The notes beneath the pieces were generated by a model. The model saw nothing but the letters and a program-made list of their open reading frames with translations, had not been told where the DNA came from and searched no databases. Shown piece after piece: positions 1-64,000 of a stretch of DNA of 64,000 nucleotides. Every line of letters begins with the position of its first letter. Position 1 is the first letter of the stretch. Where the stretch lies: the NCBI GenBank assembly GCA_964016885.1, contig OZ024742.1:313658001-313722000 (forward strand). The letters run 5' to 3'. Source of the DNA: Eledone cirrhosa (Eukaryota). The position numbers and the translations under genes are program-made.

Positions 1-620
1 AGTGTGTGACCTTGAGTCATAAATGAATTAGTGTGTGGCATTGGGTCTTAAATTAATTAGTTTGTGACCTTGGGTTTTAGTTAGTTGGGGATCTTAAGTT
101 GATTAGTGTGTGACCTTCAGTTTTACTCAGTGTGTGACAATGAGTCTTATTTAATTAGTGACTTTGAATCCTTGTTAATGTGTGATGTTCTGACTTGGTT
201 AGTGAGGGATTTAAAGTTGATTAGTGTGTGACCTGGATTCTTGGTTAGCATACAAATTTGAATCTTGATTAATGTATGACCTTGGCTCTGAAATTAATTC
301 ATGAGACCTTAGGGTCTTGAATAGTGTGTGACCTTGAGTCTTGATAAATGTGTGACCTTTAGCCTAATGAATATAGGATCTTAAGTTTTGGTTACTGTGT
401 GACCTTGTGTATTGGTTAGTTGGTTATACTAAGCTGATTAGTGTGTAACCTTGAGATTTGATTCCTGTCTGACTTTGTACCTTGAGTAGTGAGTGGTCTT
501 GAATCTTGGTTAAAATGTGGATTTGATCTATGGTTAGTGTGTGACTCTAAGTTTTGGTTTGTGTATTACCTTGAGTCTTGGTTAGTGAGTGACCTTGAAA
601 AGTGGGTGATTTTGAATGTT
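1..620. repeat. Degenerate ~24-30 bp minisatellite (core TTAGTGTGTGACCTTGAGTCTTGG)
   Basis: Many imperfect recurrences of ttagtgtgtgacctt; runs off the window start. Confidence 0.75.
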
Positions 621-950
621 CAGTTGTGGGTGACCTCTAGTGTGGAATAATTAGTATTCTTTAGTGTTTTGCAGAAGTGACCTTTAGTATAATGTAAAAC
701 AACCTTCAATATTTGAGTAATGAGTAACTGAGTATTAAGTAGTTGATTCATTTCAGTAATGTGTTAGGATATAGTGACTTAGTGTGTTGTGTAGTGTATG
801 AGTTTGAGCACTGAATAACAAGTGACCTTGGATTTGGCATCGTGAATGACCTCAATTGAAGGGTGGTTGCATTTGTTTGCCAAGTAAAATTTTATTCTTT
901 ATTTTAATACTATTTCATATTCAATACCTAGTATTGATTAATCTTTAGGG

Positions 951-1190
951 TTAACTCTTTAGCATTTACATTACTCTATATAAACTATTGTATTTTCACG
1001 GTAATGACTTTATCTCACATAATATCTCACATAATATCTCACATAATATCGAATCTATGAGATTTTGATATTATTTATTTTGAGAACAATACCTTAACAT
1101 AATTAGGAATTGCCAGTCACAGCTGATATGAACAGAAAAAGGTGAGAGAATGCTGGCCAGATACAGTCGGTTTAATTGCTAAAGGGTTTA
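951..1190 (+). mobile_element. piggyBac-like MITE (TTAA-CCCTTTAGCATTT family)
   Basis: ttaactctttagcattt ... attgctaaagggttta ends; body matches copies at 2457, 17265 and 40520. Confidence 0.75.
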
Positions 1191-1638
1191 TTTACTATTT
1201 GTTGAGTCCACAGTTCTATACATTGAGTGATTAGTAATTTTACAACATTTGACTACTGGCTGGTATTTGAAGTTGAATGTCAAGAGTTTTGACTGCATTG
1301 TGCTGAGTTTTATTTTACCTACTGTGTTGTGTATTTTACCTTGACTGTCTTAAATATTGAAAATGGTGAAAAGTTGCCCTTGTGAGTTATATTTAAGAGC
1401 AATGTAGAGTTTGACCTTGACAGTTATATTTGAGAGCAATGTAGTGTTTGACCTTTTAAGCTGAATGACAATTAGGTTTTGAGTACAGTGTGACATTTTA
1501 CCTTGAGTGTCACCAGTTAATTAATTTTTCGAAATATTTGTGACTTCGTGATTTGCATGAAAATAAAATTTGAGGTCTATGTGTTGTTTGATCTAATGAG
1601 ATGTGATATTTGACCTTGAAGTGCTAACTTTGAACTTA

Positions 1639-2052
1639 CTTTCAGGTCCCAAATAATAGGGGGTGGTTGGCATAAATGTGTGCGTGTGTGTGTGGGGGGG
1701 GGGGGGGGGGGGGGGGCGTCTGTAATTTTCTAGGTTATCTCCATTGGTTTTTTAAAAAATCAGATTTAGTCGTTTAGTTTACATATTGAGACCCTAACCC
1801 ATCCTATTTATTTTATAATGTATGGGATTTCTACTAATGTACTCTTTTGTCATGTACGATGATTTTAATGTATAAAGAAAATTAATTGTCACAGGAATCC
1901 TACCACTTAAAATAATATAGAGTAACAAAATTTAATAAGTGAAGTGGGTGGGTTTTTGGGTGTTGGTGGGGATGTAATAAGAACAGAGGAGGGGAATCTA
2001 TAAAATTAATAAGCCGGGAAAGCAAGGAGGGCGAATATTTGAGACCTGAGAG
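1639..2052. mobile_element. MITE with ~17-bp TIRs and TA flanks (Tc1/mariner-pogo type)
   Basis: ta|ctttcaggtcccaaata ... tatttgagacctgagag|ta. Confidence 0.7.
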
Positions 2053-2456
2053 TAAGTATTGTTTAGGTGTTCTCTGACATAGTGGTGCTAGCTAAGACAT
2101 TTGACTATCAATGCCCAGCAACGTTTATTTTTCAGTGTTTGACTTGATTTGGCCTTCAATGTTCTTTAGGCTTTGGAAATTAATCCTTCTGTAGAAGTAT
2201 GGACCACAGTTGCCTATTGATGAAGCAAAAATATGTGGGACAAACATGTATTTGTTAACAACCTCTCGTCATTCTGAAAGAGTTTGAATTTAACACTTTT
2301 ATTACCATATTTTTAATGAAAGACACTGCCTATGATTTTTAATTATTTTGAAAATAATTAACAATTTATAAAAGGAATTTAGTGAAGTAACAATTCCTCA
2401 TGATTAAGCTGGTGTTTGACTTAAAGATTCTTACATAAAATTTCAGTGGAAGCCTT

Positions 2457-2683
2457 TTAACCCTTTAGCATTTAAACCGGCCATATCCGACTAGAATTCT
2501 CTCACCTCTTTCTGTTCAAACCAGCCATAACTGGTTATTTATACTTGTTAAGGTATTGTTCTCAAAATAAATAATATCAAAATCTCATAGATTCGATATT
2601 ATGTGAGATAATTATGTGAAATAAAGTGTTAACTGTGAAAATATAATAGTATATATAGAGTAATATAAATGCTAAAAGGTTAA
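2457..2683 (-). mobile_element. piggyBac-like MITE, inverted copy, nested in an older TTAA-type repeat (~2289-2760)
   Basis: ttaa|ccctttagcattt ... aaatgctaaaagg|ttaa; the flanks resemble those of the 17265 copy. Confidence 0.8.
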
Positions 2684-2844
2684 ATAAATATAGCCACTTG
2701 GAAAAAAAAAATTCCTGTCATAAAACCTGAGGTGGATTCAGGTGGTTTGGTTATTAAGAGTACAATGGATCACTTACTAAGTTGGGTAGAAAAAACTACA
2801 ACAGCGTAATAACAAATACAGAATAGCAACTAGCATATTAAGGC

Positions 2845-5547
2845 CATCACCATCTTCATCTTCGTTGAACGTCCATTTTCCACGCTAGCATGGGTTAGAC
2901 GGGAGTTGTCCCACTTGAGGCAAGGCTGGTCGGGTGACCATGTCTCACTCATATAGGACTATCTGGCAGGTTTTCTACGGCTGGATGCCCTTCCTAACAC
3001 CAACCACATTTACAGTGTGGAACTGGGAACTTTTTACCGTGTTACCTACACGGCCACATTACAGTGTGGACTGTGTGTGTTTTTTGTCGCGACACCTACA
3101 CAATCTCGATCTCATTTTCTCGTGCTGTTGGTGGGAGTGGGAGGATAGGGTAGGGGTAGTGGATTGGGGTGTATATTAGGTTAAGAGGTGCCTACTGACT
3201 GTAGGTTTCACTTTGTACATAGGCAAGGCGGGTTTTCTGTATTACTGCGTAGCGCCAAAGATCTCGGTCCAGAGACATTGTCTTAGAGAGATGTAAGTGT
3301 GTGAGGTCGGAATTTATCGGATCGTCCCAGGTTTTTCTGGGTCTACCTACTCCGTAACTACCATCAGTTTTGATCGTCCTGCACTTTTTTATGCAGCTGT
3401 CGTCTTTCATGCGCATCACGTGACCATACCAACGTAGTCTTCTCTCAAGTAAACATCATCTGATCCCTCTTATTCCTAATTTCTCACTTAGTTCATTTAT
3501 ACTTTGCCGTTCACGTATATTACTATTACACATCCAGCGGAGCATGCATGCTTCGTTCCTTTCCAGTCTACGCAGGTCCTCTGCACGTAATGCCCATGTC
3601 TCATTGCCATGTAGCATTGCTGTTCGTATGCAGGCATCATACAATCTGCCTTTCATTTTTAGAGAGAAACCTTTTGTGGCCAACAGCGGTATAAGCTCTC
3701 TGAACTTTTTCCATCCCATTCTGACTCTGGCTACTGTACTTTCAGAACACCCTCCACCACTGCTGATTTCGTCACCCAGGTAATGGAAAGTGTGTACTAT
3801 TTCTATAGAACCATCTGGGCAATAGAAGGAGCTAGTATCCTTTGGACACTTGCTACTTATTGGCCACATATAAAGTCTACGTTCTTAGATAGTTTACCTG
3901 TGATCCTACTACATCTTTTATGTACCCATACTTTGCATTTGGGACATAAAATGGAATTTCTGCCCACTCCTTTCCTACACACTGAGCATGGCCATTTCCC
4001 TGAGGGCAGCTGTGCCCTATTTTCCTTTCTACAAACTAGAACTTTAGTCTTAGACAAGTTAACTTTAAGGCTTTTTGATTCTAGGCCATGCTTCCATGTT
4101 TCGAATTTCTTCTCTAGTTCAGCCATTGATTCAGCTATGAGCGTTAGATCATCTGCGTATAGGAGTTCCCATGGGCAGCCGGTCTTGAACTCCTCTGTTA
4201 TAGCCTGAAGGGCAATAATAAATAAGAGGGGGCTAAGGACAGAGCCTTGATGAACGCCAACTTTTACACTAAATTCTTCACAATATTCATTGTTAATTCT
4301 AACCTTACTGACTGTTTCATTATACATAGCTTGTATAACTCTCACAAGGCATTCATCTACACCTAGTTTTCTAAGAGCCCACCAGATAATGGAGCGGGGG
4401 GACTGTCAAAAGCTTTCTCCAGGTCTACAAAAGCTAAGTAGAGGGGTTTACTTTTAGCTAGGTACTTCTCTTGTAGTTGTCGTACAAGGAAAAAAGCGTC
4501 TGTGGTACTTTTACCTGACACAAACCCAAACTGCATTTCATCTAGATCAATTTGCTCTTTGATTAGTTGCGCTATAACTCTTTCTGTGACCTTCATGACC
4601 TGGTCAACTAACTTAATGCTTCTATAGTTTCCCCTATCTAGAGCATCCCCTTTACCCTTGTAGCAGTTAATGATGATGCTGCTATGCCAGTCTTTCGGTA
4701 TGACCCCATTCTGTATTACTTGGTTAACTATACGGGTGACCATAGTGTGTCCCACCATACCAGATGCCTTCAACATCTCAGCAACTATCTCCGAAGGCCC
4801 AGCTGCCTTGTCTGTCTTCGTATCTTTGATTGCCTTACTTATTATACTACCTTTAACTTGCACCGCTGGTCCTTCTATTGGATCGATTTGGGGCAGACTA
4901 TCTTTTTCCCATTTATTCTCCTCATTTAATAGTCTCTTGTAGTGACACTTCCAGGCTATCTTCTTATCAGTGAGCGCAAGTACACCATTATCATTACGGA
5001 CACACTTCTCCCCGACAATATCACGGTTTTCCTTGACACATTGTCTAGCAATCCTGAACACCTCACGTTTTTGATCCTCACGTTGTAGAACATGCTTGAA
5101 CTTTCTATCCTCTGCTACCCTTTTTGCAAGGTACACTTGTCTCCTAGCTTCTCCCCAGGCCACTTGATAGTGCTCTCTACTTCCCCCATCCTGCCATACT
5201 TTCCAAGCCTGGTTTTTGGCCTTGATTGTCTCTTCCACCTTACTGTTCCACCACCAAGTTACTCTCCTCCTGCCACTAGGTCTGCTCCAGCCACAGATTT
5301 CATCCGTTGCTTTCAGGAGGTTCACTTTCAAGAATTGCCACTGTTTCTCTATATTACACGTCTCTAATTGCTTTTCCTTATTGTCAAAGGCATCAAGTAA
5401 TAAGCTTTTAAATTTGTCACTGGCTATGGGTTCCTTCAACTTCCATATTCTTCTCCTCAAGGTAGGCCTCCTCTGTCGTTGAGTACGTCTATTCCTGACT
5501 ATGAGATCACTAACTACTAGGCTATGTTGGGAGGTACATTCATCGTC
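2845..5547 (-). mobile_element. RTE-clade LINE, 5'-truncated and decayed
   Basis: (GAT)n-like tail at ~2845 and 3'UTR shared with other copies; ORF pieces contain the APE C-terminus (SQHSLVVSDL) and RT motifs QFGF, FVDLEKAFD, GVHQGSVLSP, YADD. Confidence 0.95.
3192..5547 (-). pseudogene. RTE endonuclease/RT polyprotein remnant with PHD-like insert, split by frameshifts
   Basis: ORFs 4363-5598, 3857-4345, 3456-3869 and 3192-3419 are collinear pieces of one RT protein. Confidence 0.92.
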
Positions 5548-5977
5548 TTTGCTAAAACAAGTGTTAGCTTTGTGGCCTTCATGACAGGTTTCATACACAT
5601 CATGGGTGCATTTTGTGACAATGATTTATGGTTGGATGCCCTTCCTGACACCAACCCTTTTAGTCACCAAGCCCCTTTTTTTTTTATTATGCTAATATTG
5701 CTATTATTCCTTATCAATAACATTATAAAATATATGATGGCATTATCAAAAAAAATATAACATTGTAAAAAATATCATAGGTTTATAAAAAAATATAATA
5801 GCGTGATAAATAAATATGATAACATGATAGAAAAATATAACATGATAAAGAATAAGATGATAAAAAATTTAATAGCACGATAAAAAGTTATCAAAAAGTT
5901 TTAAGTGTATTTATGGGTGTGCATGTGTAAATATTTCATCATTTCATTATCATTTTACGTCCACTCTCCATGCTGGT

Positions 5978-6008
<31 letters not shown>

Positions 6009-6058
6009 AGATATAGGTGTATATATGAGATATAAGTGTATATATATATGATATAAGT

Positions 6059-6261
6059 CATCATCATCATCATCATCGTTTAACGTCCGTGTTCCACGCT
6101 TGCATGGGTTTGGACGGGAGTTTTCCCACTTGAGGCAAGAGTGGTTGTCTTGCTCGCATAGGACTGTCTGGCGGGTTTTCTACAGTTGGATGCCCTTCCT
6201 AACACCAACCACATTTACAGTGTGGGGCTGGGAGGTTTTTACCGTGTTGCCTACACGGCCA
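6059..6261 (-). mobile_element. RTE 3'-end fragment
   Basis: (CAT)n followed by gtttaacgtccgtgttccacgcttgcatggg, matching other RTE 3' ends. Confidence 0.9.
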
Positions 6262-6519
6262 AAGCTCAAGCCGTTTCGACGGCTATTTCTGTAGTATATA
6301 TATATGATATAAGTGTATATATATATGATATAAGTGTATATATATATGATATAAGTGTATATATATATGATATATGTGTATATATATATGATATATGTGT
6401 ATGTATATGATATATATGTATGTATATGATATATGTGTATGTATATGATATATGTGTATGTATATGATATATGTGTGTATATATATATAATATATGTGTG
6501 TATATATATATATATATAT

Positions 6520-6635
6520 AGGAAAATGTTTAATCCCGACGGCAGAGCTCAAGCCGTTTCGACGGCTATTTCTGGACTACAGAAAAAGCCGTCGAAACGG
6601 CTTGAGCTCTGCCGTCAGGGTTAAACATTTCCCTA
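6520..6635. repeat. ~115-bp palindrome; single arms recur at ~6262-6291 and ~10698-10768
   Basis: gacggcagagctcaagccgtttcgacggct-atttctggactacagaaaa-agccgtcgaaacggcttgagctctgccgtc. Confidence 0.85.
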
Positions 6636-7612
6636 TTACCCACTCCACGAGCCTAAGTATTGAGTACTCTGGTGCGTATGGTCCATCTGGTTCCTTACCA
6701 CACTTCCTTCATTATATATATATATATATATATCTTCAAGAAACCACTGGTAAAGGAAATAATTATCTTATGTTGTTTATTACATAACTATATATATATA
6801 TATATATGTGCTTATACATATGTAAAGACATTGGTATAGGAAGTGACATATACCAGTACAGCTAATATGAAGAGACAATTGAAAATATAATGAAGCCTTA
6901 TATTTACGAAATGCATTATATCAGCACACACATAACAGCACCAATAATAGACTTGGACTCTCCACTTCGGCCCTCACAATCACATGCCAGACTACTTGCC
7001 TGTCCACCTTATCCATTCTGATAAAACCTTTTATTCTCTTTCATTTTTTCTGTCTCCTCAATCTTCCAATCTCTTCATTACTCTTTGCTTATGAAGTACT
7101 AAATGTGGATACATTTATTTTCCTTTTCCATTAAGCATGAAACTAATAAGGCTTTGTGTTATATCGCTGTGATTGTCTTATTTAACTTGAACTATGTATG
7201 TGTGTGTATGTAAATATATATATATATCAGGGGCGAAGGGTACGTGCATGCCTTATAGAATCTTGAGTTGATCAATTGCGTCGGTTGAAGCAAGCAGAAT
7301 TTTGGCTGCTTACTAAAACGTATAGACACAAAAAAACATAACACACATACACACACATACATACAAACACATACACACAAACATACGACAGCTTTGGGGC
7401 AAGCAGAATTTTGACTGCTTACTAAATCGTAGACACATAAAAAGATAACACACACACACACACACACTAGATAACACTACATGCGGCTTTGACCGGGAGG
7501 GTCATTTAGAGGGAATTGGGGGAGGGGTAAGGCTGCACAGCCCCACTCTCCACCATGGCGATTGGACTGCATGCCATGCTTTCCAGGTTACCCTTTGCCA
7601 CTGATATATATA

Positions 7613-8283
7613 TCATCATCATCATCAACGTTTAACGTCCGTGTTCTACGCTTGCATGGGTTTGGACGGGGGTTTTCCCACTTGAGGCAAGAGTGATTGC
7701 TTGCTCGCATAGGACTGTCTGGCAGGTTTTCTACAGTTGGATGCCCTTCCTAACACCAACCACATTTACAGTGTGGGGCTGGGAGGTTTTTACCGTGTTG
7801 CCTACACGGCCACATTACAGCGTGTGTTTTTTTTGTTGTGACACCTACACGATCTCATTTGTTTCGGCCTGGATGGTGTGGCACCAACATAACTTTACAT
7901 AGAACGGGGTGGCGTGGATGGGGTGGGGGTGGTGGGACGGGGGTGTATTTGTTAGAGATGCCTACTGACTGTAGTAGGTTTTACCATGTATTTAGGTAAG
8001 GCGGGTCTTCTCTATTACTGAGTACCGCCAAAGGTCTCGGTCCAATGACATTGTCTTGGAGAGGTGTAAGTGTGTGAGGTCGGAGTTTATCAGCTCGTCC
8101 CAGGTTTTTCTAGGTCTGCCTATTCCGTGGCTACCGTCTATCTCTATTGCCCTGCATTTTGTTATACAGCTATCGACTTTCATGCGCATCACGTGTCCAT
8201 ACCAACGTAGCCTTCTCTCGAGTAAACAACATCTGATCCTTCTTATTTCTAATTTTTTCCTTAGTTCGTTTATGCTTTGCCGT
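7613..8283 (-). mobile_element. RTE 3' fragment (RT C-terminal region plus 3'UTR)
   Basis: Encodes RLRWYGHVMRM and GRPRKTW; has (CAT)n tail. Confidence 0.93.
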
Positions 8284-8934
8284 TTATATATATATATCTA
8301 TACACACATATATACGCATGTATATACATATATATATATACATACAGACACACACACACACACACACACATATTTATATAAATAGTAATAATAATAAATG
8401 TAAAGACTAAAATCCAAAGAGGGCTCGATAAGGATAAATATATATCAAATATATAAGAACCCTAGAGCAAATATTTATTAAAATAACAGATTCAAATTTA
8501 AGCAAAGAATTGCTGCTTTCACCCTTAACGGGATCTTCTGAAACTGTTATTTTAATAAATATATATATATTTATATGTCCTAACACCCCACACTTCAGAT
8601 AATTTCCCCATTTTACCCTAGAGTTACCACTCCAATCTCCACACACCTCCCCCCACTGCAACCTCCAGTCCACACAGTCAAGTGGTCGTTTTGGTGCCAT
8701 GACAAAAAGCGCCGAGTCCTCACTGTAAAGCGGTCACGTTCAAACTTTTATTATTTCAAAGGCAAATGAGGAATGGTAAAAAGCTTAACCGTTGGGCAAA
8801 AAATCCCACAATATATTCTCTCTACCTTTCATAAGTAGAGAATACTAAATTGAATAATGGTCTTACTGGCTTTAAAAAGAAACATTTCCTCTTCTTACAC
8901 TTATCCATCTTGCCATTTCTTTTTTTATCTTTCA

Positions 8935-9010
8935 TTCTATTTTCTGATGAAGGACTAGTGTCTGAAATGTAAAGATTCTTTTCCTATTATATCAAGCGTT
9001 AAACTAATAT
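8935..9010 (+). ncRNA. Degenerate hammerhead-like motif (second family, Penelope pLTR-like)
   Basis: CTGATGA-A-GGAC-tagt-GTCT-GAAATGT...GCGTT; restoring two CpGs gives GGAC/GTCC-GAAACGT; stem I is weak. Confidence 0.4.
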
Positions 9011-9116
9011 ATAACTTCATTGTACTGTATCGTTTTCCTGTGTTCTTGACTCATTTACTGTATATGTATGTATGTGTATGTATGTGTGTATATGTACATA
9101 TATATATGTGTGTGTG

Positions 9117-9147
<31 letters not shown>

Positions 9148-9266
9148 GTATATGTATGTATATATATATATTTATGTGTGTGTGTGTGTATATATGTGTG
9201 TGTGAGTGTGTGTGTATATATATACAATATATTAACAAATGGAAACTATATTTATAAAACCATATT

Positions 9267-9331
9267 TATTTCATTATACATATTTCAAGGACACCAAAGC
9301 AAATTATGGTGCGCTTTCATCAGATAAAATA
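9267..9331 (-). ncRNA. Minimal type I hammerhead ribozyme motif
   Basis: Minus strand TATTTTAT-CTGATGA-AAGCGCACCA/TGGTGTCCTT-GAAATATGTATA-ATGAAATA. Confidence 0.75.
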
Positions 9332-9572
9332 TAATATAGATCAGTTTTATAAACAAATATTGACATACCCTTAAAGAATGCGACCATGTCTGTTGGAAGC
9401 TCCTGGATATGTATATATATATGGGACTGTATGGAAGGGAGAGTGCAGGCTCCCGGGCTGTCTGGTATATTAATAGAACCGCTTCATTATCACTTGATTC
9501 TGTGAAAACCCACCCAACCCTTGCTAGTAGGGAGGGCAGACATTAAATGATGATGATGATGATGATTATATA

Positions 9573-9808
9573 TCATCATCATCATCGTTTAACATCTATC
9601 TTCCATGGATTAGATAGGTTTGTCCCATTTAGAGGCAATTGGGGTCGGGTGACCATGTCTCGCTGATACAGGACTGTTTCTGACAGGTTTTCTACAGCTG
9701 GATGTCCTTCCTAATGCCAACCACACTTACAGTGTGTGCTGGGTGCTTTTTGTCATGACACTTACATGGCCACTTTACAGTGTGGGCTGGATGTTTTGTG
9801 GTTCCAAC

Positions 9809-9810
<2 letters not shown>
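9573..9810 (-). mobile_element. Older RTE-type 3' end remnant
   Basis: (CAT)n, gtttaacatc and ggatgtccttcctaatgccaaccac motifs. Confidence 0.75.
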
Positions 9811-9859
<49 letters not shown>

Positions 9860-9971
9860 TGATAATGATGATATATATATATATTTGTGTTGTGTATATA
9901 CATATATCATCATCATCACCACTGTTTTATGTCTATTTTTCCACGCTAGCATTCGTTAGATGAGATATACC

Positions 9972-10048
9972 CAGGGTGTCCCTCAAAAATGTATACACAC
10001 ATCACCAGCATTCTAATAAATATGTGTATAATTTTTTGGGACACCTTG
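9972..10048. mobile_element. ~77-bp Tc1/mariner-type MITE (second copy ~10810-10886)
   Basis: cagggtgtccc ... gggacaccttg TIRs; both copies share internal cagcattctaataaat. Confidence 0.7.
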
Positions 10049-10185
10049 TATATACATATATATGTAAATAAATCACAATACACAAAATTGTGTAAATGTA
10101 TGCTGTTTCACTTTGGAGCTTCAGTAGCATTACTTGTAACTCCCTACTCAAACCTACCTAACTGTTCCTATCTTTTACACACCAT

Positions 10186-10342
10186 TGGCAGTATCGGTAG
10201 AGGGTTGGACACCATGCTTTCTAGCATAGTTACGTCCCTTTACGGTCTGAGTTCAAATCCCGTCGAGGTTAACTTTGCCTTTGATCCTTACGGGGTCTAT
10301 AAAATAAAGTACCAGTAATGTACTGGTTAATTGCTGGCCTTG
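10186..10342 (+). mobile_element. tRNA-derived SINE with Meta-like domain
   Basis: A box tggcagtatcggtagag, B box gagttcaaatcc, central gcctttgatccttacggggtctataaaataaagtaccag. Confidence 0.85.
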
Positions 10343-10641
10343 TGCCAATAGCAGAAACAATTATTGAAGACTAATTGTTAGAATGGTGATGGTGATGGTG
10401 GTAGTGGTGATGGCAGTGGTTGTGGTGGTGATGATGGCAGTGGGTGTTGTGGTGGAGGTAGTGGTGGTGATGATGGTAATGGAGGTAGTGGTGATGGTGG
10501 TGGCAGTGGTGTGATGGTGGTGGTGGTAGACAGTTACATAGCAGTAGTTATCTCCACTCCATCTAATTTGTGCTCTTCTTATATGTTCTGCATATCTCTC
10601 TCTCTCTCTCCATCTCTCTGTCTCTCCCCCCTCTCTCTTTC

Positions 10642-10699
<58 letters not shown>

Positions 10700-10765
10700 A
10701 AATTGTACAAGACTCCGACAGCAGAGCTCAAGCCATTTCGACAACTATTTCTGGACTCTCTTCGT

Positions 10766-10809
<44 letters not shown>

Positions 10810-11043
10810 GAGGGTGTCCCCCCAAAATATATACATACTTCAACAGCATTCTAATAAATGTGTATACATATTTGGGAGACAACCTATATATATATTATGT
10901 TATTTATTTATGTTCATACCCGGAACAAAAGCGCTACCTAAGGTTTCAAGGCCCATTTATTCATTTATATATTTATATATATATATATATATACCCATGC
11001 TAGCGTGGAAAGTGGACGTTAAACGAGGATGATGATGATGATG

Positions 11044-11076
<33 letters not shown>

Positions 11077-11468
11077 TAAATGCACACTTTATTAACATGT
11101 GTATATACATATATATATACATATATATGTATGTTTTTATGTGTATGCATGTATATGTAAGTGTGTATATAATATATAAATATGTGTGTGTATGTGTTTG
11201 TACAGATATAAAAGTATGTGTATATATGCAGGTATATTGATTAGTAGCATAGGCACATGGCTTCTAATATTTTTGGTGAATATATTCAGTTATAAAGGTA
11301 ATCGATTGATGCATACATATACATGTATGTACTCACACCTACGTGCATGCATGCACGCACACACACACACACACTTATATATACATACATACAGACGTAT
11401 ACATTCATAAATATATATTTACATATATAGGTATACATACACAAAGTATATACATGCATATATATATA

Positions 11469-12711
11469 CAGGGTGCGGACGATATTTGTCTAGGAAAAAA
11501 TAACACAGTAGATTTATTTTTCAAGATATAAATATCAAACTTGGGTCAGTTTGTTTTCATGACTTGTTCTTTCGATCTCACTCGATAAACCCGCCATTGG
11601 CTTTGATGACGGCCTCAAGGCAGCCTCAGAACCGGCTACAGGCCTTCGTCACTGTCCCCCGACTTAAAGGCACTTGTGATCCTGGCCTTCAGATCGTCTT
11701 TCGTATTGCAGCTAGATCTGTTGGTGTCTCGTTCCACTGCGCCACATACAAAGAAGTCGAGGGGGTTGCAGTCAGGCGAGCTGGGAGGCCAGATGTCAGG
11801 TGAAGTGTGGTTGACGAAGTACTCTGACAGCCAGGCTTGGGTCTTTTGGCTGGTATGGCAGGGCGCTGAGTCTTGCTGCCACACGTACGGCCTACCTGCA
11901 GCTACCTGGTCGATCTAGGGCTTTACTACCTCGCTCAGAACGCAGATGTAGCCATTGGTGTTCAGCTTGAGGCCCTCAGGGAAGAAGTGAGGTAGCATGA
12001 CGTTACCTTGACTGCTAACGACACCTATAACCAATGTTGTCGTTGGAAACTTTGTCTGCATGACTCTGGGCACGTCTTTGGATGAGACAGTGAGCCACCT
12101 GTTGTTCTGGGAGTTGATCTTCTGGTCTTGGCAGAAGTTTTTCTCGTCGGGGAAAAATCACAGCATGTCTGGCTCCAGTGGGTGTTTCAACTTGTTGATC
12201 ACTCGCTTTTCTTGCATCGCCTTTGACAGAAATTGTCCTTTCCTCATCTTGTATGAAACGTAGCGAATGTCTTCATGTACCACCAGCCTAATGAGCTTTT
12301 CATCCACGCCTTTCTCCCTTGCAATGGTACGCATCGACTTGCTAGGTTCATTGTTGATGATATCCTGAACTTCAGCGACGAACTCAGGCGTTCTGAAGGC
12401 GTCAGATCGTCGATCATGTGTTTTCTTCTCTGATGTTGCTTCGTAGTTGAATCCTGAGCTTTTCCACCATTCTCCTGCTGATGCTGAGAAAGTCTGAAAT
12501 TTCCTTATTTGTCGTCCCGGCGCGGATTGCAAGAAGAACTCTGTGTCTCTTCCACAAATTTGGAGGTTCAAAATTATTCATAATCAATTATTCTGAAAAT
12601 AAATAATGGAAATGTAGTCACTGTTTTTATGAAGACAAGAGTGACAACGGAAGTAAAAAAAATTTGCATAAAATTAGCAGTTGAAAATTGCGAACAAATA
12701 TCGTCCACACC

Positions 12712-12714
<3 letters not shown>
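11469..12714 (-). mobile_element. Tc1/mariner DD37D (maT-type) transposon, both TIRs present, transposase disrupted
   Basis: TIRs cagggtgcggacgatatttgt / acaaatatcgtccacaccctg with TA flanks; motifs DEKNF, QQDSAPCH, WPPSSPDCNPLD, with 37 residues between the last two Asp. Confidence 0.93.
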
Positions 12715-12759
<45 letters not shown>

Positions 12760-12799
12760 ATAATATTAATAAATGGAAGCTATCTTTATAAAACATATT

Positions 12800-12861
12800 T
12801 ATTTTATTATATATATTTCAAGGGTACCTAAATTTTTGGTATGCACTCATCAGATAAAATA
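12800..12861 (-). ncRNA. Minimal type I hammerhead motif (decayed stem II)
   Basis: Minus strand TATTTTAT-CTGATGA-...-GAAATATATATA-ATAAAATA. Confidence 0.65.
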
Positions 12862-13259
12862 TAAAAGTTGGTTTACAAATAGTATATATATATATATAAT
12901 ATATATATACACACACTTGCATACATACTTTTGTATTTCATCATTTTTCATTTTGTTTATGTTCACAACAGCTGGGAGGTCCCCTTGGTACAACTGTTTC
13001 CATTGTAACAACACACAACCCTTTCCCCCCTTCCCCATCCTTCTTACCACTGATTCTTGCTCTCTTCTTCACTGCTTTAAAACTACAATGGCAGCAACAA
13101 CAATTATAAACTTGAATTTCACAACCACCACCACATTCACTACAGATTCACATGTCACAACAACAAACTCACATAACAATTCCATCACCATCATCAACAA
13201 CAACCGCAAATACACACATTATGAAAATTCTTCACACATTACAGCATTAATAAACTCAC

Positions 13260-13260
13260 T

Positions 13261-13291
<31 letters not shown>

Positions 13292-13590
13292 CCCATCCAC
13301 CACTACTATTACTACTACCGCCTCCATCCACTACTACTACCACCACCACCACTACTTTTACCACACCACCACCACTACTATTACTACTACCACCTCCGTC
13401 CACTACTACTACCACCACCAGCACCACCTCCGTCCACTACTACTACCACCACCAGCACCACCACATCCACCACCACTATTACTACTACCACCTCCATCCA
13501 CTACTACTACCACCACCAGCACCACCACTATTACTATCACCACCACCACCACCACTACTACTACCACCACCACCACACCACCACCACTAC
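13260..13590. repeat. (CAC/TAC)n compound microsatellite
   Basis: Direct reading. Confidence 0.9.
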
Positions 13591-13714
13591 CGGTGATAGT
13601 GGTAATGCTGTTGGTGGTGATAATGGTAGTGATAATGGTAGTAGTGGTATTGTTATGTTGATGGTGGTTGTGGTAATGGTAGTGGTGGTTATGGTAATGC
13701 TGTTGGTGTGTTGG

Positions 13715-15000
13715 TGATGATGGTAGTGGTAGTCCATGTGTTGATAGTGTTAGTATATGTATTGGTGATGGTAGTGGTGGTAGTGGTAGTGTTAGTATAT
13801 ATATTGGTGATGGTAGTGGTGGTAGTGGTAGTGTTAGTATATATATTGGTGATGGTAGTGGTGGTAGTGGTAGTGTTAGTATATGTATTGGTGATGGTAG
13901 TGGTGGTGGTGGTAGTGTTAGTATATGTATTGGTGATGGTAGTGGTGGTAGTGGTAGTGTTAGTATATATATTGGTGATGGTAGTGGTGGTGGTGGTAGT
14001 GTTAGTATATGTATTGGTGATGGTAGTGGTGGTAGTGGTAGTGTTAGTATATGTATTGGTAATGGTAGTGGTGGTAGTGGTAGTGTTAGTATATGTATTG
14101 GTGATGGTAGTGGTGGTGGTGGTAGTGTTAGTATATGTATTGGTGATGGTAGTGGTGGTAGTGGTAGTGTTAGTATATGTATTGGTGATGGTAGTGGTGG
14201 TAGTGGTAGTATTAGTATATGTATTGGTGATGGTAGTGGTGGTGGTGGTAGTGTTAGTATATATATTGGTGATGGTAGTGGTGGTAGTGGTAGTGTTAGT
14301 ATATATATTGGTGATGGTAGTGGTGGTGGTGGTAGTGTTAGTATATGTATTGGTGATGGTAGTGGTGGTAGTGTTAGTATATGTATTGGTGATGGTAGTG
14401 GTGGTAGTGGTAGTGTTAGTATATGTATTGGTTATGGTAGTGGTGGTAGTGGTAGTGGTAGTATATGTATTGGTGATGGTAGTGGTGGTAGTGGTAGTGG
14501 TAGTATATGTATTGGTGATGGTAGTGGTGGTAGTGGTAGTGTTAGTATATATATTGGTGATGGTAATGGTGGTAGTGGTAGTGTTAGTATATGTAGTGGT
14601 AGTGGTGGTAGTGTTAGTATATGTATTGGTAATGGTAGTGGTGGTGTTAGTATATGTATTGGTAATGGTAGTGGTGGTAGTGGTAGTGTTAGTATATGTA
14701 TTGGTAATGGTAGTGGTGGTGGTGGTAGTGTTAGTATATGTATTGGTGATGGTAGTGGTGGTAGTGGTAGTGTTAGTATATGTATTGCTAATGGTAGTGG
14801 TGGTAGTGGTAGTGTTAGTATATGTATTGGTGATGGTAGTGGTGGTGGTGGTAGTGTTAGTATATGTATTGGTGATGGTAGTGGTGGTAGTGGTAGTGTT
14901 AGTATATGTATTGGTAATGGTAGTGGTGGTGGTGGTAGTGTTAGTATATGTATTGGTGATGGTAGTGGTGGTAGTGGTAGTGTTAGTATATGTATTGATG
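13715..15000. repeat. 33-bp minisatellite (GTGTTAGTATATGTATTGGTGATGGTAGTGGTG-type unit), roughly 40 copies
   Basis: Regular 11-codon periodicity in the ORF track (TNTYTNTTTTTTTI). Confidence 0.95.
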
Positions 15001-15389
15001 GTGGTAATTATGAAGATGATGATGATGGTGGTGGAGTGGGAGGAAGACATTAAAGGTGTGTGTAAAGGAGAACAGGTGTTTATTTTTGGGAGGTTGGGAG
15101 TGAGGAATTAAGGGGAGAGTGTGATGAGGGAAGGGGGTTAAAGATGGAGGTGAGAGTGTATGTGGTAGGGAGAGGAAACCAAAAATGGTTGGTAGTGGCA
15201 AGGAGTGGGTGGAGGTGGAGAGAGATACTGAGAACAGGTGGTGGTATATGAGAGAGTGAGGGAGAGAATGTTTGTGTGTGTGTGTGAGAGGAAGAAGGGG
15301 AGTGGGTGGGTAGTTTGCTGAGGCAAAGAAATAATGGTATGTATGGTGAAGGTAGAGGAGTGGGAGAAAGAAAATGCAGGGTTGAGTGA

Positions 15390-15735
15390 TAGTGGTGGTG
15401 GTGTAGATGTTGGTGGTGGTGCTGTTGGTGGTGTAGATGTTGGTGGTGGCGGTGTTGGTGGTGGTGGCTGTGTAGATGTTGGTGGTGTTGGTGGTGTAGA
15501 TGTTGTTGGCGGTGGTGGTGGTGGTGGTGTAGATGTTGGTGGTGTAGATGTTGGTGGTGGTGGTGGTGGTGTTGGTGGTTGTGGTGGTGTTGGTGTAGAT
15601 GTTGGTGGTGGTGGTGTTGGTGGTGGTGGTGGTGGCGGTGTTGGTGGTGGTGGCTGTGTTGTTGGTGGTGGTGGTGGTGGCGGTGTTGGTGCTGTTGGTG
15701 GTGGTGGCGGTGTTGGTGGTTTAGATGTTGGTGGA
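15390..15735. repeat. (GGT)n-derived repeat with GTAGATGTT interruptions
   Basis: Direct reading. Confidence 0.85.
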
Positions 15736-15916
15736 GAGAAGTAGCAGAAAACTGTAAAAGGTAGGGAGAGAGAGTGATAGATAGATAGATATATAGATAG
15801 ATAGATAGAGAGAGTATGTGATAGAGATAGATAGATAGAGAGAGAAAGAGAGAATGATAGAGAGAGAGATAATAGCAATAATAGAGATGATAACGATGAT
15901 AGATGGTTAGATAATT

Positions 15917-16726
15917 GTTTCTACTTTAGGCACAAGGCCAGCAATTACCCAGTGCATTACTGGTACTTTATTTTATCGACCTCGTAAGGATGAAAGGCAA
16001 AGTCAACCTCGGCGGGATTTGAACTCAGATCATAAAGGGACGTGGTTAGATAATTGTTTCTACTATTGGCACAAGGCCAGAAATTACCCAGTACATTACT
16101 GGTACTTTATTTTATCGACCCCGTAAGGATGAAAGGCAAAGTTAACCTCGGCGGGATTTGAACTCAGAATAGCAAGGGCCGTAACTCTATGCATCAAAGC
16201 ATGGCGTCCGACCCTCTACCGATACTGCCATTCCACCGACGTGGTTAGATAATGACAGGGAGATAGGTAAATAAATAGATAGTAGAAGAGAAAGATGTAA
16301 GATAGATAGAAAAAATATGGGAGGTTCTAGTGAAAAGAGACTAAATAAGGGTTTCTACTTTAGGCACAAGGTCAGCAATTTGAAGGGAGGGGAAAGTCGG
16401 TTAAATCAACCCCAGTGCATTACTGGTACTTTATTTAAGGCAAGGCTAACCTCGATGGGATTGAACTCAGAACATAAAGGGCCATAACTCTATGCTACCA
16501 AGCATGGTGTCTGACGGTCTATGGATACTACCAATCGACTGGAAAGACTAAATAATTATTTCTACTTTTGGCACAAGGCCAGCAATTATCCCAGTGTATT
16601 ACTGGTGCTTTATTTTATCGACCCCGTAAGGATGAAAGGCAAAGTTAACCTCGGCAGGATTTGAACTCAGATCATAAAGGGCTGTAACTCTATGCTGCAA
16701 AGCATGGCGTCCGACCTTCTACCGAT
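15917..16726 (-). mobile_element. Cluster of four co-oriented Meta-like SINE copies
   Basis: Copies start at ~15917, 16056, 16351 and 16559; repeated flanks ggttagataat and agactaaataa look like TSDs. Confidence 0.88.
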
Positions 16727-16867
16727 AATGATGTGTGGTAGTAGTAGTGGAAGGAGGAGAGAGACGATAGATAGAGAAATATGATAATAGATAGATAGAA
16801 TGAAAAGAGGTATGGTTGTAACTAAACAATGATTGTGGCCATGGCAGTAATGGCAGAAAGGATATAT

Positions 16868-17050
16868 CATCATCATCATCATCATTGCTGTTTGATGACT
16901 AGTTTTCACACTTGCATGGGTTAGACGGCTGTCATGTCCTGAGGTCAGCCCAGTCAGTTGACTGTTCTTGTTTGGTTTCTATGGTTGGATGCCCTTCCTA
17001 ATGCCAACCACTTTATAGTATGTATTGGGAGCATTTTATCGTGACTTACA
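16868..17050 (-). mobile_element. Decayed RTE-type 3' end
   Basis: (CAT)n ... ggatgcccttcctaatgccaaccac. Confidence 0.7.
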
Positions 17051-17264
17051 GAGTACCACCTTACAGAGTGAACTAGGGCTTTTGTTGTGGTGTTGGTGAC
17101 ACCCTATTGTAACATTAGGGGGCTCAGTCTACTAGGTCATGCTAAAATTGTTAGCTTTGTGCCGAAATCAGAAACCATTATTAAGTTGGAGTTTGGAACA
17201 TAATTCAGCCAGAATGTTTTATGTAAAATTATGATGGAAGGTTTTTAATATGTGTATGAACACT

Positions 17265-17482
17265 TTAACCCTTTAGCATTTACATCACTCTATATATACT
17301 ATCGCATTTTTGCAATAAAGGCTTTATCTCACATAATATTTCACATAATATCGAATCTATGAGATTTTGATATTATTTATTTTGAGAACAATATCTTAAC
17401 ATTGGTATGAGTGGCCAGTTACAGCTGGTTTGAACAGAAAGAGGCGAGAGAATTCTGGCCGGATATGGCCAGTTTAAATGTT
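17265..17482 (+). mobile_element. piggyBac-like MITE, right end damaged
   Basis: ttaaccctttagcatttac start; same body as the other copies. Confidence 0.78.
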
Positions 17483-18182
17483 ACAGGCAGTTTTGTATAT
17501 TAGAACCAGGGTCAGTATCAGGCTGGTTGGTAATGAAAAGATTAATACTAGGTTTGATTTAATATTCTCCTCCCTCTCCCAGATATGTTACTTTGTATCT
17601 GAAGTAGAAACTAGCATTTACAACACTATCACTGACTCAATGAAGAAGTTTCTATATGGTGGCATGAACTGCTAAAAATAGCAGCCAAATCTCCCTCAAA
17701 TCATATTCTTAAAAAATGGAATAAATGTAGTTGCAGATTCCAGCCTCCCCACAAAAAAAAAGAAAAAATGAAACAGATGGGATGGTCATAATTGGAATGA
17801 CTTTAATCCATTGGTATATTGCTTGATTAGGGTTGTTGTGAAACTAAACAACATCAGTTGCAGAAATCTCCTCTCAATATTGCTACTGTCTGGTGCCATG
17901 ATGCCCATTGGAAATATCTAAATCCTATGAAAGGGTCAGAGTAGACAGTTACTAAGGAAATATTAGAATGCTGGTATATAAGTTATGAGCTAGGGGTTAT
18001 AAACTGACATTCACTTGCAAATATTCCAGTTTACTAAGTATTAGTAAAAGTAGATGGATTTCTCTTAGTTTCACTAATGAGTATCCAGTCATTTAATCAA
18101 CAGAAATATCTTCTCATCAAATTATCTATATATAAATTTGAGCAAATTCTGTCACACAATGTGTATGTGTGTGTATGTATGT

Positions 18183-18213
<31 letters not shown>

Positions 18214-19793
18214 TTTGTGTGAATCTATGTGTGTTTAAAAGGAAGGGGATGGTGAAAAAATAGCAAAACAGCAACTGGTGTTCCATTTTCTATGCTGTGT
18301 GTGAGTGTATGTGTATGTGTGTGTGTTTCTGTAAATGTGTATGTTTGTGTAAATATATGTGTGTGTGTTTGTATGAATGTATGTGTGTGTTTGTGTAAAT
18401 GTATGTATGTGTAAATGTATGTATGTGTTTGTATGAATATATGTCTGTATTTTCGTAAGTGTATCTGTGTTTACAAGTTTTTGTTTATATATTCATACAT
18501 ATAAATATCTACATATGCACACACATGCACACACATATACACATACACATCAGTGTGTTGAAATAAATCCTAGTATTATAAAACAATTATGTGTAACCCA
18601 TAAGATAAATACAGATATGTGTAACACAACATAATTACAGATATGTGTAACACAACATGTAGATATGTGTAACCCATAACATAAATACAGATATATGTAA
18701 CACAACATAAATACAGTTATGCGTAATCCATAACATAAATACAGATTATGTAACCCATAACATAAATATAGATATGTGTAACACAACATTAATACAGATA
18801 TGTGTAACCCATAACATAAATACAGATATGTCACACAACATAAATACAGATATGTGTAACACAACATAAATACAGATATGTGTCACACAACATAAATACA
18901 GATATGTGTAACACAACTTAAATACAGATATGTGTAACACAACATAAATACAGATATGTGTAACACAACATAAATACAGATATGTGTAACACAACATAAA
19001 TACAGATATGTGTAACCCATAACATAAATACAGATATGTGTAACCCATAACATAAATACAGATATGTGTAACCCATAACATAAATATAGATATGTGAAAC
19101 CCATAACATAAATATAGATATGTGTAACCCATAACATAAATACAGATATGTGTAACACAACATAAATACAGATATGTGTAACACAACATAAATACAGATA
19201 TGTGTAACACAACATAAATACAGATATGTGTAACACAACATAAATACAGATTTGCGTAACATAACATAAATACAGATATGTGTAACCCATAACATAAATA
19301 TAGATATGTGTAACCCATAACATAAATACAGATATGTGTAACACAACATAAATACAGATATGTGTAACACAACATAAATACAGATATGTGTAACACAACA
19401 TAAATACAGATATGCGTAACATAACATAAATACAGATATGTGTAACCCATAACATAAATACAGATATGTGTAACCCATAACATAAATACAGATATGTGTA
19501 ACCCATAACATAAATATAGATATGTGTAACACAACATGAATACAGATATGTGTAACCCATAACATAAATACAGACATGTGTCACACAACATAAATACAGA
19601 TATGTGTAACACAACAAATACAGATATGTGTAACACAACATAAATACAGATATGTGTAACCCAACATAAATACAAATATGTGTAACCCATAACATAAATA
19701 CAGATATGTGTAACACAACATAAATACAGATATGTGTAACCCAACATAAATACAGATATGTGTAACACATGACATAAATACAGACATGTGTAA

Positions 19794-21181
19794 CATCATC
19801 ATCATCAACGTTTAACGTCCGTGTTCCACGCTTGCATGGGTTTGGACGGGGGTATTCCCACTTGAGGCAAGAGTGATTGTCTTGCTCGCATAGGACTGTC
19901 TGGCAGGTTTTCTACAGTTGGATGCCCTTCCTAACACCAACCACATTTACAGTGTGGGACTGGGAGATTTTTACCGTGTTGCCTACACGGCCACATTACA
20001 GCGTGGACTGTGTGTTTTTTTGTCGTGACACCTACACGATCTCATTTGTTTCGGCGTGGATGGTGTGGCACCAACATAACTTTACATAGGAGGGGGTGGT
20101 GTGGATGGGGTGTGGGTGGTGGGACGGGGGTGTATTTTGTTAGAGATCCCTACTGGCTCTAGTAGGTTTTACTAGGTATTTAGGTAAGGCGGGTCTTCTC
20201 TATTACTGAGTACCGCCAAAGGTCTCGGTCCAGTGACATTGTCTTGGAGAGGTGTAAGTGTGTGAGGTCGGAGTTTATCAGCTCGTCCCAGGATTTTCTA
20301 GGTCTGCCTATTCCGTGGCTACCGTCTATCTTTATTGCCCTGCACTTTGTTATACAGCTATCGACTTTCATGCGCATCACGTGTCCGTACCAACGTAGCC
20401 TTCTCTCGAGTAAACAACATCTGATCCCTATAATTTCTAATTTTTTCCTTAGTTCGTTTATGCTTTGCCCTTCACGTATATTACTATTACACTTCCAGCG
20501 GAGCATGCAAGCTTCGTTCCTCTCTAGTCTGCGTATATCCTCTGCGCACAATGCCCAGGTCTCACTGCCATGCAACATTGCTGTTCGTATGCAGGCATCA
20601 TACAACCTGCCTTTCATTTTTAGGGAGAACCCTTTAGCGGCTAATAGTGGTATAAGCTCTCTGAACTTTTTCCATCCAGTTCTGACTCTAGCTACTGTAC
20701 TTTCGGAGCACCCTCCCCCACTGCTGATTTTGTCATCCAGGTACCGGAAGCTGTCCACTATTTCTATAGAGCCCTCTGCGCAATTGAAAGAGTTAGTATT
20801 TTGTGGGCACTCGCTGCTACTTATTGCACCAGAGCACCGCCCACATGTAAAATCTAAGTTCTTAGTTAGCTTACCTGTGATCCCACTATATCTTTTATGC
20901 ACCCATACTTTGCATTTGGGACATAAGATGGAGTTTCTACCTACGCCTTTCCTACACACTGAGCATGGCCATTTCCCGGAAGGGTCCGCCGCCTTATTTT
21001 CTTTCCTACAAACTAGTACTTTAGTCTTAGCCAGGTTAATTTTAAGGCCTTTTGATTCTAGGCCGTGCTTCCAGGTTTGGAATTTCTTCTCTAGCTCGGC
21101 TATTGATTCAGCTATGAGTGTCAGGTCGTCTGCGTATAGGAGTTCCCATGGGCAGCCGGTCTTGAACTCCTCTGTTATAGC
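19794..21181 (-). mobile_element. Young 5'-truncated RTE inserted in the satellite
   Basis: Open frame from AITEEFKTGCPWELLYADD to the stop at 20180; 3'UTR and (CAT)n tail. Confidence 0.97.
20180..21181 (-). pseudogene. RT C-terminal half with PHD-type zinc finger insert (~20834-20971)
   Basis: YADD ... KTKVL ... WPCSVC-ILCPKC-WVHKR(Y)-FTCGRC ... FRYLDD. Confidence 0.92.
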
Positions 21182-24100
21182 ACACAACATAAATATAGAT
21201 ATGTGTAACCCATAACATAAATACAGATATGTGTAACACAACATAAACACAGATATGTGTAACACAACATAAATACAGATATGTGTAACACAACATAAAT
21301 ACAGATATGGGTAACCCATAACATAAATACATATATGTGTAACACAACATAAATATAGATATGTGTAACCCATAACATAAATACAGATATGTGTAACTCA
21401 TAACATAAATACAGATATATGTTACACAACATAAATATAGATATGTGTAACCCAAAACATAAATACAGATATGTGTAACACAACATAAATACAGATATGT
21501 GTAACACAACATAAATACAGATATGTGTAACCCATAACGTAAATACAGATATGTGTAACCCATAACATAAATACAGATATGTGTAACACAACATAAACAC
21601 AGATATGTGTAACACAACATAAATACAGATATGTGTAACCCATAACATAAATACAGATATGTGTAACTCATAACATAAATACAGATATGTGTAACACAAC
21701 GTAAATACAGATATGTGTAACCCATAACATAAATATAGATATGTGTAACACAACATAAATACAGATATGTGTAACACAACATAAATACAGATATGTGTAA
21801 CACAACATAAATACAGATATGTGTAACACAACATAAATACAGATATGTGTAACACATAACATAAATATAGATATGTGTAACACATGACATAAATACAGAT
21901 ATGTGTAACAAAATAACATAAATATAGATACGTGTAACACAACATAAATACAGATATGTGTAACACAACATAAATACAGATATGTGTAACCCATAACATA
22001 AATATAGATATGTGTAACACAACATAAATACAGATATGTGTAACACAACATAAATATAGATATGTGTAACACAACATAAATACAGATATGTATAACCCAT
22101 AACATAAATACAGATATGTGTAACACAACATAAATACAGATATGTGTAACACAACATAAATACAGATATGTGTAACACAACATAAATACAGATACGTGTA
22201 ACCCATAACATAAATATAGATATGTGTAACACAAGATAAATGCAGATATGTGTAATCCACAACATAAATACAGATATGTGTAACACAACATAAATACAGA
22301 CATGTGTAACCCATAACATAAATACAGATATGTGTAACTCATAACATAAATACAGATATGTGTAACACAACGTAAATACAGATATGTGTAACCCATAACA
22401 TGAATATAGATATGTGTAACACAACATAAATACAGATATGTGTAACACAACATAAATACAGATATGTGTAACACAACATAAATACAGATATGTGTAACAC
22501 AACATAAATACAGATATGTGTAACCCATAACATAAATATAGATATGTGTAACACATGACATAAATACAGATATGTGTAACCCATAACATAAATATAGATA
22601 TGTGTAACACAACATAAATACAGATATTTGTAACACAAAATAAATACAGATATGTGTAACCCATAACATAAATATAGATATGTGTAACATAACATAAATA
22701 CAGATATGTGTAACACAACATAAATATAGATATGTGTAACACAACATAAATACAGATATGTGTAACCCATAACATAAATACAGATATGTGTAACACAACA
22801 TAAATACAGATATGTGTAACACAACATAAATACAGATATGTGTAACACAACATAAATACAGATATGTGTAACACAACATAAATACAGATATGTGTAACCC
22901 ATAACATACATATAGATATGTGTAACACATGACATAAATACAGATACGTGTAACCCATAACATAAATATAGATATGTGTAACACAACATAAATACAGATA
23001 TGTGTAACACAACATGAATACAGATATGTGTAACCCATAACATAAATATAGATATGTGTGACACAACATAAATACAGATATGTGTAACACAACATAAATA
23101 CAGATATGTATAACCCATAACATATATACAGCTATGTGTAACACAACATAAATACAGATATGTGTAACACAACATAAATACAGATATGTGTAACGCATGA
23201 CATAAATACAGATATGTGTAACACAACATAAATACAGATATGTGTGACATAACATAAATATAGATATGTGTAACACAACATAAATACAGATATGTGTAAC
23301 ACAACATAAATACAGATATGTGTAACCCATAACATAAATACAGGTATGTGTAACACAACATAAATACAGATATGTGTAACCCATAACATAAATATAGATA
23401 TGTGCAACACAATATAAATATAGATATGTGTAACACAATATAAATACAGATATGTGTAACAACAGAAATACAGATATGTGCAACCCATAACATAAATACA
23501 GATATGTGTAACACAACATAAATACAGATATGTGTAACACAACATAAATACAGATATGTGTAATCCATAACATAAATACAGATATGTGTAACTCATAACA
23601 TAAAATATAGATAAGTGTAACCCACAACATAAATACAGATATGTGTAACACAACATAAATACAGATATGTGTAACCCATGACATAAATACAGATATGTGT
23701 AACCCATAACATAAATACAGATATGTGTAACTCAACATAAATACAGATATGTGTAACACAACATAAATACAGATATGTGTAACCCATAACATAAATACAG
23801 ATATGTGTAACACAACATAAATACAGATATGTGTAATCCATAACATAAATATAGATATGTGTAACACAACATAAATACAGATATGTGTCACACAACATAA
23901 ATACAGATATGTGTAACACAACATAAATACAGATATGTGTAACCCATAACATAAATATAGATATGTGTAACACATGACATAAATACAGATATGTCTAACC
24001 CATAACATAAATATAGATATGTGTAACACAACATAAATACAGATATGTGTAACACAACATAAATACAGATATGTGTAACTCATAACATAAATACAGATAT

Positions 24101-27100
24101 GTGTAACATAACATAAATACAGATATGTGTAACACAACATAAATACAGATATGTGTAACCCATAACATAAATACAGATATGTGTAACACAACATAAATAC
24201 AGATCTGTGTAACACAACATAAATACAGATATGTGTAACCCATAACATAAATACAGATATGTGTAACACAACATAAATACAGATATGTGCAACATAACAT
24301 AAATACAGATATGTGTAACCCATAACATAAATACAGATATGTGTAACACAACATTATTGGATATGTGTAACAACGTAAATACAGATATGTGTAACCCATA
24401 ACATAAATACAGGTATGTGTAACACACTATAAATACAGATATGTGTAACACAACATAAATATAGATATGTGTAATCCATAACATAAATACAGATATGTGT
24501 AACTCATAACATAAAATATAGATAAGTGTAACCCACAACATAAATACAGATATGTGTAACCCATGACATAAATACAGATATGTGTAACCCATAACATAAA
24601 TACAGATATGTGTAACTCAACATAAATACAGATATGTGTAACACAACATAAATACAGATATGTGTAATCCATAACATAAATACAGATATGTGTAACACAA
24701 CATAAATACAGATATGTGTAATCCATAACATAAATATAGATATGTGTAACACAACATAAATACAGATATGTGTAACACAACATAAATACAGATATGTGTA
24801 ACACAAAATAAATACAGATATGTGTAACACAACATAAATACAGATATGTGTAACACATAACATAAATATAGATATGTGTAACACATGACATAAATACAGA
24901 TATGTGTAACAAAATAACATAAATATAGATACGTGTAACACAACATAAATACAGATATGTGTAACACAACATAAATACAGATATGTGTAACCCATAACAT
25001 AAATATAGATATGTGTAACACAACATAAATACAGATATGTGTAACACAACATAAATATAGATATGTGTAACACAACATAAATACAGATATGTATAACCCA
25101 TAACATAAATACAGATATGTGTAACACAACATAAATACAGATATGTGTAACACAACATAAATACAGATATGTGTAACCCATAACATAAATATAGATATGT
25201 GTAATACAAGATAAATGCATATATGTGTAATCCACAACACAAATACAGATATGTGTAACACAACATAAATACAGACATGTGTAACCCATAACATAAATAC
25301 AGATATGTGTAACTCATAACATAAATACAGATATGTGTAACACAACGTAAATACAGATATGTGTAACCCATAACATAAATATAGATATGTGTAACACAAC
25401 ATAAATACAGATATGTGTAACCCATAAGATAAATACATACATGTGTAACACAACATAAATATAGATATGTGTAACCCATAACATAAATACAGATATGTGT
25501 AACTCATAACATAAATACAGATATATGTTACACAACATAAATATAGATATGTGTAACCCATAACATAAATACAGATATGTGTAACACAACATAAATACAG
25601 ATATGTGTAGCACAACATAAATACAGATATGTGTAACCCATAACATAAATACAGATATGTGTAACCCATAACATAAATACAGATATGTGTAACACAACAT
25701 AAACACAGATATGTGTAACACAACATAATTGGATGTGTATAACACAACATAATTGGATATGTGTAACACAACATAAATACAGATATGTGTAACCCATAAC
25801 ATAAATGCAGATATGTGTAACACAACATAAATACTGATATGTGTAACACAACATAAATACAGATATGTGTAACACAACATAAATACAGATATGTGTAACC
25901 CATAACATAAATATAGATATGTGTAATACAAGATAAATGCATATATGTGTAATCCACAACATAAATACAGATATGTGTAACACAACATAAATACAGACAT
26001 GTGTAACCCATAACATAAATACAGATATGTGTAACTCATAACATAAATACAGATATGTGTAACACAACGTAAATACAGATATGTGTAACCCATAACATAA
26101 ATATAGATATGTGTAACACAACATAAATACAGATATGTGTAACCCATAAGATAAATACATACATGTGTAACACAACATAAATATAGATATGTGTAACCCA
26201 TAACATAAATACAGATATGTGTAACTCATAACATAAATACAGATATATGTTACACAACATAAATATAGATATGTGTAACCCATAACATAAATACAGATAT
26301 GTGTAACACAACATAAATACAGATATGTGTAGCACAACATAAATACAGATATGTGTAACCCATAACATAAATACAGATATGTGTAACCCATAACATAAAT
26401 ACAGATATGTGTAACACAACATAAACACAGATATGTGTAACACAACATAATTGGATGTGTATAACACAACATAATTGGATATGTGTAACACAACATAAAT
26501 ACAGATATGTGTAACCCATAACATAAATGCAGATATGTGTAACACAACATAAATACAGATATGTGTAACATAACATAAATACAGATATGTGTAACACAAC
26601 ATAAATACAGATATGTGTAACACATGACATAAATACAGATATATGTAACCCATAACATAAATACAGATATGTGTAACACAACATAAATACAGATATGTGT
26701 AACCCATAACATACATATAGATATGTGTAAGACATGACATAAATACAGATATGTGTAACACAACATAAATACAGATATGTGTAACACAACATGAATACAG
26801 ATATGTGTAACCCATAACATAAATATAGATATGTGTGACACAACGTAAATACAGATATGTGTAACACAACATAAATACAGATATGTATAACCCATAACAT
26901 AAATACAGCTATGTGTAACACAACATAAATACAGATATGTGTAACACAACATAAATACAGATATGTGTAACACAACATAAATACAGATATGTGTAACACA
27001 TGACATAAATACAGATATGTGTAACACAACATAAATACAGATATGTGTGACATAACATAAATATAGATATGTGTAACACAACATAAATACAGATATGTGT

Positions 27101-30100
27101 AACACAACATAAATACAGATATGTGTAACCCATAACATAAATACAGGTATGTGTAACACAACATAAATACAGATATGTGTAACCCATAACATAAATATAG
27201 ATATGTGTAACACAATATAAATATACATATGTGTAACACAATATAAATACAGATATGTGTAACAACAGAAATACAGATATGTGCAACCCATAACATAAAT
27301 ACAGATATGTGTAACACAACATAAATACAGATATGTGTAACACAACATAAATACAGATATGTGTAATCCATAACATAAATACAGATATGTGTAACTCATA
27401 ACATAAAATATAGATAAGTGTAACCCACAACATAAATACAGATATGTGTAACACAACATAAATACAGATATGTGTAACCCATGACATAAATACAGATATG
27501 TGTAACCAATAACATAAATACAGATATGTGTAACCCATAACATACATATAGATATGTGTAACACAACATAAATATAGATATGTGTAACACAACATAAATA
27601 TAGATATGTGTAACACAACATAAATACTGATATGTGTAACCCATAACATAAATACAGATATGTGTAACACAACATAAATACAGATATGTGTAACACAACA
27701 TAAATACAGATACGTGTAACCCATAACATAAATATAGATCTGTGTAACACAAGATAAATGCAGATATGTGTAATCCACAACATAAATACAGATATGTGTA
27801 ACCCATAACATAAATACAGATATGTGTAACTCATAACATAAATATAGATATGTGTAACACAACATAAATACAGATATGTGTAACACAACATAAATACAGA
27901 TATGTGTAACACAACATAAATACAGATATGTGTAACACAACATAAATACAGATATGTGTAACACATAACATAAATATAGATATGTGTAACACATGACATA
28001 AATACATATATATGTAACAAAATAACATAAATATAGATATGTGTAACACAACATAAATACAGATATGTGTAACACAACATGAATATAGATATGTGTAACC
28101 CATAACATAAATATAGATATGTGTAACACAACATAATTACAGATATGTGTAACACAACATAAATATAGATATGTGTAACACAACATAAATACAGATATGT
28201 ATAACCCATAACATAAATACAGATATGTGTAACACAACATAAATACAGATATGTGTAACACAACATAAATACAGATATGTGATACCCATGACATAAATAT
28301 TGATATGTGTAACACAAGATAAATGCAGATATGTGTAATCCACAACATAAATACAGATATGTGTAACACAACATAAATACAGATATGTGTAACCCATAAC
28401 ATAAATACAGATATGTGTAACTCATAACATAAATACAGATATGTGTAACACAACATAAATACAGATATGTGTAACCCATAACATAAATATAGATATGTGT
28501 AACACAACATAAATACAGATATGTGTAACACAACATAAATACAGATATGTGTAACACAACATAAATACAGATATGTGTAACACAACATAAATACAGATAT
28601 GTGTAACCCATAACCTAAATATAGATATGTGTAACACATGACATAAATACAGATATGTGTAACCCACAACATAAATATAGATATGTGTAACACAACATAA
28701 ATACAGATATGTGTAACACAACATAAATACAGATATGTGTAACCCATAACATAAATATAGATATGTGTAACACAACATAAATACAGATATGTGTAACACA
28801 ACATAAATATAGATATGTGTAACACAACATAAATACAGATATGTGTAACCCATAACAAATACAGATATGTGTAACACAACATAAATACAGATATATGTAA
28901 CACAACATAAATACAGATATGTGTAACACAACATAAATACAGATATGTGTAACACAATATAAATACAGATATGTGTAACACAACATAAATACAGATATGT
29001 GTAACCCATAACATAAATATAGATATGTGTAACACAACATAAATACAGATATGTGTAACCCATAACATAAACACAGATATGTGTAACTCATAACATAAAT
29101 ACAGATATGTGTAACCCATAACATAAATACAGATATGTGTAACACAAGATAAATGCAGAAATGTGTAATCCACAACATAAATACAGATATGTGTAACACA
29201 ACATAAATACAGATATGTGTAACACAACATAAATACAGATATGTGTAACACAATATAAATACAGATATGTGTAACACAACATAAATACAGATATGTGTAA
29301 CCCATAACATAAATATAGATATGTGTAACACAACATAAAAACAGATATGTGTAACCCACAACATAAATATAGATATGTGTAACACAACATAAATATAGAT
29401 ATGTGTAACACAACATAAATACAGATATGTGTAACACAAGATAAATGCAGATATGTGTAATCCACAACATAAATACAGATATGTGTAACACAACATAAAT
29501 ACAGATATGTGTAACACAACATAAATACAGATATGTGTAACACAATATAAATACAGATATGTGTAACACAACATAAATACAGATATGTGTAACCCATAAC
29601 ATAAATATAGATATGTGTAACACAACATAAATACAGATATGTGTAACCATAACAAATACAGATATGTGTTACACAACATAAATACAGATATGTGTAACAC
29701 AACATAAGTACAGATATGTGTAACCCATAACATAAATATAGATATGTGTAACACAATATAAATATAGATATGTGTAACACAATATAAATACAGATATGTG
29801 TAACAACAGAAATACAGATATGTGCAACCCATAACATAAATACAGATATGTGTAATACAACATAAATACAGATATGTGTAACACAACATAAATACAGATA
29901 TGTGTAATCCATAACATAAATACAGATATCTGTAACTCATAACATAAAATATAGATAAGTGTTACCCACAACATAAATACAGATATGTGTAACACAACAT
30001 AAATACAGATATGTGTAACACAAGATAAATGCAGATATGTGTAACCCACAACATAAATACAGATATGTGTAACACAACATAAATACAGATATGTGTAACA

Positions 30101-32648
30101 CAATATAAATACAGATATGTGTAACACAACATAAATACAGATATGTGTAACCCATAACATAAATATAGATATGTGTAACACAACATAAATACAGATATGT
30201 GTAACCATAACAAATACAGATATGTGTTACACAACATAAATACAGATATGTGTAATGCAACATAAATACAGATATGTGTAACCCATAACATAAATATAGA
30301 TATGTGTAACACAATATAAATATAGATATGTGTAACACAATATAAATACAGATATGTGTAACAACAGAAATACAGATATGTGCAACCCATAACATAAATA
30401 CAGATATGTGTAACACAACATAAATACAGATATGTGTAACACAACATAAATACAGATATGTGTAATCCATAACATAAATACAGATATCTGTAACTCATAA
30501 CATAAAATATAGATAAGTGTTACCCACAACATAAATACAGATATGTGTAACACAACATAAATACAGATATGTGTAACCCATGACATAAATACAGATATGT
30601 GTAACCCATAACATAAATACAGATATGTGTAACACAACATAAATACAGATATGTGTAACCCATAACATAAATACAGATATGTGTAACACAACATAAATAC
30701 AGATATGTGTAATCCATAACATAAATATAGATATGTGTAACACAACATAAATACAGATATGTGTAACACAACATAAATACAGATATGTGTAACACAACAT
30801 AAATACAGATATGTGTAACCTATAACATAAATATAGATATGTGTAACACATGACATAAATACAGATATGTCTAACCCATAACATAAATATAAATATGTGT
30901 AACACAACATAAATACAGATATGTGTAACACAACATAAATACAGATATGTGTAACCCATAACATAAATATAGCTATGTGTAACACAACATAAATACAGAT
31001 ATGTGTAACACAGCATAAATATAGATATGTGTAACACAACATAAATACTGATATGTGTAACCCATAACATAAATACAGATATGTGTAACACAACATAAAT
31101 ACAGATATGTGTAACACAACATAAATACAGATATGTGTAACACAACATAAATACAGATATGTGTAACCCATAACATAAATATAGATATGTGTAACACAAG
31201 ATAAATGCAGATATGTGTAACCCATAACATAAATATAGATATGTGTAACACAACATAAATACAGATATGTGTAACACAACATAAATACAGATATGTGTAA
31301 CACAACATAACTACAGATATGTGTAACACAACATAAATACAGATATGTGTAACACATAACATAAATATAGATATGTGTAACACATGACATAAATACAGAT
31401 ATGTGTAACAAAATAACATAAATATAGATACGTGTAACACAACATAAATACAGATATGTGTAACACAACATAAATACAGATGTGTAACCCATAACATAAA
31501 TATAGATATCTGTAACACAACATAAATACAGATATGTGTAACACAACATAAATATAGATATGTGTAACACAACATAAATACAGATATGTGTAACACAACA
31601 TAAATACAGATATGTGTAACACAACATAAATACATATATGTGTAACACAACATAAATACAGATATGTGTAACACAACATAAATACAGATATGTGTAACCC
31701 ATAACATAAATATAGATATGTGTAACACATGACATAAATACAGATATGTGTAACCCATAACATAAATATAGATATGTGTAACACATGACATAAATACAGA
31801 TATGTGTAACCCATAACATAAATATAGATATGTGTAACACAACATAAATACAGATATTTGTAACACAACATAAATACAGATATGTGTAACCCATAACATA
31901 AATATAGATATGTGTAACACAACATAAATACAGATATGTGTAACACAACATAAATATAGATATGTGTAACACAACATAAATACAGATATGTGTAACCCAT
32001 AACATAAATACAGATATGTGTAACACAACATAAATACAGATATGTGTAACACAACATAAATACAGATATGTGTAACACAACATAAATACAGATATGTGTA
32101 ACCCATAACATAAATATAGATATGTGTAACCCATAACATAAATACAGATATGTGTAACACAAGATAAATGCAGATATGTGTAATCCACAACATAAATACA
32201 GATATGTGTAACACAACATAAATACAGATATGTCTAACACAACATAAATACAGATATGTGTAACACAACATAAATACAGGTATGTGTAACACAACATAAA
32301 TACAGATATGTGTAACACAACATAAATACAGATATGTGTAACAACATAAATACAGATATGTGTAACACAACATAAATACAGATATGTGTAACACAACATA
32401 AATACAGATATGTGTAACACAACATAAATACAGATATGTGTAACACAACATAAATACAGATATGTGTAACACAACATAAATGCAGATATGTGTAACACAA
32501 CATAAATACAGATATGTGTAACACAACATAAATACAGATATGTGTAACACAACATAAATACAGATATGTGTAACACAACATAAATACAGATATGTATAAC
32601 ACAACATAAATACAGATATGTGTAACATAACATAAATACAGATATGTG

Positions 32649-33605
32649 CTGAAACAGCAAGCAGCAAACAGCCATAGGAAACAAGTACCACCAATCTCTG
32701 GGAGGGCCCTGTAGAAACAGTAGACAGCTTCTCCTACCTAGGTGACCGAATTAGCAACGGAGGTGGGTGTTCATAAAGTATAATAACTAGGGTAAGAACG
32801 GGACGGAAGAAGTTTAGGGAACTACTACCACTGCTAGCTGCAAAAGGCTTCTCCCTCAGAATGAAAGGCAGACTGTATGATGCGTGTATCCGAACAGCGA
32901 TGTTGCATGGTAGTGAGACCTGGGCGCTGAAGGTGGAAGACTTACGTAGATTAGAGAGAAACGAAGCCTGCATGCTCCGATGGATGTGTAACAGTAATAT
33001 ACGTGAACGACAAAGCATAAATGAATTGAGAGAGAGACTGAGCATAAGAGGAATCAAATGCTGTGTGCAGGAGAGGTGGTTGAGCTGGTATGGACATGTG
33101 ATGCGTATGAAGGATGACAGCTGCATAAAAAGGTGCAGAGCACTAGAAGTTGATGGAAACCGCGGAGTGGGGAGACTTAAGATGACCTGGGATGAGGTGA
33201 TAAAAGCCGACCTTACCCAATTACACCTCTCAAAGACAATGACACACGACCGTGACTTCTGGCGTCACGCAGTAATACAGAGTACCCGACCTCTCATGGG
33301 TACATGCTGAAGCATATAAACAATATGCCCCCACATCCCCCACCGCAAGGTGGTCGTGGAGGTGCCACGGAAAAAAGCACCCAGCCCACACTGTAAAGTG
33401 GACGTGTAGGCGCCACGAAAAAGCACCCAGCACTCACTGTAAATGAGGTTGGTGTTAGGAATGGCATCCAGCTGTAGAAATCAAGCCAGATCAGTTCCTG
33501 TATGAGCAAGCTATGGTCAGCCGACCAGACACTGCACACAACAGGACAACCCGTCTAACCCATGCTAGCGTGGAAGAATGGACGTAAAACGGTGATGATG
33601 ATGAT
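32649..33605 (+). mobile_element. RTE (sister subfamily), 5'-truncated, in the satellite
   Basis: FSYLGD and MKGRLYDACIRTAMLHGSETW; (TGA)n tail; possible TSD atgtg. Confidence 0.95.
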
Positions 33606-35732
33606 CATGTGTAACACAACATAAATACAGATATGCGTAACACAACAGAAATACAGATATGTGTAATCCACAACATAAATACAGATATGTGTTCCACAAC
33701 ATAAATACAGATATGTGTAACACAACATAAATACAGATATGTGTAACCCATAATATAAATACAGATATGTGTAAACCCATAACATAAATATAGATATGTG
33801 TAACACAACATAAATACAGATATGTGTAACCCATAACATAAATATAGATATGTGTAACACAACATAAATACAGATATGTGTAACACAACATAAATATAGA
33901 TATGTGTAACACAACATAAATATAGATATGTGTAACACAACATAAATACAGATATGTGTAACATAACATAAATATAGATATGTGTAACATAACATAAATA
34001 CAGATATGTGTAACACAACATAAACACAGATATCTGTAACACAACATAAATATAGATATGTGTAACATAACATAAATACAGATATGTGTAACACAACATA
34101 AATACAGATATGTGTAACACAACATAAATATAGATATGTGTAACACAACATAAATACAGATATGTGTAACACAACATAAATATAGATATGTGTAACACAA
34201 CATAAATATAGATATGTGTAACATAACATAAATACAGATGTGTAACACAACATAAATACAGATATGTGTAACACAACATAAATATAGATATGTGTAACAC
34301 AACATAAATATAGATATGTGTAACCCATAACATAAATACAGATATGTGTAACCCATAACATAAATACAGATATGTGTAACCCATAACATAAATACAGATA
34401 TGTGTAACCCATAACATAAATACAGATATGTGTAACCCATAACATAAATACAGATATGTGTAACCCATAACATAAATACAGATATGTGTAACCCATAACG
34501 TAAATACAGATATGTGTAACCCATAACATAAATACAGATATGTGTAACCCATAACATAAATACAGATATGCGTAACACAACAGAAATACAGATATGTGTA
34601 ACCCATAACATAAATACAGATATGTGTAATACAACATAAATACAGATATGTGTAACATAACATAAATACAGATATGTGTAACCCATAACATAAATACAGA
34701 TATGTGTAATACAACATAAATACAGATATGTGTAACATAACATAAATACAGATATGTGTAACCCATAACATAAATACAGATATGTGTAATACAACATAAA
34801 TACAGATATGTGTAACATAACATAAATACAGATATGTGTAACCCATAACATAAATACAGATATGTGTAACATAACATAAATACAGATATGTGTAACCCAT
34901 AACATAAATACAGATATGTGTAATACAACATAAATACAGATATGTGTAACATAACATAAATACAGATATGTGTAACCCATAACATAAATACAGATATGTG
35001 TAATACAACATAAATACAGATATGTGTAACATAACATAAATACAGATATGTGTAACCCATAACATAAATACAGATATGTGTAACATAACATAAATACAGA
35101 TATGTGTAACCCATAACATAAATACAGATATGTGTAATACAACATAAATACAGATATGTGTAACATAACATAAATACAGATATGTGTAACCCATAACATA
35201 AATACAGATATGTGTAATACAACATAAATACAGATATGTGTAACATAACATAAATACAGATATGTGTAACCCATAACATAAATACAGATATGTGTAACAT
35301 AACATAAATACAGATATGTGTAACCCATAACATAAATACAGATATGTGTAATACAACATAAATACAGATATGTGTAACATAACATAAATACAGATATGTG
35401 TAACACAACATAAATACAGATATGTGTAACCCACAACATAAATACAGATATGTGTAACACATGACATAAATACAGATATGTGCACACCCACATCATCACA
35501 TGTCCCTTCCACATCACTACCCCCCACACCACCCCTCCACATCACCACACGTCCCCCCACACCACACTTCCCCTCCACATCACCACACAACCCCTCCACC
35601 TCATCACATGTTCCCTGCACATCATCACTTATAACTACCTGACCCCCCATCAAGCAGGGTCAGTTACTCTCTCTAACTCCCCGCCCTCCTCTTGTCATTT
35701 ACACATGATATACCTGTTGGGTATATTTAGCA

Positions 35733-35860
35733 TGGTACGTGGCTTAGTGATTAGGGAGTTGTATTCATGATTATGGGGTTGTGAGTCAAATTCCTTGACT
35801 GGACAAGGGGTTATGTGCTTGAGCAAGACACTTTATTTCACATTGCTCCATCTGCCAAGA
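35733..35860 (+). mobile_element. tRNA-SINE head with CORE/V-like block (decayed)
   Basis: gtggcttagtg A box; cttgagcaagacactttatttcacattgctcca. Confidence 0.7.
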
Positions 35861-36256
35861 GTTGCAACCAGTAGATAGTATCAGCAATTGGAAAGATCAA
35901 TGGAAACATTGTTTCCTTGGTCCGATCTGACGAGTTTAACCCCATTTGGTAAGTGAATGATGCCTGGGATCTTGTTTATTCTATATAGCATGACACATAA
36001 GTTACTTGGTTGCTTCTTAGTTACAAATAGAATCAATTTGTTTGTTAGGCTTCCAAACAATTTCTACCTACCCAGATTCACTTATAAGGCTTGGGTTGAC
36101 CCAAAGTTGTGGTTAAAGAGACTTGCCCGAGATGTCACAAAGCTGAATAAAACTTGAGACTTGATTTGGAAGCAGACTTCTGAACCATTTGGCCTTGCTT
36201 ACCTAAAAATCTTGACTTTACTATATAACAACATACTGCATTCTATTATATTTTGG

Positions 36257-36438
36257 ATTGGAAGTATCGGTAGAGGGTCGGACGCCATGCTTTGACGCAT
36301 AGAGTTACCGCCTTTGCCATTTTGAGTTCAAATCCCGCCGAGGTTAACTTTGCCTTTCATCCTTACGGGGTCGATAAAATAAAGTACCAGTAATGTACTG
36401 GGATAATTGCTGGCCTTGTGCCAAAAGAAGAAACAATT
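36257..36438 (+). mobile_element. Meta-like tRNA-SINE, near full length
   Basis: A and B boxes, gcctttcatccttacggggtcgataaaataaagtaccag, AT-rich end. Confidence 0.88.
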
Positions 36439-36689
36439 ATATTTCTGCATTACTATACTGCATTATACAAACACAGATACAATGTATATATATATTACTT
36501 AATATACATGACACACAGTGTAGCCTCTACATGGTATGGTCACGTAACTCCTGAGTTGTAAGGACACCATAGTGGCATACAATTTAAACTTGGCAGAGCA
36601 CATCTCCTCTCCAGGTTTGAATACAGCAGATTTCTTTCAGAGAAGGATAGAAAGTGAGAGAGGAAGTGAAGAAGAGATATAGAGGAAGA

Positions 36690-36840
36690 ATCGACCCCAG
36701 TACTAGACTGGTACTTTTTTTATTAACCATGAAAGGATGAAAGGCAAAGTTGACCTTGGTGGGATTTGAACTGAGAAAGCAGAAAATCGGAACGAATACC
36801 ACAAAACATTCTATCTGATGTTCTAATGACTCTGTCAATT
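36690..36840 (-). mobile_element. Older Meta-like SINE
   Basis: ctggtact...gaaaggatgaaaggcaaagttgacc. Confidence 0.7.
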
Positions 36841-36858
36841 TTTTGCCTAAGGTACATT

Positions 36859-37136
36859 CTTAAGTCTGTCTTAAGCCAGAAGGCTCATTTGGCTGCTGCT
36901 TATCCCGGTTTCATGATGTCAAGCGACTGAGAATACAAAACTTCCCCCTGGAGAGGACGCCAGTCCATCGCAGGGTTAAACCCTCAGCTATTACTGGTAC
37001 TCATTTGCAGCTGAGTATACTGGAGCAACATGAAATAAAGTGTTTTGCTCAAGAACACAACACACAACCCAGGAATCAAATCTATGACATTATGATCGTA
37101 AGCCCAACACCCTTACCACTAGGTCACGTGCCTCCA
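36859..37136 (-). mobile_element. tRNA-SINE with V-domain-like motif and 13-bp TSD
   Basis: TSD cctaaggtacatt at 36846-36858 and 37137-37149; internal ggacgccagtccatcgcaggg. Confidence 0.85.
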
Positions 37137-37349
37137 CCTAAGGTACATTAAGGGTACAAATATCTTACATACCATTTCAAGCGTTAGGCGTTCAGTGATT
37201 GAACAGCTGAATGCTCAGAGGATCCATCAAATTACATCATATTATATTACCACTACAGCACTACTCATGCAATGTGTTTACACCAACCACACCAGATCAC
37301 ACTGCATTACAATGGAAAGAAAAGCATAATGCCTGCAGGCAGATATATT

Positions 37350-37453
37350 TTAATATCTCATGTATTTCTGTTGTATAAAATTGTATACAATAACAGAAGC
37401 AACGACATATACTATAAAAGCAGCTACAACAATCAAAGCAATAACAATGGTTA
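37350..37453 (-). CDS. Candidate terminal exon encoding a transmembrane helix and short tail
   Basis: ttcttgcag acceptor, then (phase 1) TIVIALIVVAAFIVYVVASVIVYNFIQQKYMRY*; no upstream exon identified. Confidence 0.3.
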
Positions 37454-37680
37454 CTGCAAGAATCCAGTTTCATATGGGAATATTAAATTTTTTATAAAAG
37501 GATCAAGCTATATTGTTTGTAGGGAGGTTGTGGAATATTGTATCAATTTGCAGCCTTGAAGCATAAACCAACATCCATCTTAAAGGCAGAAAATATTGAT
37601 TTCTTTTGACTAAGTATTGGTGTATTTATTTAGAGGAATATGGTATAGTGAGGGGAAATAAAGTTTTGTATATATTACTG
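37439..37680 (+). repeat. Left arm of long-range inverted repeat (unique part)
   Basis: Near-identical reverse complement of 48299-48530. Confidence 0.95.
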
Positions 37681-38737
37681 GTATATATGAACCAATGTAT
37701 ATATATTACTGGTATATATTAGCTAGTGATGGGTTTATATATTACTGGTATATATTAGCTAGTGATGGGTGTATATATTACTGGTATATATTAGCTAGTG
37801 CTGTGTGTATATATTGCTGGTATATATTAGCTAGTGATGGGTATATATATTACTGGTATATATTAGCTAGTGATGGGTGTATATATTACTGGTATATGTT
37901 AGCTAGTGATGGGTATATATATTACTGGCATATATTTGCTAGTGATGGGTGTATATATTACTGGTATATATTAGCTAGTGATGGGTATATATATTACTGG
38001 CATATATTAGCTAGTGATGGGTATATATATTACTGGCATATATTAGCTAGTGATGGGTATATATATTACTGGTATATATTAGCTAGTGATGGGTGTATAT
38101 ATATTACTGGTATATATTAACTAGTGATGGGTATATATATTACTGGTATATATTAGCTAGTGATAGGTGTATATATATTACTGGTATATATAAGCTAGTG
38201 ATGGGTATATATATTACTGGTATTTATTAGCTAGTGATATGTGTATATATTACTGGTATATGTTAGCTAGTGATGGGTATATATATTAGCTAGTGATGTA
38301 TATATATATTAGTGGTATATATTAGCTAGTGATGGGTATATATATTAGCTAGTGATGTATATATATATTACTGGTATTTATTAGCTAGTGATATGTGTAT
38401 ATATTACTGGTATATGTTAGCTAGTGATGGGTGTATATATTACTGGTATATATTAGCTAGTGATGGGTGTATATATTACTGGTATATATTCGCTAGTGAT
38501 AGGTATATATTTTACTGGTATATATTAGCTAATGATGGGTGTATATATTAGCTAGTGCTGTGTGTATATATTAGTTAGTGATGTGTGTATATATTGCTAT
38601 GTATTAGCTAGTGATGGGTGTATATTAGTAGTATATCTTAGCTAGTGATTAGTGTATATATTACTAGTATATATTAGCTAGTGTTGTTAGTGTATATTAC
38701 TGGTATATATTAGCTAGTGATGTATGTAGATATTTTT

Positions 38738-38920
38738 TTCTACTTTTGTCACAAGGCCAGCAATTATCCCAGTGTATTACTGGTACTTTATTTTATCAAC
38801 CCCATAAAGATGAAAGGCAAAGTTAAACTCGGCAGGATTTGAACTCAGATCATAAAGAGCTGTAACTCTTTGCTGCAAAGCATGGCATCTGACCCTCTAC
38901 CGATACTGCCAATCCACCAA
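38738..38920 (-). mobile_element. Meta-like SINE inserted in the minisatellite
   Basis: Same consensus as the 36257 copy. Confidence 0.87.
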
Positions 38921-38936
38921 CCTTTGTATGTATATA

Positions 38937-39393
38937 CTAGCAGTGGTACCCGGCGTTGCACGGGATAAGGTATTGTGAAATATATAACCGCCTTAGTTAA
39001 GCTTAGTATTGCCACAACCATGGCTGGCAAAGAAGTAAGGGTCTGGTGATACGTAAGTAAGCAACACTGTGGCTTAAAACGTGAGGAAGAAGTTGTGTGC
39101 ACTTACCAACTGTTTGGGGAATGAGTGTGAGATTTGTCTTGAGCAAGGGTGGCAGAATAACTGGAGGCAGCAGACAACCAGACATACAGACAGATATTAT
39201 AAGGGTGCAACGTTATATGTATGTATCTATCTAAAAAGAGAAAGACTAAGAATTATAGAGAGAGATCACTAAATCGCCTAATGCGGTCCCTAGGGCATTG
39301 AAAATTTGTAAAGTTTGAAAACAGTCGGTTGAGTGCTTCTCAAGTTTTAGGGATTCAAACACAGACAGACATCCTCAGTTTTATATATATAGA
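38937..39393 (-). mobile_element. Non-autonomous Helitron
   Basis: Minus strand A|TCTATATATATAAAACTGAGG ... CCCGTGCAACGCCGGG hairpin, TACCACTG-CTAG|T; no TSD. Confidence 0.85.
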
Positions 39394-40277
39394 TTACTAG
39401 TATATATCAGTTAGTGATGTAAGTATATATTACTGGTATATATTAGCTACTGGTGGGTGTATATTACTAGAATATATTAGCTAGTGATGTATGTATATAT
39501 TAACTAGTGTTGTGTGTAATGTATTACTGGTATATATTAGCTTGTGTTGTGTGTATATTACTGGTATATAGTAGCTAATGATGGGTGTATATTACTGGCA
39601 TATATTAACTAGTCTTGTGTGTATATTACTGGTATATATTAGCTACTGGTGGGTGTATATATTGCTGGTATATATTATCTAGTGTTGGGTGTAGATATTA
39701 CTGGTATATATTAGCTAGTGATGTGTATATATTACTTGTACATACTAACCAATGCTGTATGTATATATTACTGGTACATATTAGCTAGTGATGTCATCAT
39801 CATCATTATCATTATTGTTTTAATGTCTGCTTCCCCTGCTAGCAAGAGTTGGACGGGTTTACATAGACCAATTTAGTACTGAAGCTGAGTCACTGATCTC
39901 CCAGGCAGGCCAGAAATCTGTGTCTCACTTTATGTATGGTTGATGCTCCACAGTCAGAAATTGGTAAAACATTATTACATCTGAGATATGCTGTTTCTCC
40001 ACTACAACTCCATCAGGAGTTATGGGTTCATCTTCTACACTACCACAACATACTCAATACACTCCCTCCCCCTCCCAAACAACCAACATATAATCCTTGT
40101 TTTTTTTTACCATACTCATAACAATGTACTTATGAAATAGATGGCCCACATCAAGATGTTTACCCCTCCCCCCAAAAAAACAAAGAAACAAAACAAAATG
40201 TACAAAGACACTTGAATAGTAACAATATAGTTTAGAGCGGATTCTTACTCATACTAAAAATGTGGCAACAACTCCAA

Positions 40278-40985
40278 GCTGGTGCCATGAAAAAAATGCA
40301 TCCAGTACATTCTATAAAGTGGTTGGCATTAGGAAGGGCATCAAGCTATAGAAATTGTGCCAAAAGGATATAGAAGGCCCTTCATTTGTATCAAGGATAC
40401 AATAGTGCATTGTGCTGGTACCTTGATAAAATGCACCCAGTGCACTCTGTGAAGTGGTTGGCATTTTGAAGGGCATCCAGCTATAGAAATTGTACCAAAA
40501 GGATATAGAGGGCTCTTTACTAACCCTTTAGCATTAACATTACTCTACATATACTATTGTATTTTCATGGTTAAGGCTTTACCTCACATAATTATCACAC
40601 AATATCGAATCTATGAGATTATGAAAGTATTTATTTTGAGAACAATACCTTAACATAAGTATAAATAACCAGTTATGGCTGGTTTGAACAGAAAGAGGTA
40701 GAGAATTCTGGCCGGTTTCGGCCGGTTTGAACACTAAAGGGTTAAGGACATGACAGTGCCTTGTGCTGGTGTCATGATAAAACTAACCTAGTTCACTCTG
40801 TAAAGTAGTTGGAGTTAGGAAAGACATCCAGCTGCATTAACCAGCTGAAATGAAACATATCTGAGCAAGATGTGTTTCCCTGACCCATCAAGGAAGATAG
40901 TCGCTTCAATTAAGTACTCACTTGGTCAGTAATGACTTGTAAAACCCAAGCCCGCATGGAAAAGTGGATGTAAAAAAAATGATGA
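40278..40985 (+). mobile_element. Tandemly triplicated RTE-type 3' motif ending in a (TGA)n tail
   Basis: gctggt...aagtggttggcatt..gaagggcatc..gct recurs at ~40278, 40414 and 40764. Confidence 0.65.
40520..40745 (+). mobile_element. piggyBac-like MITE
   Basis: taaccctttagcatt ... ctaaaggg|ttaa. Confidence 0.8.
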
Positions 40986-41224
40986 TTTACTTAGAAAATT
41001 GTCATGACTGAAGTACCTTTAATCCCAAGTCTAGCCTTAATTTGGCCTTAAGTAAGGCTAGACTTGTGATCAACTTACTACTATACCATGGCAATAGTTT
41101 AGTTTAACAATCAAGATTTCAGACCTCATTTTCTTACCAAGTGGGGTGGAACTTCTCAAATCGGAACAAGTAAACAATGTTTCCATTGTTCTTTCCATCA
41201 CTGACTCTATCTATTAGTTGCAAC

Positions 41225-41352
41225 TCCTGGCAGAAAGTACAACGTGAAATAAAGTGTCTTGCTCAAGGACATAACACATCACTCAGTCCAGGAATCGAAC
41301 TCGCAACCACACAATTACAAATCCAATTCTCTAACCAGTTTATCACGTGCCT
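41225..41352 (-). mobile_element. tRNA-SINE head with CORE/V-like block
   Basis: gtgaaataaagtgtcttgctcaagga ... ggaatcgaactc (B box reverse complement). Confidence 0.72.
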
Positions 41353-41639
41353 TGAGTAGTGGTCACTTGATGTGCAAGAAATAATAGCCAAATCTTTATC
41401 AAATCACATTCTATCATCTTCCAATAAAATGGTACAGAAACATTGGATGATGAATAATGTGTTTTTAGTTACACAAGATTAAAACAGGGATAACAATAAT
41501 TATGACAAGGATCCTTTCATCACAGGCTTGCATGATCCATGCAGACCTTGTGTTTTAATTAACAACAGCAACAGATAAAGGCATTAGGACTGCCCCCCCA
41601 TTTACTTCAGTAACAACAGTAGCAGCACCCTAGCAGCAG

Positions 41640-43370
41640 AAGCAGTACAAAAAAATCACATTAAAAACAACTACAATAGCAACAATAACAACACCAACAA
41701 CAACAATAGCAGCAACAATTACAGTACCACCACCAACAACAACAGCTGCAACAACAACAACAATAGCAGCAACAATAACACCAACAACAATAACACCAAT
41801 AACAACTACAATAGCAACAATAACACAACCAACAACAACAGCAGCAGTAACATGAACAACAACAGCCATAACAACAACAAATACAACACAACCAGATGAT
41901 TGACAGCAATAGCCATTACAACAACAATAAAACCAACAACAACAACAAAACTAATGATTGGTTTATTATAGCAACCACTACCACCACCACCACTATCACC
42001 ACCAGCACCACAACCACCACTATCACCACCAGCACCACAACCACCACCACCACCAGCACCACCTCTACCACTAGCACCACAACCACCACCACCACCACCA
42101 CCACCTCTACCACCAGCACCACAACCACCACCACCACTACCACCAGCACCACGACCACCACCACCACCACCACTTCTACCACCAGCACCACAACCACCAC
42201 CACCACCACCTCTACCACCACCACTAGCACTACCACCACTATCACCACCTCCACCATCACCACTACCGCCATCACAACCACCTCAACTACTACCACCACC
42301 ACCACTAACACCATCACCACCACTACCACCACCCCACCATCACCCCCACCATTACCACAACCACCATCATCGACACCAGCACCACAACCACCACCACCAC
42401 CTCTACCACCACCACTACCTCTACCATCACCACTATCACCACCACTATCACCACTACTACCACCACCTCCACCATCACCACTATCACCACCACTATCACC
42501 ACCACTATCACCACCACTACCACCACCACTACTGCCATCACAACCACCTCAACTACCGCCACTACCGCCGCCACCACCACCACCACCACCACTGCCACCA
42601 CCACCTCCACCATCACCACCACTACCACCATCACTGCCACCACCACAACCACCATCATCGACACCACCACCACAACTATAACAACAATAATTGTTTCTAC
42701 TTTTAGCACAAGGCCAGCAATTATCCCAGTGTATTACTGGTACTTTATTTTATCGACCCCGTAAGGATGAAAGGCAAAGTTAACCTCGGCGGGATTTACA
42801 CTCAGTCCGTAAAGGACCGTAACTCTTTGCTTCAAAGCATGGCGTCCGACCCTCTACCGATACTGCCAATCCACTGCCCTATAACAACTATAACAACAAT
42901 AATGACTTCTTTATTACAGCAGTCACAACAACCATAACACCCACAACAACAACAACCACAACAACCATAACAACCACAACAACAACAACCACAACAACAA
43001 CAACCACAACAACCATAACAACCACAACAACAACAACAACCATAACAACCATAACAACCACAACAACAACCATAACCACCACAACCACAACAACCACAAC
43101 AACAACCATAACAACCACAACAACCACAACCACAACAACCATAACAACCACAACCATAACAACCACAACAACCACAACAACCACAACAACAACCATAACA
43201 ACCACAACAACAACCACAACAACCATAACAACCACAACCATAACCACAACCACAACAACCATAACAACCACAACCACAACAACCACAACCACAACAACAA
43301 CCATAACAACAACAACCACCATAACAACCACAACAACAACCATAACAACCACAAGAACACTAACAAGAAT
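41640..43370. repeat. CAA/CAC compound microsatellite tracts
   Basis: Direct reading; SINE inserted at 42693-42878. Confidence 0.9.
42693..42878 (-). mobile_element. Meta-like SINE with probable TSD ctataacaac
   Basis: ctataacaac occurs on both sides. Confidence 0.87.
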
Positions 43371-43469
43371 AAAATTTTCCTTCCATTAGAGAATCCTTTT
43401 ATCTTCCATTATAATCTACAGAAATGACTGTAACAACAACTTGATGGCTTCTGCTAGTTGACACTATCT

Positions 43470-43912
43470 TTGGTTGGTGTTGTTACTGTTGGTGTTACTG
43501 TTGTTGTTACTGTTGTTGTTACAGTTGTTGGTACTGTTGGTGTTACTGTTGTTGTTACTGTTGTTACTGTTGTTGTTACTGTTGTTACTGTTGTTGTTAC
43601 TGTTGTTGTTGGTACTGTTGTTGTTACTGTTGTTGTTACTGTTGTTACTGTTGTTACTGTTGTTGTTACTGTTGTTGTTGGTACTGTTGTTGTTACTGTT
43701 GTTGTTGTTACTGTTGTTGTTACTGTTGTTGTTACTGTTGTTGTTGTTACTGTTGTTGTTGTTACTGTTGTTGTTGTTACTGTTGTTGTTACTGTTGTTG
43801 TTACTGTTGTTGTTGTTACTGTTGTTGTTACTGTTGTTGTTGTTACTGTTGTTGTTGTTACTGTTGTTGTTGTTACTGTTGTTGTTACAGTTGTTACTGT
43901 TGTTGTTAGTGT
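43470..43912. repeat. (GTT)n/ACT microsatellite, opposite polarity to the preceding CAA tract
   Basis: Direct reading. Confidence 0.9.
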
Positions 43913-44759
43913 TGCACTTTTTCTCTCCAACACCACCAACACAGCTTGTAGTTGTTAATGTGGTTCTTCTGCTCTATCACCCCCCCCCACACACACACGC
44001 CACCACCAGCATCACCACCAACACCACCACCACCAACACCACCACCACCACCACTATGATCAGTATATATATCTTGTTGATGTTGTTACTGTCAATTGGA
44101 TTATTGTCAGTGTTTGTTGTTGTTTACAATGAGGAGGAGGAGGAGAAGGAGGATGGTAATCACCATCATCATCATCGCCACCTTCATCAAATGATGTTTC
44201 TTCATTCCCTATCAGACAGTGTCTCTCTGCTAACTGGGTATAATGTTGGTGTCATTAAGTTACTTCAGTTTTGGCAGCTGAGAGAAAGAGTGAAAGGAAA
44301 AGAAGAATAAAAGAGGAAAAAAAGAAAGTTAGAAAGAGACCGAAAGAGGGTGAGAGAGGGGGGGGGGGAGGAGAATAAGAGGAAACATAGAAAGAAAGAG
44401 AGAGAAAAGATTTGTAAGAATGAGATGGTAGTTTGTGGATGAAATGAAGAGCAACAAATAGGATGGAAAGAGGTGATGGTAATGTCAAAAGTAAAGAAAG
44501 TGGGAGACAAAGTGAAAGATAGCTCTCTCTTTCTCCTTCCCTCTCTCCATCTCCCTGTGTGTGTGTATATATATATATATATATACACACACACATAGGG
44601 GAAAAGGGCATTAAATGATGTTGATATGTTAAGTGGAATTGACAGCTTCTAATTATAGTGTTAGTACATGTAAATGTGGTTGTCTGGTATACAACAGATA
44701 CATGGTTTGATTCCTGTAGGTGTCTGTCCACTTGTTATTTTGTGCTTCTAAATGTACTA

Positions 44760-44943
44760 CAGGTAAAATTCCGTTATAACGAATACCATTATAACAAATT
44801 TTTTAGTATAACAAAATTTTTTTCAATCTCCGAGGTAATAACAAGCAAACGCTCGATTTGTTTCAGTTGATCTCATTATAAAGGATTTTTCATTATACTT
44901 TTTTTTTATACCCCATGAATTTCGTTATAACGGAATTTCACTG
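44760..44943. mobile_element. pogo/Tigger-like MITE
   Basis: TIRs caggtaaaattccgttataacgaa / ttcgttataacggaatttcactg; TA on the left. Confidence 0.75.
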
Positions 44944-45087
44944 CTTTTGCATTTATCATACATAAATTAAAATATCTTAATTGTTTATATTATACTTTAT
45001 ATATATATATATATAGTTTTAATATAGATAATATTCTACAGGACTAGAACTCAACCCGGAATAATGTATATATATATATATATGTGA

Positions 45088-45479
45088 AGGCACATGGCTT
45101 AGTGTTTAGAGCATTGAGTTTGCAATCGAATGGTTGTGAGTTCAATTCTCAGACCGGGTGATGTGTTGTTTCCTTGAGCAAGACACTTTATTTCACATTG
45201 CTCCAATTTACTCAGCTGTAGAAATGAGATGATAGGACTGGGGTCCCTATCATTCCACTGCAAAGTGGTTGTCGTGGTGCCACGGCAAAAAAGCACCCAG
45301 CACTCACTGTAAATGAGGTTGGTGTTAGGAAAGGCATCCAGCTGTAGAAATCAAGCCAGAATCAGTTCCTGTATGAGCAAGACAAGGTCAGCCGACCGGA
45401 CACTACCCACAACAGGACAACCCGTCTAACCCATGCTAGCGTGGAAGAACGGACGTAAAACGGTGATGATGATGATGAT
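45088..45479 (+). mobile_element. tRNA-SINE head joined to an RTE 3' end
   Basis: A and B boxes plus CORE-like block to ~45230; ~45255-45479 closely matches the RTE 3'UTR at 33340-33605. Confidence 0.8.
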
Positions 45480-45673
45480 ATATATATATATATATATTGT
45501 TATACTTTGAGAGGGTCATGAACCAATAAAAACACATGCTTGTGATTTTATTTGTAGCATGGCCCTCCCAAAGTACAACAATATCTGTTTCAACACACGT
45601 TTTCATATTAAAACAATCTTGCAAAACAAATAAAAAATATAGGAAAATAGACATATAACGGTGATGATGATTA

Positions 45674-45716
<43 letters not shown>

Positions 45717-45756
45717 GAATATTAATAAATGGAAAATATCTTTATAAAACCATATT

Positions 45757-45817
45757 TATTTTATTATACGTATTTCAAAGGTACTAATATTTAAGTACGC
45801 TTTCATCAGATAAAATA
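45757..45817 (-). ncRNA. Minimal type I hammerhead ribozyme, intact core
   Basis: UAUUUUAU-CUGAUGA-AAGCGUACU/AGUACCUUU-GAA-AUACGUAU-A-AUAAAAUA: perfect 8-bp stem I and palindromic stem III. Confidence 0.85.
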
Positions 45818-45925
45818 TCATATTTGGTGTTAAGATAGTGACATATCTTCCATATAATGGTATAAGTCCAATCTTCATTGGGCTTATACCATTAAGATAT
45901 GTCACTATCTTAACACCAAATATTA

Positions 45926-45986
45926 TAATTTATCTGATGAAAGTGTACTTAAATATTAGTACCTTTGAAATACATATAATAAAATA
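45926..45986 (+). ncRNA. Mirror hammerhead copy with CpG-decayed stem III
   Basis: CTGATGA at 45934-45940; GAAATACATATA-ATAAAATA. Confidence 0.75.
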
Positions 45987-46147
45987 AATATGGTTTTATA
46001 AATATATTTTCCATTTATTAATATTCTTAATATTAATGATACTCCAGATAAATACTGTAGAGTGCTTCTAATCTGTTGTAAAATTAACTTTGTTGAATAA
46101 TCAACAAAACATATAACTCCTTGTTTATATATATATATATATATATA

Positions 46148-46320
46148 TCATTGTTTAATGTCTATTTTCCACGCTAGCATGGGTTAGACGAGTTTGTCCC
46201 ATTAGAGCCAAGTTGGGTCAAGTGATCATGTCTTGCTCATATAGGACACTTTCTAACTAGATTTCTAAGGCTGGATGCCCTTCCTAATGCCAACCACATT
46301 TACTGTTAGTGCAGGTTGCT
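46148..46320 (-). mobile_element. Older RTE-type 3' end
   Basis: ttccacgctagcatgggttagacg ... ggatgcccttcctaatgcc. Confidence 0.72.
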
Positions 46321-46920
46321 ATTTGTTGTGTCTCCTACATGATGAAGTAGTGTGAGATATGTAATAAATGACTGATAAATATTTTAGAAAACTATGTATA
46401 TACTATAAATAAATTTCTATAAAGATTTATTTCCTCTGTGGCCAGGAAAACAAATAACTAACCCCAGGAGGTGATAAAAATGAAGGAAATAGTTATCTCA
46501 ATTTATTTTTTCTGGACTCAAAGAGAGTTGCCTTGAGTTAAACATGTTTGTTAATAAAATCACATGCCATAAATTTTCCTTATATCTCTATTTATGAAAA
46601 AAACCCAGCATGTAGTGCTTCTATTAATTCTGTACATAATATAATATATAATACAGTATAATGTAATATAATATAATATAATATATATATACATATATAT
46701 ATATATTATATATATATTATATATGCAAGCAGGGAAAAGTGGACGTAAAATGATGATATATATATATATAGAGAGAGAGAGATTTGTGATGAGAGTATTA
46801 AGAGAGAAAGTGATTATTTGTAAAAGCAATATTAATAGGTGGGAGAGGGTTACAGAGGTAGGTAAATAGAGATAGATAGGGAAGTAGATAAATAGTCAGA
46901 TATCAAAAAGAATCTTACTT

Positions 46921-46971
<51 letters not shown>

Positions 46972-47347
46972 ATAAATATTTTGTTAGAATGAACAATGGA
47001 GCCTAAATCTCTATTTAGATTCCTGCAGTTTGATAATGTTTTTCTTCTGTTTAGCTAATTTTTTTTTGCCATTTTACTCTCTTACACTGTCATTTGATGA
47101 GAGAATATATAAATAAAATAAAAATAAAACTCCAAGAAAACAAAAGGAATTCTTCCCATTTCATTATTTGTTTTATTGTTTTTTCAATAATTTAAATTTT
47201 CACTTTCTGGTGTTCAAAATAAACCTTTTGCGTGTGCACTATCATTGTATGTCTTTTTGATGCAGACAATGGTTTCGTTGGTGTATATCAGATATGCAAA
47301 ATCATGTAATCAACTGGATTTGAACAAAACATGGGATATGTGGCTGC

Positions 47348-47387
<40 letters not shown>

Positions 47388-47388
<1 letters not shown>

Positions 47389-47918
47389 ATCATCATCATC
47401 ATCATCATCGTTTAACGTCCATCTTCCATGCTTGCATGGGTTTGGACGGGAATTTTCCCACTTGAGGCAAGATTGGTTGTCTTGCTCGTATAGGACTGTC
47501 TGGCGGGTTTTCTACGGATGGATGCCCTTCCTAACACCAACCACGTTTACAGTGTGGACTGGGAGGTTTTTACCGTGTTACCTACACGGCCACATTACAG
47601 TGTGGACTGTGTGTTTTTTTTGTCGTGACACCTACACGACCTCATTTATTTTGGACTGGATGTTATGGTACCAACATAACTTTACATCGAAAGGTGTGGA
47701 TGGGGTGGGGGTAGTGGGACAGGGGTGTATTTTTGTTAAGAGGTGCCTACTGACTGTAGGTTTTGCTTTGTACCAATGCGGGTCTTCTGTATTACTGTGT
47801 AGTGCCAAAGATCTCGGTCCAGTGACATTGTCTTGGAGAGGTGTAAGTGTGTGAGGTCGGCATTTATCAAGTCGTCCCAGGTTATTCTGGGTCTGCCTAC
47901 TCCGTGGCTACCGTCTAT
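47388..47918 (-). mobile_element. RTE 3' fragment
   Basis: GRPRITWDDLINADL...; 3'UTR; (CAT)n tail. Confidence 0.92.
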
Positions 47919-48086
47919 TTTATATTTATATATATATATACTAGGATTTTTTTCAACATGTTGATGCATATGTGTATATGTGTGTGCATGTATGTGCATA
48001 TGCATACCTTTATATGTACCAATATATAAATATAAATATGCAAACACAAATACACTTAAAAAATACACACTCACAGACATACATTT

Positions 48087-48530
48087 ACACTAGCTAATAT
48101 ATACCAGTAATATATATATATATACACCCATCACTAGCTAATATATACTAGTAATATATAAATCACTAGCTAATATATACCAGTAATATATATACCCATC
48201 ACTAGCTAATATATAACAGTAATATATACACCCATCACTAGCTAATATATACCAGTAATATATACACCCATCACTAGCCAATATATACCAGTAATATATA
48301 CAAAAGTTTATTTCCCCTCACTATACCATATTCCTCTAAATAATTACACCAATACTTAGTCAAAAGAAATCAATATTTTCTGCCTTTAAGATGGATGTTG
48401 GTTTATGCTTCAAGGCTGCAAATTGATACAATATTCCACAACCTCCCTACAAACACTATAGCTTGATCCTTTTATAAAAAATTTAATATTCCCATATGAA
48501 ACTGGATTCTTGCAGTAACCATTGTTATTG
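48087..48530 (-). repeat. Right arm of long-range inverted repeat (minisatellite units plus ~230 bp unique)
   Basis: Reverse complement of 37439 onward. Confidence 0.95.
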
Positions 48531-48984
48531 TTGTTGGTTTGATTATTAAAGCAATGTCAAGTTTCATACTCATTAATGGGATAAGGGGGCCCCATCTGAG
48601 GCAATGTTTTATACTCGGATGCTTTTACTGGCATCAACCTATTAGTTCCATCTTGTAACACATGGGGATACAGTGTTTCTGTTCTAAACTGAATACACTC
48701 AGCATTAGGACCTTCATATGAGAGAGAAATTTCTTTCAGATAAAGGGTCACTCATGAATCATCCATTTCCTCTTCTAATCTTGACATACAAACTTGTCTA
48801 AATTCAAGGACTTCCAAAACCACCACCACTAACTATTACCACCATCATCATCATCATCATCATCATCAAAATTAGGACAACCAGCACCACCAGCACCACC
48901 ACCACCACCACCACCATGGCAGCACACACTCAGTATATTTAACAAGAAATATTTGACTAAGCTATATTATTACGTATGATGGTG

Positions 48985-49152
48985 GGGTGGCCTTATCGGT
49001 AGAGCGTTGGACATAGAATTACAGCCCTTTTTGTTCTGAATTCAAATCCCGCTGAGATTAGCTTTGCCTTTCATCCTTACGGGGTCAATAAAATAAAATA
49101 CCAGTAATGCACTGGGATAATTGCTGGCCTAGTTCCAAAAGTAGAAACAATT
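48985..49152 (+). mobile_element. Meta-like SINE
   Basis: gcctttcatccttacggggtcaataaaataaaataccag. Confidence 0.82.
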
Positions 49153-49672
49153 ATTACATATTAGGCATGGATAAAAATGATTGGAGATGATATGGAAAGC
49201 CAGGCTTTGGTGAAGAGGGAATGCAGAGAATAGGGCAAATTGGAGATGCTTTAGCAGAGAAAATGGCCTTCAAAACACTTGTATATATTATGCATCACAT
49301 TATAAGTTAATTTATAAATTACATTCTATGTACAATTTATATATATAATAAAAAACGGTTAAATGGATTCATAAATCAAGCTTCCTAAAAATTGGTCATA
49401 AAATCTTCTCTTGTAAATTATAACAAATTTAAAAAAAGAATCATTATATAATGTTTGCTAATGCAGTATATCACCATTTTTCCTGGGGCATAGTGAGAGG
49501 GATGGTAGGAGGAGAGAGGTGTGGGTTAGGCCGGTGAAGTTTGAAAGGCTATACATAGATAAATAAGTAGATAGATAGATAGACATATTAGGATAAATAG
49601 ATTAGGATAAATAGATTGATGGTTGATAAATAAATATAATACAGAGATAGAAAATCATATATAGATAGATAG

Positions 49673-51857
49673 ATTTCTTTATTAGCCACAAGGGCGCAGA
49701 AGAAAAGGGGACAAAACAAAGACACATGCCGGGGATTTTACATACAATCGTGTAAAAATATGAAACAAACAAATATAACAATCGAAATCCCCAATAAGGT
49801 GGTGCGTCAAAAATGGGTTGTTTAATACCCCGTAAATAGAACAACCCTCAACTTCAGGAGCATGTTGTGCAAGTGCTCCTTTCTTCTTTTTGCTCTCTTA
49901 TTCAACCTACAGGCTTATAAACAGAGAAGGCCCAATCACTCGGGCCATTTTCGCTTCATTCACCCACCTTTCAGTAAATTTACTGGGGTGCAGTGCCTCT
50001 CTCTCCACTCTGATTCTCCTTCTAAAGTGATATCTAAAGAAGGGAATGAGTTGTCCGGAGAGAAAGGCATCTGTCCTCAGTCCTCTCAATCTCGTCCACC
50101 ATATAACCTCTTTCACCATAGCCACTGTACAGAGGAAAACCGCCTCTCTTTCGTTTTTGAAGGAGGTTGGTGGTTTGATCCCTACTATGGACTCGGCAGT
50201 CAACTGGATTTGTCCCATACGCGACAGCAGTTGTTCTGCATAATTCCACAGGTTGGTTACGCCCGGGCAGTGTACAATTGCGTGCAAGACAGTTTCAATG
50301 TCCTGCCTGCATCTTGGACACGTCCTCTTCGAAGGATCCGTGCCGGGGCATCTGTGCCTGTAGATCTTGTCACAAACTGGTAGAGCTCCTCGGTAGTACT
50401 GCCAGGCCAGGGACCCCTGGAAATTGTCCATAGGTCCCGGGCGGAAAGTCCTACCAAACAAACTGGTGAGTTCGTCGTTCTCGACGCCTAGAGTCTCTCC
50501 GAGCACGTCGTCGCCCTTGTGACGTACTAACCCTCTATAGAATGTCGAAGTGGAGTCTCCACTGATTGCCGTGCCCGCTTGACAGAGGACTGTGAGTGCC
50601 TGAGCGCATTCAATGTGCCAGGCACCCATCTTCTTTGGTCTCCGCTTGACCCAGGACTGCAGCTCCATCAGCGAGACAAATTGCGGGAAGGCCTGTCTCA
50701 CAAACGGTGCCCACACCAGTTGGGGGTCGGTGAGGAATACCTGTAGATGCCATAGCCTCAGCGCATGCTTGCGCATCACCAGTGGGGCCTGCTTCTTCCA
50801 AAGGAACTGGAAGGGCATGCATTCCATCTTGGTGAGGTGTTCACGGGGACAAGGCACGACGGTCAAGCGGTAGTAGATGACGGACACTATGAAAGTGTTC
50901 GCCACCTCCGCTCGACCTTTCGAGCAATTTCACCGGTTCGTCCAGCGTCCGACAACACTGTCGGACGGCATCGGTTTGCCTCTCCACGTTCTGAGTTGCA
51001 AACTGACAGACTTGTCCGGGTTCAGTTTTGCTCCTGTGAGCTTTTCGTATTCCTGCAGTAAGTTGCCGATCACCCCGATTTTCGAGGTTTCCGACATGAT
51101 TACTGTCACATCATCGGCATAAGCCAACACCGCTTTCCGCAGTCCCGGTTCCAACGGGATGTCTTGCAGCAGCTCCAACTTCTGCAGTAGTGGCACTAGA
51201 GTCAGTACGTACAGAATGGAGGAGAGAGGACATCCCTGTTGGATGGAACGTGTGATTGCGAACGGCTCCGATAGGTGGCCATTCACCTTGACCATCGAGC
51301 AGATGTTGGTGTGCATTGCAGTGATCCAGCCTCCAAAAACGGGTCCGAAACCGGCCGCCTTGAGAACCGCTTCCAAGTAGCGATCGTTGACCCTATCGAA
51401 CGCCTTAGACTGATCTAAATTGATCAGAGCCCCACTGAAGCCGGGTTTACATCCCACCCTCTCTATGATGTATCGCATGAGGTGGAGGTTGTCGTGTATG
51501 GACCTGGTCGGGATTGCAAACGTTTGCGCTTTCCCTACCATGTTCTCGACGACAAGCGCCAGCCTCGTTGCCAACACCTTGGCCAAAATCTTTAACTCTG
51601 TGTTGAGCAGAGTTATAGGGCTAAAGTTGCTTAGTTCGTCCCCCTTGTCCTCGTCTTTCCTGATCAGCGTTACTACGCCCCTGCCTGCAGAACTGGGAAT
51701 TCTCCCGTTCTGCTGCCAGTTGCAGTAGACGGCCTCGAGGATGCCAGAGAACAAGTCTGGCATGCCTATGTAAAACTCATGGGGTAGACCATCTAGACCG
51801 GGTGATTTGCGTTTCCCGCAGCAGCCCAGAGCATCCTGTATCTCAGTGGCTGTGATT
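49673..51857 (-). mobile_element. Tx1-clade LINE copy A (older subfamily, 5'-truncated, frameshifted)
   Basis: RT motifs LDQSKAFD, QGCPLS, YADD; C-terminal CPRC..ETVLHAIVHC; AATAAA then (CTAT)n. Confidence 0.93.
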
Positions 51858-52190
51858 GATAGTTAGATAGTTAGAGAAATAGTTTAATGATAAATAGGCA
51901 GAAGAAAAGGACATAGATAGATGGAAAGATGAACAGATAGACTAAAAGATGGGTTGATAGATTGACAGATTGACTGACAGACAGACAAAAAATGTAGATT
52001 AGGATAGATAGATAAACAAATATAATATAGAGATAGAAAATCTAATAATATAGATAAGTTGATAGTTAGGTAGATAGATGATAGGTAGGCAGATAAAAAA
52101 GAACACAGACAGATAGATATAGGCAGACAGACATAGTGATAGATAGATGGATGGACAGTCAGTTAGACAAATATAAATATAGATAGATTA

Positions 52191-52707
52191 ATTTTCTTTA
52201 TTAACCACAAGGGCACAAAAGAAAGGGACAAATACAAATGGGGAGTTTACATACAGGTATATGAAAATAAAACTATTAATACAATAACAAATAACAATTG
52301 ATATCCCCAATAGTGAGGAAGTGTTACACAGGGGTTATACACACTCCGAAAAAATGTACAACCCTCATCTCCAGGAGCACTAAGAGTGAGTACTCCCTTC
52401 TTCTCTTCCTCTTTTTCCTCAACCTACAGTCTTATATAGAGAGAAGGCCCAACCACTCGGGCCATCTTTGCCACATTCACCCACCTTTTATAAAGCTAGC
52501 TGGGGTACAGCATATCTCTCTCCATCCTGATTCTTCTTCCAAAATGATATTTGAAAAAACGAATCAGTTGCTCGCCGGAGAGAAAGGTGTCTGACCTCAG
52601 CTCTTTTAACCTTGTCCACCATATTACCTCTTTCACCATAGCCATAACACATAGGAAAACCGCCTCTCCCTCGTTTTTGAAGGAGGGTGGCGGTTTGATC
52701 ATGACAA
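52191..52707 (-). mobile_element. Tx1 copy B (distinct subfamily, 3' fragment)
   Basis: VKEVIWWTRLK homology; own 3'UTR; GATA repeats on both flanks. Confidence 0.9.
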
Positions 52708-52808
52708 AGATAGATTGGCAGATAGAGAAACAGATAGATTATGTAGAGAGACAGACAGACACATATATATAGACATATAGGTAGATAGATATAGATATAC
52801 ATAGATAT

Positions 52809-53042
52809 GTTTCTTTTATTTGCCACCAGGGCATCAAAAGTGGGACAAGTACAATGGGGGGAGTTTACAAAACAAGGCGTCCTCAATAGGGAGGAGGCAA
52901 TAACAATATATAAAAATAAAATAAAATATAACAAAAAATAAAATTTATAACAAAGTCCTCAATAGAGAGGAGGCGCCTTGGGGGGGTCGCACACACACCC
53001 CCGAAAAAAAGTATGCAACCCTTTTCCTCGGGAGCACAGAGA
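52809..53042 (-). mobile_element. Tx1 copy C (3'UTR only, young subfamily)
   Basis: Near-identical to the 3'UTRs of copies D, E and F. Confidence 0.9.
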
Positions 53043-53241
53043 TGGAGAGCTAGACAGACAGATATATAGATAGATGGAGAGCCAGACAGACAGATATATA
53101 GATAGATGGAGAGCCAGACAGACAGATATATAGATAGATGGAGAGCCAGACAGACAGACAGACAGATATATAGATAGATGGAGAGCTAGACAGACAGATA
53201 TATAGATAGATGGAGAGCTAGACAGACAGATATATAGATAT
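53043..53241. repeat. 32/36-bp GATA/GACA minisatellite
   Basis: Unit AGATAGATGGAGAGC(C/T)AGACAGACAGATATAT. Confidence 0.95.
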
Positions 53242-53556
53242 GTTTCTTTTATTTGCCACCAGGGCATCAAAAGTGGGACAAGTACAAAGGGGGAGTTTAC
53301 AAAACAAGGCGTGCTCAATAGGGAGGAGGCAATAACAATATATAAAAAAAATAAAATATAACAAAAAATAGAATTATAACAAAATCCTCAATAGAGGATT
53401 TTGTTATAAAATATAACAAAAAATAAAATTTATAACAAAATCCTCAATAGAGAGGAGGCGCCTTGGGGGGTCGCACACACCCCCGAAAAAAGTGTGCAAC
53501 CCTTTTCCTCAGGAGCACAGAGAGGGGGTGCTCCCTCGTTCCTTCCTCTTTTCCAC

Positions 53557-56500
53557 CTACAGGCTTATGTAAAGAGAAGGCCCATTCACACGGGCCATTC
53601 TCGCCACTTTCACCCACCTTTCATAAAAACGACTGGGGTGGAGCACCTCTCTCTCCATCCTGATCCTTCTTCCGAAATGATATCGGAAGAAACGGACCAG
53701 TTGTTGGCCAGAGAGAAAGGTGCCTGACCTCAGTCCTTTCAGACGCGTCCACCATACAACTTCTTTCACCATGGCTATTACGCACAGAAACACCGCCTCT
53801 GCTTCATCTTTGAAGGGGGGAGGCGGCTTGATTATTACAATAGACTCGGTGGTCAACCGGATCGGTCCCACCCTTGACAGCAGTTGTTCGACATAGCCCC
53901 ACAGATCGGCTACGCCCGAGCAGTGTACCAATGCGTGTGCAACGGTTTCCTCGTCGCACACGCATCTGGGACAGATCTTTTTGGCGGGGTCCCTACCCGG
54001 GCGCCCGTGTCTGTAGAGCTTTTCTCGAACGGGTAGAGCCCCTCGGTAGCACTGCCAGGCCAGGGACTTCTGAAAGTTGTCCATAGGTCCTGGGCTGAAT
54101 GTCCTACCGAACAGGCTGGCCAGTTCGTCCTCCTCCATGTCTAGGGCTTCTCCGAGGGCGTCGTCGCACCTGCTGCGTACCAGCCCTCTATAGAATGTTG
54201 CGGTGGAGTCTCCACTGATAACCGGATCCGCCTGCCAGAGGGCGGTGAGCGCCTGGGCACACTCAGTGTGCCAGGCGCCCAGTTTTCTCGGTCTTTGCTT
54301 GACCCAGGATTGCAGCTCGGTGAGTGAGACGAGACTGGGAAAGGTTCGTCTCACAAACGAGGCCCACACCGGTTGACCGGTGAGGAATACATAGAGGTGC
54401 CGTAGCCTTAATGCGTGTTTACGCATCATTAGCCACGGCATCCCCAGCCCTCCTTTCGAAGGGTGTTGACAGCAGATGGATCTCCTCACCATAGGAGCCC
54501 GCCTCTTCCAAAGGAATTGGAAGAGCGCGCGCTCCATCTTGGTGAGGGTTTCCCTTGGGCAGGACACTACGGTCAGGCGGTAGTAGATGACGGACGCTAT
54601 ATAGGTGTTCGCCACCTCCGCCCGACCTTTCAGGGATAGTTTGCAACTGGCCCACTTCTGGGTCAGTGCAAACACCCTGTTCGCAACCTCCGCCCAGTTT
54701 TTCTCCACCTGGAGGTCCGGTCCAAACCAGACCCCGAGCAACTTCACCGGGCCCTCCGTCCAGCGTCCGACGACGCCATCGGAGGGCATTGGTCTGCCCC
54801 TCCACGTGCCGAGTTGCAAACCGATCGACTTGTCCCGTTTCAGCTTAGCCCCTGTGAACCTTTCGTACTCCTCCAGTAAGGTGCCGACCGCCTCGATTTC
54901 GGAGGCCATCGACACCATTACTGTCACGTCATCGGCGTAGGCCGACACCGCTTTCCGCAATCCCGGTTCCAACGGGATGCCCTGCAACAACTCCAACTTC
55001 CGCAGTAGTGGCTCGAGAGTCAACACATACAGAAGGGAGGAGAGAGGGCACCCTTGTCGGATGGACCGCGCGATTTTGAACGGCTCCGAGAGGTAGCCGT
55101 TCACCTTGACCCTAGAGCAGATGCGGCTGATGTGCATAGCAGTGATCCAGCCCCTGAAAACGGGTCCGAAGCCTGCCGCCGCTAGCACCGCATCTAGGTA
55201 ACCATGGTCGACCCTATCGAACGCCTTAGATTGATCCAAGTTGATAGAGCCCCACCAAAGCCGGGTTCGTTCCCAACCCTCTCTATGATGTATCGCATGA
55301 GGTGGAGGTTGTCATGGATGGACCTGGACGGGATAGCGCATGTCTGCGCATCTCCCACCAGGTTGCCCACGACAAGCGCCAACCTCTTTGCTAGCACCTT
55401 GGCCAAAATCTGTAACTCTGTATTTAGCAGAGTTATGGGCCTGAAGTTACTTATTTCGTCCCCCTTGTTCTCGTCCTTCCTCACTAGCGTGACTACGCCC
55501 TTGGTCACAGTACAGGGAATTCTCCCGTTCTGTTGCCAGTTGCAGTAGACCGCCTTGAGGAGCTCGGGGAACAAGTCCGGCATAGCTAGATATAATTCGT
55601 AAGGAAGACCATCGAGACCCGGGGATTTGCGTTTGCCGCATTGGCCCAGCACGTCCTCTATCTCAGCGACCGAAATCGGCTCCTCGCAGGACTTCGCCTC
55701 CCTGTCCGAGAGACGCGGCAGGCCGTCGAGGTATGGACCGAAGTCCACATTCCCAACTGGCTCCCCGCCCCTCCCGAACAGTCGGGCAAAGTGCCTTTGA
55801 AAGACCTCACACATCTTCTTAGGCTCAAGAATCGCCCGTCCATCCAGGTCTCGCAAAGACCGGATAGTGGATTTAGTTCCACTGTTGGCCTCTGTCACGC
55901 GGGCCCAGCTAACAGCTTTGGTCCCCTCGTTCCCTAGAGCACGTATTTTACTTCGGACAACGCAGCCTTCGTACTTCGCGTTGAAAAACTGGCTCAAAGC
56001 CGTTCTCGACGCTAGCACTCTGGCCACGTCGCCGCTTCTAATTGCCTCTTCTACTCTATCTATTAGCTCCCTTTCCTTCCTATTCCTATCCGCAGCTAGA
56101 ACCTTACTAAATTCTATCGAGACTACTCTAATCTCTCTCTTTAGAGATACCCACCACCTGCTGTTGACGATCGCTCCAGTCAACCGTTCCTTAATTAACG
56201 TACTAATCCGATTCCTGTAGGCTCTACTTGCCGGCAAGGACAAGTTGAGCTTCCAGTAACCGGGGCCCTGTCTATGCGTTCTATCAAGGTTGACCATGCA
56301 GGTCACCAACTTGTGGTCTGAATAGCCAACCATGAGCATTTCTGGACAACTTAAAAAGTCCCTGTCCTTATTTCTAACTAAAAATCTATCTAGGTACGAC
56401 CTAGATGATCCGCTGCGATTTGACCAAGACCAGGTTGGCATCGTCGGAAAATCTAGTCGAAATCTATCGGCCAGGTCAAATCGGCCGAGTAACCCCTTGA

Positions 56501-56993
56501 GGCTGTTGCACCCCTCTCTATCGGGACATGCCCCTGCATAGTCCCAACGTGCATCCAGGATACCATTCCAATCCCCCACTAAAAGCAGGGAACGGGACGT
56601 CCCTAGAAAAGACTCCAGACGCTGGAAAAAGTCGGGCCGCTCTGTCCCAAAAGGGGCATATGCGGCTATCAGCCTAAAGGCTCTACCTTCACCACTGCCA
56701 AGGTCCAGCACCACCAGTCGACCCCCTGGGTCCAAGTGAACTATCTGTGTTGCAAGGCCCATATGTTTTTGCAGCAGAACGACAACCCCACCCCCACCTC
56801 CGGGCTGACAGAGAGATGCGTGCATCTCAAAGTCGTCAAAGGTGGGGGCTAGCTGTCGCATGCTGCTGATCCGGGCCTCGCAGATAACCATCACATTTAT
56901 AGATTGTGACCTGAGGTCATTTAGAAGCATTGCTTGCTTCCAAGACGAGCCCAGGCCACGCGCATTTAGACACCCTACTCTTAGCACAGCCAT
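53557..56993 (-). CDS. Tx1 ORF2 (APE endonuclease, RT, C-terminal zinc finger); one 1-nt deletion at 55245/55246, ~1145 aa if repaired
   Basis: LNARGL, GDWN, SYLDRF, SDH, GYWKLN, KSPGLDGLPYE, YADD; copy E has ttgatcagagc where D has ttgatagagc. Confidence 0.93.
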
Positions 56994-57332
56994 GTTGGTG
57001 GCAAAGAGAAAAGGCACTTACCTCTCTGCGTCCCGGGAAACGGGCCGCTCAATTTCCATGCTGGTTGGGGATGGGTTGTTGGGTGGGGTGGTGGTTTGTG
57101 GAAGTGAAGGGGCATCGGTGTGTTGTGGGGTTGGGGTGTTTGTGGTTGAGTGGGTGTCTGGGTGGGGTGGGGGGTGAAATTTTTTAGGAGGACGCGGTTG
57201 ATTGGTTTGGCGCAGGGGGGGGGGGGGGCCACGTCCTCCGTGAAATTTATTTTCAGTGTTTTGTACAAGTGCATTGGGACTTTTATCATTTTTAAATGAG
57301 GTAGTCCCACAGCAGTTATAAAGTTTGGCCCT

Positions 57333-58856
57333 TCAGTTTGGACCGAAGGGTTTGCTGAAATTGTTTTCCGTAATTCTTTGTTGTCTGTGTTCATGTATGT
57401 GTATTGTAAGGTCTTTTTTTCTGTAGCAGTTAGTGTTGTGTGACAGGGAGGGGTGGTTTGTGTGTAGTTTGTGTTCTCTTTGGGGGGGGTTAAAGTTAAC
57501 ATGTGTGTCTGTGGTGCGTCTCCTCTTCTTTCTTTTTACTTGTTGGAAGGGATCTTTTTCGTCTTGCGACGAAAGAGGTTCGTCTTCCTTGTTGGGTGGG
57601 AGGGGTATGTTTTCTGGTAGTGTTTGCGGTGTGCGTGTTTTTGTATTTGTTTTGGATGGGGAGGGATTGGGTGGGACAGTATTCTGTGTTATTTTTTCAC
57701 GCGTTTGTTGTTGTTGTTGTTGTGGTGGTGGTGGTGGGGTTGTTGGTTTTTGTTGTTGTTGTGGTTGTTTTTGTTGTTGTAGTTGGGTTGGTGTTGGTAG
57801 CAGTGTTTTTTTCTGTGTGAGCTGGGGACAGGCAGCCCTCAGGTGACCTCTATTGCCACAGAGGTAACAGGAGGGACGCCTACCCTCCACAATAATGTTG
57901 AGGTGGGTACGGTCATCCAGCATGACGCGCTCAGGGATTTGGGCGATGCGTTCTGGCCTTATTTGGGTCAGAACTTCGATGCTCGTTCCACTGAACGCGT
58001 CGCCGGATGCCTTCCCTATTGAAATGAGGTTGTCCTCGTCTAAATTGAGGAAACCGGTTAGTAACCACCAGTAGTTTATGTTTGGGGTGATGGTGGTTAT
58101 CCATATCCTCTGGGTTTTTTTACCTATGTAGGTGGGGAAGAAGGTGTAGTGTGTGGACCGAATTGGCGACACAGAGTATTTTTTTGCCGCCAATTCGTCT
58201 TTCATCAATATGGATAAACTCCCATAGAGTTTATCCTTTTGTATAAAAGTGATATCTCTCATCGCGTCTTTCAAGACTAACTGAATTTCCGCTTGAGATG
58301 GTTGCGCTGGTTTCTTTGTTTTATTTAAAATTGTTCGGAATACGACAGTTCGTAATTCCGTCTGTCTTTTTAGCTCCGGAGGTGAATGTATAGAAAACGA
58401 ACCGTTTTCGCCAAAAGACACATATTTCTTGGCTTTTTCCAGCATTTCTTTTGCTTTTGAAACATCTTCCAGCACATAAGCGACTGATAATTTAGCCGTT
58501 TGTGCAAAAGATATTTTGTTTTCGCTTTGGATTTTAGTATTGTTTTGTTTCTCGTCGTTTGAGTTGTTTTCATCTTTGTTGTTGTTATTGTCTTTCTCGT
58601 TTGGTGTGTGGATACTTGTGACGTTTGTGTTGTTGTTTTTGTTGTCTTTATTGTTGCTGTTGTTGTCGTTGTTGTTGTTGTTTTCAAATTCTTGTGTAGT
58701 TGTGGCTACATCTAGTGGTCGGTCAACAGGTGAAGACAATTCTTCCTCTCTCTGACCTCTGTCTTTGGCATCTGCTGCTGTGACAGTGGTAGGGGGAAGC
58801 TGTGAGTATGACTTCCCCTTTCCTTCTTTGATTGATGGTGAAGATGCTTCAGCCAT
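57333..58856 (-). CDS. Tx1 ORF1 (nucleic-acid-binding, CX2CX4HX4C knuckle); probably extends to 56981
   Basis: aaaATGG start; EGRRPSCYLCGNRGHLRAAC; basic KRKKRRR. Confidence 0.88.
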   Translation of the reverse strand: MAEASSPSIKEGKGKSYSQLPPTTVTAADAKDRGQREEELSSPVDRPLDVATTTQEFENNNNNDNNSNNKDNKNNNTNVTSIHTPNEKDNNNNKDENNSNDEKQNNTKIQSENKISFAQTAKLSVAYVLEDVSKAKEMLEKAKKYVSFGENGSFSIHSPPELKRQTELRTVVFRTILNKTKKPAQPSQAEIQLVLKDAMRDITFIQKDKLYGSLSILMKDELAAKKYSVSPIRSTHYTFFPTYIGKKTQRIWITTITPNINYWWLLTGFLNLDEDNLISIGKASGDAFSGTSIEVLTQIRPERIAQIPERVMLDDRTHLNIIVEGRRPSCYLCGNRGHLRAACPQLTQKKTLLPTPTQLQQQKQPQQQQKPTTPPPPPQQQQQQTREKITQNTVPPNPSPSKTNTKTRTPQTLPENIPLPPNKEDEPLSSQDEKDPFQQVKRKKRRRTTDTHVNFNPPQREHKLHTNHPSLSHNTNCYRKKDLTIHIHEHRQQRITENNFSKPFGPN

Positions 58857-59079
58857 TTTTCTCAAAATAGGGTTTTTCGAAGTTTTTCGAAAGATAAAAT
58901 GTTCACAATACTATTTCGCCCAAAGGCGCAGAATATTTTGAGAGACCGACCAGATCAAAATTTGACCTGGCAGTCCCTCTACAAAATGGTACAAAAATGA
59001 AAGTTTACAGTTTACAATTTTCGTATGAATTTAAACAAAAACTTACCGAGCGAGCTCAGCACATGTGTCCATCATAAAA

Positions 59080-59800
59080 GACAGACATATAGATAGATGG
59101 AGAGCCAGACAGACAGACAGACAGATATATAGATAGATGGAGAGCTAGACAGACAGATATATAGATAGATGGAGAGCTAGACAGACAGACAGACAGATAT
59201 ATAGATAGATGGAGAGCCAGACAGACAGATATATAGATAGATGGAGAGCCAGACAGACAGACAGACAGATATATAGATAGATGGAGAGCTAGACAGACAG
59301 ATATATAGATAGATGGAGAGCTAGACAGACAGACAGACAGACAGATATATAGATAGATGGAGAGCCAGACAGACAGATATATAGATAGATGGAGAGCCAG
59401 ACAGACAGATATATAGATAGATGGAGAGCCAGACAGACAGATATATAGATAGATGGAGAGCCAGACAGACAGACAGACAGATATATAGATAGATGGAGAG
59501 CCAGACAGACAGATATATAGATAGATGGAGAGCCAGACAGACAGATATATAGATAGATGGAGAGCCAGACAGACAGACAGACAGATATATAGATAGATGG
59601 AGAGCCAGACAGACAGATATATAGATAGATGGAGAGCCAGACAGACAGATATATAGATAGATGGAGAGCTAGACAGACAGATATATAGATAGATGGAGAG
59701 CTAGACAGACAGACAGACAGATATATAGATAGATGGAGAGCTAGACAGACAGATATATAGATAGATGGAGAGCCAGACAGACAGACAGATATATAGATAT
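59080..59800. repeat. 32/36-bp GATA/GACA minisatellite
   Basis: About 21 tandem units. Confidence 0.97.
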
Positions 59801-62496
59801 GTTTCTTTTATTTGCCACCAGGGCATCAAAAGTGGGACAAGTACAATGGGGGGAGTTTACACAAAAAGCGTCCTCAATAAGGAGGAGGCAATAACAAAAT
59901 CATCATCATCAACGTTTAACGTCCGTGTTCCACGCTTGCATGGGTTTGGACGGGGGTAGTCCCACTTGAGGCAAGAGTGATTGTCTTGCTCGCATAGGAC
60001 TGTCTGGCAGGTTTTCTACAGTTGGATGCCCTTCCTAACACCAACCACATTTACAGTGTGGGTCTGGGAGGTTTTTACCGTGTTGCCTACACGGCCACAT
60101 TACAGCGTGGACTGTGTGTTTTTTTGTCGTGACACCTACACGATCTCATTTGTTTCGGCCTCGATGGCGCGGCACCAACATAACTTTACATAGAACGGGG
60201 TGGTGTGGATCGGGTGGGGGTGGTGGGACGGGGTGTATTTTGTTAGAGATGCCTACTGGCTGGAGTAGGTTTTACTATATATTTAGGTAAGGCGGGTCTT
60301 CTCTGTTACTGAGTACCGCCAAAGGTCTCGGTCCAGTGACATTGTCTTGGAGAGGTGTAAGTGTGTGATGTCGGAGTTTATCAGCTCGTCCCAGGTTTTT
60401 CTAGGTCTGCCTATTCCGTGACTACCGTCTATCTTTATTGCCCTGCACTTTGTTATACCAAATATAAAAATAAAATAAAATATAACAAAAAATAAAATTT
60501 ATAACAAAATCCTCAATAGAGAGGAGGCGCCTTGGGGGTCGCACACACCCCCGAAAAAAGTGTGCAACCCTTTTCCTCAGGAGCACAGAGAGGGGGTGCT
60601 ACCTCGTTCCTTCCTCTTTTCCACCTACAGGCTTATGTAAAGAGAAGGCCCATTCACACGGGCCATTCTCGCCACTTTCACCCACCTTTCATAAAAACGA
60701 CTGGGGTGGAGCACCTCTCTCTCCATCCTGATCCTTCTTCCGAAATGATATCGGAAGAAACGGACCAGTTGTTGGCCAGAGAGAAAGGTGCCTGACCTCA
60801 GTCCTTTCAGACGCGTCCACCATACAACCTCTTTCGCCATGGCTATTACGCACAGAAACACCGCCTCTGCTTCATCTTTGAAGGGGGGAGGCGGCTTTAT
60901 CGTTACAATAGACTCGGTGGTCAACCGGATCGGTCCCACCCTTGACAGCAGTTGTTCGACATAGCCCCACAGATCGGCTACGCCCGAGCAGTGTACTAAT
61001 GCGTGTGCAACGGTTTCCTCGTCGCACACGCATCTGGGACAGATCTTTTTGGCGGGGTCCCTACCCGGGCGCCCGTGTCTGTAGAGCCTTTCTCGAACGG
61101 GTAAAGCCCCTCGGTAGCACTGCCAGGCCAGGGACTTCTGGAAGTTGTCCATAGGTCCCGGGCTGAATGTCCTACCGAACAGGCTGGCCAGTTCGTCCTC
61201 CTCCATGTCTAGGGCTTCTCCGAGGGCGTCGTCGCACCTGCTGCATACCAGCCCTCTATAGAATGTTGTGGTGGAGTCTCCACTGATAACCGGATCCGCC
61301 TGCCAGAGGGCGGTGAGCGCCTGGGCACACTCAGTTTCCCAGGCGCCCAGTTTTCTCGGTCTTTGCTTGACCCAGGATTGCAGCTCGGTGAGTGAGATGA
61401 GTCTGGGAAAGGTTCGTCTCACAAACGAGGCCCACACCGGTTGACTGGCGAGGAATACGTAGAGGTGCCGTAGCCTTAATGCGTGTTTACGCATCATTAG
61501 CCACGGCATCCCCAGCCCTCCTTTCGAAGGGTGTTGACAGCAGATGGATCTCCTCACCATAGGAGCCCGCCTCTTCCAAAGGAATTGGAAGAGTGCGCGC
61601 TCCATCTTGGTGAGGGTTTCCCTTGGGCAGGGCACTACAGTCAGGCGGTAGTAGATGACGGACGCTATGTAGGTGTTCGCCACCTCCGCCCGACCTTTCA
61701 GGGATAGTTTGCAACTGGCCCACTTCTGGGTCAGTGCAAACACCCTGTTCGTAACCTCCGCCCAGTTTTTCTCCACTTGGAGGTCCGGTCCGAACCAGAC
61801 CCCGAGCAACTTCACCGGGCCCTCCGTCCAGCGTCCGACGACGCCATCGGAGAGCATCGGTCTGCCCCTCCACGTGCCGAGTTGCAAACCGATCGACTTG
61901 TCCCGGTTCAGCTTAGCCCCTGTGAACCTTTCGTACTCCTCCAGTAAGGTGCCGACCGCCTCGATTTCGGAGGCCGTCGACACCATTACTGTCACGTCAT
62001 CGGCGTAGGCCGACACCACTTTCCGCAATCCCGGTTCCAAAGGGATGCCCTGCAACAACTCCAACTTCCGCAGTAGTGGCTCGAGAGTCAACACATACAG
62101 AAGGGAGGAGAGAGGGCACCCTTGTTGGATGGACCGCGCGATTTTGAACGGCTCCGAGAGGTAACCGTTCACCTTGACCCTAGAGCAGATGCGGCTGCTG
62201 TGCATAGCAGTGATCCAGCCCCTGAAAACGGGTCCGAAGCCTGCCGCCGCTAGCACCGCATCCAGGTAACCATGGTCAACCCCATCGAACGCCTTAGATT
62301 GATCCAAGTTGATCAGAGCCCCACCAAAGCCGGGTTCGTTCCCAACCCTCTCTATGATGTATCGCATGAGGTGGAGGTTGTCATGGATGGACCTGGACGG
62401 GATAGCGCATGTCTGCGCATCTCCCACCAGGTTGCCCACGACAAGCGCCAACCTCTTTGCTAGCACCTTGGCCAAAATCTGTAACTCTGTATTTAG
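59801..62496 (-). mobile_element. Tx1 copy E (5'-truncated, open RT frame), 3'UTR split by an RTE
   Basis: 616-aa uninterrupted ORF 60625-62475, near-identical to D. Confidence 0.96.
59901..60458 (-). mobile_element. RTE 3' fragment nested in the 3'UTR of Tx1 copy E
   Basis: (CAT)n tail; short TSD aaat (59897-59900 / 60460-60463). Confidence 0.93.
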
Positions 62497-63156
62497 ATAG
62501 ATGGAGAGCCAGACAGACAGATATATAGATAGATGGAGAGCCAGACAGACAGATATATAGATAGATGGAGAGCTAGACAGACAGACAGACAGATATATAG
62601 ATAGATGGAGAGACAGACAGACAGATATATAGATAGATGGAGAGCCAGACAGACAGACAGACAGATATATAGATAGATGGAGAGACAGACAGACAGACAG
62701 ATATATAGATAGATGGAGAGCTAGACAGACAGACAGACATATAGATAGATGGAGAGACAGACAGACAGATATATAGATAGATGGAGAGCCAGACAGACAG
62801 ACAGATATATAGATAGATGGAGAGACAGACAGACAGACAGATATATAGATAGATGGAGAGCTAGACAGACAGATATATAGATAGATGGAGAGCTAGACAG
62901 ACAGATATATAGATAGATGGAGAGCTAGACAGACAGATATATAGATAGATGGAGAGCCAGACAGACAGACAGATATATAGATAGATGGAGAGACAGACAG
63001 ACAGATATATAGATAGATGGAGAGCCAGACAGACAGATATATAGATAGATGGAGAGCTAGACAGACAGACAGACAGACAGATAGATAGATGGAGAGCCAG
63101 ATAGACAGACATATAGATAGATGGAGAGCTAGACAGACATATAGATAGATAGATAT
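62497..63156. repeat. 32/36-bp GATA/GACA minisatellite
   Basis: About 19 tandem units. Confidence 0.97.
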
Positions 63157-64000
63157 ATTTCTTTTATTTGCCACTAGGGCATCAAAAGTGGGACAAGTAC
63201 AAAGGGGGGAGTTTACACAAAAAGGCGTCCTCAATAAGGAGGAGGCAATAACAAAATATAAAAATAAAATAAGATATAACAAAAAATAAAATTTTTAACA
63301 AAATCCTCAATAGAGAGGAGGCGCCTTGGGGGGTTGCACACACCCCCGAAAAAAGTGTGCAACCCTTCTCCTCAGGAGCACAGAGAAGGGGTGCTCCCTT
63401 GGTCTTTCATCTTCCTCACCTATAGTCTGATGTAGAGTGAAGGCCCATTCACACGGGCCATTCTCGCCACTTTCACCCATCTTTCATAGAAACGGCTGGG
63501 GTGCAGCACCTCTCTCTCCATCCTGATCCTTCTTCCGAAATGATATCGGAAGAAACGGACCAGTTGTTGGCCAGAGAGAAAGGTGCCCGACCTCAGTCCT
63601 TTCAGACGCGTCCACCATACAACCTCTTTCGCCATGGCTATTACGCACAGAAACACCGCCTCTGCTTCATCTTTGAAGGGGGGAGGCGGCTTGATCATTA
63701 CAATAGACTCGGTGGTCAACCGGATCGGTCCCACCCTTGACAGCAGTTGTTCGACATAGCCCCACAGATCGGCTACGCCCGAGCAGTGTACTAATGCGTG
63801 TGCAACGGTTTCCTCGTCGCACACGCATCTGGGACAGATCTTTTTGGCGGGGTCCCTACCCGGGCGCCCGTGTCTGTAGAGCCTTTCTCGAACGGGTAAA
63901 GCCCCTCGGTAGCACTGCCAGGCCAGGGACTTCTGGAAGTTGTCCATAGGTCCCGGGCTGAATGTCCTACCGAAAAGGCTGGCCAGTTCGTCCTCCTCCA
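63157..64000 (-). mobile_element. Tx1 copy F (continues past window end)
   Basis: 3'UTR plus ORF2 C-terminus 63420-64000. Confidence 0.95.

What the first reader, a model, noticed from the sequence alone, without database searches (positions are those of the whole stretch)
49550..64000. Tx1 retrotransposon lineage apparently targeting GATA/GACA repeats, piled up as a six-copy co-oriented array
Seen: six Tx1 copies (A-F) from at least three subfamilies with different 3'UTRs, all on the minus strand, with different 5' ends (51857, 52707, 53042, 59079, 62496). They are therefore independent insertions rather than one tandem duplication. Every 3' end reads AATAAA-(A)GAAA then within a few bases (TCTA)-type repeat, with no poly(A). 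Copies D and E join the 32-bp minisatellite at the same register (gatatatagatat|gtttc), and C and F at a similar tagatat| junction. No Tx1 occurs in the other 49 kb, although that region has many TA, CA, CAC and CAA repeats. Known: Tx1-clade families can be sequence-specific (Kibi for (TC)n, Koshi for (TTC)n, Keno for U2, Dewa for tRNA spacers). Inference: a GATA-specific APE endonuclease conserved across subfamilies; I do not know of a described one.
Basis: partly seen in the sequence, partly recalled or inferred. Interest (0 to 1): 0.85.

Follow-up and report, generated by a model that had tools for sequence, protein, structure and literature searches.

The report
GATA-repeat-targeting octopus retrotransposon lineage
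This stack of jumping-gene copies belongs to a young family whose thousands of copies sit, one way round and at one fixed position, inside GATA repeats, while a sister family in the same genome sits in TAA repeats, which likely makes the pair a natural test of how such elements choose where to insert.

Summary
The core claim holds genome-wide. Six co-oriented Tx1-like APE/RT LINE copies lie at 49674-64000. Of 3,863 exact 3' termini of the C/D/E/F-type family, 3,258 (84%) have AGAT in one register, 421 have ATAT and 1 has AGAC; background AGAT is 0.5%. GATA repeats also flank 27 of 29 full-length 5' ends on the same strand, and six unique 12-19-bp target-site duplications show that the flank is target, not tail. 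An RTE control scored 0 of 29. Two corrections. GACA is not a target. Copy F is not fully independent: it has its own 3' part, but its 5' ~880 bp and the following 660-bp minisatellite duplicate copy E. New: a sister lineage in the same genome (ORF2 about 66% identical, same 3' terminus) sits in (TAA)n (27 of 29). Likely mechanism: endonuclease nick at ATAGAT^A and target-primed reverse transcription, probably primed on read-through RNA; this was not assayed. Microsatellite-targeting Tx1 elements are known (Kibi, Koshi). I found no GATA- or TAA-targeting Tx1 in the papers searched, but Repbase and Dfam could not be checked. Verdict: new variant of a known kind.

The parts
49674..51857 (-). Copy A: 5'-truncated Tx1-like LINE, A subfamily; RT fragment and zf-RVT, with a frameshift and an internal deletion
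51858..52192 (.). Degenerate GATA-rich spacer (target DNA between A and B)
   Evidence: sequence
52193..52707 (-). Copy B: 515-bp 3' fragment, B subfamily
52708..52806 (.). Degenerate GATA-rich spacer ending in AGAT at C's 3' junction
52807..53042 (-). Copy C: 3'UTR-only fragment of the D family
53043..53239 (.). 32-36-bp GATA/GACA minisatellite, first block
53240..59078 (-). Copy D: full-length element, 5.84 kb, no poly(A)
57333..58856 (-). ORF1 of D with a CCHC zinc knuckle; shorter than in copy L041; no Pfam hit
53557..56993 (-). ORF2 of D (APE, RT, zf-RVT), broken by a 1-bp deletion near 55245
56262..56993 (-). APE endonuclease domain; catalytic residues conserved; predicted L1-endonuclease fold
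59079..59798 (.). Minisatellite, second block; ends in AGAT at E's 3' junction
59799..62496 (-). Copy E: D family, 5'-truncated at D position 2185
59887..60460 (-). 5'-truncated RTE LINE fragment inserted in E's 3'UTR
62497..63154 (.). Minisatellite, third block; duplicated again behind F, beyond the window
63155..64000 (-). Copy F: own 3' part (a different 3'UTR variant); continues to G000:C3:313723290, where its 5' ~880 bp equal those of E

Best explanation
This is a recently expanded Tx1-like APE/RT LINE lineage whose copies sit in (GATA)n in one orientation and one register, most likely because its endonuclease nicks the GATA strand at ATAGAT^A and the freed end primes reverse transcription. 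Shown: the site consensus (ATAGAT|AGATAGAT), the secondary use of (TA)n, duplications of 12-19 bp at unique sites, and the absence of a poly(A) or added tail. Inferred: the RNA reads through the AATAAA signal into flanking UCUA repeats and pairs with the nicked 3' end, so copying starts at the first element base and skips any poly(A). Each duplication regenerates GATA units on both sides, so later copies of any subfamily would land next to earlier ones head to tail, building stacks like this one. Copy F is likely a fresh insertion of about 1.3 kb whose cDNA was completed on neighbouring copy E, duplicating about 1.55 kb. The nick position is uncertain by one base.
For: Whole genome: 3,258 of 3,863 termini have AGAT in exact register, 421 ATAT, 1 AGAC; AGAT background is 0.52% in 200 kb of arbitrary stretches, where perfect TA arrays cover 20,160 bp and GATA arrays 428 bp. 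Three subfamilies each give 25 of 29. Copies chosen by protein give 24 of 30; all distinct ends in hand give 128 of 148, none with TATCTATC on that strand. Full-length 5' ends: GATAGATA within 30 nt in 27 of 29, opposite strand 0 of 29. RTE control 0 of 29. Six strict duplications of 12, 13, 15, 18, 18 and 19 bp end exactly at the junction, and the next target base is A in 6 of 6. L018 is inserted in another copy's ORF2 at a single ATAGAT^AGAG word, with no added bases. Loci with two or more ends: 19 co-oriented, 4 mixed. APE catalytic residues are invariant and the model (pLDDT 91.9) matches human L1 endonuclease best, E 1e-19. A sister clade with a diverged APE uses (TAA)n. Tx1L endonuclease nicks almost only its own target in vitro (PMC1950540, passages). 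Target-like RNA 3' ends raise accuracy in SART1 and R1Bm (PMC7265360, passages).
Against: No biochemical or RNA data were obtained. 16% of termini are not AGAT, so this is a strong preference, not a strict one. Among 101 copies with a called 5' end only 56 had GATAGATA within 30 nt; 14 of the 101 were false ends caused by a deletion in my reference copy A, giving 56 of 87 without them. Duplications cannot be measured inside perfect repeats, and some sites show none (L018, L029). The GATA/TAA split is one phylogenetic event with 37 fixed APE differences, so it cannot assign specificity to the endonuclease or to any residue.
Confidence: 0.72

Rival explanations
1. The endonuclease is only loosely AT^A-specific, and the choice of GATA or TAA is made at priming: read-through RNA (UCUA or AUU repeats copied from the donor's flank) must pair with the nicked strand, so an element inherits its target from the site it sits in.
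For: No poly(A) and a precise 3' junction in both sister lineages. Both junctions can be read as a T^A step. One-mismatch ATAT sites are tolerated at 11%. Precedent for RNA-target annealing in SART1 and R1Bm (PMC7265360 passages).
Against: The consensus continues on the far side of the nick (AGATAGAT in 13-19 of 20 per position, repeat-inflated rows included), which primer pairing alone would not read. None of the 29 TAA-family ends checked had GATA and target tracks the RT clade, although 421 D-family copies sit in TA sites and could seed a switch. Tx1L endonuclease is sequence-specific alone.
Confidence: 0.2
2. (TCTA)n is an element-encoded 3' tail added at insertion, like the CAT-type tail of the RTE family here, and sites are random.
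For: 3' ends abut TCTA repeats; the RTE family in this genome does carry a repeat tail.
Against: The same-strand repeat flanks 5' ends at unrelated truncation points. Unique duplications show no added bases. Copies in TA or unique sites have no TCTA.
Confidence: 0.02
3. Insertion is random, and the pattern comes from later tandem duplication or from selective retention in repeats.
For: E/F is a local duplication and L048 holds repeated copies with one 5' end.
Against: The register is exact to the base in 3,258 copies across the genome, including copies only 0.34% diverged; most 5' ends differ.
Confidence: 0.03
4. For copy F only: the E-like 5' half arose by unequal crossing over or gene conversion, or is an assembly join of two haplotypes, and was not formed during the insertion itself.
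For: Near-perfect 1.55-kb direct repeat in a minisatellite-rich region.
Against: Unequal crossing over should leave a donor copy of F's 3' type behind the last minisatellite; none lies in the next 19 kb. The duplication ends exactly at F's 3' junction register.
Confidence: 0.3

Closest known systems
Kibi ((TC)n) and Koshi ((TTC)n), fish Tx1-clade elements; crocodilian Tx1 families in (TTCC)n/(TTTC)n
   Same: APE-type LINE of Tx1 type inserted in a microsatellite (PMC4494074 section 15 and passages; PMC3812793 passages).
   Different: Target is (GATA)n, with a (TAA)n sister lineage; the host is an octopod-like invertebrate. No labelled Kibi or Koshi sequence was available to test kinship.
Keno (U2 snRNA-targeting Tx1) and Xenopus Tx1L
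   Same: RT region 37-40% identical to elements lying next to U2 or U1 genes in metagenome contigs; Tx1L nicks before AGTT, here before AGAT.
   Different: Separate long branch in the quick trees. The hairpin loop is two residues longer than in the LR1 chimera, hence L1-length, against eleven residues in Tx1L.
Waldo ((ACAY)n), Mino ((AC)n), Dong ((TAA)n), Togen ((TG)n)
   Same: Microsatellite-specific non-LTR retrotransposons.
   Different: Other clades: R1 for Waldo and Mino, R4 for Dong (clade labels partly recalled), NeSL-related for Togen. The TAA sister found here has a Tx1-like APE ORF2, so it would be convergent with Dong.
Human LINE-1
   Same: APE-RT architecture and endonuclease fold; duplications of similar length (recalled).
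   Different: L1 uses TTTT/AA and a poly(A) tail; this family has no tail and a repeat target.

Membership tests
L1 group / Tx1 clade | ORF2 with N-terminal APE and RT | tested here: met
   Pfam Exo_endo_phos, RVT_1, zf-RVT; best PDB hit L1 ORF2p, E 7e-47; fold match to L1 endonuclease
L1 group / Tx1 clade | Separate ORF1 with CCHC zinc knuckle (feature recalled) | tested here: met
   CCHC motif in ORF1 of L041, L035 and the TAA sisters
L1 group / Tx1 clade | RT nests among named Tx1 references | tested here: inconclusive
   A hit named 'Transposon TX1 uncharacterized 149 kDa protein' at 31%; RT 37-40% to U2/U1-adjacent elements; quick, unrooted trees without labelled references place it as its own branch
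L1 group / Tx1 clade | Target-sequence preference (more than 20% of flanks, the criterion in PMC4494074) | tested here: met
   84% AGAT in register; criterion read
Kibi / Koshi | Target (TC)n or (TTC)n | tested here: not met
   128 of 148 ends AGAT, 2 AGAG
Kibi / Koshi | RT clusters with Kibi/Koshi | not testable with these tools
   No labelled sequences were returned
Keno | Inserted in U2 snRNA genes | tested here: not met
   Flanks are GATA or TA repeats; U2-adjacent elements fall on another branch
Sequence-specific APE elements | Isolated endonuclease cleaves the target selectively | not testable with these tools
   Needs a nicking assay

The most novel reading that the evidence does not exclude
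An octopod Tx1-like lineage has split into microsatellite-specific sister clades (GATA and TAA) in which the target is partly RNA-programmed: each element transcribes through into the repeat it sits in and uses that RNA to prime at the same repeat elsewhere, so changing the read-through sequence would retarget it.
Probability: 0.17. Interest if true: 0.85.

Novelty: new variant of a known kind. Interest (0 to 1): 0.6.

Why it matters
How APE-type retrotransposons recognise and switch targets is described as poorly understood (PMC3812793). Here two abundant sister lineages in one genome, about 66% identical in ORF2 and sharing a 3' terminus, use different repeats. One has many intact ORF2 copies (47 of the 150 listed hits have frames of 1146 aa or more, my count). 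Domain swaps between them could separate endonuclease recognition from RNA-primer pairing. The family also explains co-oriented LINE stacks and shows that thousands of GATA loci in this genome are interrupted. A GATA-specific element could be a starting point for repeat-targeted gene insertion tools.

Tried and rejected
GACA as target: 1 of 3,863. Element-encoded tail: rejected. The metagenome scan returned 46 loci, mostly 24-37% relatives (a few short segments higher); none had three or more TCTA/TAGA units, and the 40-45% unnamed relatives could not be tied to DNA, so their targets are unknown. Cluster look-ups gave names only for Argonauta hians and Patella proteins; no Kibi/Koshi/Keno/Dewa label. 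The careful tree did not finish; both protein trees are quick trees. In one search some rows were pieced from several tblastn segments and can mix neighbouring copies (for example L048). The first duplication search was inflated by repeats (25-52-bp values), so only the strict one is used for lengths. Sequencing runs: no RNA holder listed; no reads were laid, so empty alleles, expression and RNA 3' ends remain untested. Earlier findings: none. Literature searches found no GATA- or TAA-targeting Tx1. Kojima and Fujiwara 2004 was seen only as cited; the supplements of PMC4494074 were unreadable and its Fig. 3 target labels are not held; Repbase and Dfam were not available.

Full report
Observation. 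The window lies in a 3.0-Gb genome (G000:C3:313658001-313722000). The nearest named proteins are from Argonauta hians (64-67% identity), so an octopod host is likely. Six 3' termini of one LINE type lie on the minus strand at 49674, 52193, 52810, 53243, 59802 and 63158, and nothing related lies in the first 49 kb. Copy D is full length, with an ORF1 carrying a CCHC knuckle and an ORF2 with APE, RT and zf-RVT domains, broken by a 1-bp deletion. A and B are 76-82% identical to D. E carries an RTE 3' fragment in its 3'UTR. No copy has poly(A).

Target, 3' side. Written on the GATA strand, a junction reads target-AGAT, three subfamily-specific bases starting with A, then TTTC(T)TTTATT. Whole-genome exact counts for the terminus of C, D, E and F gave 3,863 ends: 3,258 with AGAT in that register, 421 with ATAT and 1 with AGAC. 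In 200 kb taken at 20 arbitrary places, AGAT precedes 0.52% of positions, and perfect TA arrays cover 47 times more bases than GATA arrays. The best 29 non-self hits of each of the D, A and B 3'UTRs gave 25, 25 and 25 AGAT. Thirty copies picked by protein gave 24. All 148 distinct ends then in hand gave 128 AGAT and 10 ATAT. Twenty-nine copies of the RTE family from the same window had no GATA repeat within 40 nt.

Target, 5' side and duplications. Of 29 full-length 5' ends, 27 have GATAGATA within 30 nt on the same strand and none on the other. Among copies with a called 5' end the figure was 56 of 101; 14 rows were false ends at a deletion in my reference, which gives 56 of 87. A strict search for non-periodic duplicated words found six duplications of 12-19 bp that end exactly at the junction, with A next in the target each time. 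One copy sits inside another's ORF2 at a lone ATAGAT^AGAG with nothing added (L018). The flank is therefore pre-existing target and not a tail. Of loci with two or more ends, 19 were co-oriented and 4 mixed, so stacks are usual for this family.

Correction on independence. F continues past the window and stops at the same base as E. E and F share nine variants absent from 19 other copies, have no substitution over D positions 1300-2180, but differ in the 3' 1.3 kb, where F's 3'UTR matches another variant. The minisatellite behind F equals the one behind E at 659 of 661 positions and ends in the register of F's junction. The simplest reading, which is inferred, is a new insertion whose cDNA was finished on E, duplicating about 1.55 kb. 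Crossing over or an assembly join is not excluded. D groups apart from E and F in the copy tree.

A sister lineage with another target. One arbitrary stretch (L176) held a diverged relative next to (AAT)n. Of its 29 best relatives, 27 have AATAATAA at the 3' end and none GATA; 9 of 14 called 5' ends have it too. A shared terminal 20-mer occurs 16,822 times. Among its first 30 places on contig 1, 17 of 20 AA/GG/GA-type ends had AATAAT and 7 of 10 AG-type ends had AGAT. Near-complete TAA copies are 64-67% identical to the D-family ORF2. In a quick RT tree the GATA copies form one clade (SH-aLRT 98; 23 rows, two with ATAT flanks) and the TAA copies another (94; 14 rows) within a group (99) that also holds the Argonauta protein. 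The APE domains differ at 37 fixed columns (13 versus 14 sequences), among them position 194 in the predicted hairpin loop, the loop studied for target selectivity in L1 (PMC1950540, passages). One split cannot assign cause.

Mechanism. Shown: site consensus, orientation, duplications, no tail, intact catalytic residues, L1-endonuclease fold of the model, and recent spread (median divergence 0.34% among 30 protein-selected copies, a selection that favours young ones). From established knowledge: target-primed reverse transcription, with target choice mainly set by the endonuclease (PMC4494074, passages). Inferred: nick at AGAT^A (one-base uncertainty), priming on read-through UCUA RNA to explain the missing poly(A) (precedent in PMC7265360, passages), and stacking because each duplication renews the target. 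I put 0.72 on endonuclease-led choice and 0.2 on RNA-led choice.

Comparison and novelty. It works like Kibi and Koshi but fails their target test. Tx1 membership is met on architecture and targeting, and inconclusive on phylogeny, because no labelled reference was available; elements next to U2 and U1 genes are 37-40% identical in RT and lie on other branches. Papers seen: PMC4494074 (passages, section 15; supplements unreadable), PMC3812793, PMC4640811, PMC5035012, PMC1950540 and PMC7265360 (passages), PMC13282606 (part 1 of 3, term search, one supplement). They list TC, TTC, TTCC/TTTC, ACAY, AC, TAA (Dong) and TG targets, not GATA. PMC13282606 counts 13 recently active L1-Tx1 families in Octopus vulgaris and its main text has no occurrence of 'target' or 'GATA'. 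Searches found no description. Repbase and Dfam may hold one. Verdict: real, a new variant of a known kind; interest 0.6.

Noticed in passing
L176:1626-5700; L327-L339 (G000:C1): Sister Tx1-like lineage inserted in (TAA)n, also forming head-to-tail stacks about 6 kb apart; at least two 3'UTR types.
   Followed up: yes
L048 (G000:C2:372389500-372399499): Several copies with the same 5' truncation (D position 1346), some at 1,443-bp spacing: tandem duplication of element plus GATA array.
   Followed up: partly
L198:9202-9356; L196 5' end; L193:4675-4885; L197:5815-5977: Metagenome Tx1-like elements next to U1 (L198 by Rfam; L196 by eye only) and U2 genes (L193, L197). Keno targets U2; a U1-adjacent APE element may merit a look, since PMC4640811 lists only Dada-U1 for U1.
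   Followed up: partly
L142-L170; window 20150-21215, 59887-60460: Young RTE family with a (CAT)n-type tail whose 3' ends often abut (TA)n-rich sequence; preference not quantified.
   Followed up: no
window 18588-35482: About 15 kb of 26-bp satellite interrupted by RTE fragments.
   Followed up: no
window 15776-15875: Degenerate (GATA)n array with no Tx1 copy: an unoccupied potential target.
   Followed up: no
P0003-P0061: Unnamed 40-45% relatives in clusters of up to 732 members on long contigs form the sister group of the octopod lineage; host and target unknown.
   Followed up: partly
L038, L044, L045, L047: Copies with a D-type 3' half and a more diverged 5' half (APE about 88% identical): recombinant subfamily that keeps the GATA target.
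   Followed up: no
G000:C12:17058757-17458519: Six hits with the same 456-aa frame at about 60-kb spacing: probably a large tandem segmental repeat.
   Followed up: no
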